Below the pieces are notes generated by a model. The model was not told where the DNA came from. It worked only from the letters and a program-made list of their open reading frames with translations, and made no database searches. A stretch of DNA of 64,000 bases from positions 720,692 through 784,691 of the forward strand of contig WELA01003449.1 of the NCBI GenBank assembly GCA_009602735.1, given 5' to 3'. This document shows, piece by piece, positions 1-64,000 of this stretch (position 1 is its first letter; every line of letters starts with the position of its first letter). The translations under genes were made by a program, and so were the position numbers. Source of the DNA: Mesotaenium endlicherianum (taxonomy: Eukaryota).

Positions 1-20
1 ACAGGTGGCAGCAGCTGTGC

Positions 21-3000
21 GTGGCCTCGGCCCGACGTCAGGCCCGCGCTGTCTCTCCCACAGCCCTGCAGGATGCGCGCCTGCGGTGGCGCACCCACCA
101 GGACCACGCACGGGGGGAGCGACCCCAGCCACTCACTGACCGCATCCCCAACCTTACGCGTGACTACGCAAACCGTGCTGTGGCCGCCCTCCGCATGGCG
201 CCACATCAGCACAGCGCCGAGCGTACCTTCCCGCCGCCCGCTCAGCCCGGCACCCCTGCCGTGGGGTGTCGCCCACTTCCGACTCCTATCTGCGCAGACG
301 CTCTGGACGAGCGACCTGGCGGCATCGTCCTCGTCGAGCTCTTTGCCGGCATCGCCACCGGGTTACTCGCGACCTTACAGGCCGGCATCCCGGTGCGCCG
401 CTACGTCTACGTCGATCCCGATCCAGAGGCCCAGCAGGTGGCCCGTCGACAGATGGCGTTGGGCCACGAGCGGTTCCCTGACCTCCAACCCGCGCACGCA
501 TTCCGCCGCGCTCAGACAGACTGGCCCATGGACATCCGCAACATCACCGTCGAGCATGTCACCCGACTTGGGCCCGTTGATCTCGTCATCGCCGGTTGGG
601 AGTGCCAGGGCTTCTCCAGAGCCGGGCGTGGCAGGGCGCTCAGCGATCCCCGCACGGCCCTCTTCTGGCACTTGCTCCGCGTCCTCAACATTGTTGAGGA
701 TCGCCAGCCGCCACACACACTCGCGTGGGTCCTGGAGAACGTGGCCGCGCGCCACGATCGCCGTCCCGATGTTAGCGCCGACTTCGCTCTTTGCAGCAGC
801 TACGTCGGCCGCGAGGCCGTCATCGACGCTGCCCAGATTGGTTCCTTCGCGCACCGCGTCCGCGCCTACTTCACAAACTTGGCGATGCCAGGTACTCTCG
901 AGGCGTTGGCCGCCTCTCATCCACGTCACACACGCACCGTCGACTCCATCCTCGATGCCCCTCGTCTGGCCCAGCGCGTGACGGCGCTGCCACATCCCTC
1001 CATGGCGCAGTGTGAGGTCCTGCATGACGTCACTCGCGCGCTGCCGACTTTTGTCAGCCGCTATGACAGCGACGCCTTCGTCGGAGATCAGCGAGGGATG
1101 GTCATCGACCTGGAGACTGGCATGTTTGACAAGCCACGCCCTGCAGAGATGGAGCGTGCCATGGGCTTTCTGCCGCATCTCACGCAGGTAGACGGTCTCA
1201 CTGAGGTGAACCGCATTCGCCTCTTGGGGCAGGCCATCGACGCCAACGTCCTCACGTGGATTCTGTTGCAGACGCAAGCCTTGGCGCCTCTCTATGCCGC
1301 AGCCCGGCATCCCGAGCTACCTCGGCCTGTCGATGATATGGACGATGACTCCACTGACGATGACAATCAGACCCCGCCAGGCACGACGTGGCATCCTCAA
1401 CGCGCAGGGCCGGCACCGCCAGAGCGCACCCGCCCCCCCTCCCCACCGCCGCGCGGGGAGGACTCTGGCTCGCTGGGGGGGGGCCGGCGGAGAGAGGAGT
1501 CCTCACAGCGACCCAGGGAGTCCCAGTCACCTTTTCTTTTTCCTCGCTCGCAGGCAGACGATTGCTCGCAGGCAGACGGTGCCAGGCAGCTGGCTGCAAC
1601 TGCCACAGTGCAGGTACCCGCGGCAGGCCAAGCGCCAACCGCTGCAGGGCAGGTGACACCTGCAGCACCACAGTCTATCCCAGCGGCAAATCAAGAGACT
1701 CCAGCTGCAGGTCAGGCGACGCCACCAGCTCCACCGACATGGAAGCTGGGGGGGACACTTACCAAGGCACAGGCCGCACAGTTGACGGCACTGCTGGATG
1801 GGAGGCGCAGCACCAGCTTTGCCAGCGGCATGCACGATCTCGGGCGCTACAGGGGGGACCCCATGCGGATTACTCTCTCGTCGCAGGAGCCCATTTTCCT
1901 GAAGCGTTATCGCTACAGCCACTTCGAGGATGGCTTGATCAGCGCGCAGACAGGCAAGCTGGAGGACAGCCGGCTCATTCGGGAGTCCTCCTCTCGTTAT
2001 GCCGCACCCACGGTCATGCCAGCCAAGAAGGATGCCTCGGGCAACTGGTCCGAGAAGAGGATGTGCGGTGACTATCGTAGGCTGAACGAGGTCACCGAGC
2101 AGGACAGATATCCTATGCCGACGCCTGACGAGATCTTTGACGACATTGGCACGTGCACTTGGTTCTCAGTGCTGGATCTGCGTCAGGGCTTCAACCAGAT
2201 TCCCATCGCCGAGGAGGACCAGCATAAGACGGCGTTCTGGGGAGCACAGCGGCTCTACGAGTGGGTGGTGATGCCGTTCGGGTTGAAGAACGCGCCAGCT
2301 ACCTTTCAGAGGGTGATGGATAAGGAGCTGGTCGGGCTGTCCTTTGCCCGATGCTACATCGATGACGTGCTCGTCTTCAGTCAGACGTTTGAGGAGCACG
2401 TGGTGCACATCACTACCGTCCTGGACCGCTTGGAGGCCGCTGGGCTCAAGTGCCATCCAGGCAAGTGCACCTTTGGGACCCGCGAGGTGGAGTACCTTGG
2501 CCACCTGCTCTCCTCCAGCGGCTTGGCACCCCAGCTGGCGAAGATCTCGGCCATCACAGGCATCCCACCTCCTACAGATCTCTCGCAGCTGCGGGCCTTC
2601 CTCGGCATCGCCAACTACTACCGCCGCTTCGTGCCAGGGTTCAGCGAGCTAGCCAAGCCGCTCAACGACTTGCTCCGCAAGGGCGTTGCCTACGTGTGGG
2701 GACCAGAGCAGCAGGCGGCATTCGATAAGCTCAAGGAGCTGCTGGTGAGCGCTCCTGTGCTTCGGCGTCCTGACTACGCGAAGCCCTTCATCCTCCACAC
2801 CGACTGGTCGCAGGCAGGGCTGGGCGCTGTGCTGGTGCAGGAGCATGACGGCTTCGAGCATGTGGTGGCCTACGCCAGCCGCAGCAACAACCGCGCGGAA
2901 GGCAACTACGGCTCCTACGAGGGGGAGTGCCTGGCAGCGGTCTGGGCGATCGTGCACTTCAGGCACTATCTCTACGGCACGCACTTCCGCCTGGTCACCG

Positions 3001-4835
3001 ACCATCAGCCACTTAAGTGGCTCATGACGTCGGAGCGCTTGACCGGCAAGTACGCACGGTGGGCGCTTATCTTGCAGGAGTACACCTTCGACGTGCACCA
3101 CCGTCCAGGCTCGACCAACCTGGACGCTGACGGTCTCAGCCGTAACCCGCTGCCCTCCTCGAGGGATCTCACTGTGGCTCGCCACGATGAGGATGAGCCG
3201 GTAGCCTGGCACGCGGCGGCCTTCCTGGCCTTCACCGTGGACGGCGATGTGCGGCCCGCAGGGCTCACTAGCCTGGACATGGTGACCGTCACCACTCGGC
3301 GATTGGCCCTGGCAGCGGCAGAGGATCAGGACAGCTGGCAGCGCGGTCCCGAGGACGTGTGGGACGACGCCCCAGTGCTGCAGTACGTCACGGCCAAGGA
3401 GTTGGCACCCGATGTCAGCGCACGCGAGCGCGACCGCATCCTCAGGCGCAGCCGCGACTTCATTTTCATGGAGGGGCGCGTGCGGCGCGTGATGGCGGAC
3501 GGCTCCGTCCTGGTGGTCCCTGAGCCTGCCATACGCAGTCAGCTGGTGCGCCGAGTGCACGAGTCCCTCGGGCACTTCGGTGTCAAGCGCACCCTCAGTC
3601 TTCTTCAGGCCGAGTACTGGTGGCACGGCATGACTAAGGTCGTCGCCGCTGTCGTCAGCAGCTGCACTCTCTGCGACCGTGTGCGCTCGAGCTTCACAGC
3701 GCGCACCGTTGCCCTCAGCCCCCTTCCTATTCAGGGGCTGTTCTACAGGTGGTCGCTTGACTTGGCTGGAGAGCTGCCCAAGTCTCGCCAGGGCAACCTC
3801 TACGTCTTGGTGATGATTGAGCACATGTCCAAGTGGATCGAGCTCGTGCCCTTGCCCAGCAAGGCCAGTGAGGGGATCGCTCAGGCCTTCCTCAATCAGG
3901 TCCTTAGCCGTTTTGGCGGCTGCGCTGAGGTGCTGACCGACCAGGGCAAGGAGTTCCAGGGCAGCTTTCAGAAGCTGCTGGAGCGCTCTATGATCGACCA
4001 CCGCACCACCTCCCGCGATCATCCTCAGGCTGACGGCCTCGCCGAGCGCATGGTGCAGACCGTCAAGCTAGGGTTGCGGAAGTACTGCCTTGCCCACGAC
4101 CGTACCCACTGGGACGACGCCCTCCCTTGGCTGGCGATGGGGTACAGGTTCAGTAAGCAGGCCTCCCTGGCCTCTCACTCTCCCTACTTCCTTCTCTACG
4201 GCCGACAGCCCATCCTGCCAGCAGCAGCCAGGACTGTGGCCGAGAACGTCTTGGACTTGGACAGTCCCGAGACATGGAGTGCTCTTATCGGGCAGCGTGC
4301 TCAGCTCTTTCGGCGCCTGATGCCCATGGCCATGGATAACCTCAGCATCGCACAGCATCGCGACACACTGAGGTACGCCATGACTCGTGGAGGAGCCTAT
4401 CATCCGCGGGTGTTGCAGTTTTCCGCAGGTGACTTCGTGTACCTGCGACGCCAGACGAAGAACACCCTCGACACCAGCAGCTCGCCGGTCATCCTGCGCG
4501 TCAAGCGTGCCTTGGCGTCAGGAGTCCTGGAGCTGGAAGGCGCAGATGGCCGTCTTCACAAGGACCACACGAAGAACTGTGGGCCGTGCCACCTTCCTAA
4601 CCTTGACTTGCAGGTCCGTCCCCGCGACGCGCGGCCGCCCAAGGACTGGGCGTGCCAGATCTGTCACAGCACTGGCCAGGAGGCCAAGATGCTGCTTTGC
4701 GACAGCTGCAACCTCGGCTTCCACATCGGCTGCCTCGACCCGCCGCTGGCCCGCGTGCCCGCTGACGACTGGTTCTGCGAAGACTGCACCGAGCTAGCCT
4801 TGAGCAGCGTACACAGCCCATCAGCTAGAGGCTGA
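21..4835 (+). CDS. Retrotransposon polyprotein: C5-cytosine DNA methyltransferase (~327-1280), Pro/Ala/Gln linker, reverse transcriptase, RNase H, HHCC + DDE integrase, PHD finger (~4650-4790); frame is open to the window edge, so 5'-partial
   Basis: DNMT motifs ELFAGIA (I), DIRNI (III), GWECQGFS (IV), LENV (VI), HRVRAYF (VIII), EMERAMGF (IX), LLGQAID (X); RT RMCGDYRRLN, MPFGLKNAP, YIDD; RNase H TDWS..GLGAVL, TDHQPL; INT HESLGH..CTLC, LTDQGKEF, QADGLAERM; PHD C4-H-C3 CQIC..LLCDSCNLGFHIGCL..WFCEDC. Confidence 0.95.
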   Translation: MASARRQARAVSPTALQDARLRWRTHQDHARGERPQPLTDRIPNLTRDYANRAVAALRMAPHQHSAERTFPPPAQPGTPAVGCRPLPTPICADALDERPGGIVLVELFAGIATGLLATLQAGIPVRRYVYVDPDPEAQQVARRQMALGHERFPDLQPAHAFRRAQTDWPMDIRNITVEHVTRLGPVDLVIAGWECQGFSRAGRGRALSDPRTALFWHLLRVLNIVEDRQPPHTLAWVLENVAARHDRRPDVSADFALCSSYVGREAVIDAAQIGSFAHRVRAYFTNLAMPGTLEALAASHPRHTRTVDSILDAPRLAQRVTALPHPSMAQCEVLHDVTRALPTFVSRYDSDAFVGDQRGMVIDLETGMFDKPRPAEMERAMGFLPHLTQVDGLTEVNRIRLLGQAIDANVLTWILLQTQALAPLYAAARHPELPRPVDDMDDDSTDDDNQTPPGTTWHPQRAGPAPPERTRPPSPPPRGEDSGSLGGGRRREESSQRPRESQSPFLFPRSQADDCSQADGARQLAATATVQVPAAGQAPTAAGQVTPAAPQSIPAANQETPAAGQATPPAPPTWKLGGTLTKAQAAQLTALLDGRRSTSFASGMHDLGRYRGDPMRITLSSQEPIFLKRYRYSHFEDGLISAQTGKLEDSRLIRESSSRYAAPTVMPAKKDASGNWSEKRMCGDYRRLNEVTEQDRYPMPTPDEIFDDIGTCTWFSVLDLRQGFNQIPIAEEDQHKTAFWGAQRLYEWVVMPFGLKNAPATFQRVMDKELVGLSFARCYIDDVLVFSQTFEEHVVHITTVLDRLEAAGLKCHPGKCTFGTREVEYLGHLLSSSGLAPQLAKISAITGIPPPTDLSQLRAFLGIANYYRRFVPGFSELAKPLNDLLRKGVAYVWGPEQQAAFDKLKELLVSAPVLRRPDYAKPFILHTDWSQAGLGAVLVQEHDGFEHVVAYASRSNNRAEGNYGSYEGECLAAVWAIVHFRHYLYGTHFRLVTDHQPLKWLMTSERLTGKYARWALILQEYTFDVHHRPGSTNLDADGLSRNPLPSSRDLTVARHDEDEPVAWHAAAFLAFTVDGDVRPAGLTSLDMVTVTTRRLALAAAEDQDSWQRGPEDVWDDAPVLQYVTAKELAPDVSARERDRILRRSRDFIFMEGRVRRVMADGSVLVVPEPAIRSQLVRRVHESLGHFGVKRTLSLLQAEYWWHGMTKVVAAVVSSCTLCDRVRSSFTARTVALSPLPIQGLFYRWSLDLAGELPKSRQGNLYVLVMIEHMSKWIELVPLPSKASEGIAQAFLNQVLSRFGGCAEVLTDQGKEFQGSFQKLLERSMIDHRTTSRDHPQADGLAERMVQTVKLGLRKYCLAHDRTHWDDALPWLAMGYRFSKQASLASHSPYFLLYGRQPILPAAARTVAENVLDLDSPETWSALIGQRAQLFRRLMPMAMDNLSIAQHRDTLRYAMTRGGAYHPRVLQFSAGDFVYLRRQTKNTLDTSSSPVILRVKRALASGVLELEGADGRLHKDHTKNCGPCHLPNLDLQVRPRDARPPKDWACQICHSTGQEAKMLLCDSCNLGFHIGCLDPPLARVPADDWFCEDCTELALSSVHSPSARG

Positions 4836-4850
4836 GAGTTGGGGGGGGAA
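4833..4850 (+). other. Polypurine tract (plus-strand priming site)
   Basis: TGAGAGTTGGGGGGGGAA overlapping and following the pol stop codon. Confidence 0.75.
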
Positions 4851-5049
4851 TTAAAACATTTGACGCTTGACTCCCTTTTTGGCTATAAAGCCATTCGTAT
4901 TATAGACTTCATTGCAACAAAGCCTGCTTGTCTATTGTGTGCTGCTTATGCCGACAAGGCGCACCCGATCTCTTAGCGCACGACACGAGGCAAACGTGCG
5001 GGTTCAGTGGTTTGAAAGCAGCTTCCTCACCATTCCTCTTGCCTTCACA
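4851..5049 (+). repeat. Putative short 3' LTR (~200 bp)
   Basis: Starts right after the PPT, has TATA-like CTATAAAG (~4883), ends in TCACA; 5' end reads TT rather than TG and the 5' LTR is not in the window. Confidence 0.45.
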
Positions 5050-5057
5050 AGGAAATG

Positions 5058-6012
5058 GGGAAATTACCAAAGTAGCACTCCAACTTTTGTTTATTCTACA
5101 AATAGCACTCCCAAGTGTCGTTATTTCAAAACTAGCACTCGCGCATGTAAGGCGAGTCCACGTAGGTTTTACACGATCAAATGACGTGCCACACGAATTT
5201 GCACGCGACCCAACCTGACACACCGCTTCTCTCTTTCGTTTCCAAAATCGACCACCACCACTTTTCCAGCTGCCCAATTTCACGAACCAAACTACCTAAG
5301 GACGCCCAAAAATTGGTCTACAGGTATTTTCGTGACCTATTTCTTGCGCCTTCATTTTCTAACCCTATATTTTCATGAGAGACTAAATTCATCGCATTCT
5401 CTGCTATTTCAGGTAGGAACGTAATTACAAGTAGCTAATTGTAGCGGTTGAGTCAAGTGGTTAGTTACTATGGCACATTGCCATTGAGGTTGCCTGTGGC
5501 TATCCTTTCCTATTTGTAAGCATGTTGCACCTATTTTAACTGCGCATCCATGGGAACATTCCTCACGTCCTACATTTAACCGCCACGTTTTACTTACATT
5601 TAGCCACCATAAGAAGTACCGAGTTGACCCGCCGAGGTTTAGACCCAGCTATGGAGTTCAAAAAGTAGTCTTCTATTTGGAGGCGCGGCAAAGTGGTCAA
5701 TGCCTTCAAAGAGTTTTGGAGAGTAAAAAGAAGGTAGCGACAATGTGTCCACCCGAAATTTGGCGTCCTTGGGCAGTTTGGATCGCGAAGGTGGGTCAGT
5801 TACAAAAGTGGTGGTGGAAGATTTTGGAAACGAAAGAGAGAAATGGTGTGTCGGGATGGGTCGCGTGCGAATTCGTGTGGCAAGTCATTGGATCATGTAA
5901 GGCCTACGTTGCCTGACCTTACATGCGCGAGTGCTAGTTTTGAAATAACAAAACTTGGAGTGCTAAATTTTGAAATAAACGAAAGTTGGAGTGCTACTTC
6001 TATAATTTGCCC
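5058..6012. mobile_element. Non-autonomous Mutator-like (MULE) element, 955 bp, ~260-bp imperfect TIRs
   Basis: Left end GGGAAATTACCAAAGTAGCACTCCAACTT vs reverse complement of right end GGGCAAATTATAGAAGTAGCACTCCAACTT; inverted similarity ~5058-5315 / ~5755-6012; perfect direct repeat CAAGGAAATG at 5048-5057 and 6013-6022; no transposase ORF. Confidence 0.88.
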
Positions 6013-7156
6013 CAAGGAAATGGCGAAAAACGCGATTTTTTGGCAATCAAATCGCGAAAAAGTGGATTTTGCAAAATGTTGTTGTTGGCAAAATAATCGA
6101 TTTAGATTGAGAGGTTGGGTTGCATTTGGGGGTGGCATCGTTTCAAATTCTGCCTACACTATTCACGTAAACTATCCACCTGACCTGTCGTGACAGTCGC
6201 TGCACACAGACGAGAAGTCGTCATTCGAAGTTGCTCGCGCTGGTAGCTGCTGGTAACCGTGCAGGATAGTACTCCTTTGAACCCAGCCCTGCAGCTTCAC
6301 GTGGCACCAACTGGCTTACTCTTATCTTATAAATGGCATATTTTAGGGGCCACTCATCCGGGCCAACTCTGATGAACAGCTGACGACTGTTGATTGTAGT
6401 TGATGGTGCACAATGTGCAGCATGCTTCAGAAAGGTTGCACGCAAATTCAGGATGCAAATGCTCATAAGCTACACCACATGGCAGTTGATTGCTCGGTTC
6501 CATATGAGCCGCAGAAATCCTTACAGCAGTAAGAATAGGAATGGCGCTTCATGGTGCTTTACGTGAGAGAGGCAGTCAGAGATCTGTGCGAACTTATTTT
6601 TCGAGACCAGCGCCCATGTGGCGAAGAAAGACGGAAGCATACCGAGACTGCTCAAGATCCAGCGCGTCTTTGGATAACCAGTTGAGCTTCTACATATTTG
6701 CAACCCTCCAATTCTCTTTTCATGTCTAATAAGAATGTGATATATTCTTAACAACTATAGGAAGCTCTTATTGTGTCCGCATTAGCTCCAATCCGTTTTA
6801 TAAATATTGCATTTTATAAGTAGAGTTCACTTGCTTTTATTTCTCCCATTTGGTGTCTTGTGACTCTTCTGGCATTCAGATATCAGAGCTACAAAAGCAA
6901 CACAACTACTATCCGCACGGCGTTCTAAAAGGGAAGAAGGAGAACTTTCTGGCTGTAGATTTATGTAGCTGAATTCGTGCATAATTGAGCACACGTATAA
7001 AAAGCAATCCATAAAAACGTTTCTGCAGCTGCCACGATCATGTAAGTAACATAACAGACTTCAGCAGCCAGACATGAAAAACACGCCTTGAGTAGATATT
7101 CAATCACTTTCCAGGTAGCCTGACGACCAGACACAAACATACGTAAACAGCAAGGC

Positions 7157-8167
7157 ATGGCAATGTTAGTCACAGGGCTACACATGCCTGGGCAACACTC
7201 CCTCATGTGTTGCCGACAAAATTTAAATTCTTTAATAGAGAAGGTGCATACTGAATCTCCAGTTCAACTGTCTGGCCTGCCTAGACATCGGAGGCTGTCT
7301 CGTCATAAACTAGTTTCAACGTCTAGCTGGAGGCCCGGGCACACGTTGCGTCAAAAAGGCGCACACCTCAGACATCTACACTCTGGCCAGATTGCCACTT
7401 CAAGATGCTCTCATCGACAGGCTGCTGCAGTTAGCAATCTCGAGGGCAAGGCGAATGCACACTCGTGGAAGCAGGCAGATAGTGCCGACCTGGGATACTC
7501 AGCTGTGGTGATACTGCTACACGGGCTGGGCAGCGACCCAACGGGCCTGCACACGCAGGCCTTCCGCGATCACATGAGGTGCAAGGAGCTGTCCCACGTG
7601 AAATGGGTCCACCCCCGGGCTCCTGTGCAGCCAGTGAGCGCCAATGATGGCAAGGAAATGCGCTCGTGGTTTGACGTGGCAGAGCTGCCAGCCTGCCCTG
7701 AGGCGCCGCCCATTCCCAGCCCGGAGGACCAGGTAATGGGTGCTGTCGAGACGGTGCATAGCATCATAGAGGACGAGGTGGGGAGGGGGATCAAGGCCAG
7801 CCGGGTCCTGGTGGGGGGATTCTCTCAGGGGGGCGCAACAGCTGTCAGCAGCGTGGCTACTTACCCTGAGCCCTTGGCTGGGGCGGCAATCATGTGGGGC
7901 TGGGTGCCACTTGAGCCAAGGGTTTTCTCGGAGAAGGTGGAGGAGGCTGCCAAGTCAACGCCTGTTCTCTGGAGCCACGGGGAGCAGGATTCGACAGTGA
8001 GCATTGGGGCAGGAAAGAAAGGGGCGGACCTGCTGAGCGAGAATGGGATGGATGTTGAGATGAAGGCACATTCGCAAGCAGGGCACAAGCCGCACAAGGA
8101 TGAGCTGGAGCTCATCAAGGGTTGGATCTTAGAGCGTCTTCCTCAGGACAATTACCCAGACAACTAA
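7157..8167 (+). CDS. Phospholipase/carboxylesterase (acyl-protein thioesterase, APT/LYPLA/SOBER1-like) with probable organellar transit peptide; single coding exon
   Basis: LLHGLG, PVS.N.G..MRSWFD, GGFSQGG nucleophile, HGEQDSTV (Asp), AGH (His); Ser/Arg-rich N-terminal ~110 aa. Confidence 0.9.
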   Translation: MAMLVTGLHMPGQHSLMCCRQNLNSLIEKVHTESPVQLSGLPRHRRLSRHKLVSTSSWRPGHTLRQKGAHLRHLHSGQIATSRCSHRQAAAVSNLEGKANAHSWKQADSADLGYSAVVILLHGLGSDPTGLHTQAFRDHMRCKELSHVKWVHPRAPVQPVSANDGKEMRSWFDVAELPACPEAPPIPSPEDQVMGAVETVHSIIEDEVGRGIKASRVLVGGFSQGGATAVSSVATYPEPLAGAAIMWGWVPLEPRVFSEKVEEAAKSTPVLWSHGEQDSTVSIGAGKKGADLLSENGMDVEMKAHSQAGHKPHKDELELIKGWILERLPQDNYPDN

Positions 8168-11165
8168 GGATGGACTAAGGAGCAGGAACTGCGTATTTAG
8201 GGCCTTCTAATCTATATGTGTACAGTGAGCTTTGATTATACGTTCTATAGAAGTGAACCCACCTAAATCAGGCCTCCTTTGCTGCCATATCGCTTGGGCT
8301 AATGGGGGGCCTGCTCCTCCTTCCTGCACGAGAAAATAGCTGCACTGCCCTTGTGACGTTGCGTGACTCTCCTGTGACATACTCCACTAGCTTGTATGGA
8401 TGCTTATGCCGCTTATCTTGATAGTGATATCATGTGGTGCTTTGTGAGCCCTGGTTTAGCCCAAGTTGCAACTCTGAAGCACTTTCGGGATGTACCCTTA
8501 ATATCAGTACATGCATGCCAAGAGGCACTGGCCTTACACTAGTCGGACGTTTTGTGAAGTTCATTTCTGTGCAGAGAGCCCTTTGCTGTGCACTATATGT
8601 TCTAAGGGGATGAAGTCAATAGCTCTGGTTACAAAGACATTGTGACAAACTTTGGGAATCCTTGAAATTGTATAACATCTTTAGAGGAACATGCCAAGTT
8701 AATGTAGGCTCTTTAGTGATGAGATGCACGAAGATTTCACTGGATGTCAGAGATCTGCCCCGAGGAGAGACAAGTCCCATTGCAGTACGATATGATATAT
8801 CAAACATTAGTTTGGCACTAAAATACAAAGTGGCTGAAGAGCAGACGAAATCTCAATGAGAAGAAGCAGCAACTTTGCAGACTGCTCTTTTGTGTGAGAG
8901 CTAGCATACCTTTCTTATCTGGCTTATTACATGTTCAGTTGACGAGGGCATTACCCAGATTCAGCTTGCAACAGCATGTCTTTGTGGGCCGCGCCCGAGC
9001 ACAGAGGAATGTGGAGGAATGTGGTATGCATGGAGACTCACTTGAAGAAGGCTCAAGCTACCTCCTTGGACAGACTGCCGTGTTGCCATGCTGCAGATCT
9101 CTGTGTTACCGAGACACGCTAGAACCTCATGAGCCCAGGTGTTCTGCACAACCCCCGGCAGAGGTGGTAGGTTTCACCCCCCCCAGCCATCACCTCAACC
9201 ACACATATAACGTAGAGTATCTTCAATAGAACTCGGCAGTGGGGTGCGAGAACAGTTTTTGAATCCGTTCGGTTGCTGTTGCTGTTTTAAGTCATAAACT
9301 GGTTCTTAACAGACTTCACAAGTGTGAGAAGTTAGTCATTTGTTTAGGAGAATCCTGAACGGTGGGGTGAGGCTAAGGTATGATGTGGGTTGCCCTTCTT
9401 ACCCGCTTACCAGGCTGCGTTGCTGTGATTGAAAAGCTGAATTATTTCACGGTTCACATTCAACCATATTGGTCACATTGTAAGATGTTCTGGCCAGCGA
9501 TGATGAACCCATACCTTAGAACCCTGAACTATTCTCAGGCAAATATACATCAACACTCCTGCATAGATCAGAAGAGCCCGAGGTTGAATATGTGGAAGGG
9601 TCTTGTGCCGGAAATGATTGACGTCAACTGCAAGGTGAGCTGTAGCTGAATGCTAATGCAAGGAGCGCAAAAGCACAAAGAAACAAGTATAACTCAGCTT
9701 AATATGCTATGGGAAACGAGGAATAGCTACCACTTAGCAATAACCATCAGGGTCAAAGTTTGTCAAAGCAAAATTGTTAATCTTATTCACCAGCAATAGT
9801 ACGCATGTTGGTGCTTTGCACAGAAGTGGCGGTGCTGTTTTAGCGATTCCTCTCTTCTATTACTGAACCTAGCCGGCTACGTACTCCTGCAGTTTGCTAG
9901 TGCAATAAGTATTCAACTCACTCATACAGCAGTGCTCTTCACAGATACTAGCCTCCTCGCAGAAGCTACAGTGGACCAGCTTGATTTTATAACTTCTGCG
10001 GCCTTAAAAGAATGAAAGCACAGTGCGACAAAAATGGTGACTGGGAAGTCGTAAGGCAGCAAGCTCACAATAAACTTTGTCTACTTGATGCAGGGGATCT
10101 CCTTTCACAATATCACACAGCAGTCCTTCATCACAGCACTTCCCTCATCACACGTCTGCGTGCCATTGTTTGCTATTTCACTTGTCAGTGGGAGCCAAGC
10201 AGGGTGGTTAAACAATAATTGTGAACGAAAGGAGAATATGCACCAGATAAAGCAACTGGCTTTGCTGTAAATTTAAAGCATATCTGTGCCCCACATGAAC
10301 ATGTATGCACGAAGGCAACCTCGTTAACATTTGGAGAGGAAAACAACCTGCAGCTTCGTGCATCCGTGACAAGCTTCAGAACGATATGTTATATTCGGTG
10401 ACTTGCATTTACTTTTGCCTGCCAGCTCACACTAAAACCCGACATGCGACATCATTTAAATGACATGGTACCCCCTGCTCCCAATAAAACAAGTGCCAAC
10501 GGTTTCTCTCAATTGTCTCAAGAGCATTTTCGACATTACAACTCTTCCGTGCGAGAGTGACACAAGGAAGAAATATTTGTCATTGCAAAGCGACATTGAA
10601 AGATCTTTCTATACTAATCTATACATATTGTCCTGCTGCATACAAACAGAAACTGCAGCCGTCGTATGCGCTGGGCTCCGGCAACACTTAAAGACCGTCC
10701 CAGATTTTGGTTCTTCACTTGCATAAACGAGAGTTATAAAATCTTTCCCAAGCTTGTCAAGACGTTCAGACCACTCTCTTGGACGTAGACGACTAAACAA
10801 GAGGAAACCAATTGCTACGATGCCAGTGCGACTAAGTCGTGAACAAGTCTCAGTTTGTCCATGAACTCCCCAACAATGGGTCTCTCTACATCCCCCTGAC
10901 CACAGAACAGGCACCCTGCCTATCTCTGTCTCTTCTCTGGAGTCTGGACACGTCTGAACTATTTTTTTACTTCTGGATTCCTTCGCGTCGACTCTGCAAT
11001 TGGAATCGCGGGACTACATGAGTAAGTTCAGCTACGCATCCTCGTGAGTTCCACCATGGAAAAAAATTATTGCGTCCGTGCACGTCCGTGAAGCAGTATT
11101 TGTAAGACGAGTCGTTACTAAAGTGCACTACTAGCAGTGTTGCATCTCGTCAGGAGCAAGTCACC

Positions 11166-13586
11166 ATGGTCTTGAACCTGTTAAGGGGTGCTCTAGGCAG
11201 CATCCAACGCAACGGCATCGTAGGCGCCCTCAAACGCGCCAATGAAGAAGGTTACTTGTAAGTGCTAGAGTAGGGCTCCGCAAGGGTTATAGAGCTTCTT
11301 TGGCATTGCTGCTTCTTATCTGTGAAATGTTCGAGTATATCACGCAGCGCTGTCACCGTCATATAGCTAGATCACTGAACGTTGTACAATGCTTTGCTGA
11401 CACTGTCTCTAGAGTTGAAAACAGTGCTTGAATATGGCTTGGTTTTTCTTATCTGAGCTGCAGGAAAATGTTCCTTGACGGCAACCTCTTGTAAGTCTAG
11501 GTCGAAACCATATTTACCTTCTTGGTTGTGCGCAAGCCAGGAAGTACAGAAATGATTGACTTAAGCCCAGCTTTAGTAGCAGGGGGGTAGTGGCCCTGAC
11601 GAATTCCTTGAACTTCTATATACAAAATAAGATGACGGCTTCTGTTCTTTCCCGGAAAATTTTGTCTGCTCATGGGTGCAACACGGTTATGTTGCGCTGG
11701 CGCATCAGAGGTAGGTGTGCAAGGCAGTCAGGGCATGGTCTAGGTGATTGCTCCACCATGTCTCAAGAGGGTTTCATTTGGCTGTCTATCCTCTTGCTGC
11801 TTGAGGGGGAGGGAGTTACACGTCAATCATTGCGCTTGGTTGAGTATGTCCTACGAATTTGCTGCGTAGCATGTCGATTATTCAGGTGGTCTCAGACGAA
11901 AAAGTTGCAGGGCAGACGGTTTTTTTGTAGGACATGCTTTTGGTGTATATGCGCATGGTGTCATAAAAGCGCATATTGAACTTTCTCTACCCCGCTTGAA
12001 ACAGCCAAACAAAGGTGAGGGCAAACGGTGCAACTCTGGTAGGCATCGACACGTTTGGCAACAAGTACTATGAAAGGCTTCATGATGTACAATATGGTAA
12101 GTTTTTACGCACTGCTTGTGCTGCTCTACAAGTCGTTTGGGTCCTTTGCACCTCTTGAATTAGTACCAGTCTGAACGTCCTTCATGATCAGAGCAGGCAT
12201 CTTCCAAGTTTTGCATACATCACCTGATTCCAGGACCAAGGTGGGGCAGCATGTATCAAATCATTAAATGGACAAATCATGTGCTTACGTTGTCGTTCAA
12301 GTTGGAGGCATCGGTTCCTTTCTTCATCAATGGAAGTAATCAGAAGAAGAAGGCAGGCAGGCTGCTACATAGTGTGCGGATTTCACTCGTGGCGTCTCTA
12401 GAACCAGGAGATAGCATCCCAAGCAGAAAAATGCATTTTTGACGGTTATTTCTTGCGTGGGCCAAGGCATTCGTGTAGAGGACTTGATGCAGCTTGCACA
12501 TCAACTTATACGTAAACTATCTTAGAGCTTCAGGGTGCAGATTGACATGGAACTGTGACAACCACTTGGTTACAAGCCCCTTACAGGTTGCCTCCAACTT
12601 GCAGAGTGGGTTCTATAGGCGATCTTTCGTATGTCAGGAGGAACAGCAGTCTTTGATCCATTCTGAGGAGTTGGTCTTGTTGTTTCACAGGACGACACAG
12701 GTGGGTGGAATTTAAGGACTCCCACAACTATGATGCCTCCACTGTGCCGCCAGAGTGGCATGGTTGGCTGCACCACATCAATGACTACACGCCTGAGCAG
12801 GTCCGACTTGAACTCTACTCTCCTGCCAAGACTTCGTCAAAACGAAACTGCTCAGGATTGTACAGCTGTATAGAGGTTTCAAAACTGTATTGCCGTTTCC
12901 CTTTCGGATAATAGGCTTGCTCCTCTGCATTATCTTCCTGGGCCTGTCGCTTACTGCCCCATGTTTAGCGTAAATAACGAAGTTGTTGGTGCATCTTACT
13001 CCTTCACGCTACATCATCACTGCGGGGTTCTAATTGTGCTAGTCTATCATTCGTACTGACTGCATCATGCAAGTGGAGTCCTTGAAGTGTTAGCCCTTCT
13101 TTCTGCTAACGTTCCGCAGACTGCATCATTAATTTTCAGCTTTCCTTCGATTTGGAGCGTGGGACTCTCTCGTGTGTAACCTCCTTACATATAGGTTTTA
13201 GGCTGCATATTCACAACCATGTGTGACGGTTCTGTTATAAAGAAATAAGCCATCCAGAATTTTGTGGAGTAGGTGGTGAATGGGGCTTTGTTGGCTTTTC
13301 TGTTTTGAGCATCTATTGGAGATTGTGGAGGACAATCTTATAGCTTCTGGAAGTGCAGTATCTTGTCTTCGGTGTTTCAAAATCAAAAGTACCGGGGCCT
13401 CAATTTGGTTTGTGTTTCATATATGGGCAGTTAATCAAGTTCAGACCAGCATACTTGCAAGAGCACAAGCGCAACCCTACCGGAGAGGGAGATGAAAAGA
13501 TATATCATGCTAAGGGTCATGCCTTGAATCCCAATCAACGTGAATGGAAAAAGTTTGAGCCCTGGACACCCTCTTCCACTCCTTGA
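11166..13586 (+). CDS. NDUFA12: NADH:ubiquinone oxidoreductase subunit A12 (B17.2); exons 11166-11257, 11464-11490, 12005-12096, 12691-12800, 13431-13586 (158 aa)
   Basis: GT-AG joins keep frame; GATLVGIDTFGNKYYE, GRHRWVEF, VPPEWHGWLH, IYHAKGHALNP match the plant B17.2 family. Confidence 0.95.
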
Positions 13587-14574
13587 GGGAAAGACAGCTC
13601 ATACTTCCATCTGCAGCATTCTGTTTTCATACAAATGGGAGGACATATAATTGTTACGGCACATACAGTGGCCATGCTCTTTTCCGTCTACTTTTACCAA
13701 CAAATGGCAAAGATGTTACATCAGTGATAGCTACATGTTAGGAAATTAGTACAATCCATTAACTGTGAGTTAATTATTCCAGCCTAACCCTTGAGTAGGC
13801 CCTATGGTACCTTCTTCTGAGAGGAATCAGATCCCGATCAGTGGGGACCAACTTGAAAGCATACTTCCTAGTGGATATGTGAGGTATGTGCAAGTGTAAT
13901 TGCCACCCCTGTTCTTTCTTGAAGATTTTTTCTACGCGGTCACTGTGAAATATGTGAAAAAGTGCCAGAAGTAAACGTGACTGGAAGCAGTTGTACTTTA
14001 TTGTTGAACCTTGACCGTCGCACCCCGTGTGGCCCAGCTTCTCATGACCATACGATAATGAAAGAAACTAAAAGCCTGTTACATAAATACCTGAACCTTT
14101 CTACCTTATGCTACACCTCCTTCACTGGAATCATGCGCAACGTATGCAATGATTGCGCCTTCATTGCTGTCAAAAGATGAAGATCCAGATTCCTGCTGCT
14201 GTGCATAAATAGTTGCTCTCAAGCCCAGATGAGCGATAGCTACACTGCTCCAAGCCCTATATGCAGAGTACACCTTAAACTACCCTGTCTGGCTTACACT
14301 TGAGGAACTTAACGTCAGGACCAGGCTCGATATGGAAATAGTTACCATCTGGTAAAAAACTTGACAAACTGCTCCTAGGTGATGCCAACTATGAAAATCC
14401 TGCTGGCGGTCGCAAGCCCAGTGCAACACATCAAATACAAACAGACTCAAGAGCAGTAATCTGGCGGATCAGAGTCCAACAGGCGCTGCCATCGAAGACT
14501 TGAGAAGGAGATAAGAAGCAGTCAAATAAACTGAAATAAGTAAAACCAAGCCACCTTCTAAAAGCTACAATTGT

Positions 14575-17403
14575 CTACCTTGGTGTCGGCACCTTGTTTT
14601 CCTTATCTTCCCCATTATGCAACAAAGACGCTTGCTCCTCGTCCATGTGGAAATTACTGAGCCCGTTCTCCACTTTGGGACTCAGTTTGGGACTTATCAT
14701 ATCTAACTTTGCCGTCCTACCTTCCTCTTCTAACTTATCCTTCTTGCCTTTCTCGACTGCCCAGCTGTATATTATCATCCCCACGACTGCCAGGGACATG
14801 CCACTCACATTCTTCCATGTCATTCTTGAGTCGAAGAAAAACCAGCCTAGAAGAAGGACGAAGACCGTCTTCATATGGCCCAAGACTTGGAAGGAGACTG
14901 CAGAGAACTTGCCAATGCAGAGGTACTGGCTCAAATTGCAAAAGACTGCTAATAAACACGAACATATCATGAAGATCTGCACACATGAATGTATGGAAAT
15001 ATGTCAGGGCATCAGTAATGGCAACAAGCATGAGCAAACCCCTAGAAGGTCCGCACGCTCAACAACAAAAGTAACAATTACATCAGAGGATGCCCAGCAT
15101 TACGCTGGTCAAGTCAATTGGCAGCTCTCGACTGGCAGCTACGAGTTCTAACCTAGAGGAACCCACTGTTTTTTCATGCGGAAGTCAGAAACAATCACTG
15201 ACGCTGTCTAAATCCTTAGTTCTGCGCGTGGTATATTTATGTCTGCATCCGGAAACCACCCTCTAGCAATGGCGGGCGAAAGGAGGAGCCTACTGGATAC
15301 AACATTGATTACGTTGCAGAATGTTTGGCAAGGTCTTATTGACGTATTGGCCAACTCACATACTCAAAATTGAGAGAACTGACATGCTGTAAGTAAAAAC
15401 TTGATGAGTCAACCGTGAGTATGTCCTTACCATTGCAATGGTGGTAACTGAATACGATGTCAAACTCTTCGAAGTCAAGAAATAATCGCATACAGGCCCA
15501 AAGACAAGCAGTGACACTGCTTGAATGGGCGCTGTTTGGCTTAGGAGATCAAAAGAGCCAATGTTGTACTTCAGCTGCAACGAGCCAATGTACTGCACGG
15601 ATGCAAAGGCAATAGTTCATTCAAAAGCTGCGACAGCGGCCAAACCCATTTAGAGCTCAAACTCCTTGTGCTACTCTGTCATTCTATCATGACAAAACTT
15701 CCTTCCCAGAACCGTTCACCAGGTGCATATGCCCTGGTCTAATTTGAAAGGAAACCGTGAGTTTAATCCCCCAAAAAAAGTAAGTGGACTTCTTTGCACG
15801 GCCATCATTCAAACGGCATGACACGAACTCGTAACAGCCATGAACAAGAGGGTGGGAACGGGGCAAAAAAGGATGTGCTTGCACGTGTAATGAGGTCTTG
15901 GTCTTGAAGAAGGTTCAACACCTTGTGATAAAAGGGCACAGCTAATTCATATCTCCTGGATATACATGACTTGCTCAAAGTTCCCCCACGAGGATCTTAA
16001 GAGGCTGTGAGGCAGTGTGAGAAGCTCAATCCTCTCGTCTTGGCATGACTCTATTCAAGCAAGGCACAGATTAGAAGAGGTAAATCTTTCTGCATAACCT
16101 TGCCAAGTGCTTTACCCTAACCTATGTGTCTAGGGTGTTTCAAATTTGATAAGTGCCTGTAGTGCGTTGCACTGTCACCACAAAAGAGGAGTTATTGGAC
16201 TTACAAGTTGTTGGAGTGCGGTTGCCACAACGGCAATCACAGCGGCAATGATACCACTCACATTTGCCCGAAAATCGGTCACAGTGCAGACCCCAACTCC
16301 AAGTATGACCACCAGTACTGCAAACTTTACCTCCTTGGAGAATCTCTTCCCATGTAATAAGTAGTCAAAGAAGCAGACAGTGGGTATGATGCTAAGCTTG
16401 GAAATCTGCTCATATTTAAAAACGCGTTTCGGATCACAAAGCTGGCCATTTTCAGGAGTCTGACAAAAACATGAGTCATGCACCCAAACCCTTGATGATC
16501 ACTGCTCTTGACAAGATTGACAGGTATTCTATAGCAACCAGAAGTGTCATCAGCATATGCGTATTATCAAAAGGACGGGAGGAAGCTCTAGCTCGATGTC
16601 CTCTGCCAAGAATTGGCAATATAGAAAACGGGACTGCCAACCAAAGCCCTTCGTCTCAGGAAGTTGTTCTTGGAATCCCAACTGGCCAGATCCCTTCTTC
16701 AATGCTACAATATACATTACCACCTCGACTACTTCTATAAGTTACTTTCTATATCAAGTTGATAACCAACCTTAATAATGTACTGCATGTCTATGAACAT
16801 CCCTTGCAACCACATATATAAATTGCAGAAGTATATTCTTCCTTGACATAAATGAAGGGGTAACTGTGCATTAGCTGTTTATATTCTTTGATGATTTACA
16901 TAACTTGTGCATTTAGGGGCTAGCATCACCAAATTTTACGGGCTAACAAATGAGTCAGAAGGTTGTACAAGATGTTTCACCTGATAGAAACCCACACTGT
17001 TCAGCATGAGGCTAACATTCATTCCAACAATGGATAAGTTGGCTATAACAGAAAACCACGCAAGTTCTCCCAAAGGCACAACACTCTTGCTTGACAGCAA
17101 GCCAAGAGCTGAAGAAGCCATTCCTACAAGACCGGTTACTAGAAAGTGTAGCCCAGTCAAGGTTGTCGCTGCAGGCAAGCAAGTTAGGAACAGGTAAGGT
17201 ACAACCTTCTTGAAGACCTTAGGCATACATGCAACGCTATAAGCAAACACATGCAGCATCAAAATCTATAGCGTGCTGCTCTCACCGAAAATAAACCCAT
17301 AGCCGCTCATCAGTTGCTTGTTAACCATAATAATCCCCACAGAGCTGAAAATATTCATGCCCCATGCAAGTGCTCCAGACACTGCAGCTGGATTGTTCAC
17401 CAT
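14575..17403 (-). CDS. URGT: Nucleotide-sugar transporter, UDP-rhamnose/UDP-galactose transporter (URGT, TPT family); exons 17286-17403, 16981-17168, 16205-16405, 15431-15592, 14575-14976 (356 aa)
   Basis: AWGMNIFSSVGIIMVNKQLMS, ATTLTGLHF, SLMLNSVGFYQISKLS, SQYLCIGKFSAVSFQVLGHMKT; all introns GT-AG and in phase. Confidence 0.92.
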
Positions 17404-17900
17404 AGCTGTAAGATGCAAGAGTACGGGATAGATATGTGTAGATCCTTGGACTTGCTTTTGAATGCCTCAGTAGCACAGTTGACACCAACAAGACGCTTCA
17501 CTATGCCTAGTAAAATGCATGACAGCGGATCTCAACGAAGAATGGTGTCCCACTATATAAGAAGCCCTGTGAAGTCTGGAATCATAAAACAAGTGTTTGC
17601 TTGGCGTATGACAGCGAGAAATCGAAGGGTCTAGCACTAAATTAATATGATTGATGCGCCTATTAAAAGAGAGAAATATGATCAAAACAGTTCAGCTACA
17701 CACACGGAAGTCGTAGCCTTTGTTGACCACTCCTCAATCTCAATTAAATTGCTAGAGATGACTTACAAGCCCTTAACTAGGGGCTACCGTCCATTGATGA
17801 CCGTCCGATAAAAGGTCGTGTCCAAACTCGCAGGACTTGTGGCAGAACGGACAACTTGTGACTTGTGACAACCAGTGCAACCCGGCATCTCGCGGAGGCT

Positions 17901-17990
17901 TGTCGAAGCATGTCGAAGCGTATTGAACAGTATTAAGCCCTATTGAAGCCAGTTGAAGCCAATTCAAGCGAATTGATATAGATTGAAGAG
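17901..17990. repeat. Degenerate 10-bp-period minisatellite (~9 units)
   Basis: tgtcgaagca tgtcgaagcg tattgaacag tattaagccc tattgaagcc agttgaagcc aattcaagcg aattgatata gattgaagag. Confidence 0.7.
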
Positions 17991-18613
17991 TCGGAACTTT
18001 GGAAGTTCGGAACTGAGGAATAGACGGCAAAATATATGCTGTAGGCCACTGTAGGCAGGCTGGAGCAGGCAGTAGCAGGGCCGTAGGACGTGGTTGGATG
18101 TGGTTGACTTTGGGCATACTGGAAAGTGTAGAAAAGCAAATGGATCTCTCAGGGTTGCTCAGGGTCACTGCATCGAAGAGCTCTCCTTGCTTTGACCGAC
18201 TACGCATGCTTCCAACTTCCGCCTTGTGTACAAAGATGACACGTTTTGAAATGAAGTGGGTCTCGTCTTGCTTCTGGCTCGCAGCAGCACAGCATCAGGC
18301 TCACACACTGTCATACAGCATACCACATGACCGGGTAGTGTCACAGCCGCCAGCACTTTGTGACGCGCACTTCCAATCACAAGCAAACAATTTCTGAACT
18401 TACTAATGACGTGAACGCCGACATCGGTTAAATGTCACATTCTCCGGCTCTCCGGCACTGTTCGGCACTAGGGCACTTTTCAGGGTTCGACCTTGCCTCT
18501 TGGTCTGGACTTCGGACTCGAGTGCTCTGGAGAAGCCTCCAATAAAAGTGCAAAAAATAGCGAATCATGGGCTCGAATTGGCTCGAATATTTTCGGGGTA
18601 GACTAGCATAGTC

Positions 18614-18758
18614 ACGGCCGCCCAGGTACGGTAAAGTCAACGTTGACTGATCGATTTGACTACTGATGTGGACGAATAAGCGTTGAAGTCAAAGGTCGAG
18701 TCAAAGGGTGACTACGAGGGGTCAAAAAAACACTTAGTAATAGGTGGGGTTTGACAGC
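18614..18758. repeat. Dispersed repeat copy 1 (homologous to 63780-63928) with 14-bp palindrome
   Basis: ACGGCCGCCCAGGTACGGTAAAGTCAACGTTGACT vs ACGGTCACCCAGGTACGG-AAAGTCAACGTTGACT; shared TTTGACAGC ~115-120 bp further on. Confidence 0.7.
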
Positions 18759-19122
18759 CAGGTCAGTTGCGTGCAGAAGGTCCAAACGTCCACTTCAGCA
18801 GCTGCCAGGCGAAGGAAGCTAACCTTGCAGCTAACTACGCATTTGCCAAGTCAGGTAGAGCTGACATAACCACCCGTTTAGTGGTGGCTGAGTCAAGCCA
18901 CGCTGAGTATGCAGGACAGCGTAGCGCCAGCCCCTTCAGAGAGTTGCCACGACGAGCCTGACACGATAGGGGACAGCTTTCTCAACCACAAGGGCGTGCA
19001 CGTCGATCGAAAGATTGAGCGAGCACGCGTAGCCGACACAAGGCCTACATGCAGATTGAGTGACGCAACATTAATTAAAACATGCAGTGACAGTTCACGA
19101 GGTGGAGCATACATGCATGAAG

Positions 19123-19722
19123 TGGTGTAAGGTCATAGGTTTATGAAGTGCATTTTTGAGTATCATGAAAGTATGTTTTGATTGTATAGTAGTGTAGAGT
19201 GCATTTTTGTGGTCATTTTGATATAAAGTTCATCGAATTTGGTCAAGTATTGAGAGAGTTATGGATTTCCGAAGTTTAATTAGTTTTGAGGTCGGTTGAC
19301 GACTGTCCTTAATTCGCGGTGAGCGCGACCGTCGGATTGACCGACAGCGTCGAGCGATCTGGCCCGTTAGAATGAACTCGAACCTTCACGTAAGTTCGGC
19401 TGACGCGGAGTGCCGACTAGGTCGATTTACCTAGAAGTTTCGGTTTAGCCTAGCGCGTCTAAGATAGAATATTCTAGAAATGTCGATGCATGTATATGGA
19501 CGTCAATTCGGCCCGACACGTCAGATTAGACCGATCTGGCTTACTCACGAATATTCTGGAAGGGACGATTTGACGAACACTTAGGAAAATCCGTAGCTTC
19601 CTCCTTGGGGGGAGCACTTGAGCAGAAAATTATAAATAGGCATAACTTCTTTGTTTCTTATCAGTTTTCACTTCTGTAAATTTCTACGGGTTTGTAATGA
19701 CAAGGCCTTTCATCCTACATCA
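19123..19722 (+). mobile_element. LTR-like sequence (solo or relic LTR, ~600 bp)
   Basis: Imperfect inverted termini TGGTGTAAGG...CCTACATCA, TATAAATAG at 19631, T-rich 3' portion; no matching TSD (tgaag/tttgt), no clear PBS. Confidence 0.4.
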
Positions 19723-20499
19723 TTTGTGAGCAGTTTCTTGCTACTCAAAATGTTGAGTAATTTTCCTAAGTTTTGTTAGTGATATGTCGCTGCACTCTCT
19801 AGCATGATGGCAACTAGTTCCTTTCCTCGTGAGTCACTACGCTTCCACTAGGGCACTCTGCCCCTTTCAAGTGGCGACTAAGTCACGGCAGTCTCGAAAG
19901 GAACGTGCTCACGTAGTGCCTGAGAAAGGCCTGGTGCATTCTATCCTCATTCTGACTTGCAACTTCCGCCAGATCCAAGAACACACTGAGACTGGTCCGA
20001 AATTGAACGCCCAAGAACGCCCCAGAATTGGATCTACACCCACCTCCGCCAAGGCGTAGACGGTTTCTCCTACAATGCGCTAGGCAAAGGTGGAGAAATG
20101 AACATCTCCACCACAGGCGGAGATGGTATTTCTACCAATTTTTACGCACAATGGGAAAGATTTATCTGGGACAAATCTGCACCTCTGCCCAAACTGTCGA
20201 AATTGGTCGAAAAAGCTAGAATCCACATCATTTGAATTACTTTATTGTGTCGACAGGGCTTGTTTGCCCTGCCGCTTCACTTAAGGAAGTGGGGAGGGCT
20301 GATATTTCTCCCGGATTCTCCCCACCCTTTTGGTGGTATTTTTCCAAAAAGAAGGACTCTCGCGTTCATTTTTGAAATTTTGATGACTTTCTTCATCGAA
20401 ATTGATTTTAGCATCGTACACATTTTGATGTAATTTATACGTAGGAAGTCGGTGTGACCCGTTGATTGAATTTTGGACATGTTGCGATGTAACCCACCG

Positions 20500-22430
20500 T
20501 TTAAGACTAATTTTAATTAAAATGATTTAGTATACAGAGAAATATGGTAGAGACAAAGGGGGCAAGTAGTTGCATCAAAATGTGTGAGTTGCATCATACA
20601 TGGTGCTCCGGGCTATCTAGTGTGAAGTGAACTTTGCAAAGTGAACTCCGCGGTATAGGAAGCTAGAGGCCAATCACATCATGACATTCATTAAAACATA
20701 GGCAATGAGTCAACGATGTGTCGCAACCTTTAAAGTCTTAGTGGAGAAATTTCATATTTAGCGAAAGCAATGATTGTAGATAGAAACATGGAGAAGAATA
20801 GCTCAATATCATTTCTTTATCACATGATAAGGTATATTTTGGTTCCAAGATATAAATTGGCTAAAGTTATGCCTTTAGATCAAGATGGAGCAACATTGTA
20901 CTGCACACACCTTTAAAATGTGCAAGTGATGATAATATCAAACTGATTAGCTGAATAGGCGCTGTGAATTTCAAGCGTCAATGGGTGGAAAGTCAAAGGG
21001 ATCCACTCTCAATAACTTACTTCATTTGGGATTAAAATACCACCAGATTGGGTTGTTGAAAATTTCACCACATGAGCTTATGAATGGATCAATTGTGTGT
21101 AAATTGCACAAGCATCAATAGCAAAAATATTGGGACTTGTCTATATTTTGACAATTGTTTGACTCTTGGAAGACCCTTAACAAAGGAAAATTGCTTCTTT
21201 CAACTTCAAATTTCAGAATGTGCTCCAAACTAGCCATTTGGATCCCGCGCTCTTTGTGTAAAAAACCCCATCCTTGAACGTTATACTTAAACTCCATTCT
21301 CCAGTGGAATTCTTTAACAACTTGTTACTTGCATTTTCAACAACTTGTTAATTTCACAAAACTTCTTTGGGAAGAGGAGCAATGATTGTTAGAAAGATGA
21401 TTGGACTTGATGAAGTCGAATTGAGCCATTCCAATCGTCAACTTAATGGTCTATATTTTATGTGGGAAAAATGAAGCAATTTCATCGTCCAAGATTTCAT
21501 TTGCAATTCAACTGTCAAGTATCGCTTTGCAACCACACATACATGAACACAATTTCAATTAAAAAGACATTGTGTGTTCAACTAAACGTGTCAAACCAAT
21601 AACAATGTTTTCTAACTCTATACGACTTTGCAAACTCTCTACTATTCCTGGTTTTCGAGGTTACAAATTAGTGGTACTATTGCATGTACTTACTTTAGAA
21701 CCAATTGCAAACAAGAGTCTAACTGACCATGCACTCAAACCAACGGTGGTCAAACGTGAAATCAATTTGAAAGTGTTGCAAGCACCGTTACTTTCAAAAA
21801 GAATTTGTATTGTTTTTATTATAACTTATAACTTACTTTGTAATCTACTCCTGAACTTTGGGAACCATAATATCTTATATTTTGGGAGGGGCCGGTCCCA
21901 TTTGACGTTGATGGCAAGGGTTGCAGAGCACTTCCCAACGACTTATCAGCAAGTGGCTGGGAATTCCCATATATTTTGCGCCCCTCTGTGGACTATTTTC
22001 AGGGTGTACAAGCACACGAAAAACTAACACAATGGCATATGCAATCCAAATCAAATGTGAACATTGCATATTTACATATGCTCATGCGCTCGAGTTCGTA
22101 ACATGAATACTACAGAAGGCAGTTCACTCATAATAGTATTTACTCGAAAGTCATTGATTAAACTTAGCACTCGATTGATTCATCTAAAAAGTTTTCCCAT
22201 GTTGCAAACGTTATCATCATTTGACGTCTGCAATTGGCACAGGCTCCTTATATCAACAAATGATATGTTATGAATAGTTTCTCCAAACATACACATTTGA
22301 CGCTTAATAGGTGCATCGAAGCTTATGTTGGATATGAATAAGCTTTAGAAATTTATGAAAAAGAATGCATGCATTGCTGATGGCTCACTCCTCACTGCTG
22401 ACGACGCTCTTGTTTTTTGCATTGCAACAA
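20500..22430. other. AT-rich, CpG-poor tract, probably a decayed repeat or transposon relic
   Basis: Abrupt compositional shift, only short broken ORFs, no recognisable domain. Confidence 0.25.
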
Positions 22431-22673
22431 AAAACGATGAAGCATCATGGCCCCCTTTTACTTCCTCTTTAAGACTTGAGTAATATCGACAGTTTGTAGG
22501 TACTTGCTAAAGCACAACTCACAATTGTAGAAGCACCTAGAGACTGCAAGAAGTTGCTGGCTATACAGATTTGACAGGAAAGGTTACAACACTATTAAAC
22601 TGCGGTCTACCACCTCTGAATCTGCCCAACATCCCAACCAATTTATAACACGATACTCTCGCACAAGGACAAG

Positions 22674-25365
22674 TTATTCCTCAGGAGCGGCGAGTTCTAA
22701 AGCTTTCTGCTTTTCCCTTCTCTCCTCCAAGACTACAGCTTTGTGACTCAACCGAAGCTGACCCTTCATATTAATCTGCAAGAACAAAAGCAGTGGCGTC
22801 AGGACGAGCAGGCCAGACAACACTCGTGACCCACCACAGGCAACATCAAGGCCAGCATGAAGACGGGGAAGCCAAAGAGCAGTCCTTGGTTGCGGCTCTC
22901 TATGCAGCAACAATGATGCAATGGTACCGGCACACCAGCAGTACATAACACGTGTCAGCGTCGAGTGTCAAACATGGCCTCACCTCTAGGAGCTTGACGT
23001 CCAAGCGATCTCCCTCCTTGGTAAACTGCTCAGAAATCGAATGCAGAAACAGAACACCACAGCATAAGAGGACCACACCCTCACAAAATGCCTGTCCTCG
23101 TTCCAAGTCCTTGTGGTCCTCAAGTGGGCGGATGCAGAGAAACTCCCGGCATCGTGGTAGAAGCCAGGAGAGATGCAGGCGTTCCTTTCAACCAGATCCA
23201 CGTCGATCAAATCGACTGCTTCACGTGAAGCGGACAGTTTGCTGTAGCCAGTGCGCTTCTCGCGTGCAGCAGAGACAGGCCCCCTGCATTCCCGTCCGTC
23301 ATGCCACCAGAGCAGAGGGAGTGGCAAGGTCCGGATGTTCCCAGCAAAAGCTCGTGAAGCTCAGGTCAATCCATGAAAAGCACCACACAGGCAGCGTGAG
23401 CGAGAATGAAATGGACTTACATCTTCCACCTTGTCTATTCTGGCTGTGGTGAACTCGCTGACGTGCACCAGACCCTGCAGCAAGCAACAAGCCATAGTGA
23501 ATCTTGCAGCATTAGTTCCGGTTGCAGAATCCAATGGTGACGACAACTGTGCCCGGCGCAGGAGGAGGGAGGGAGGGGAGGAGGGAGGGAGGGGAGGAGA
23601 AAGGAGGGAGGGAGGGAGGTGAATGCTTCTTGAATGGCTGAGCTGCACAGGAGGAGCTGGGTGCAGGCATCAATGACATATTCCCCCTCAAGACGCCAGA
23701 CTCATGTAAGCCCTCAGTGCTGCTATCCCCAGGAGCTGAAGACTAGCCCATACATGGTAGCGCTAGATATCGGGCCGTCTTTCTGGAACGCACTCTATCC
23801 TTAAGGTGCATCTTCCAGCACCCAGATTCAGCTCGCCAGCAGACAATAGCTTTGCTGTCTGCAAAGGGGTCTCTAGCTTCAGAAGAGAAGGTGGGACGCA
23901 GATGAAAGCAGCACAGAAGGTACAACAGCAGCGCAAGACATCTGGAGAAGCGTCTTGCATGGGCTGAGCCGCGTGCTGTGCGAGTCACTCACCTCTTTGC
24001 CCGGCGCAATCTCCACAAAGGCCCCAAACGTCGTGATGTTCTTCACCAAGCAATTTCTGCCACAAACGATTGTAAAGGGGGGGGACACGGAAGGGTGGAA
24101 GGNNNNNNNNNNNNNNNNNNNNNNNNNNNNNNNNNNNNNNNNNNNNNNGGGGGGGGGAGAAAATAAGCATGTTAGAAACGTACGTTGGGGCCTCAGCCTC
24201 TCCATACCCAGCAGCTAGCTGCTACCCTGCTAGTCTCTGATCTCTGCCCCAAGCAGCTGCCTTACGCAAGGCCACGTGTGCACCTTCTGCGTCCTCAAAA
24301 TTGTGACAGCATCACCTGTGAAAGCTGCTGACAGCGTGTACCGCAACTTGCTCGGCATACTGACTGCCTCGTGTGCATCTTGCAAGCACTCCTCGTACAC
24401 CCACGCGCACGCGCACGTGCGCACCCAGTTCCCGACAACTGACGGAGGGCGTGACGTGACCCTCTCACCTGTAGATCTTGCCGACTTGCGGCGTCATGGT
24501 GATGCCCTCAATGCGCGCGCACGCCTTGTCCAGCCCCTCCTTCGTCTTGGACACCACTTTCACCTGCAACCCCCCCGCGAGCACCCAACCGTCAGAACAA
24601 GACTTCCCGGCTCCACCCACATTTGGCTCGTGGGCCATCGTGACCGCAGCTGCTCTCTTGGTGAAGAGACTCTGCAAAGGCACAAGCCTCTATGGCTTCA
24701 GATTAGGGCATATTGGAGGAGTTTAGGATAGCTATTTCACATTTCAGCTTTCCAGAGAGGGTTTAGTCGAAAAGCGCGGCTCTGACGCACTCCTCCCCGG
24801 CCAGCTCACTGACTGCACCACTGGATGCACTGCATCACTTGCAGCACAAGCCGCTGGAAGGAGGAGCATTCCCTCAATCTCTTGCTTCATCGATACCACT
24901 CCAACTCCTCCTCGTTTTCAGTGACTTCCCCATCGTGGAGAACAATGTAGCCCGGCTGCCCCGGGCACTTGCTGACTAGCAGACCAATCATTGCTGAACG
25001 TGCATGCCCATAGGAGAGGCATGGAGGGAACCCAGAGGAGGAGGAGGAGGAGGAAGAGGAGAAGGAAGATGGAGCCGGGGGTGAAGGGGGGGGGTAGGGG
25101 AGGGGCTGACAATGCCGTCATCCTCGATGTCCACGCTCTCCACTCCGCAGTCCTCCACGATGGCCTTGATGGTCTTGCCGCCACTTCCGATCACGGCCGC
25201 CACTTTGTCCGTATCCACCTGCAGCGCCACCACCGAGTCAGCAGCAGTCCATGCCTTGGTGCTCATTCTTTTCCTGGGAACTGGCGTGGTGTGCACGAGC
25301 AGCGGCTGAGCATCCATGCAGGTGGTGACGAAGATTCCTTCCTCTTGCCTGTGCATGTGCATGTG

Positions 25366-25401
<36 letters not shown>

Positions 25402-26547
25402 TGCACGATACAAGCCGACAGATGTCTGGTGCAAAGGGAGCCATGCCTTGGACTGCATCTTCAGGAGATTGTGGAGCGGGGACCCGCAAAAGGAATGCAA
25501 ACACCTCAGCCTCCCACTATCCACTTCTCACCCATCTTTCCAAGCTGCTACGAGCGTCACACGCGCGAAGGAAGCACGGCAGTGGCAGTGACGGAGGCAG
25601 AGGCGGCTGCTGCTGCAAGCCCTTGAAATTGCGGCACGCGTGACCAGTCTGCTTGGCCCCAGTCCGAACCTGCCACCGCAGAAGGCAGCCCCCGAAAGCC
25701 GACAACACGAGGTTGATTGGCCTGCAGGACCATCATCCCACGCTGGCTGGATAGGTGATCGTACCTTAATGAGCCTGATCAGAGGTGCATAGACCGACAG
25801 CTGCTGAGCCGGAGCCGGCCAGCACTTGGCCATTTCACCTGCCACCACCGGCGCAGCCGCACGTGTCAGGAGCGACGCGCCGGAGGGAGTGCGGCAGGAC
25901 GAGAGACGCACTTGCACAGGCGGTGTGATTCCTAGCAGCTGTGCGTGCACTCAGGAGGCCGCATCTTCCGCAAGCCTTTCCGCATCCGCCCGTCACCTCT
26001 GCGCACATAACTGGCTGCTACAGCAGAGGGCAGGCCAGGGCAGGCCAGGCCAGGGCAGGGCAGGGTAAGGGGGAAGTGTTAAAAACACACCCACTCGCAC
26101 GCACTCACACACATCTGCACACACGCCACACGCACCTAGGATGTGGCAGCGTCCAGCCTTGGCCTGAGCCAGCGCCTTCTCCATCACCGCGATGGTGATG
26201 CCCTCCACCTGGCACCTCCCGGTCCCCGCAAGCCTGTGTGAGCTCAAGCCCCAAGTGTGACCGTCCTACTCTCCCTCTGTCTCTCCCTCGTGTTCTGTGC
26301 GCGTAGGACACCTGCGTTTCCCCCAAACGGCCTTGAGTGCTCGGTGCCCCAGAGGGCTGAGCTGAATTCCAGGGGCGGCAGCAGGGCCAGCTAGGGAGGG
26401 GTGCAGCTCTAAGGAGCGCAAGACAACAGGCCCGCCACGCCTCGGTCCGACTTTCATGGAGGAAGCAAGCAGGTGCATTGCATGCTGTCGCAAGGAGCAA
26501 TCCTCAAATCAGCGAAGTGAGGGATGCGAGCATAATGGCTGTAGGAG

Positions 26548-26587
<40 letters not shown>

Positions 26588-28050
26588 GCACCTTGATGTC
26601 CATCTGGAAAGCTGTGACTCCATCCTCAGTGCCCGCCACCTGGCACCACAGAGAGCTCAAGGGCGTCAGCACAGAAGGCATCAATTAGCGGAAGCAACTG
26701 CAAGAGGCTGTTCTCCAACGGCCCTCCCTCATTCTCCTCCAGAGAAAAGCAGCATCAGCCCCTTTCCTCTCTCCCCGCCCTGAAAATGGTGCTCGATCAG
26801 TAAAGGCGACGAAAAGACAGCCCACCAGGTCAGTAACACCGGCGACTGACTCAAAACTCCACCATAGCGAGCTAACCAGCAGGCAAGCCCACAAGCCCGC
26901 AAGTCCCTCCCACAAGCCTCCCTCCCTTTATACCTCCCTCCCCCACTACGGTTGGCCAGAAGAGGAGGAGGAGAAACAGGCAGGCAGGCACGCAGGCAGG
27001 CAGTAGGCAGGCAGTCAGGCAGGAGGCAAGAGGGCAGGAGGCGGGCAGGGGGAGGTGGTGGTGGAAGAGAGGCAGCAACCTTGAAGTCCATGTCGCCGAG
27101 GGCGTCTTCGGAGCCCAGAATGTCGCTCAGGATGAGGGGCTCGCCGGACCCACCGCACGCGGCCGTGTCCAGGATGAGGCCCATGGCCACGCCCGCCACG
27201 GGCCCCCGCAGGGGCACGCCCGCGTCCATCAGCGCCAGGCACCCCCCGCACACTGACGCCATGCTGCTCGCCCCTCCACCCAGCACTATGAGTGTGAGTA
27301 TAGCTGTGAGGAAAGGCTCGGCTCCCCACACCCCCCCCCCCNNNNNNNNNNNNNNNNNNNNNNNNNNNNNNNNNNNNNNNNNNNNNNNNNNNNNNNNNNN
27401 NNNNNNNNNNNNNNNNNNNNNNNNNNNNNNNNNNNNNNCCCCCCCCCCCCCCCCCTCCCCGCCCTCATCTCTCGCGGCAGCTGCTGGTGCTTCCACAGCT
27501 TGTCCATGTCCCGTTAAAGGGGTCCGTGTTGGGACAGCAACAGACGGGCATGGTGAGTTTCCCGCGTCTTTGTCGTCGTTCGATTTGCGGGGTGCACGCT
27601 GTGACAGCATCAGATGGGATGCACGCGCGCGCCTGGCGCCAATGGAGTCGGCAGATCTGCTACGCCAGACCGAATGGGGTTTCAGGTGGGGAGGAAGTAA
27701 GAGGTTGGAATGAGCAAGCAAGGGAGCGCGCTGCCTGCTCTCGCCAGGCTGTGGAGGGGGCAGGTGCAGGCCTGCTGAGCCAGCTGCCGCTGGGCCAGAC
27801 ACGCCTGCACGCATGAGCGCATCTGTAGACCTGCTTGCGTAGACATCCCAAGTTTGCACCTGCTGCTTTTTCCTCCCTCGGGACGTGACACCCGCTTCTC
27901 AAGGCACGTGTTCACTCTGACGTGATGCCGTCGGACAACCGGCCAGGCCAGGGACGGGGCGCGCAACACATGCGTACGCATACATGCGCAGACACACGTA
28001 TGCGCGCGCACTTGTGTACACACACACACACGCGCGCACACACACACATA

Positions 28051-28082
<32 letters not shown>

Positions 28083-29118
28083 TGCACGCACGCACACACC
28101 CGCGTGCGCGTGTACGCAGACAAAAGTACGCACCTGGAGGAGCCGTTGGACTCGGTGATGGTGCTCTCGAGGCGGATGGTGTAGGGGAACAGCTCCGCGT
28201 CCGGCAGCATGGGCTCGATGGAGCGCTCCGCCAGAGTCCCGTGCCCAATCTCCCGCCGGCTGGGCCCCCCCGTGCGTCCCGTCTCCCCCACTGACGACGG
28301 CGGGAACGAATACTGCACGCCGGACGCCAGGGAGGGACACAAGCCTTGGCGCTGAGTCAGCATCGCGGCACAAGCCAAGTGGGCCTCATACTTGGACCCC
28401 AGACTTGCCCACACTTCTGCAAGGGGAAGAAAGAGCACAGAGAAAGCCCCACGGCTTGTCCCCGCCATCCTCTCCCTACCTGTCCCAGCTCGCCCTAAGC
28501 AGGTACTTCTAGGCATGCCATCCCTCCCTCCTTTCCTCGCATCAACAGCACGAGGAGCACAATATTTGGATGCAGACCAGTGCAAAGTGAGGGGCTTAAA
28601 CCGCTTAACCCCATGTCACGTGCGCGGAACCGTTTGTTGGTGCTGGGGCAAGTGCGGGCGCATCATGGGCATGGCAGCCACACGGAGCGCACCCGGCCAC
28701 CAGTACATTTGCCAGGGCATTGTTCGTGATCAGCGAGTCGCGCATGACGAGCAAGTGCCAACGAGGGAGGCGAGAGGCGATGCGCACGCACGCGGCGGCA
28801 AGCTGATTGGCGGGCAGGCAGGCAGGCAGGCAAGCAGGCAGGCAGGCAGGCAGGTAGGCAGCGGAGGAGGAGGACGAGGAGGAGGAGGAGGAGAGAGGGA
28901 GCGGGCGAGTGCAGCAAGCGAGCAAGCGTGCGAGGAGCGTGCGCCTGCCTGGAGGTAGAAGCGCTTGGAGTCGCGGCTCTCGTTGGCGAGCGAGTCCGTG
29001 CGCTGCCCCATCTCCGTGCCGCCCAGGGTCGCCACCGCCAACGCCTGCTCCCTTGCACATGCGTTGCAGCAACAGCGGCACGTGCGACACCACGCACAGG
29101 ATGCATCAACTCACACAT

Positions 29119-29149
<31 letters not shown>

Positions 29150-32100
29150 AACGCACGCGCGCATGCACGCCCCCGCACACACATATACACACCAACTGCG
29201 GGAGGCAGTGGGGCTGCCCATCTTCCTCGACAATCCCTTACGCTCCCTCTGCTCCCTCTGCTCTCAGAGAAGCAGCTCCTGGACGTTCCTGCAGCTGCTG
29301 CTCTGTATGAGGCCTGCTGCTGCAGATGCCGCAGCCTCAGTCTCTTTCCCCCGCCAGCACCAGCTTTGTGGCCTTGAGCAACACTATGCCTCAATCTTCT
29401 TCAGAGCGCAAGCTTGCCAGACAAGAGGTGCAAGAGTAGGCCAAAGAGGGAACTGCGCTAGGGCCGGGAGAACAGAGGCTGAGACCGCCATCCGGCGCGG
29501 AGGCAGCTGGAGGGCACCAGCAGCTTGTGCTGCTGCTGCTGGGGCCCATTCCAACTGCGACCAGCAAAAAGACGGGCAGTGGGCAGACAGCTGGCAGATA
29601 GAGGAGCCCCGACATGTGCAAGTGTTGCAGGCCCCCGGGGCCTCGCCTCCCTGGAGGCAACAGGAGCTCGAAGCCAGCCGCACCTGTGTCTCCCCGCGGG
29701 TGAAGAGAGCGCTGCCATGTGTCCTTGGCAGGATGCTGCAGGATGCCTCGATCTGACGGATGTCAGTGGGCCCTCTCCCGTCGCTCCTCACCCCCTCCTG
29801 CAACACCCATTTGCGCGCGAGGCACCGCCCAGATGAGAGTATGAAGAGCGGCACAGCACGGGCACGCAGCTTCAGGGCGGCCAAATGCGGGGAGCACATG
29901 TGAGTTCCTGCCTCTGCTTCCCAGCCCTCTGGGCAGCAGGAGACTGACTCCATACCCTTTGCCGGACTGTCTGCTAGTCTCACGGAGACGAGCCCAGAGC
30001 CTGAAGAAGATGTGAGGCTGAGGCACGGAGATGAGATCGTGTAGGGAGGCAGAGGCTTAGGCTGGCTGCGTCTGCATTCTTCCAGAGGGGCCAGGGGAGC
30101 TGCCTCTTTGGAGGAGGAAGAAGGGCCGCACGCCTCGCTGCTCACGGGAGCGGGCATCGTGGGTGTTACGTTTTCCAGACGGCAGGATGAGCTCCGGCGG
30201 CAGCATGGACGCAGAGCACTCCTGCGAGCACACACTTGGAGCAGCAAGAGGGCAGAGGGCAGAGGGCTGAGGGCAGAGGGCAGCTGGAGCCCACCTGCAC
30301 TACAAGGCGGCGCATGGTGAGCGACGAAAGCTCCTTGTACGCCCTCTTGATGTCCGCTGCCTCGTACATCTGCCACGTGTCACCAGGCACGCACGCACGC
30401 ACGCACGGCCCCATCAGCACCCGCACATGGGGCTGCAGGGACTTCCTGGGAAGCAATGCTTTCCGCTTTCCGACCACCCCACCATGGACACCAGATGCAC
30501 TTGTGCACTTTGGCTTCCTCAGCTGCTCTGAGCGCACCAGAGTCCGCTCTGGACCAGTCGCCACCTGGCAGCTAGTCCTGGGAGAGCATGGCGTGCGCGT
30601 AAACTTTATACCCCCCAGGAAGCAGAAATGAGAGGGCAAATGCAGTCGCTCATAGGATTCCTCCTCCAAGGAGGTGGGACAAAGAAAAAGCACTTTCTCC
30701 ACGTCCAACATTTGCCTGTTGTGTGCCTCCCCTCCCCCCCCCNNNNNNNNNNNNNNNNNNNNNNNNNNNNNNNNNNNNNNNNNNNNNNNNNNNNNNNNNN
30801 NNNNNNNNNNNNNNNNNNNNNNNNNNNNNNNNNNNNNNNNNNNNNNNNNNNNNNNNNNNNNNNNNNNNNNNNNNNNNNNNNNNNNNNNNNNNNNNNNNNN
30901 NNNNNNNNNNNNNNNNNNNNNNNNNNNNNNNNNNNNNNNNNNNNNNNNNNNNNNNNNNNNNNNNNNNNNNNNNNNNNNNNNNNNNNNNNNNNNNNNNNNN
31001 NNNNNNNNNNNNNNNNNNNNNNNNNNNNNNNNNNNNNNNNNNNNNNNNNNNNNNNNNNNNNNNNNNNNNNNNNNNNNNNNNNNNNNNNNNNNNNNNNNNN
31101 NNNNNNNNNNNNNNNNNNNNNNNNNNNNNNNNNNNNNNNNNNNNNNNNNNNNNNNNNNNNNNNNNNNNNNNNNNNNNNNNNNNNNNNNNNNNNNNNNNNN
31201 NNNNNNNNNNNNNNNNNNNNNNNNNNNNNNNNNNNNNNNNNNNNNNNNNNNNNNNNNNNNNNNNNNNNNNNNNNNNNNNNNNNNNNNNNNNNNNNNNNNN
31301 NNNNNNNNNNNNNNNNNNNNNNNNNNNNNNNNNNNNNNNNCCCCCCCCCCCCGCCTCCCCGACTAGGCAACCCGTCCTTGCCAGGCTGAAGGAGCGCCTT
31401 GCCTGCAGATCCGGAAGAGGATAAAAGAGCCCGGAGATAAAACAGCACACACACATGCACTCGCTCACATGACACACGCACTCGCGCACAGATACACATG
31501 CACGCGCACGTCCTGAGCACACACACAGACAGGCAGGCGGGCACATGCATACTGCAAGCGGGGCCGCAGGGGCAGGGCGCCGCGGATGATCGGGGCGCAC
31601 GTGCACCTCGCCCTCGTCCACATCGCCGTTCTCTACCACGCCCTCCTCCTCCTTGTCCCACTCCTCCTCCTCTGCCTCCACCTGTCGCCGCCCCAGCCCA
31701 GCCCCAGGAGCTGTCCGGATGTGGGTCATCAGAGCGCCTGTCAGCTCTCTCTCCTTCTCCTTCCACATGGCAGCACACACTGCCCCCCCCCCCTCGGCCC
31801 CCCTCTCACCGAGGGGGGGGGGGCATGCATGCCACGCAAATCCAGGTGGCAGTGTCTTCCATGAGTAGGAGGACAAGTGGGAGGGGCAGGGGGGGCAGGG
31901 CTTTGTCAGGCATGCTAGCAGTGTTCGTGGGTGACCACTGGTCAACAGCAATCTGGGCGGTATTGTCAGCAGCGAGCGTGGCGGCCACTTGCCAGCTCCG
32001 CACATGCAGCTGTTGCGATGCTCGTGCCCCCACACTGCCCTGCCCATGCTGGTCTTAGCCCGCTCCAGAGACTCCTCCCCACGTGCCCTCACTAAGTCTT

Positions 32101-33355
32101 ACAGCAGTGACCAGTAATCACTACTCCTTCCAGCCCCCAATCCCCACCCCCAGCCGCCCTATTCAGGCTACAGCCCTAAACCCAGCCCCAAGCCCTTGCC
32201 CTAAACCTTGGGCGTCCTTCCGTGGGCTGCAACTGCTCCCTGTGGCTTCTCCACCTTCCACCTCCAGCAAGAAGAAGAACGAGAGGAAAGGAAGGAGAAG
32301 GAGAGAGGGTACCGCACAGGGACCACAAAAGGAGGGAGACTATGAGGGGGTTGTGGGTTGGGGGGGNNNNNNNNNNNNNNNNNNNNNNNNNNNNNNNNNN
32401 NNNNNNNNGGGGGGGGGGGGCGGGGAGGGAGAGGAGGGCACCTTGTGCTTAAGGGAAGCAGCAGCAGCTGCAGCCAGCTGCTGGCCCTCTGCGGTGAGGG
32501 CGGCCATCAGACGCTGCTCCATCAGTATGCCAGCTGCCCCCCTCTCCTTCTTGCTGCGCAGACGCAGCGTCTTCTCGAGGTCATCGCCCAGCACCTCCTG
32601 CACTCGCTGCGCCAGATCGCCAGGTGGCGTCCGGACAGCTCCCCCTTGCTTGGGCTTCCCGACCACGGCCGCCCACTCCGTGAGCGCCAGGCACGTCCTC
32701 CTGATAGCCACCTGTTGCACAGAAGCGCGCACGTGCGAAGGGAGGGGGTTGGAGAGGGACGGAGCTGTTGGCCTTTGCTTCTAACAGGGCTGGGCGGGTG
32801 CTGCACTGCTGCTGCTGCGGCTGCTGCTGGTGATGGTGCAGCGCTCGGCACAGAGGCCCCATGGGTTTAGCGGGGCGAGAAGAAGGCACGCGGATGATTG
32901 GTCAGTCAGAGAGAGAAAAGGGAGAGCACTCTATGCAACAGGCAGCGGCATAGCGGAGCAGAGCAGGCTAGACAGCGTTCGCGGTGAGAGTACGGGTAGG
33001 TAAGTGCACTGGGGGGCCCTTATGTGCGCGTGATATCGAGAAGGACAGTAACCCAGGGGGCTGACCGGGCATCCCTCCTACGACACCAAGGCAAAGGCGA
33101 GCCCTGAGTGCCCACACTTGATAGGCTAGTGAGAATGACAAGCACGATCACGCCGCTGGGGACGGGCGGCGGCAGCGGCGGTGGCAGAACCTCCTCGAGG
33201 GGGTGTGCTGGGAGAGTACACAAATGAGGAAGAAAGGTAGGGCGAAGGGGGGGGGGGGAGAGAGAGAAGAGTGCAGTAGCGGGCCTTACGTGGCCGGCGT
33301 CCACAGCCTCCAGGAGCTTCTCCTCCGTCAGCAGGTTGCAGTATCCCTGCCCCAG

Positions 33356-33390
<35 letters not shown>

Positions 33391-33519
33391 AACACACACG
33401 CGCGCGCGCGCGCGCGCGCACAAACCACCGTCATGGGCGTCAGAAGTGAACACACTGGCTTTGCAGGACATGCCTCCGTACGTATGCACACGCGTGCCGA
33501 GTCGCACAACCACAAAGTT

Positions 33520-33554
<35 letters not shown>

Positions 33555-36500
33555 GGGCACACAGCTCTGCCATTCAGAGTTGCTGAGCGACGCTCATCGT
33601 GGTGCGCATGCAGCCGCGCAAGTTTCAGCTGGGGACCCTTCATGCCGTCCCCGCCCAATGACAGCACTCGCTGGCCTGCTGCTGCTGCTGCTGCTGCTGC
33701 TGCAGAGCACATTCAAAGCAGCCCATGCCGTGCTGCATACTAATCTCGTCGTTCCCCAGATCAAGAGCTCCTGCTGCTAGTCAGGCCTGGGCCATCTAAA
33801 GAAGGAAGGCCCACACCCTAACTCGGCATCGACACCCTAATGCACGCCACGCGGAGCTTAACAGGACAAGTTAGTGTCCAGGTGGCGTGCCCGTGATGTC
33901 TGTCGCGAACCTATATGAGGCACTACAGTCCAAAGACCCGACAACCCCCGGCCCCACTGGCTGCGCTGGCACTACTATACGCTGACACCCTTTGAGCATC
34001 ACCGCCAGCCCCAGCACTAGACCAGCACTAGACCACCAGCAGCAGCAGCAGCAGCAGCAGGACAGATGAAGTGGCAAAAGCCTATTTTTCAGGGGGGGGG
34101 GAGGAGAGGGGGAGCAGGGGTGATGAAGGTCTTATGAAGAAGGTAAATGGTGGGCTAGCAAGCTAGAGGAAGCGCCGGCCCTTCCCGGTGTTTCATGTCC
34201 GCTCTTCTCGGCTCAGTTGCCCACACGGCCCCCGCTCCGAAGGGTCTCGGCTGACATCGCGACAGCGTGACGGAGCAACACCTACCATGCAAGAGCGTTG
34301 CAGACATAGGCAACCATACACTTTGAACAAGCACATGCATGTATGCACTTTCACATAGAACGCGTTCTTTTAGTGACACGTGGTGTATGCAGTCTAAACT
34401 GCAGAGCTCATACGACACACGGCCGGCGTGCGTGGACGCGTGCACACCTCGATCATGAGAACGGCGTCAGCCGTGCCTGCTATGGTCATGTCCAGAGGGC
34501 TCTGCTCCATGTCAGCAACCGTGGGCCCCACCACGAAGTGGCCGTCTCTGAGGCCCACCTTCACGCCGGCTATGCTCTTCGTTAGCGGGATGTCCGACAC
34601 AGCCCTGCACAGTTGCATTGCGAATAGAGGGGGGAGGAGCGAGGAATGGATGAGCACAGGGGGAAGAAGGCATCAAATAGGCCCCCTAGAGAGGTCGCAG
34701 GGGGACTCCCCCCTACCAGTGCACGAGTAGACTGGGCAGAGGAGATGGAGGGACGAGGGAGCGATGAGTCAGCAAAGGAGGAGGAGGAGGAGGAGGAAGA
34801 GGGGGGGCGCCATGGCCTGACTAAGAAGAGGGATGCACCCTAGAGGCTCAGGGGAGCCACCTCGCCCACTTTCCTCTGCTCTGGCTCAATAGAGGAAGGG
34901 AGGGAGGGAGGGAGGGAGGGAGGGAGGCAGAGATGCACGTGACCTTCTCAGGTGGTGGAACCCACACACAGGATGGAGATAAGGCAGGGCATGTGTGTGT
35001 GTGTGTGTGTGTGTGATAGATAGATAGATGGATAGACAGAGAGAGAGAGGGGAGGGGGCAGGGGGGANNNNNNNNNNNNNNNNNNNNNNNNNNNNNNNNN
35101 NNNNNNNNNNNNNNNNNNNNNNNNNNNNNNNNNNNNNNNNNNNNNNNNNNNNNNNNNNNNNNNNNNNNNNNNNNNNNNNNNNNNNNNNNNNNNNNNNNNN
35201 NNNNNNNNNNNNNNNNNNNNNNNNNNNNNNNNNNNNNNNNNNNNNNNNGGGAGGGGGGGGGAGGGTGGGTGGAGGAGGGAGTGTGAGCATGTGAACTCAC
35301 CTCGTGGTCGCGAGGGCGGCCCTCTCTCTTGATGAAGCCACCCCTGCAACCCAGAGGGAGCCAGCGCCCCCTCAGGATTCACCCCCTCCTGCCCTGCCCT
35401 GCCCTGCCCTTGACCCCACGATGTGGCCAAGGGGGGCCAAGCACACATTGCCTCTCCCAATTCAAGTAGCGGTAGAACCAGGGCGCATCCACATCCCAGA
35501 GGGACCCCACAGGCAGCGCCTCACACACACAGTGAGTGACAGCCATGAGGGCTGCCAGGGGCTCGTCTCTGTGGCCAGCTGCGGTGGGGGTCAGAAAGCA
35601 GGCGAGGCCAGGTGTCGCAGCCACGAGCCACGGGCTTGTGACACGTGCCAGGATGAAGAGGCAGCAGCGCTGGTGTGGCCCTACGTGGCTCTCTGATGTT
35701 GCATGCAAGGCCACGCGAGCATTGGCACGCAAACACACTGCGTGCAATCCTCACGGTGCTAGCAGCACCACGGGGAGGGAGCAGCCACTTGCCATTAGTG
35801 GGTGTCACACAAGCACACTGGTGTCAAAGAAGCAGGCGAGATGGATTGCCGACTACGGAAGGGCAGTACCCCCCATGATCGCCGGACGAAAGCTGAGAGA
35901 GGCAGGCAGAGGCTATGAGCACAGCCCAGTCTCCTTGTGCATTACTGAGGGGCGCTTTTGAGAAAGGGGCACACTCGTGCGCCCACCATGTGCACGTGCA
36001 TGCGGATGGCAAGCATGCAGTCCCACAGTTCCAGTCACGCAGAGAGAGAGAGAGGGAGCCTCAGGGTGCGACTCCGAGCACGTCACACAGATGGGAGGCC
36101 TGAGCCCTGCTGGCCCCGTGCTCTCGAGACGCCCAAAGAAAGCAGAGAAGAGAGAACAGAGAAGAGGAGGGACTGGGGCGAGGAAGAAGGGGGGGGGGAG
36201 GGGGGGGAGGGGGGTTGGGGGGGTACGCGGTGCGGCCGGCGGCGCTGAAGCGCTCCTGGTACATCACTTGTAGCGGCAGAAAGTCGGAGGGCTCACCCAA
36301 GTCCGGCTCCGAGCACGCCGTCGCGTACACCACCTGCAGGTGTGGGGCATTGCCCCGCTCTCGCATGCATCAGGCGTCAGGCATCGGGCGTCAGGCACCA
36401 GGCTGAGCCGGCGACAGAGTGACAGGGTTCAGGTTTCTGCAATTTGGGCCCCGGCCTAAACCCCGACCGCTCCTAGGATGGAAGGACTTACGCTCGTTGA

Positions 36501-38568
36501 CAAGGGGCTACGACGTGCGCAAAGTCTAAAGGACGAGCCTGATAATAAATGAGGGAATTCAGCGTTCAGTTGGTTGCCTTATACTAGCTCCTGCTCTGTT
36601 TGAAATCAGGCCTTTAGGGGGTTGGGGGGGCGGGGGGGGAGGGACAGCAAAGCCTGATGGGAGAGGAGCTGGGCCACAGGATAAGCCTAGACCCGACAAC
36701 CCGGCTTGAAGTGTTAGTGCCAATGCCATATGACAATATAGCACCTGCAACAGGGAGCCCTTTGAGGTCCCACCAAAGTTCATGGCCCTTCGGACACCTG
36801 TGCACGACCTGTACTTGCGCGCGCGCGCGTGTGTGTGTGCATGTGTGAGGGAGAGAGAGAGGGCAGAGTGCTGAAGCTACAGCTGGATGGAGGACAGAGC
36901 TGAGAGTAGAATGCAAAAGCAGAGAAGAATTCTTGCCCGCAAGTAAGAGAGGAGGGGGTACATACAGTTTCGCCATCTGTCACGGTGACGGCACCCCCTG
37001 CCAGCCTGCCCATTCGCCCTGTCTCTATAGTGATCTGCATAGGACAGGTGGCAGCCAGATGAGAACAAAACGTCAATGAACGACTTTAATGAAGCAAAGC
37101 ACGTCTCCCTTTTCCGGAACACATTGGAGAGGGCTGGGCGTTTCAAAGAGGAAACGAGTGCTGAGCAATGACCAGCTGGGAGGACTCAGCCTGGTGGGAC
37201 GCCTCAGTCCCCTTCCTCGAAGCCCTCAGATGTTTGCAGGGACGCACACATGAGGGGCTGCTTGCTCCTGAGTACTGCCCCCTGCAAAGGCTTGCTAGGG
37301 CGCTCTCTCCACTCCACCTTTAGCCAAATGCTGATCCTTATCCACATGCAAACGCAGACGCATGTGCACATGTACCCACAAACACTCTTGCCTCCGCCTG
37401 AGGGATTCCAAAGCCTCTCCAGGTGAGTTTCTGCCCCACTTTCTTGTATAATCCATGCCTTTATGTACCAGGCTATGGACAGGTTGGCTCAGAGCAACAA
37501 ATTACAGCCATAAGCCAGATGAGAGAAGCTGTGAGCTTCGGCTGGGACACAAACTGGAATTGTGTCTAGCGGGACTATTCTTCAAGAGCAACCTGGCGGC
37601 TACGAGAATGCTTGCTCTGGCTTCTGCTGCACCCAGAGCTGTCTCACGCATCAACAGGCTGCCAGCAGCTTGAGGGCTGGCCACAGCACGTGAGCTGCCT
37701 GGTGGTGGTCAGAGGAGGAGCAGAGAACCTGAAGCCATTGCAGCTCAGGTGTGAACGTCGAAGCAAACCATGAGACAAAGCCTGAGAGGTATGCAAAAGG
37801 CCCTGAAGCTTCCTATAGGGTCCTTGGTCCCCACTTGCGTCCGGCGGGCTTACGAAGCTTCCTCATCACGACCTTGCCACTACGCCGCACCTAGAGCTTT
37901 CGTTTGTGCCAAGCCCTCGGCAGCTCGCATTTTTTTCCCCCGGTTTCTCTTCTCACACCACTACACAATTGAGAAGAAGTTTTCTTTGAGGGAGGTCGTG
38001 CCTCAGACCTTCCTTAGATGTGCCGTGATATGGCATGCTGCTGATAAAAGCATCCAGATTAGAACGTCTCCAGTCCTCTGCTACAGTATGAGCTCAAGTT
38101 TCTTGGAGGCACGCGAAAGCTAGAGGGGAACAAATATACCTCTCGGTCACCAAAAGGAACTTTCACGGACTGGGGAGTAAGAACCGTCTGTCGTCCAGCT
38201 GGCGGTTCTGCGGCAGCAGCTTCATTCTCACCAGCTGCTACTGACAATGAGCAAGTAGCTATGGTCGAGTCCTGTCTACTTCCAGTTCTATGCCTCGCAG
38301 GATTCTTGACTGGAAAATCTGAAGGAAAATCTTTGCCATTTTGAGAGGAGTCAGCAGACAATTGGTATCGATCTACTCGGTGCCCTACAGAACTAAGTCT
38401 ATCATATGTACGCAACGCCCGAGTCCTCAGCTGAACGAAGCTCCGAGAAGATGGGAGACCAGTAATGCAAGAACGGAAGTTCGTGACTGAGGGTCGAAGG
38501 AGCAAATGAGGAATTGCATGAGGAGCACATAGAGGCGCCCCTACCACAGCATTCTGACACCCCAACAT
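22674..38568 (-). CDS. PNP1: Chloroplast polyribonucleotide nucleotidyltransferase (PNPase), about 20 visible exons; ~50 aa missing, probably in the 35068-35248 gap
   Basis: Exons in order: transit peptide+[10 protein letters not shown] (38140-38568), [55 protein letters not shown], acidic [15 protein letters not shown] (plastid-type insert), [64 protein letters not shown] domain [11 protein letters not shown]1 domain [19 protein letters not shown]; last exon 22674-22775. Confidence 0.95.
24103..24148. other. Assembly gap (N run)
   Basis: N run flanked by G tracts. Confidence 0.99.
25368..25397. repeat. (TG)n microsatellite in PNPase intron
   Basis: Direct observation. Confidence 0.9.
26550..26584. 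repeat. (CA)n microsatellite next to a PNPase 5' splice site
   Basis: Direct observation. Confidence 0.9.
27342..27438. other. Assembly gap (N run)
   Basis: N run flanked by C tracts. Confidence 0.99.
28017..28110. repeat. Compound (CA)n/(CG)n microsatellite
   Basis: Direct observation. Confidence 0.85.
30743..31340. other. Assembly gap (N run)
   Basis: N run flanked by C tracts. Confidence 0.99.
32367..32408. other. Assembly gap (N run)
   Basis: N run flanked by G tracts. Confidence 0.99.
33356..33553. repeat. (CA)n, (CG)10 (33399-33418) and (CAGC)n microsatellites
   Basis: Direct observation. Confidence 0.9.
35068..35248. other. Assembly gap (N run), probably hiding PNPase exon(s)
   Basis: N run flanked by G tracts; the expected conserved PNPase segment is absent from flanking sequence. 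Confidence 0.95.
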
Positions 38569-39946
<1,378 letters not shown>

Positions 39947-39996
39947 GAATACTGCACAGTCCCTTTTGAGGCTCCTGTTGAGCTAAACAACCAACT

Positions 39997-40012
39997 GGTG
40001 TATTTTTACACC
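39997..40012 (+). terminator. Histone mRNA 3' stem-loop (SLBP-type processing signal)
   Basis: CCAACT-GGTGTA-TTTT-TACACC-ACCAA: 6-bp GG..CC stem, 4-nt U loop, ACCA 3' flank, 50 nt after the H3 stop. Confidence 0.8.
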
Positions 40013-40130
40013 ACCAATGATCAGGACTCAATCATCTCTGGCTGCTCCTTGCTAGGATGTGACCTTACTTGGTATAGTTCGCACTCTCCTACTTGCACTT
40101 CCAACAAGCACTACCATTTAAGCCTTGGTC

Positions 40131-40290
40131 TGACATCTGGTGGGGGAACTAAGGGGGGTGACATTCGAGGAAGCTTGGGTCTAGGAATCATGAGAACATG
40201 CCTGTTATTTAGACTAACATCTGGTAGGGGAACTGAGGGGGTTGACATTTGAGGAAGCTCGGGTCTAGGAATCATGAGTACATGCCTATT
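40131..40290. repeat. Tandem duplication, 84-bp period, 2 copies
   Basis: ACATCTGGTRGGGGAACT...GGTCTAGGAATCATGAG at 40133 and 40217. Confidence 0.85.
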
Positions 40291-41956
40291 TTGGGGACAC
40301 TAAGAATGCTCACTGGGCACCAAAGCCAATCCAGGTTTATGTATCTAGAAGCTAAAGGAGCTTCAGAGCGCCCAGCCATGATATGAAGGTTTACCCATAG
40401 GATGTACATCTAGCAACCACCAGTGTCTTCTTGGCTCAGCGTTTCTCACGAGTATGTAGGTGGCACTATTTTATAACTTACACAATCAACGCTCGTCCAG
40501 CATTATCGAGGTACTGTGTAAAGACAATGTTCTCCATGGTGGCAGACACTTGGCAGGCCTCTAAGAACCAGAACGTGTACTTTAAGATTACGTAGTTCAC
40601 TGTGGCTAGGTGATCAGACCATAGTTACAAATCAAGTGTCTCAATCGCACTATGGAAAGTTGAGATTTTTCTGGACTGGAGTTTGCTTAAGCCGCCATTT
40701 CTTACAAGGAGTTATGCTAGATAGCGTAAGAGGTCAAAGTATACTAGGAACAAGGAGCAATAAAGACTTTGATATGCATAAATGGACATTATTTGGTTAA
40801 GCATTAGAGGTCACATTTTTTATAGTCATTGTGGTTTTCTGCTTGCATTATGCCTTGTGTTTTTATAGTCCAATTCACTTTTGACTAGTGCAAAACAAAA
40901 ACTTGTGCAAACAAATTGATTCAAAATATAGAGATGCTACATGGCTACATGGCTTGAGCCTCTTGAGTGATTACTTGAGAAGTTGGTGAGCTAAATATAA
41001 TCAAAGGCATCGCAAGTGACAAAATCAGTTTTCAAGATCTGGCTCAACACATTGATGTGGATGTCTTGTTGTGGGCTTGATGCCAATACTAAGGACCCCA
41101 GAGACTCATGTAATTTTCATCTGGACATGAGCAACAACTATGCATAAAGAATGAACTTTTATGCTTTAAGAATGTACTAATACTTGTTAGTGGATCCACA
41201 GCTGAGATTGTGAACACGTGCCCTGTACTGGAATGGTAATGACCTGCGTAGGCAGTTCAATGGGCTACATCCCTAGCATCTTCATAGCAGTTGGATATGC
41301 ACTTCCATCTTCCAATTCTTTGGCGAAGCTCATGCCTTAAACTGTGTGTTGGTGTTCATGGTCTTTTACTTATTTATACGAAATAAATTACCACTACGTT
41401 TAAAACAATTAACATCATTATATCATAATCATTCTGGAAGTAAAGAATTTGTTTGCATATGCAGTCAAAAGTGTACTTCTTATGACAAGACTATATATGT
41501 GACACACAACATAGATAGATGGTAAGTTAATAGTAATAGACCTATAAGCAACACTAAAAGGAGGTTCACTTTACGGCTTACAGAAAGTCCGGCAGCACTT
41601 CGCAATGTCTCAAACCTGGATCCTTGCAATCGCCATCAGTTTTTGCAAGGGTGCTAGAAGAGGTGCCTCATGAGTATCACTTTAGATTGTCCCTTTCATG
41701 GTACACTTTAATCGGCCAGATTTTGCGAACCTGACCGTCCACAGAGTGTAAGAACTAGACTAGCCCCTGCTGTCAGTCGCATATCAATCAACTCATGTTG
41801 GTAAATACCAGCCACTGGCCAGTCTTGTACCACAGTTAATGAAATTGGATGTGCATTATCTTTGCAGCGTGTCCTTACAAAAACAAAAGTGCAATGGCAG
41901 AGATCAAAACCAATTGTAGCACCAAAAACATCAAGGGAGGATAGTGATATACAAGC

Positions 41957-46387
<4,431 letters not shown>

Positions 46388-47538
46388 GGTGGCAAATGTT
46401 TGTTGACTTGGCCAGAAGCCTACACTGATAATTTACTTTCAGAAAATGCTGCCTCGGATCTGCTTCGCAAGAGTGTAACTGTCCTTTTGACCATCGAGGG
46501 ACAATTCTAGGCAGTCTCATATCCACACGAAATTGCGCTTTGCATTTCAGCATCCCGTCATTGCTGTCACTTGCTGCTTGAGCCTCGGGCTGATTAGTGG
46601 AGATCGACTTAAAAAGGATTTGTTTTTTTCCCGAAGATGAAACTGCTGTCGTGCCCAGGTCATGCCTATATCAAGCCTCTGCTCAAGGGGACTAAGTCAC
46701 ACGTGCTGCCATCCAAAATCCATGGCAAGTCAGCGGTCAACTCCGACTTTAAACTTGTGTTAACCAGTGTTAACACTTCTTCCACGTTCCATCTGCTTGC
46801 ATCGACGAGCCTTCTAATCACTTCTAATGGCCGTTTACTCGTGGCCATTCGGCCAGGCTTTTATTCTTCACACAAAGTGACTTCGAATTTAACCATGACG
46901 CCAATACAATGGACGGCTCCCATCGGCTGCCGTTTATATCCAGCCTCTATATTAGGGCCAAAAAAGGGCTAGACATTTAACTTCCGCTTTAATTGTTTTT
47001 CTCGAGGGGCACCTCGACTTCAAACATGATGGTCATATGTAATTTTTCCTCATCCTTCACCTCTTTCTCCCGTCTTCCTGATCACTCTCAATCCCTCCAT
47101 TGACCCCACTCCTCTCTCCCTTAACCCGCCCTTTCCTATTCCTCTTCCCTCTCACAACAAATCCCTCATCACAATCGACCACCTCTCCCTCTCTTTTCCT
47201 CCCACTTTCAAAAAGACACACATCTTATCCGCCCCCACCACCTTGTCCACTTCCAAATTTGTGTTCATACACGGCGTCAATGCTCCCTACAGTAGTGGTG
47301 TCATACTTTCAATGAAACCCCACAACATGCTCTTACAATGCGAAGAGTTGGTTCTCGCTGTGAAGTCACAACAAGCGTTAACATATATGTACACCACATG
47401 TGGCTCCAAGCGAAGCTAACTTGTAAGAAGTGAAGAATGTACACCACCTAGTTTTGCAACTAAAGAAGGACCTACATCACCTGAATCACGACAGAGGACA
47501 CTTGTTCAAGACTGCCCTATCAAGAAAAGACAGCTATG

Positions 47539-50500
47539 CTACATGGCTAGGCACAGGTCAATGTGACAGTTGACCTCTTCATTGCTTGAGCCCCTAGGTA
47601 GCGCTATTTGGCAAATGGGACAAATTTCACCACCTGCGCCAGGAGCATCTCTAGCAACACTGTGTCAGGTATGGTGGCAGAATTTAGTACGTCTTGTACT
47701 TGGGGGTCTCACATGCATATAATGCAAGTGGCATGGGTGCACCAGATACACACACAAGTACAAGCATGCACTTCCTTCACAAACGAAACGCCCAAATATC
47801 CCCCCCCACCCCACCCCACCCCACCCCGCCAAGAGGAGAAAAAAACCAAAGTGACCCTGACTCCAGCATGCATGAAGGATGACAAGCACAAGTGAAGCAA
47901 TCACTGGGACGGAGTGCAGATCGACATTCCGTCTCTCAATAATCTTGAAACAGCAACAGCTGGCAACACGCCTCCCAGCCAGAGGTCGAGGAAGCCTGCG
48001 CGGTCCACTTCCCACCTGGTGCAATTTCGTCCTCAAGAGCAACTTCCGCCGCCTCTCCGTCAGCACGCCGAGAGACATCTTCAGTTGCTGCTCCCTCCAC
48101 TTGCAAAGGGTTCCTTTCCTCCTCCTCCTGACTGGCATCACCCGTATTTGATTTTCCTGCCTCCGACCCACCGCAACTCCCCGTCCCATCACGAGACCCC
48201 CCCCCAGTCTCGTGCGAAGTGCCTCGTCCAGTGCTGTGACCTCCCCAGACAGCCGGCAGCTCTAGCTTTCCTTGACCCCCGGCCTCTTCATAACTTTTGG
48301 ATGATCCTTCAACGGCCAGCTCATAGTTCCCTTCCGATTGCCCCCTTACAAGGTCCCAATCCAGATGGAGCACCTTCCTACTAGGCGAGCCACGCGCAGA
48401 CGCTTCTGTTGGGCCATGATGGGCAAGAGCATGCTTCCCTCTTTCCATCTCCGCCGCACCCTTCGCGAGCCCTCCCAATCTGAGCCACACGTTGTCCTCC
48501 CCGCTCGCTGAGAAACCACGGCCGCTCCTTGGAGGAAGAGGCAATGCGTGAGCAGCTCCCTTCCCTTCCAGGCTGGCCTTCATCCTGCCTTCTGCCCCTG
48601 CGGGAGGCCCCCCGCTGCTGCCTGCCTTGACCCAATCCTTCTTGCTCACCACCTGCACTTCATCGGCCTCCGCTGCCATTGCTGCTATTGCCGCTGCTGC
48701 CGCCGCTGCAGCAGCATTGCCGCGGTCAGAGCTTTCTTCCCCTTCCTGCTGCTTGCCATGCCGACGAGTACCATCACAGCCAGGGCCTGCTACATGTCGC
48801 TCCTCAGGTCTGCACCGGCTGTCCACTGCGTCGGGCAGCTTACGAGCAAAGCACCCAGAGGCGAGCCGCCCATCCTCAGCCAGCGATGCAGCAGCCCCCT
48901 CGGCTTCACGGTGGCCTCCATTGGCAGTGGCGCCAGTTCGGTGGTCGTCTCCTCCCAAGAAAGACCCCCCAGGATCCTCCTTACCATGAGACTTGACATA
49001 AATCTGCGCACCGCTGCCTGCCAGGCTGCGCTCTTCCTCGCCACTCGGGCATTTTCTCATGTTCAGCTGTTGTGAGCTCTCCCCGCTTGCTTCATCCCTT
49101 GCTGGAGCTTCATTAACCACATGCCCCTTTGGAGTCTCATGTGGCACGCGTGTGCTGGTCCCAAGAATAGGGGCAATGGGGGCCTTGTTGTCGTCTGATG
49201 ATGCCGGGTCCTCAATCAGACTCATGCCTGCACCGCCACCCGCTTTGAGCTGCTCTTGGCGCCTCTCTGCCCTTCTCCTCTTGCTGCGCGCATTCACCAG
49301 AGCAGGCGTGCCCTCGCCATCGCTGCCGACCTCCACCTCCATGGACCACCACAGCCTCCTGCTCATCCCAGCTGCTGCGTCGCCACCCTCTTCCTCCTCT
49401 ATCCGCACCTCCTGCGCCTCACCCTTACCATCTCCAGCAGCATAGACGCTGCCCGGAAAGCGATGGCATTCCTGTCTCGCCCTTCTCCTCGCCGTCCTCC
49501 CGCGCCCTCCTGCTCCTCCATGGTGCTTTCCAGAAGAAGGGTCGCCTTCGTCAACATCGCTTTCGCAATCTCTCCCATGATACAGACGCTGCACGCCTAC
49601 CTTCACGAACCCCATGGATACAAGGTCTCCTCTCCCTGAGTGCACAGGGGTATGGGTTTGCTGGGCTCTTTTGCCGCCACCTACTGTCTGTGCAACACCT
49701 GCATCCCCGCTCCTCTTGGCCCTTCCCTTTCCTAGCGCCGTCGTCCCGACGGGCGCTGTTCCCTCCTTGTCCTTCTCCGCTGCAGCTGTTGCCAGCCTCA
49801 ATGTCGGCTCAGCCACATCGCCCAATCCTGCCATCTTCTTCTTTTCCGACGGCGCCCTCCTCTGCTCTCCCCCTGTGTGCCCCTTGACCCTATCCTCATC
49901 CCCCTCATTCCCCCCGTCTGACGATGGCAGCCAGTCAGCGTCACCATCATCCTGCTCCTCCTGCTCCAGGCGCCTCTTGCTTTTCCGCACCAGCCGGGCC
50001 TTCCTCCCTTCCTGCCTTGCCCCCTGCTGCCGGTGCCGCTCCCCCTTCCACACCTCAAACTCTGCATCGGAGTCCACGTCCCTGTCGCTGGGCTCTGAGC
50101 CCCCCCAGGAGTCTGCACGAGGCAGCCCCTGCAGTGAGTGTTGGCTCCTCCCCACCGCGTCGAGCGCTACGAGCTTTACATCAGAACAGCAGGCCCTGGC
50201 GCTGGCGCTGTTGCTGGCTCTCACACTGGCACTGGCATCCTCCGGTGGCCTCTGAGCTGACGATTGCAGCAGCGGGTCCTTCCCCCTGTGAGCTCCAACA
50301 GCAGCCACCACAGGGAGTGAGGAAGGTCTCCCGGGATCCTTGCTGCTGGCGGTTTTGCTATCTTTAACGTCTCGAGCGCACTCTAGCACCTGCTGATCCT
50401 CCCCCTGCTCTCCGCTCCTCTCCTCCTTCACTTCCTTCGCCACCCCAGCCCTGGCCGCAGCTCCAGCTCTCGCCTCCCCACCCTCGTTCCCTTTACCACA

Positions 50501-53500
50501 AGACACAGGCGAGAAGAAGCTCTTGATGGAAGTCGAGGGCATGGAGCAACCGGCAGCAGCGCCACCCTCTGCATGGCCCCTGTCTGACCCCGCCGCACCG
50601 GCCTCCTCCTCACAGCTTTTTCTTTTCCCCAACCCTCTGCCTGTAAGTCCATTTGCCTCTGCCGTGCACAACGGCGTTACAGCTGCTCCATGACTCTTCT
50701 TGCTGGCAGGCCCCTCGGAAGTTGACACCTGGAGAACTTCAGGCGCACCTGAAGCGGTGGCTGCAGCACAATCGTGCCCCCACCCCCAACCCCCCATCAC
50801 GCGCACACCAACACACACACTAACCAAGCAGTGGGGGCATAAGGCAGACAGCAATGCAGCACCTCAGGCAGCTGCAAGAAGTAGACAACCGCGTGGCTGC
50901 TGAAGAACTCTTCATGACGTCTCTTTCCTCCTCTACGCCTCCCGGATCAGGGAGGGAGAGAGGACGGTAACGATGCACCTCCCTGACATGGCAACCCGTT
51001 CTCGCCCTCTCCTGTGTCTCCTCATCTCAGCAATTGCCCAGCTGACAGGGCAGATAGGGCCTCACGCAAGGCCCATGTCCCCAGCTGTCAGACGCGACAT
51101 GTCCCAGACCAATGACAGCTGTGTTATACCCCCAACACGGGAAGGCTCTGTGGTCCAGTCCAGCAAGGAACCTGCAGACAGCCATACGTACCAGCAATAA
51201 CGCCAGCAGCAGACGCCTTGCCTCTTTTACGCTTGTCTTTGTAGTCGGCTGGCTCAGCCGTCTTCACAAACTCGCCGCCACATGTCCTCAGGTGCCTGGA
51301 ACACACGGGCAGCGGAGAGCAAGAGGGAAGAGAGAGTAGGTCAGCCATCATCAAATTACAAGCTCTCGCTTGGCTCTGTCGCTTTCCAAAAGATCAGTGA
51401 AACATAACATCTTGTATCGTGCATCCTTTTCCGTTCCACTGCACTCCGTTGTAGTCACTTGAGTTGCTGTATGCCATAAAAAGAAGCACAAATAGAGGCA
51501 TGCAGGCGTGCAGAAAGACAGATGGAGAGACCCCATAGGGTCCTTGAGAGAATCGCACGGACGCGTCCTCAGAAGACCAAACAGGGCTCACCGGCAGGCC
51601 AAGAGACATGCTCGTGCCAGGCGCTCCTAAGCCCCCCAAGCTCTTCAGATGCTGGGGCTGGACCTTAGCGCGCTGCAGCCTCGGCTCCAAGGTCAGGCAC
51701 TTGCGACTCTGTGTGACCTGCAATAGGGGTACTGCGCTCTGCAACAAAGCAGCATTGTGGCCGCTACTTTCAAAAGGCCTAGTAAGAGTATGTTCTCCAC
51801 TTGCGCTATGCTGGTGATGGGACCGCAGAAGAGACTCACTCGTGCCAGAGGCAGCGGGGGTCGCCGCAGGAAGCTCCATCTGGCGGCCGGGCTCTGCAAT
51901 CTGAGGGGCCGGGTGTCCGATTCAGCGCCCGCTTGATCGTGCGCTGGCATGTCGCACACTGCACTTCAGATCAGTGCAAGCACCGACGCCAGAAAGTTTC
52001 AAGGACATGCATGGGGCAGGCACTCTGTCTGCCTGTCTATCTACCTCTCTCCCTCTCTCCCTCCCTCCCTCCTCTGCCTCTCTTCCCTTACTTCCCCTCG
52101 GGTGCATTCTGCAACAGTCTCTCAACACGCACATGCGTGCCAGCCAGCCACTTACGCAAGCATGCCTCAAGCAAGTGCTCCCTTGCAGGCGCTTGACTTG
52201 TAGTACTGAGCTTGACCTTTTGCGTGTGTCAAACATTCCCACAAGCAGAGCGGCAGACAGGTTCGCTGCAACAGCGTTGCTTTCCACTCTACCTCAAGAA
52301 TGAGAATGCCACCCAAAAGAATGCATGGACCCAGTAGGGAACGGAGAGCAGCGCATAACCCAGAGAGTCAGACCAGCAGCATCAGAAGTAGCAGGCAGGA
52401 TGTATGCACTTAACTACTGCCCTGGGAGCTCCGCATTACTTCTCAGCATCAGCAGTTCGCAGAACACCCCTCTCTTCCAGCCATGCTGACTGCTGCCGCA
52501 TATAGATGAAAGGTTAGAGAGGAAGGGGGAGAGGAAGCTGGAGAGGGGATGAGAGAGAGAGAAAGAGAGAGAACACAAGAGCGGGAGAGCGAGAGAGCGG
52601 GAGAGGAAGAGCAAGAGAGTGAGAGCGAGAGAGCGAGAGAGCGAGAGAGCTGACTCACAGTCCAGTGATGAACGCGATACTGGTCAACCTCATCGTGGAA
52701 GCTGTGGTACACGGAGATGGAGTAGCCCTCGGCAGGACGCTGCAGCAGCAGCAGCAGCAGCAGCAGGCAAATACATGATCTTTCCCTTGGTTCAGCAGAG
52801 CAAGCATCTGGCAGAGGTACAGAGCAATGTGCGTCTCATATGCTCCTGCACTTGCTGCTGGTGGCAGTTATACTCAGACAGAGGGTTGTACCGTTGCACA
52901 GTTGACAAGCACCGTCACCGCAGTTTCAATAAACTCTACACGCACGCATTAAGTCACAAGCACACACAAACACGCACACACAGACTGGCAATATGGACCG
53001 ATAAAGACACTCATACATAACGGTAAATTCTGCGATGCAGCCACAATCACACCAGTTGCACTTTCACAAACGCAATCACAGTGAGGAAAAAGACAGAGCC
53101 ACATTCTCGTCTCCCTCTAGCAAACAGGTGGTGTAAATATGCAAGGTACCATAGAATCAGCCGGATCATTGATGTCATTAATGTTGTCCATGATAGACCT
53201 GAAGGCCGGCCCGTGGTCGCTGAGATGTCACAGCAAGACCACAGGAGCGGGTAAGAGCATGCTCGCTATGACATATGAAATAGGACGCAGATGAGCATCC
53301 CTCGGCTCTGTGCTCAGAAGAACGCTAGCTTCGGAAAGCAGACTCTTTAGAAGGTGCTATGAATGCATCAGATATCTGACATGAGCAAACTGAGAGGCGG
53401 GCTTCGAGTTGGCACTTGAGAAGAGCCGAGGTTGCTGCTCGTGTTTCTGTTTGACAGTCTGGCCACTTGTTCAATAAGAGATGGCTCAGAGATGGATGCT

Positions 53501-54338
53501 GAACGTTGGATGATGCAGACACACTGTAACATAAGGAGAGTCGATCCTAGGTTTACATCACGTCTACATATTGCCGGCTTCGTCAAAGACTCCACGCGCA
53601 TGCAGTCATATAACATCTCCTTCACAAACAGACTGCTGCTAACATGGCTGTATCTGCTACGACACAAGAAAGCGAACAGATGGCTGCCATCGACAGTTCT
53701 TGCAGTGGTGACTGACAGTGCTCTGGCCTGCACATGTGCATTCTCAACGTGGCAAGAGGCAGGGACCTTACTCGTGATTGTCATTGTTCTGCGTCTGGAA
53801 AAGATATGCATGTATCATTTCGTGCAATAGAGTGGACTTCAAGTCGGCTGTTGACCGGAACTTCAGAAGAGGCTCTGACAACTTTATCCTACACCCACCC
53901 AAGGGTTGGTACTGGCAGATGCCTGCACAACTGCAGCACCGAAGGCAACATAAAGTGTCACCATGACCTCACTAAGTTACGAGATAGCTTCAAGCGTTAG
54001 AGCATACACAGCGAAGTCTGGAGGACAGCGAGTAGGGTTGATATAACACACAGCAAGTGTTCTCAATTGTCTCTCCTGCATGGAAGCATTAACACTTGTC
54101 TTGACACAGATACACATCATCTGAACCCACGCAATCAAGCGATATGCCACTATTCATGCGGTAAAACCACCGAGACACATGAGCAGCTACAGAACACTTA
54201 CAGCGTCATACGTCCTGAGCTCCACTCCACAGTACAGGCCTCTAATTTCCCCCTGAAGTAAAGGTCATTATAGTGAACAAACAGGGCAAATATATCGGGG
54301 CAAGGATCAAGAAGCTCTAAGTCGACCTCCTTTTCCAT
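47539..54338 (-). CDS. SPRTN: SPRTN/Spartan-like SprT zinc metalloprotease with long disordered region and C-terminal UBZ4 finger; exons 54202-54338, 53772-53930, 53150-53219, 52659-52739, 51840-51958, 51192-51295, 48016-50760, 47539-47633 (~1169 aa)
   Basis: PDIFALFVHYNDLYF..VEWSSGRMTLCAGIC, LSEPLLKFR, LLHEMIHAYLF (HExxH), DHGPAF, YHSFHDEVDQYR, IKRALNR, HLRTCGGEFVK; UBZ CPICQ..VNCHIDLCL; exon phases consistent (last two junctions inferred). Confidence 0.9.
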
Positions 54339-55619
54339 GTCTTTTAGAACCTCTTAAGGACTGAAGATGAGCACATAAATAAGCCTTTATTCTTGCACCG
54401 TTCGACTCTTGCCTGACAGAGAGGTGCACCAAATGAGCTATTTCAACACAAGGAAATAATTTCTACACATGCTCTCAACACATACGCCCTCCAGGTGAAT
54501 AACCAGATCCATGCTTTCTCTTCAATATTGCACTCCATATGTTGCGTCAAGGACTTCTTTGAAAAAATACCACCAGGCGCGCGATACTACAAACCAATAT
54601 CACATGCACTCTTCGCTTCCCCAAGCCAAAAGGGTCGGTACCAGCCTGGATAGCTAAATGAAAAGATAAGAAGCTTTGAGAAGCTTGCACTCTTAGTGAC
54701 GTGGTGACGTGCATGGAGATAGAAGTTTCAGAATCTTTCATGCAGATGCAGTTCTCTCGTTTCGAGTCGGAACTTGTTCAAGAAGCAGCAACTAGCAGTG
54801 ACTAGCACCCCACCTAGCACCTAGCAATTGCTAGCAATGCCTTCGGCTTCATGTGCAAAGACCGGCGGGGACCGGAGACCACCGGAGACGACCTAACTAA
54901 ACAAAGTAGCACAGTTCACATGTGAAAGACCCTGCTTCGCGGGAAACGAAGAATTGTCGGTCACGTGCACGGTTGCCGAGGCCAGGCCGATGCTAGCTTA
55001 AGCTTGTACCAGCTTGTACGATATTCAAGGTCGGGCCGCCGCCTGAACTTCACACGTACCCGGGGGCCCGGGCCCATGCTCTTGGCCGCTGCCAAGCACT
55101 GCCAAGACATGAACCTGACTGTATCGTCCAATTTTCGCTTCATTTTCAGTGCATTTGTGTCCACGCTTATCGTGCTCTGGTGGGGCACACATGACGGACA
55201 CGTATAGTACACACAGCAACATCAAAGTGACTTTAGGCTCTTTCCTGCAGTCTTTTGGTGCATATCTGTTCATTTGTACTTTTGACGCAGATATTTCTTC
55301 AGCGGAACTCCCTTTATGATGCTTAGTATGTAAGGGTATGTAGGACAGTTGAAAATCTGTCTCAAGCTTTTTTGGAGTGGTTTTCAGTCGACGTAATAGA
55401 CATCGCTTTTGTGGTGAGCCGAGGAGCTAAGGTCTCAAATGCAGGTGTGGTTGATACTGTAGTTGATCGAATTACGATCAGGTCCGCTAGAAAGATGTGA
55501 TCAAATGCCTCGAAAGGTTGTGTCTCCTGTGACCATCGGTTACTGCCGGCCATTCTAGCAAGTTATTGTACTGCCACCTTCTTCAATCTTCTTAGCCATC
55601 ATCTGGATTATCTGTCAGC
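54339..55619. promoter_or_regulatory. Divergent promoter region between the SPRTN-like gene and the TraB-like gene
   Basis: Head-to-head starts ~1.3 kb apart; cluster of 10-bp duplications at 54791-55110. Confidence 0.45.
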
Positions 55620-58259
55620 ATGTGTACTATAGCGGTGCAGTACTCGCTGGAAAATCCATTCTCCACCATAAGTCAAAATGAAACATCGTCTGGCAGGCCT
55701 GGCGCATTAAGTGTCAAGAGGATCATTATGCCTCGCTGCTTGTTGGCTTTTCGAAGTTCAAAAATTTCTGTTGGCCCTGCCTCTTCCACAATAGCTTCTG
55801 AAATACCGCATGCTCTTGGCATGCGGAGTCTCGCCCAAAGAACGGGGCAGATAGCTAAGGCTAGAGCTCTTGAGCTCCAAGGGGAGGTACAAACTTGGCA
55901 CCATAACAGCTCCAAGCGACGCACGTGTACATGCAAAGCAGCTGCTACGGAGTACAGGGAGGTATCACAAAGCGAAGTACAGGAGAGCCGGGGTGCATCT
56001 CTAGCTGATTTCACAAGGTTTCATAGTAGGGGCGATGGCAGCACAGAGCTTCAGACTGCAGTTGTTACTTATTGGAAACGAGGACCTTGGTGGGATATTT
56101 TGAGGCCTGAAGTGCAGGTAGGCCTTTCTACGTTGTTCATGCAGAAGAATGTCAGGTGTTCATTTGGGGGGGGTAATAACATGCATGCGCTTTACAACTG
56201 GGTCTTGATGGGAGCATCATCATTGTTGCTCTGAGCCAAGTTATGCAGAACTTGTGCCTTGCGTACTTTAGGTCTTGCCCATTGTGAGGTTCATGGTCAA
56301 AAAGACATGCAGATGTACTAGTGTTCTCGTTTAAAACTTGCTTAAGGTTGTTGGTCATTGTCATATACTGGCTGCCGCATACCAGTATTTTTGGCTGAGG
56401 AGTATTTCTGGTTGAATACTTGATGTTGATTGATGTGCAGGTGGACCTGGTTGCCTGTGTACATATCGGCGATAAAGAGTAATTTAATTCCCTACTGACA
56501 CAGAGTGTCACTCCTATTGGATGTATGCTTGTTTTAGATGCGTGGTTCAGTATTCATGACCCCAGCTGTTGCTACCTTTCTTGATTCAGGTGCTGTCTAG
56601 CTATTTGAGCACAGGAAAGAGGGCAAAGAGTGAGCACAAAAGAGTCCTAGGTGATTTACCTTCTTCGTCACTTGCCAAACTAGTTGGGTGCAATTCTAAA
56701 GAAGAGATGTAGAGGGAAATGGAGGGTTCTTCTCTCTTTCTTGGTTGCTCTGGGGGTGATTATGCTGGGGCGTTGAGACCTTTGAAGTAATATATGACTG
56801 TTATAATGAGCAGGTATTTTGAGAATCTCCAGGAGGAACTCGACACCTATGATAGAGTATTGTATGAGATGGTGGCGGACAAAGGAGACTTGGCAGATTC
56901 CAAGGATGGCAAGCTGCAGCGATGGAGACCACCCAAATTGCAAAAGACAAGCAAGTAAGCGCCCACTTGCTTCTTTTTACCGCAATTTAACACTCCCTCC
57001 TGGCTGCCCTCTCTTTTGCATAAGGGACATGCAGCACGAGTGGGTTCTTTCAAGTCTGGCCAGTCTTATGAGCTGGGTAAAATGCATGTCGTGTGCTGCT
57101 TCTATGGCATCTATCAGCTAGCTGGCTTTATGTCAGTGCTGATGAGCAAGTTGAATGCAAGCAAAGGCTTTCAACCAGGGTTTGCTGATTATTTGGTGAA
57201 TATGTATTGTGCACTTGCCACTTCCACTGAATGTGGATGATAATTGATGAGCAGGAGGGCGGGCAGCATTGTGGGGTCCATTCAGAGGCTTATGTCACAA
57301 ATACTGCAGCTCGATTTCCAGCTGGAGTGCATGGACTACAGCGCCGATAACTGGTACCATGCAGATCTGGATTACGCCACTTTCAAGCGCCTGCAGGTTT
57401 GGCCTTTTCCCCTCTCCTCTTTGGATGAGTGCAAGGGAGAGAAGCGCGACCGCTGCATCATCACTTTAGAGGATTGCCGTTAGAAAGCTCGTTACATACT
57501 GCCAACCATTGGGCACCCACAGCAATTGCCTCTGCAAGTCAGACTTATCCAAAGTAATGCAAGAAGAGTTCTGTTGCAGCGTTCTGATTGCACGCGGGAG
57601 CATAGCCCAGACATCAGCATTCAGTACCTTGCCAGCCACTTCCAGCATGTTGTTCGTAAGGGCCACCTCACCTTTCAGAAAAGCGAGACTGAAGTGCTTG
57701 CCCGAATCGGTTGCTCTGGCCTGTCCCGCTCCTGCTGCCTGCCTGCCTAGTTGCTCAGGGACTTGTGTGTGCTCTAATGCTAAGTAAGAACTCCCGACCA
57801 TCACTGCAACTTTGTGTTCGGTGTGGGCAGTCACTTACCCTGCTCTTTGAGGCGGTGCCTCGAAGTACCTATCTCATGCCTGTGCAGATTCTCACTTTCC
57901 AGACAATATTGACAGAATGTCCTCGACGTCGTGATTGTTGTGTGTTTCATGCACGTAGAAAGAACGAGGGGAGTCATTCTTCTCTTTTGCAAGGGAGATG
58001 ACAGCAATGTCCACGAAGGCTGTCGTACGAGCAGCCTCAGGATTTGCTCCGGACCTGGACCCACTCCGAAGAAGCCTCCTGTGGGCGGCCCGTTTCGTCC
58101 CCATGCCTTTGGTTGGGCTCTTTCTGATCGAGGGTGTTTGCGCCCCGTCGAGTACGCCCCTTTTGAAGACTCCTGAAGTGAAAGCGCTCCTTAATCTCGA
58201 CCTTGCCACTGCCCTGAAGGTCGTGATGGCAAAGCAGATCACGCTTGAGTAAGCCCTGT

Positions 58260-58310
<51 letters not shown>

Positions 58311-59084
58311 CGCGCGCGCTCGGATATTATGTCGACCTTAACTCTCTGCACATGCTGTCTCATGGTTAACTACTGATTTGGCCTTCTGTGGCCTGAGCTA
58401 AAGCCAGCCCAGTCCCACAATTTCGTAGTCCGCTCTTTTGATATCGTACTTTGCATGGCTGCATCTGAGGCTGCCTCAGTAAGCCAATCGTTATTCAAGA
58501 AAAGCCCATCTTTGGGACCCTGCCCCAGCATATGCGACTCTCTGGTGGATTGCATAGGTGTGGCTTTCATCTACTCTTTTGGGCTTTGACTCGTGGCGGA
58601 TTGGTACTTATAATGTATGAGTTGGGTGTCATGCAGCACTGTGGATAGTGCGGCAAGTGTGATGGAAAGCTCGGTCATTATTGGGGAGCGAAACCGTGCT
58701 GCCATGGAGGAGCTCGAGGTGGCGCTCGAAAGAGGCTGTAGGCGCATGGCCATCTTCTACGGCAGCGGTCACCTGCCTGATTTGCATCGACGGCTCACAG
58801 AAGATTTGAACCTTCGGCCCGTGGCGCGCGAGTGGAGGACGGCCTGGAACATCACCGGCAAGAGGAGGGAGCAGAAGGGGGCCTTGTCGAAATTCTTGAC
58901 GAAGCTGGCCAGGGTGTCCGGGTGGCGGCTGAATAGATATCAGACGACGGCCTTGTTCCTCTTCTCTGCTGTGTTGGCGACAGACCTATGGCTGTGGGAG
59001 GTGGTCCTGGAAAATGCGCAGGAGTATACCACCGGCTGCGTGAAGGTGTTGGTTCAGTTCATTGACCAAGGCTGGGATTTGTGA
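55620..59084 (+). CDS. Conserved uncharacterised, probably plastid-targeted protein with TraB/Tiki-like motifs and a C-terminal hydrophobic segment; exons 55620-56117, 56441-56478, 56814-56954, 57255-57396, 57959-58248, 58637-59084
   Basis: In-phase GT-AG exons; ELQTAVVTY, VDLVACVHIGDKEYF, VLYEMV, LDFQLECMDY..NWYHADLD, VIIGERN, IFYGSGHLPDL; Ser/Arg-rich N-terminus. Confidence 0.8.
58262..58307. repeat. (CT)n microsatellite
   Basis: Direct observation. Confidence 0.9.
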
Positions 59085-59874
59085 TTCTCAAGTGTGAAGA
59101 GTGTACTGTGTAAAATTATTTGTGCATTTGCTGATTTTTGTCTTTATAGAGTTATGACTTATGGTACAGGCACTCAGCCTCAATGCCCCTGCGAGAGTGG
59201 TGTGCAGGTTTTCCTTTAGGGTAGAAGTTTTGGGGAAATAAACTGGCCATGGCATTGGTGGGTATTTGCTTAACAACATAGTATATATAACATTGGTAGC
59301 AGAAAGCTTGTAGAGAACTCATGTAGCAGGGATCTGTTTTTATTTCCCTCCAAAATATGTCGATGTTGTAAAGTGGTAATAGTTTACAAGCTTTTTACAA
59401 TAGATAGATCTATGGACATTGTCGCACCCAAAATGGCATACTATTAGTCATGATTAGTCCAGTCGTTACAGCCTTGTGCATGCCACATGTACAGTGCATT
59501 TTTTATTACCCTGTGAGGAAGCATGCATACTCTTTGAGCACATCTATCACGTTTGTCTATCTCTCATGTCTAATATACAGCCATGCTTACGAGAGTGGGG
59601 TTGCTGCTGTACACAATCATTTCTCACCCAGTGTGAAGGTTTGCCCCTACTCTTGTATTTCTTCTTACACATTACTGTTTAAACAAGCCATACTTGGCAA
59701 ATACAACCGGCACTATCCCCTACTTTATGATTGATAAATACCAATCTTGGGAGGGCGGTATTAATAAACCTCATACAAGTCCCAATCTGAGGATGATGCG
59801 GCTCCCAGACCCCCAATAGGCTAGGGTTGTTCATGAGAGTACTCTCTTCCAGCTTGCCTACAATGGCAGCTATT

Positions 59875-61307
59875 TTAGTGCGCTGACCGTGCCCGTGGGA
59901 ACAGAAAATCGCAAGTGTATCGGTCAGTCCACTGCATCCACAAACAGAAACATGTACGCAGAGGGTAATGATCGTGAGAACAAAATGACTCCCATCGTGC
60001 TGAACATGAGTTTCAGTCACCACTTCAACTATGGATCGACAAACTTACTGCAAATATAGCAGCCCAGAGCACAGCATGTAAGATGCATATCCAGGTCCTT
60101 ACCTCGACCCCGAAGTAGGAGTAGAGGAGCTTGATGGCGGGATCGTTGTCAGCCAAGTACTGGTCATATGCATCGTGACGGCTGGCCACAGCCTGCATGG
60201 CAGCGGGGCTCGCATCCGGCACAGCCTCCTCCAGGAGCTGCAGGTACGACTCTAAATACTCCACAAACGCGTGGAAAAAACGCCCGTGCGGGATCTGCTT
60301 GCACGCACAACGGTTAGGCTCCAGAGAAGTACGCACATCCACCCACAAATTTGGGCAAAAAAATCAAACAATTCATGTTTGTGCAATGATGTGCGTGTCA
60401 GCGCGTGGCACACCAGAGAGACTAATACCAAAATGCTCTTCAATCAAAGCACGTGCGGTTGCTACAGGTATGGCACAAAGCCAATGCTACGCAAACAAAC
60501 AAAAGACATAAAGAGCGAGTGGCGACCATCATTACCTGCAGAGAGTGCTCGGCAGAGCCCTGGTCCGATCTGAAGATAATCATGCAGGGCGAGAAGAACT
60601 TGGGCTCAAAATGCTTGTTGCTCATCTTTGTGTGTAGGTCACTGTACTTATTGAATATAGCTTGCACGCCAGCAAAATGGCGTTCCTGCGCCCAAGAATG
60701 GAAGCAACGCACACATGATGAGCACGAGCGGCGATGTCGAAGATATGAACACCGCAACCCCGGCAGTCTCACAAACACTTGTATCCCATGATAGAGATGA
60801 GAAAGAACTTGACAATGCCACAAGCTTTCTGCTTATTGTACAATAAGGCAGTTGCCTGGCCGTGTCTTACAGAAAGGCATTCCAACCCCAGAAGCTGAAG
60901 GGTCCTAGGCCCAGATGCACACTGTAGCTATTAGTTTCTAGACCCGACTGTCTCTGGATTCAAAATCTTAGATACTGGGAGAAGGGCACGGGTGGTCATT
61001 TGTCAACTAGTTTTCATTACTCACGTCATCAGACACTTGCCCGGCCTACCTGCGGCGTAGACCTTGCCAGAGCAGAGTCACGTAAAAAAAGAAGTCCCTC
61101 CAACTAGTCTGCACCTGTACCTCAACACGTGTGGCATGTAACAACAGCAACCTTGGTCTTGCCTTCATTATTCTATTCTTTTACCAGTGGGCATGCAATG
61201 CCGGCAATATTATGCACAGAGAAAAAGAGCCCATTAGGACATAAGACATAATGGTCTCATTCGTGCCTGTAGCCAGCCATGACGTAGACATGTGTGAGCA
61301 CATACGT

Positions 61308-61348
<41 letters not shown>

Positions 61349-62819
61349 TGTGTGTGAGTGTGGGCGCGCGCGCACATATGTTGACACGTGTTAGACCTGA
61401 TCCGTCACTCGTCCACCAACATAGCTGGCATGTTGTGGACATGTTTGTGAACGCCCACAGTTATGTAGTCTAATAACCCATGATCAAGTCCTAGGTGCTC
61501 AATATGCTTCACGAGAGATTGTTGCAGTGCATGAAAAAGGGAGTACATACCAGATACTTGGGATCTTTGCTTATTGGCTGGAAATCAAGAACGCACATTA
61601 TCTTGCTAGCTCCAAATGCCAGCAAGTCCATCCCAAGTATTGGTAAATCCAAACTGCGGACCCACAAATGCCACTGCATCTTAGGCACATACCCTGGTGC
61701 AGTTCCTAGCTGCTCCTTTAAGAGATACAAGTTCATCACGGGAGTAGTAAAGCAAAGCTGCACCCATGGAAGTGAACTAGTACGTTATATAATTATAAGT
61801 TTTTGTCTGTTACGAACAGTTGAATCTGAACACAAGCTAGTGTGCAGCAGGAAGTGTCAACACATGCAGCCATCTCTACTCCACATAAGTAAATTGTGTA
61901 CATGTCGTGATTGCCCATAGCAAGCCTAAGAGGAGAAGACGGAATCGTGAAGGAGGACATAAGAGTGCTCGTGGCCACTTCGCTGCAGCAAGGGACCACC
62001 GAACAGTTCACAAGGTAGAACTGATACCTGTGGTGAGGATAGCAAAGGCTGTTGAATGCCTGCACACCATCCCCTGCATCAAGGTAGCTAAATCTGACTC
62101 GCTGAAGCCTGTCGGATTTAAATACCCAATTGTTCACTTGAGCGCCACATAGCCCCCTGGAGCTTTTCTTCAGGCTATAGTCAGACGGGAGAGGAACTTC
62201 GCGGAAGCCTGAGACTTTATCTCTCATAAGACGCAACTGGTACTCTAAGTAGGGCAGATATAGCTGACGCTCTTGATCTCTTAGGCCAGAGGTGGACGTG
62301 AAAGGATCTGCATAAACGCTGAAGAAATTAAATAAGCAGAGCTCTTGATTGGTGCCCCCCATCAAACAATGTGCTCACGGGGTGCCCCCCCTCAATTGGT
62401 TTTGTATTGATGCATTTTCAAACATCAAGAAGATGAGCTCGGCAAACACAGTGTGTAGGGAACTTACACAACTTCTCCTCAGTGTAAGTAAAGCTTTGGG
62501 ATACTATCTCGGGGTTCTGAGTAAAAAGGAGCTTGCTACGGTCCTGATCAAATGTGCGGCCTGCAGTAGCAGATTCCACAGGAGGCAAAGCCAATGACGC
62601 GGATGGTCGATTCAATCTACAGTTCTTTAATAAGTAAGTAGTCGCTTGCCTTTTAGAGATTGTAAGGGCTTCTCCATTGGAAACAAAATGTCGTAAAAAC
62701 CCCTGCAGAGACCGTGAATTTACATTTACCTCACATTTCAAGTCTACTCCCGACAATGTTCCTGCAGCTGCTAAGTGGCTCCCACATGCGTGCCAAGCAC
62801 TGGTACTACAAAACGACAT
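59875..62819 (-). CDS. PUBS: Ferredoxin-dependent bilin reductase, PebA lineage (phycourobilin synthase-like), with transit peptide; exons 62468-62819, 62028-62307, 61551-61653, 60536-60685, 60103-60294, 59875-59931
   Basis: RFSYLDAGDGVQAFNSLCYP, PILGMDLLAFG..CVLDFQP, FFSP, AYDQYLADNDPA..YFGVEWTDRY..DFLFP resemble PebA-type motifs; exon lengths keep phase. Confidence 0.82.
61306..61358. repeat. (GT)n microsatellite in intron
   Basis: Direct observation. Confidence 0.9.
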
Positions 62820-63462
62820 TGTATTGAGTTGCAAACTCGCAGCTATGGCTTCCTCAACGCTTGAGGGTTATAAATCAAACGGGCTCACGAACTGATGGGA
62901 CTTCAGGGCCTTGCTATATCGTAGATGTTGCTTGTGGCAACAGATGTGACTTCCTCGGAGACTTTTGAAGACATGGACGTGTTGTATCTTGTGACCCGCA
63001 AGTTACTCTCGCGCCAGTGTTGGCAACGCTGCACAACGCTGTACCATTCTCCTCCGATCTTTTCCTTGGATTGTTCTCAGATTGCTAAGTGGTCTGCTTC
63101 ACTCTGCACTCCGCTTAGTCCAGGTCGTGTCCGTATCACTACGTGACGTTGACTTTCACGAACAAATGTGTCACGTGCTACAGAATTTAAACACTAGTGT
63201 CTACTTTGATGGACGCTTGTGAAAGTTTTTGCGCCGCTACTCCAGAATTACCACCGATTGGTGCAAACTGGACAGAAATACCCAGATTCTGCCAATTTGG
63301 ACAAAAGTTACCACTTTTTCGTCCCGAACCTGTTTTGTTGCTCTCACTGTATATTTTGCACTGCGAGTGTGCGGGGCGGAGAACATAATCTTGGCCCAAG
63401 AGTGTGCGGAGCGGAGGGTGTAGGCGGAGGGTGTGCGGAGCGGAGCTTGCGAGTATGCGGAG

Positions 63463-63713
63463 CCAATTAGGGTGTAGGCTGCCCGTACTTACCGGGCCCC
63501 CTGGGGTCGTTTAGTTTGGTTTAATGTTCGATGGGTCGCACCTCGATTTCGTGTGCGGGGCGGAGGAGAGAGTGTGCGGGGCCGAGGAGAGAGTGCGGAG
63601 CGGAAAACGACCACGGGCGGATCCAATTAGGGTGTAGGCTGCCCGCACTGACCGGGCCCCCTGGGGTCGTTTAGTTTGGTTTAATGTTCGATGGGTCGCA
63701 CCTCGATTTCGTG
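63463..63713. repeat. Direct repeat: two ~91-bp near-identical blocks 160 bp apart, among GTGTGCGG(A/G)GCGGAG subrepeats
   Basis: CCAATTAGGGTGTAGGCTGCCCG...CACCTCGATTTCGTG at 63463 and 63623. Confidence 0.9.
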
Positions 63714-63779
63714 CTAACTTTTAAGTAAGGGTGTCGCGACTACCATCCGTTTGACGGTGCCGCACGCGCAGCGCAAGCT

Positions 63780-63928
63780 ACGGTCACCCAGGTACGGAAA
63801 GTCAACGTTGACTCACCGACCACTTGACTGATTACGTCGCAGTCAGCGGTTATGTCGGTGTCAAGACTACTGGCAAGGGGCCAATGTCAATGTGCCCCAC
63901 ACCCAAGGAGGGGGGAGGTTTTGACAGC
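63780..63928. repeat. Dispersed repeat copy 2 (homologous to 18614-18758)
   Basis: ACGGTCACCCAGGTACGGAAAGTCAACGTTGACT, palindrome 63800-63813. Confidence 0.7.
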
Positions 63929-64000
63929 ATAGACAGCCGTGGGGCTAGAAGCTGGGGATCAGTAATGAGCCGCCCAGCAGGTACCAAGTCAGGTACTGTG

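Follow-up and report, generated by a model that had tools for sequence, protein, structure and literature searches.

The window (the whole 64-kb stretch of DNA that was analyzed) opens within a frame for one polyprotein that combines a DNMT3-type cytosine methyltransferase (DNMT), reverse transcriptase (RT), RNase H, a DDE integrase, and a PHD finger. The Mesotaenium element family to which this polyprotein belongs is high-copy. We lean toward a reading in which a high-copy Ty3/Gypsy-like element would use a putative DNMT3-type activity to mark CG sites on its own new cDNA before insertion, with integrase opening a cDNA circle.

Reading Frame and Domain Organization

The reading frame (frame +3) is stop-free and open on its 5′ side at the window edge (ORF listing); the feature start at position 21 given in a preliminary description of this DNA lies inside the frame, which itself opens at position 3. 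Pfam matches over curated cut-offs in the 1610 aa comprise DNA_methylase, RVT_1, RT_RNaseH, Integrase_H2C2, rve, and PHD, so that the in-frame fusion reported in that description is confirmed; the DNA_methylase profile, which it had proposed as a check, matches at 31.9 bits (E 1.2e-7), above the cut-off of 22. The features are as follows:

3..4835, + strand: Pol (or Gag-Pol) frame, 1610 aa, with gag and protease upstream of the window
315..1292, + strand: DNMT3-like C5 cytosine methyltransferase (Pfam, PDB sequence matches, motifs, AlphaFold/Foldseek)
1293..1740, + strand: Pro/Ala/Gln-rich low-complexity linker, in frame (sequence), of varying length among copies
2049..2504, + strand: RT core, YIDD at 2355 (RVT_1, E 5e-31)
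2697..3083, + strand: RNase H (RT_RNaseH, E 6e-37)
3525-3689, + strand: integrase H2C2 zinc finger (Pfam; integrase as a whole 3525..4025)
3744-4025, + strand: integrase DDE core (Pfam), with DLAG at 3759, TDQG at 3936, and GLAERM at 4035
4653..4787, + strand: C-terminal PHD finger (PHD, E 7e-11)
4841..4848, + strand: G8 polypurine tract (PPT), directly 5′ of repeat B
4849..4985, + strand: terminal repeat B, 137 bp, ending in GCACGACA; right end of the element

The Mesotaenium element has RT, RNase H, and DDE integrase in the Gypsy order, and its DNMT is intronless and shares the ORF of RT and RNase H. By Pfam, the 1610 aa contain no tyrosine recombinase family, rve and H2C2 being present instead, and no DAM or chromodomain, the 5′ part of the protein lying outside the window. 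The gag, protease, and 5′ repeat of the Mesotaenium element are likewise beyond the 5′ edge; in full-length relatives (P0011, P0009, and genomic loci) a Gag(zf-CCHC)-protease portion precedes the DNMT. The 104 aa preceding the DNMT in the window have no match in P0011. A PHD finger is also found in 53 of the 75 relatives that have an integrase match.

Relatives and Domain Orders

Fused DNMT relatives occur in Closterium and chlorophytes. As judged by sequence comparison, the Gypsy-DNMT3 family is much wider than reported, its relatives being many and reaching the chlorophytes; the preliminary description was right that the architecture is not unprecedented (de Mendoza et al., 2018; PMC5890265), but its term “rare” understates this spread. 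The DNMT takes one of two placements: before RT, as in the window, P0001, P0008/P0034, P0011, P0096, and Closterium proteins, or after RNase H, directly preceding integrase, as in 72 of the 150 best relatives. The two domain orders separate cleanly in both the DNMT tree and the RT–RNase H tree (100/99 in both). One locus, L028, is an internally deleted element.

A single-domain search gave no confirmed relative among viral contigs (4 stretches, 0) or genome contigs (146, 0). An alignment-based search of genome contigs gave two loci, both complete retroelement contigs placed inside eukaryotic clades of the trees; as bacterial donors they were rejected, and from this placement we take them to be mis-binned eukaryotic DNA. 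Beside degenerate low-GC metagenome loci, 23 flank ORFs include one PIF1 match and one PGG match.

Terminal Repeats and Integration

The PPT occupies the same position in L004, L012, L028, L052, L057, and L075. In the DNA runs, positions 4849 and 4985, where depth falls and reads show loose ends, delimit repeat B; other copies go on after 4985 with GC+TGTCATG, the start of repeat A, and B is additionally found behind a second conserved sequence, the end of A. For the Mesotaenium family, this B-A-B layout is pieced together from loose ends at most 30 letters long rather than from a whole copy. The window copy has a single terminal repeat B at its right end rather than B-A-B, its left end lies beyond the window, and no repeat pair of at least 40 bp was found at the element end within the window. 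In place of two full identical LTRs, relatives begin with A and finish with B-A-B or B (layout A-ORF-PPT-B-GC-A-B); A-ORF-B-A-B was read directly, whole in L075 and partly in L004 and L057.

End features of Ty3/Gypsy type comprise the PPT and the CA terminus at 4985, together with TG..CA termini and 4-bp duplications in relatives, the target duplication being exact in 3 of the 4 relatives with both ends readable. Of 82 loci, 15 have the palindromic junction CACGACA-GC-TGTCATG 3′ of pol (18 approximate matches less 3 inside coding sequence, at L015:6803, L016, and L067), against none in five shuffles of the set; the 15 divide into 6 with one domain order and 9 with the other. No TGG-led site stands right after A in L075 or L004, and there are no tRNA genes within the 64-kb window. 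Shuffled sequences fold as well as repeat B does (z -0.25).

Taken together, the split repeats, the conserved palindrome at their junction, and the target duplications of 4 bp suggest that integrase opens a DNA circle, for which cleavage of a palindromic circle junction by foamy virus integrase is a precedent (PMC1180852). By the proposed route, the polyprotein would be packaged with the RNA, allowing the DNMT to act in cis on double-stranded cDNA; cDNA with B-GC-A at each end would close into a circle; and integrase would make a 2-nt staggered cut at CACGACA/GC/TGTCATG, leaving two CA-3′ ends. A-ORF-B-A-B would arise from a circle with two repeats, and A-ORF-B, the form of the window copy, either from a circle with one repeat or through later B-by-B recombination. 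At the target, the PHD finger may read histone H3 tails.

The split repeats could also form without a circle, if both ends of a linear cDNA were merely copied from an internal B-GC-A and integrase then trimmed that cDNA by ordinary 3′ processing, the role of the DNMT being unchanged; this is possible, if on the unlikely side. Left ends consist of A alone in all 11 cases (9 distinct sites), as a fixed template predicts, and the absence of A-B-A left ends (0/11), which random cutting of a two-repeat circle would produce, counts against the circle model; 4-bp duplications and TG..CA termini are, moreover, typical of ordinary integrase. However, the self-complementary 2-nt spacer, kept across both domain orders, fits a single staggered cut, and copies of the form PPT-B-flank (L012, L028, L052, and the window) match the product of a one-repeat circle.

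Methyltransferase Domain

The domain is DNMT3-related. Its best PDB sequence matches are DNMT3C/3A/3B (E 2e-15), with M.HhaI at merely 1e-3, and profile scores of 93 vs. 46 bits were counted toward DNMT3 kinship. Among the 35 Foldseek matches listed for the AlphaFold model (pLDDT 89, pTM 0.90), all are DNMT3A/3B/3C (TM 0.63–0.73 by query length). The best phage matches have 22–30% identity and at most 79 bits, and a bacterial or phage origin of the domain appears disfavored.

Motifs read directly are I (ELFAGIATG at 330), II (YVDPD at 411), III (DIRNI at 531), IV (GWECQG at 594), VI (LENV at 729), VIII (HRVRAY at 852), IX (EMERAMG at 1146), and X (LLGQAID at 1221). The set named in the preliminary description (I, III, IV, VI, VIII, IX, and X) is present, with II in addition; what it left unflagged is a Glu in place of Pro in motif IV. 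C5 methyltransferases normally have Pro ahead of the catalytic Cys in this motif, and here the Cys codon (603-605) is preceded by a Glu codon (600-602). The ENV Glu is at 735 and RxR lies inside 852-869, such that of the features of active C5 methyltransferases, motif I, the catalytic Cys, ENV, RxR, and motifs IX and X are present and Pro-Cys is absent. A literature search for this proline of motif IV turned up no publication.

Glu-Cys is found in 86 and Pro-Cys in 49 of the 150 best relatives. In the 38 stop-free Glu-Cys sequences, the Cys and the ENV Glu and Asn are present in all 38, the RxR residues in 36 and 36, and the motif I Phe and Gly in 36 each. DNMT dN/dS is 0.06–0.31 in 9 of 13 pairs of relatives (4 saturated), and in 4 of the 7 Glu-Cys pairs (other 3 saturated), these 7 all having the domain order that differs from the window’s, and no pair coming from the Mesotaenium family. 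On these estimates, purifying selection maintains the remaining catalytic residues in the Glu-Cys relatives.

The Glu-Cys domain might instead be a weak or chemically altered enzyme that mainly binds or shields cDNA, or covalently traps cytosine, and sets no methylation pattern, which we consider rather unlikely. The Glu beside the catalytic Cys is in keeping with such a role, as are the long terminal branch of the window’s DNMT (1.16 vs. a median of 0.6 in the DNMT tree) and the evolution of DNMT, which is faster than that of RT and integrase in nearly all pairs with both measurable. CpG observed/expected is 0.88 for the element and 1.05 for its DNMT part vs. 0.51–0.64 for host flanks; the element is not CpG-depleted and bears no footprint of repeated self-methylation. 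The Gypsy DNMT of Klebsormidium nitens gave no methylation in yeast, a result that its authors call inconclusive; human DNMT3B failed in that assay as well. Related SymbioDIRS-Dnmt3 domains produced de novo CG methylation in yeast (PMC5890265). Against a weak enzyme stand the retention of the SAM-binding motif I, Cys, ENV, and RxR in 36–38 of the 38 Glu-Cys sequences, dN/dS far under 1, and the intermixing of Glu-Cys and Pro-Cys forms inside both domain orders, which suggests that the two are interchangeable.

Taking integration and methylation together, we advance only tentatively the broader proposal of an old, undescribed lineage across green plants (chlorophytes, zygnematophytes, and probably mosses) without ordinary LTR ends, in which integrase would open circular cDNA at the palindrome and a packaged Glu-Cys DNMT3, moved once within Pol, would methylate the circle before insertion.

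Copy Number, Expression, and Decay

The host is evident from a neighboring gene product with 100% identity over 222 aa to EukProt jgi/Mesen1 ME000422S07125 of Mesotaenium endlicherianum. In DNA run X4, summed contig depth is 24,000–116,000 across 1-4800, including high depth in the linker (with joints skipping 39, 100, and 117 nt as length variants), vs. 45 for a difference-free contig matching 6155-9000; in DNA run X1, the element has a depth of about 12–24 (DNMT 12, RT 15–24) and the flank nothing. The element is also present in sequencing runs labeled as four other organisms.

The window copy is probably silent and host-methylated. Two polyA RNA runs have no reads on bases 1-3300, and C-to-T decay is seen in CG/CHG contexts. 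Together with the single terminal repeat, these results speak against the young, possibly active family suggested in the preliminary description, despite the high copy number and the divergence of about 1–2% between the window copy and other copies in the DNA runs.

An active DNMT could instead work chiefly in trans, or at the target, altering host chromatin around the insertion while the PHD finger on integrase steers; this we hold to be improbable. DNMT and PHD do share one polyprotein, the DNMT directly precedes integrase in the many relatives of the second order, and in Pro-Cys relatives with the window’s order it terminates ORF1 (12/12 loci), for which Gag-like production would be expected. 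However, the Mesotaenium family gave no sign of expression in either RNA run, and the first DNA that a processed polyprotein meets is its own cDNA. In addition, the K. nitens methylome is described as ordinary and plant-like (PMC5890265).

Virtually no weight attaches to a one-off chimera or misassembly that would have attached a host-derived DNMT3 to an ordinary Gypsy element, which is largely refuted: the window’s first base falls within the element, N gaps are present at other places of the assembly (964 N), and no long record in the DNA runs examined spans DNMT to RT or the whole stretch, but in each of two DNA runs the DNMT matches RT in repetitiveness, the linker is deep in X4, the same in-frame order recurs in independent proteins of other organisms, and the intronless DNMT lacks (by Pfam) the DUF3444 reported for host streptophyte DNMT3 (PMC6453930).

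Comparison With Known Elements

As the preliminary description recognized, the element is of the kind represented by KnitGypsy-Dnmt3 of Klebsormidium nitens (de Mendoza et al., 2018; PMC5890265), which also has an intronless DNMT3-related domain in a Gypsy Pol ORF of a streptophyte alga, repeats ordered like DIRS split repeats (Fig. 4c legend), and a DNMT under purifying selection, the last two being seen here in relatives, with the repeat order also supported by loose ends in the Mesotaenium family. None of the proteins retrieved carries a K. nitens label. The suggested new host lineage holds for species and class (Mesotaenium, Zygnematophyceae), but the host is still a streptophyte alga like Klebsormidium. 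The Mesotaenium copy number looks far higher, K. nitens having 33 DNA_methylase genes in total (Supplementary Data 1, PMC5890265). The text on KnitGypsy-Dnmt3 gives no domain order, PHD finger, Glu-Cys, junction palindrome, target duplications, or chlorophyte relatives, although Fig. 4c or Supplementary Fig. 13a may do so.

SymbioDIRS-Dnmt3 of Symbiodinium resembles the Mesotaenium element and its relatives in that its Pol carries DNMT3 next to RT and RNase H, in having two domain orders and A-ORF-B-A-B repeats, and in lacking CpG depletion (PMC5890265). It differs in its tyrosine recombinase, encoded in a separate ORF, vs. the DDE integrase of Mesotaenium and the 4-bp duplications of relatives, and in that its domains are proven active. 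EpiLTRs of Cymbomonas tetramitiformis and Euglena gracilis are LTR retrotransposons that likewise combine a cytosine methyltransferase with a chromatin-reading domain, but their DNMT is sister to DNMT4 and is accompanied by a DAM adenine methyltransferase and a chromodomain; they are stated to be distinct from streptophyte Gypsy-DNMT3 (bioRxiv 10.64898/2026.05.21.726589). Gypsy-7a_cRei, from the green alga Chlamydomonas reinhardtii, is a Gypsy element whose Gag-Pol includes a PHD finger; it differs in having paired LTRs, and no methyltransferase is among its listed domains (bioRxiv 10.1101/2022.06.16.496473). Foamy virus integrase is also a DDE enzyme that cuts a palindromic junction to give 3′-processed ends, but its cut at the LTR-LTR junction restores ordinary LTR ends (PMC1180852), whereas the cut proposed for Mesotaenium would lie within the repeat unit, so that the repeats end up permuted.

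Implications

The bare observation repeats a published design: this is an intact further family and not the first. The 2018 report left open whether Gypsy-borne DNMT3 functions and the reason for the DIRS-like repeats (PMC5890265). With an intact, high-copy family from a zygnematophyte in culture and dozens of intact relatives, many more domains can be assayed, and natural Glu-Cys vs. Pro-Cys pairs and a defined junction sequence are now available, the latter for integrase work. If both circle cutting and cDNA methylation are true, the route of these retrotransposons would stand between those of DIRS and LTR elements, a mobile element would be seen to write its own epigenetic mark, and DNMT3 capture would shift toward the root of green plants, or horizontal spread would be implied.

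Reading Frame and Domain Content

The element reads without a stop in frame +3 from base 3 of the window to a TGA at 4833–4835 (1610 aa, open at the window edge), with Pfam matches in the order DNA_methylase, RVT_1, RNase H, H2C2 finger, rve, and PHD, each above its cut-off (DNA_methylase 31.9 bits; cut-off 22). DNMT motifs I, II, III, IV, VI, VIII, IX, and X are directly recognizable in the sequence; motif IV is GWECQG, in which Glu replaces the usual Pro before the catalytic Cys. The preliminary description of one intact frame, with a DNA methyltransferase fused upstream of RT, RNase H, integrase, and PHD, is thereby borne out. The closest solved structures by sequence are DNMT3C/3A/3B (E 2e-15), with DRM2, DNMT2, and M.HhaI far behind; profile comparison ranks them the same way (DNMT3 first), and Foldseek matches to an AlphaFold model of the domain (11-row alignment; pLDDT 89) are all DNMT3 chains among the 35 listed. 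The best phage matches share 22–30% identity with the domain.

The element is a genuine copy, still intact, of a type that is known but has been little studied; its host belongs to a class new for that type. KnitGypsy-Dnmt3 likewise has a DNMT3 inside Gypsy Pol, with Ka/Ks below 0.2 and DIRS-like repeats, and its domain showed no activity in yeast (PMC5890265); Figure 4c and Supplementary Figure 13a of that paper may already contain the domain order and the motif IV variant.

Relatives and Two Domain Orders

A protein search restricted to 885–2818 aa gave 15 matches, including Closterium proteins with the window's order (DNMT before RT). Together with further DNMT-containing copies in sequencing runs X1 and X4, these fusions answer the concern that the architecture is a one-off. 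A Tetradesmus deserticola protein (P0010/P0035), also among the 15, has the order RT-RNase H-DNMT-integrase-PHD, and Chromochloris and Cymbomonas DNMT proteins, which show no RT in the same protein, fall among this second order in the tree. Of 432 stretches from a metagenome scan, 155 were confirmed and 80 kept (at least 12 pairs being overlapping records of the same locus), and a profile search gave 534 representatives with E ≤ 1e-30. In the best 150 of these, the DNMT follows RNase H in 72 and precedes RT in six; 20 have integrase only, and 52 none of these. The second order, the commoner form among these best matches, occurs in intact ORFs as long as 3600 aa (L013, L019, L023, L024, L033, L036, L049, and other loci). 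Seven of 10 members examined near the window's clade are named or labelled, six of them Closterium.

Maximum-likelihood trees of both DNMT and RT-RNase H, built from 24 proteins (all six of the window's order and 18/51 of the other), separate the two orders at 100/99. One lineage in which the DNMT domain moved once fits both trees, which are unrooted and without outgroups. The window's DNMT lies on a long branch (1.16 vs. a median of 0.6).

Three side observations concern individual loci. Retroelements bearing DNMT3 in two prokaryotic genome bins (L081 and L082; cyanobacterial and Minisyncoccia) are probably eukaryotic contamination. At L074:3-3698, the ORF lying upstream of a DNMT3-bearing Pol encodes a histone-chaperone middle domain of the Rtt106-like type (PF08512, E 6e-15), which may be one more chromatin module that was captured. 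L023 (second order) contains a 3.5-kb identical direct duplication (1–3498 and 6557–10057), either tandem copies or an assembly loop.

Motif IV Variant and Selection

Motif IV in the best 150 of 534 reads EC in 86, PC in 49, SC in five, DC in four, and CC in one (five unparsed), shares biased by a search profile that is 6/11 EC. The Cys and both ENV residues, Glu and Asn, are the same in all 38 stop-free EC sequences; for each arginine of RxR the count is 36. DNMT dN/dS is 0.06–0.31 in 4/7 EC pairs and 0.07–0.19 in 5/6 PC pairs (remainder saturated in both); RT, RNase H, and integrase give 0.01–0.14. Decay of the window's copy as the source of Glu-Cys is rejected; judged from sequence, Glu-Cys is an old, selected variant, because its relatives keep the catalytic residues and have low dN/dS.

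All 12 checked Pro-Cys elements of the window's order (L003, L004, L006, L007, L010, L011, L081, L001, L012, L021, L034, and L046) share an in-frame stop that separates Gag-protease-DNMT from RT; CAR follows it in 11, and in five the context is TAG-CAR-YYA, which we take to be leaky. Such elements would produce DNMT in amounts like those of Gag, with RT depending on read-through of the stop. The window's element has no in-frame stop between DNMT and RT.

End Repeats

The related locus L075 has the split-repeat layout A-ORF-B-A-B:

L075, 1679–2017: repeat A, followed by the ORFs and a purine tract
L075, 10238–10350: repeat B, followed by GC
L075, 10353–10691: repeat A
L075, 10693–10805: repeat B

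L075 is flanked on both sides by AAGG, and L004 and L057 have the same right end (B-A-B). Of four elements with both ends, three carry a 4-bp duplication that is exact; in the fourth the duplication differs at one base. The junction CACGACA-GC-TGTCATG (≤2 mismatches) occurs downstream of pol in 15/82 loci, six with the window's order and nine with the other, the palindrome being common to both; five shuffles gave none, and many of the 82 loci stop short of that region.

In the window, a 137-bp repeat directly follows G8 (4841–4848) and ends GCACGACA at 4985, before unrelated DNA. Loose ends in X1 show other copies going on with GCTGTCATG (X4 gives a near-identical consensus at low agreement), and loose ends in runs X4, X8, X10, and X24 place the 137-bp repeat also behind a second conserved sequence. 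We infer that the window's family has B-A-B and its copy in the window B alone, as at the right ends of L012, L028, and L052; the B-alone end may be an assembly collapse at the locus.

Copy Number, Expression, and Decay

The neighboring host gene is:

Window, 7124–8167, + strand: single-exon gene for a phospholipase/carboxylesterase (acyl-protein thioesterase-like), with expression in each of the two RNA runs

Its stretch 7499–8164 is 100% identical to protein jgi/Mesen1 ME000422S07125, the code presumably denoting Mesotaenium endlicherianum, a zygnematophyte. In X4, one contig matches 6155–9000 without difference at depth 45, and summed contig depth across 1–4800, DNMT and linker included, is 24,000–116,000, a sum inflated by overlapping short contigs and distinct from copy number. 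We read the X4 depth as tens of copies at the least, and probably hundreds. In X1 the element assembles at a depth of roughly 12–24 although the flank is uncovered; a single contig spans the whole DNMT (26 differences/1265 bases) and extends 575 bases past the window start. No DNMT-to-RT bridge occurs among the records listed from the DNA runs, X1 having a hole at 1266–1810.

A MITE-like element at 5059–6012, which we take to be Mutator-like, has 255-bp terminal inverted repeats (84%) and an 11-bp flanking duplication (5048–5058 and 6013–6023); it is repetitive in X4, and one X4 contig skips it.

Bases 1–3300 of the element drew zero reads at 90% likeness in two polyA RNA runs (X4's species label, one study; 6/100 and 12/100 of each run read); in the same runs, bin depth over the thioesterase gene peaked at 14 and 32 on a single strand. 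Reads 3' of base 3300 are few, divergent, or from a 41-nt piece of another transcript. This piece of the integrase region (3607–3647) lies, apparently in tandem, inside an unrelated expressed transcript, each of the two runs showing loose ends at either side of it.

Among 30 of the best-supported run-vs.-window differences listed, a small and selected sample, there are 15 in which the window has lost a C to T or a G to A; 12/14 (one double change excluded) lie in CG or CHG vs. 52% expected (p 0.011), a pattern that fits a host-methylated copy. The suggestion that the copy is possibly active is not supported by the RNA reads over 1–3300 or by these losses. The CpG observed/expected ratio, 0.88 for the element vs. 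0.51–0.64 for host flanks, thus gives no sign of repeated self-methylation.

Proposed Mechanism and Significance

The RNA would be packaged together with the polyprotein, whose DNMT3 domain, if active with its Glu-Cys site, would methylate new double-stranded cDNA in cis, as proposed by de Mendoza et al. (PMC5890265), probably at CG by analogy with Symbiodinium DIRS DNMT3 domains, which methylate there (same source). The unit B-GC-A would act as LTR, because it is placed after the purine tract. Integrase would cut a circle after each CA of the palindrome, so that both ends would be processed and carry a 2-nt overhang; insertion would then give A-ORF-B-A-B, and a one-repeat circle A-ORF-B. Cleavage of a circle junction by integrase has a precedent in foamy virus (PMC1180852). 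An A-B-A left end was seen at 0/11 left ends (9 distinct sites), which counts against a random cut of the circle.

Two later sources still place Gypsy-DNMT3 elements in streptophytes only (bioRxiv 10.64898/2026.05.21.726589; PMC12344493). In the literature searched, which covers a minority of subscription papers, KnitGypsy was found in one paper only; we found nothing there joining Mesotaenium, DNMT3, and retrotransposon, and none of the papers listed describes Gypsy-DNMT3 in chlorophytes or a DDE integrase in an element with split repeats. Anatomy, spread, conservation, and, in relatives, repeat layout are direct observations. The Glu-Cys site, the relatives in chlorophytes whose DNMT domain has moved, and the conserved junction with target duplications, additions that come mostly from relatives, lift the window's element above mere repetition of a known design.

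What the first reader, a model, noticed from the sequence alone, without database searches (positions are those of the whole stretch)
39991..40017. Canonical histone 3' stem-loop on an intron-containing H3 in a streptophyte-like genome
Seen: CCAACT GGTGTA TTTT TACACC ACCAA, 50 nt after the stop, with 6-bp stem, 4-nt loop, GG/CC base, U-rich loop and ACCA tail. Established: this SLBP-bound hairpin ends non-polyadenylated replication-dependent histone mRNAs in animals and occurs in chlorophytes and various protists, whereas land-plant histone mRNAs are polyadenylated without it; animal stem-loop histone genes lack introns. Inference: SLBP-type processing persists in this lineage close to land plants, helping date its loss, and coexists with splicing. 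No obvious purine-rich U7-type downstream element is visible, hinting at a different cleavage mechanism.
Basis: partly seen in the sequence, partly recalled or inferred. Interest (0 to 1): 0.75.

Follow-up and report, generated by a model that had tools for sequence, protein, structure and literature searches.

The report
Plant-type histone hairpin on algal H3
A histone H3 gene of a green alga from the group closest to land plants carries the same small RNA hairpin already described on moss, fern and cycad histone messages; it likely marks the end of a tail-less message made during DNA replication, although the transcripts visible in public data are spliced and run about 750 bases past it.

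Summary
The hairpin is real: stem 39997-40012, 50 nt after the stop of an intact H3 gene whose 113-nt intron is spliced in RNA reads. A neighbouring gene matches Mesotaenium endlicherianum (Zygnematophyceae). The motif is the plant-type histone stem-loop: 14 of 27 hairpins of poly(A)-less cycad histone genes differ from it only at the top pair. Rfam RF00032 does not hit. The protein has the canonical H3.1A signature despite its intron. In six RNA-seq runs, probably all poly(A)-selected, coverage continues through the hairpin to ends near 40758 and 40787. A hairpin-ended form was neither seen nor testable. No Zygnematophyceae SLBP was identified (inconclusive). Best reading: a mainly hairpin-ended S-phase mRNA plus polyadenylated read-through, as in moss (0.55). 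The scan found similar cases before in moss, chytrid and diatom DNA. Verdict: new member of a known kind. Side lead: small CRESS-type DNA virus contigs carry the same hairpin just after their genes.

The parts
39342..39422 (+). 5' untranslated region (approximate start)
   Evidence: 5' end of transcript contig of run X1 at 39342; stranded reads place the RNA on +
39423..39544 (+). H3 coding exon 1 (codons 1-40 plus two bases); A31
   Evidence: translation
39545..39657 (+). 113-nt phase-2 GT..AG intron in the Arg40 codon
   Evidence: junction 'skips 113, GT..AG' in X10, X11, X16, X17 reads and X1, X2 contigs
39658..39946 (+). H3 coding exon 2 with stop; Y41, S87, L90 (H3.1A signature), V124
   Evidence: Pfam Histone PF00125 E=2.8e-43; signature from PMC4357034
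39980..39996 (+). A/C-rich single-stranded 5' flank of the hairpin
   Evidence: sequence; unpaired in folds except the last base
39997..40012 (+). plant-type histone stem-loop, GGUGUA UUUU UACACC (6-bp stem, 4-nt loop, A-U top pair)
   Evidence: match to cycad poly(A)-less histone hairpins in Table S9 of PMC13130582
40013..40017 (+). ACCAA tail; predicted 3' end of a tail-less mRNA (not observed)
   Evidence: sequence; cleavage five nt after the stem in animals (bioRxiv 10.64898/2026.10.14.759114 passage); no molecule ends listed here
40018..40787 (+). transcribed extension past the hairpin: long 3' UTR of the read-through form, ends near 40757-40758 and 40787
   Evidence: continuous depth in 6 of 6 raw runs; ends in X11 at 40757 (17), 40758 (10), 40787 (6); contig ends 40759 and 40789
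40125..40290 (+). two-copy 82-nt direct repeat (88% identical) inside the long 3' UTR
40759..40764 (+). AATAAA, 23 nt before the distal end at 40787; likely poly(A) signal

Best explanation
This is the ancestral green-plant histone mRNA stem-loop on a spliced, canonical-type (H3.1A) H3 gene, and the gene likely makes two kinds of message: a main S-phase mRNA predicted to be bound by SLBP and cut just after the ACCAA tail (about 40017) without a poly(A) tail, and a longer read-through form that is seen in RNA data and ends about 750 nt further on. Shown: hairpin, position, splicing, canonical-type protein signature, read-through RNA and its ends. Inferred: polyadenylation of the long form (from library type and ends), SLBP presence and binding, cleavage at the hairpin, S-phase control, and that the short form is the larger share.
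For: Motif identity with a functionally tested set: 23 of 27 cycad genes with at least 60% poly(A)-less reads share the lower five pairs GGUGU/ACACC, 0 of 14 mainly polyadenylated genes do, and 14 of 27 differ from this hairpin only at the top pair, which varies there as U-A 14, G-C 8, C-G 5 (my count of Table S9). The stop-to-stem distance of 50 nt lies in the 25-60 nt range quoted for animals. The protein carries A31 Y41 S87 L90, defined as canonical H3.1A of non-flowering plants. SLBP is present on both sides of this lineage: Klebsormidium, and mosses, a lycophyte, ferns and gymnosperms. Moss stem-loop genes also give polyadenylated reads: 0-46% in the 13 stem-loop rows among 20 rows seen. 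The long form is scarce in 5 of 6 runs (2.3-9.0x per Gb against 65.8x in X11); intron-spanning reads number 0-27 against a mean of 110-229 per junction for the neighbouring FBPase gene, which fits leakage from a gene whose main product escapes poly(A) selection.
Against: No hairpin-ended RNA was seen: depth before/after the hairpin is 0.39-1.93 across six runs, four of them below 1, and no molecule ends are listed near 40017. The long form has defined ends and a well-spaced AATAAA and reaches 70-148x in X11, so it is not mere noise. No SLBP labelled Mesotaenium or Closterium appeared in the best 120 of 275, the best 120 of 1467 or among 20 looked-up proteins, although both proteomes are in the collection. 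The A-U top pair occurs in 0 of 27 cycad hairpins. No purine-rich downstream box. RF00032 is not hit. If X13 or X16-X18 (labelled PCR and cDNA) were total-RNA libraries, the missing step would contradict this reading.
Confidence: 0.55

Rival explanations
1. The hairpin is functional but internal: the mRNA is always spliced and polyadenylated near 40758/40787, and SLBP (or a diverged binder) would sit on the hairpin inside the 3' UTR to control S-phase translation or decay, with no cut at the hairpin.
For: All RNA seen reads through with no step and has defined distal ends. No downstream purine box for U7-type cleavage. The hairpin is intact, which points to selection. The preprint proposes such a stem-loop-plus-poly(A) state for early fungi. 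The level varies 7- to 29-fold between X11 and the other runs.
Against: The libraries look poly(A)-selected (two labelled PolyA; FBPase intron depth is 1-2% of junction reads), so they cannot show a tail-less form. In moss, fern and cycad the same motif does mark poly(A)-less ends.
Confidence: 0.27
2. The hairpin is a relic: Zygnematophyceae would have lost or silenced SLBP, the gene gained an intron and switched to ordinary polyadenylation, and the motif has simply not decayed yet.
For: No Zygnematophyceae SLBP was identified. Cycas panzhihuaensis keeps SLBP unexpressed and polyadenylates its histone mRNAs, and SLBP was lost more than once in plants. The long UTR carries a tandem duplication, suggesting relaxed constraint there.
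Against: All six pairs, the U-rich loop, the ACC tail and the A/C-rich flank are intact, and the one difference from the cycad motif is a two-sided change that keeps pairing; decay would break pairs, as in the polyadenylated cycad genes. The SLBP searches list only top rows, many unnamed, and depend on gene models.
Confidence: 0.15
3. The hairpin is a chance palindrome in a 3' UTR.
For: Rfam RF00032 does not score it; loose hairpins of this shape arise in about 1% of 100-nt windows.
Against: 0 of 80,000 simulated windows met the strict pattern; it is the only such hairpin in 64 kb and lies 50 nt after a histone stop; it matches the cycad motif at 14 of 16 positions.
Confidence: 0.02

Closest known systems
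Stem-loops of poly(A)-less core histone mRNAs in Cycas debaoensis, Physcomitrium patens, Adiantum and Chlamydomonas, with plant SLBP (PMC13130582)
   Same: Same 16-nt motif (GGUGU-N, U-rich loop, N'-ACACC); canonical-type histone; polyadenylated side products are also reported there.
   Different: A-U top pair (0 of 27 cycad cases); a coding intron in H3 (that study removed intron-containing H3 genes before analysis); Zygnematophyceae were not among its 20 species; tail-less ends are not shown here.
Metazoan replication-dependent histone 3' stem-loop (Rfam RF00032 Histone3) with SLBP, U7 snRNP and HDE
   Same: 6-bp stem, 4-nt loop, G-C second pair, loop U3, ACC tail, about 50 nt from the stop.
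   Different: Stem sequence differs (about 7 of 16 positions match the animal consensus, recalled); RF00032 not hit; no purine-rich HDE; intron present; long read-through form well represented.
H3.1A, canonical H3 of non-flowering plants (PMC4357034)
   Same: A31 Y41 S87 L90 signature.
   Different: H3.1A was defined as intronless; this gene has one intron in the Arg40 codon.
Intron-containing stem-loop histone genes: Hydractinia H2A.X.1 (PMC5011920); Volvox carteri H3 (Muller and Schmitt 1988, recalled, not read)
   Same: Splicing and a 3' stem-loop on one histone gene.
   Different: Hydractinia's extra exon is non-coding and the gene is a variant; different lineage and motif.
Stem-loop plus poly(A) signal state of early-diverging fungi (bioRxiv 10.64898/2026.10.14.759114)
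   Same: Hairpin and downstream polyadenylation features on the same gene.
   Different: Here the motif is plant-type and the distal ends lie about 750 nt past the hairpin.

Membership tests
Plant/green-algal histone 3' stem-loop | 16-nt hairpin, 6-bp stem, 4-nt U-rich loop, GGUGU/ACACC lower stem, G-C second pair, loop U3 | tested here: met
   comparison with Table S9 of PMC13130582
Plant/green-algal histone 3' stem-loop | Lies shortly after the stop of a core histone gene of canonical type | tested here: met
   50 nt after the stop; A31 Y41 S87 L90
Plant/green-algal histone 3' stem-loop | Most mRNA ends at the hairpin without a poly(A) tail | tested here: inconclusive
   six runs show read-through only, but look poly(A)-selected
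Plant/green-algal histone 3' stem-loop | SLBP (PF15247) encoded in the same genome | tested here: inconclusive
   no whole genome held; no labelled Zygnematophyceae hit among listed rows
Plant/green-algal histone 3' stem-loop | Same motif behind the other core histone genes of the genome | not testable with these tools
   no other histone motif in the window; no genome
Metazoan Histone3 (RF00032)/U7 system | Scores with the RF00032 covariance model | tested here: not met
Metazoan Histone3 (RF00032)/U7 system | Purine-rich histone downstream element | tested here: not met
   2-7 purines per 10 nt over 40018-40067
Metazoan Histone3 (RF00032)/U7 system | U7 snRNA, LSM10 and LSM11 in the genome | not testable with these tools
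   no genome; the preprint reports LSM10/11 homologues in green algae and land plants
H3.1A (canonical H3 of non-flowering plants) | A31 Y41 (S/Q)87 L90 | tested here: met
H3.1A (canonical H3 of non-flowering plants) | Intronless gene | tested here: not met
   113-nt spliced intron; so described as H3.1A-type protein, not filed under the strict definition
Plant H3.3 (replacement variant) | T31 Y41 H87 L90 with introns | tested here: not met
   A31 and S87

The most novel reading that the evidence does not exclude
In the algal sister group of land plants the histone hairpin has been uncoupled from 3' end formation: canonical H3 mRNA is spliced and polyadenylated about 750 nt downstream, and the intact hairpin works as an internal cell-cycle control element, read by a strongly diverged SLBP or by another protein. 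Mesotaenium would then be a culturable intermediate between stem-loop-ended and polyadenylated histone mRNA in plants.
Probability: 0.25. Interest if true: 0.6.

Novelty: new member of a known kind. Interest (0 to 1): 0.3.

Why it matters
It fills the gap between Klebsormidium and mosses in the plant record of the histone stem-loop, in a lineage that neither 2026 survey names in its main text. It also shows that filtering out intron-containing H3 genes, as the plant poly(A) atlas did, discards canonical-type stem-loop genes. It does not date the loss of the system, which happened later and more than once inside land plants. If the read-through form proves to be the only form, Mesotaenium would be a tractable model for how plants moved from stem-loop to poly(A) ends.

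Tried and rejected
Rfam: no RF00032 hit in three scans; the only listed matches (CC0196, STAXI) are far below their gathering scores. The count of 920 'any perfect hairpins' is inflated by N runs and was not used. Whole genome: none held, so other histone genes, SLBP, LSM10/11 and U7 could not be searched directly. No other histone motif in the six frames of the window, so no H3-H4 pair as in Chlamydomonas. Upstream, no plant histone octamer and no E2F-like site was found; one reversed hexamer at 38971 and two CCAAT boxes are too weak to use. The look-up of sequencing runs listed no indexed holder on record as RNA; this was not used as evidence. SLBP motif scans of viral contigs found nothing; of prokaryote genomes nothing, then one chance match. 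The metagenome scan gave 119 loci, from which the moss-like query came. The SLBP tree (69 rows, 84 columns) left unnamed P0155 unplaced. The Atlas search returned only generic SLBP clusters. H3 loci from viral contigs: 0 of 66 had a convincing stem-loop, one weak hit 4 nt from a stop; uninformative for streptophytes. The roughly twofold drop after the hairpin in X16 (59 reads) was rejected as evidence because X17 and X18 of the same study go the other way. Depth in the coding region may be lowered by the tool's filter on human-like reads, which could hide a small step. H3.3 identity was rejected on residues 31 and 87. Paper searches for SLBP with Zygnematophyceae and for H3 variants with Mesotaenium returned nothing; none of the 40 listed of 153 papers contains SLBP.

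Full report
Observation. A perfect 6-bp stem (39997-40002 with 40007-40012) closes a TTTT loop, starts 50 nt after the H3 stop and is followed by ACCAA; it is the only GG..CC hairpin of this shape in the window. It folds at -9.0 kcal/mol, better than all 200 shuffles. None of 80,000 simulated 100-nt windows met the strict pattern and 722 met a loose one. Rfam RF00032 does not score it in three scans; the 2026 preprint notes that models trained on animal hairpins have limited sensitivity in plants.

Gene and organism. The H3 coding sequence is 39423-39544 plus 39658-39946, split by a 113-nt GT..AG intron in the Arg40 codon. The protein has A31, Y41, S87 and L90. PMC4357034 defines A31 Y41 (S/Q)87 L90 as H3.1A, the canonical H3 of non-flowering plants, and defines it as intronless (passages); PMC5809374 says F41 arose only in ferns (passages). 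So the protein is canonical-type, not H3.3, and the intron is the odd feature. No other histone motif lies in the window. An ORF at 14575-14991 matches a protein labelled jgi/Mesen1 ME000422S07130 at 97% identity over 99% of the query, far above all other hits; I read that label as Mesotaenium endlicherianum (Zygnematophyceae; the expansion of the label is recalled). No whole genome was held.

What the motif is. Table S9 of PMC13130582 lists 16-nt hairpins of Cycas debaoensis histone genes. By my count, 23 of 27 genes with at least 60% poly(A)-less reads share the lower stem GGUGU/ACACC and 0 of 14 mainly polyadenylated genes do. Fourteen of the 27 differ from this hairpin only at the top pair, which is U-A in 14, G-C in 8, C-G in 5 and A-U in none. 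The Mesotaenium hairpin is therefore the plant-type histone stem-loop with a fourth top pair that keeps pairing.

The premise. PMC13130582 (passages, sections 6 and 19, supplement 2 parts 1 and 29 and 30 table rows) reports poly(A)-less histone mRNAs, stem-loops and SLBP in Chlamydomonas, Physcomitrium, Adiantum and C. debaoensis, with loss in Selaginella and angiosperms. Its 20 species include no streptophyte alga, and it removed intron-containing H3 genes. bioRxiv 10.64898/2026.10.14.759114 (abstract, passages, Results parts 1-2 of 3, Discussion part 1 of 2, Methods section 21) finds SLBP in seed plants, mosses and algae, LSM10/11 in green algae and land plants, and stem-loops behind Klebsormidium H2A, H2B and H4 but not H3. 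Its main text does not mention Mesotaenium, Zygnem- or introns; its supplements were closed and may hold Zygnematophyceae entries. For stem-loop plus intron, Hydractinia H2A.X.1 has two exons and a stem-loop (PMC5011920, passages). PMC13525598 (passages) states the general rule that metazoan stem-loop histone mRNAs are intronless. That Volvox H3 genes have introns and stem-loops is recalled; the 1990 paper was not held and the 1988 paper was seen only as a reference. bioRxiv 10.1101/2021.09.19.460975 (passages) confirms tail-less histone mRNAs in Chlamydomonas and Volvox. Searches for SLBP with Zygnematophyceae and H3 variants with Mesotaenium found no paper; searches found no account of this gene.

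RNA. Eighteen runs were listed; I laid 6 of the 9 raw-read runs (three studies) and 2 of the 7 contig sets holding the stretch. The RNA is on the + strand, starts near 39342 and is spliced. Coverage continues through the hairpin in all six raw runs. Depth before/after the hairpin is 0.80 (X10), 0.59 (X11), 1.38 (X13), 1.93 (X16), 0.66 (X17) and 0.39 (X18). In X11 depth rises 70, 81, 126, 148 across the hairpin and UTR, and molecules end at 40757 (17), 40758 (10) and 40787 (6); contigs end at 40759 and 40789. An AATAAA lies 23 nt before the last end. No ends are listed near 40017. Poly(A) tails were not displayed; polyadenylation is inferred from the PolyA label of X10 and X11, the 3' rise and the ends. 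X13 and X16-X18 are labelled PCR and cDNA; intron depth of the neighbouring FBPase gene is about 2% of junction reads in X17 and X18 against 0.8% in X11, which looks like poly(A) selection but does not prove it. Such libraries cannot show a tail-less form. The long form is scarce in five runs (2.3-9.0x per Gb) and abundant in one (65.8x). In moss, the 13 stem-loop genes among the 20 table rows I saw give 0-46% polyadenylated reads, so read-through alone does not refute hairpin-ended processing.

SLBP. A motif scan of metagenomes gave 119 loci; three translated stretches checked were all PF15247. Searches with a moss-like domain (best 120 of 275) and a 12-sequence profile (best 120 of 1467; best 150 of 3941 unnamed) name SLBPs in Sphagnum, Ceratodon, Diphasiastrum, Ceratopteris, Adiantum, Taxus, Cryptomeria and Klebsormidium nitens; look-ups of 20 proteins added Pteridium and Psilotum. 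None was labelled Mesotaenium, Closterium, Chara or Marchantia. Mesotaenium and Closterium proteins are in the collection, so this is a weak point against the best reading, but only top rows were listed, many are unnamed, and searches covered proteins of 152-2000 residues only.

Mechanism. Most likely (0.55) the gene behaves like moss stem-loop genes: a main S-phase message bound by SLBP and cut after ACCAA, plus a polyadenylated read-through form. The intact pairs, tail and flank argue for continued selection. Rivals are an internal, still-bound hairpin on an always-polyadenylated message (0.27), a relic (0.15) and chance (0.02). The absent purine box is real but says little while U7 cannot be searched.

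Earlier notes of this scan describe a stem-loop on an intron-containing moss H3.3, on intron-containing chytrid H3/H4, and read-through past diatom hairpins. I did not test them and give them no weight as support; they suggest the combination is not rare.

Side lead. Scanning viral contigs for the plant-type motif gave 68 loci and 73 matches, none after a histone. Of 53 unique sites, 9 of 27 with a perfect stem lie in non-coding DNA within 100 nt of a stop against 0 of 26 imperfect ones (Fisher p = 0.002) and 0 of 30 sites with a control loop. Four 2.0-3.5 kb contigs combine the hairpin 13-31 nt after a gene with a Rep domain and a nonanucleotide in a stem. One paper search showed no report of this among 15 of 29 listings.

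Verdict. Real feature, known kind, new lineage, with a small twist (canonical-type H3, coding intron, well-represented read-through form). Interest 0.3.

Noticed in passing
L013:737(+), L015:690(-), L035:453(-), L062:1201(+), L059:1201(+), L012:1219(-); also L298 (animal-like hairpin): Small (2-4 kb) CRESS-type DNA virus contigs carry the plant/algal histone stem-loop with ACC tail 13-36 nt after the stop of the Rep or capsid-like gene. Rep domain in L013, L015, L035, L062 (E 1e-13 or better) and weakly L059; nonanucleotide in a stem in four. Perfect-stem sites are enriched after stops (9 of 27 vs 0 of 26 imperfect, 0 of 30 control-loop sites). Possible mimicry of host histone mRNA ends to use SLBP in S phase; not seen in one paper search or in the scan's notes. 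Possibly more novel than the finding itself.
   Followed up: partly
L030-L033 (one 30-kb contig, 4 copies), L002 (2 copies), L003, L065, L022, L020: Larger viral contigs, some labelled giant-virus bins, carry the same perfect hairpin 15-93 nt after open reading frames with no Pfam match.
   Followed up: partly
window 40125-40290 (+): Two-copy 82-nt direct repeat, 88% identical, inside the long H3 3' UTR; it explains the 'goes back 84' joint in X11.
   Followed up: yes
window 39352-40787: The read-through H3 RNA is 7- to 29-fold higher per Gb in run X11 than in five other runs, including X10 of the same study; cell-cycle or stress dependence is untested.
   Followed up: no
window 39793-39795 (H3 residue 124 region, exon 2; approximate: motif [10 protein letters not shown] near 39890-39925): The H3 has Val at residue 124 (KDVQL) where Ile is usual (recalled); effect unknown.
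   Followed up: no
window about 41670-46390 (-): Convergent, well-expressed, intron-rich gene that reads as cytosolic fructose-1,6-bisphosphatase (by eye); nine main junctions confirmed and a minor alternative acceptor at 44364. No overlap with the H3 UTR.
   Followed up: partly
P0280, P0313: The lycophyte Diphasiastrum complanatum has SLBP domains, so the loss reported for Selaginella does not cover all lycophytes.
   Followed up: no
P0155: Unnamed SLBP on a 21.5-kb contig with the upstream motif shared by moss and cycad SLBPs, but outside the moss, fern and gymnosperm groups in the tree; candidate streptophyte SLBP of unknown lineage.
   Followed up: partly
window 375-4797: GC-rich block with long overlapping frames and a PHD-like cysteine motif near 4384-4797, probably a retrotransposon remnant (by eye).
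   Followed up: no
window about 24900-34000 (-): Fragments reading as a chloroplast polyribonucleotide phosphorylase gene, broken by N gaps and microsatellite-rich introns (by eye).
   Followed up: no
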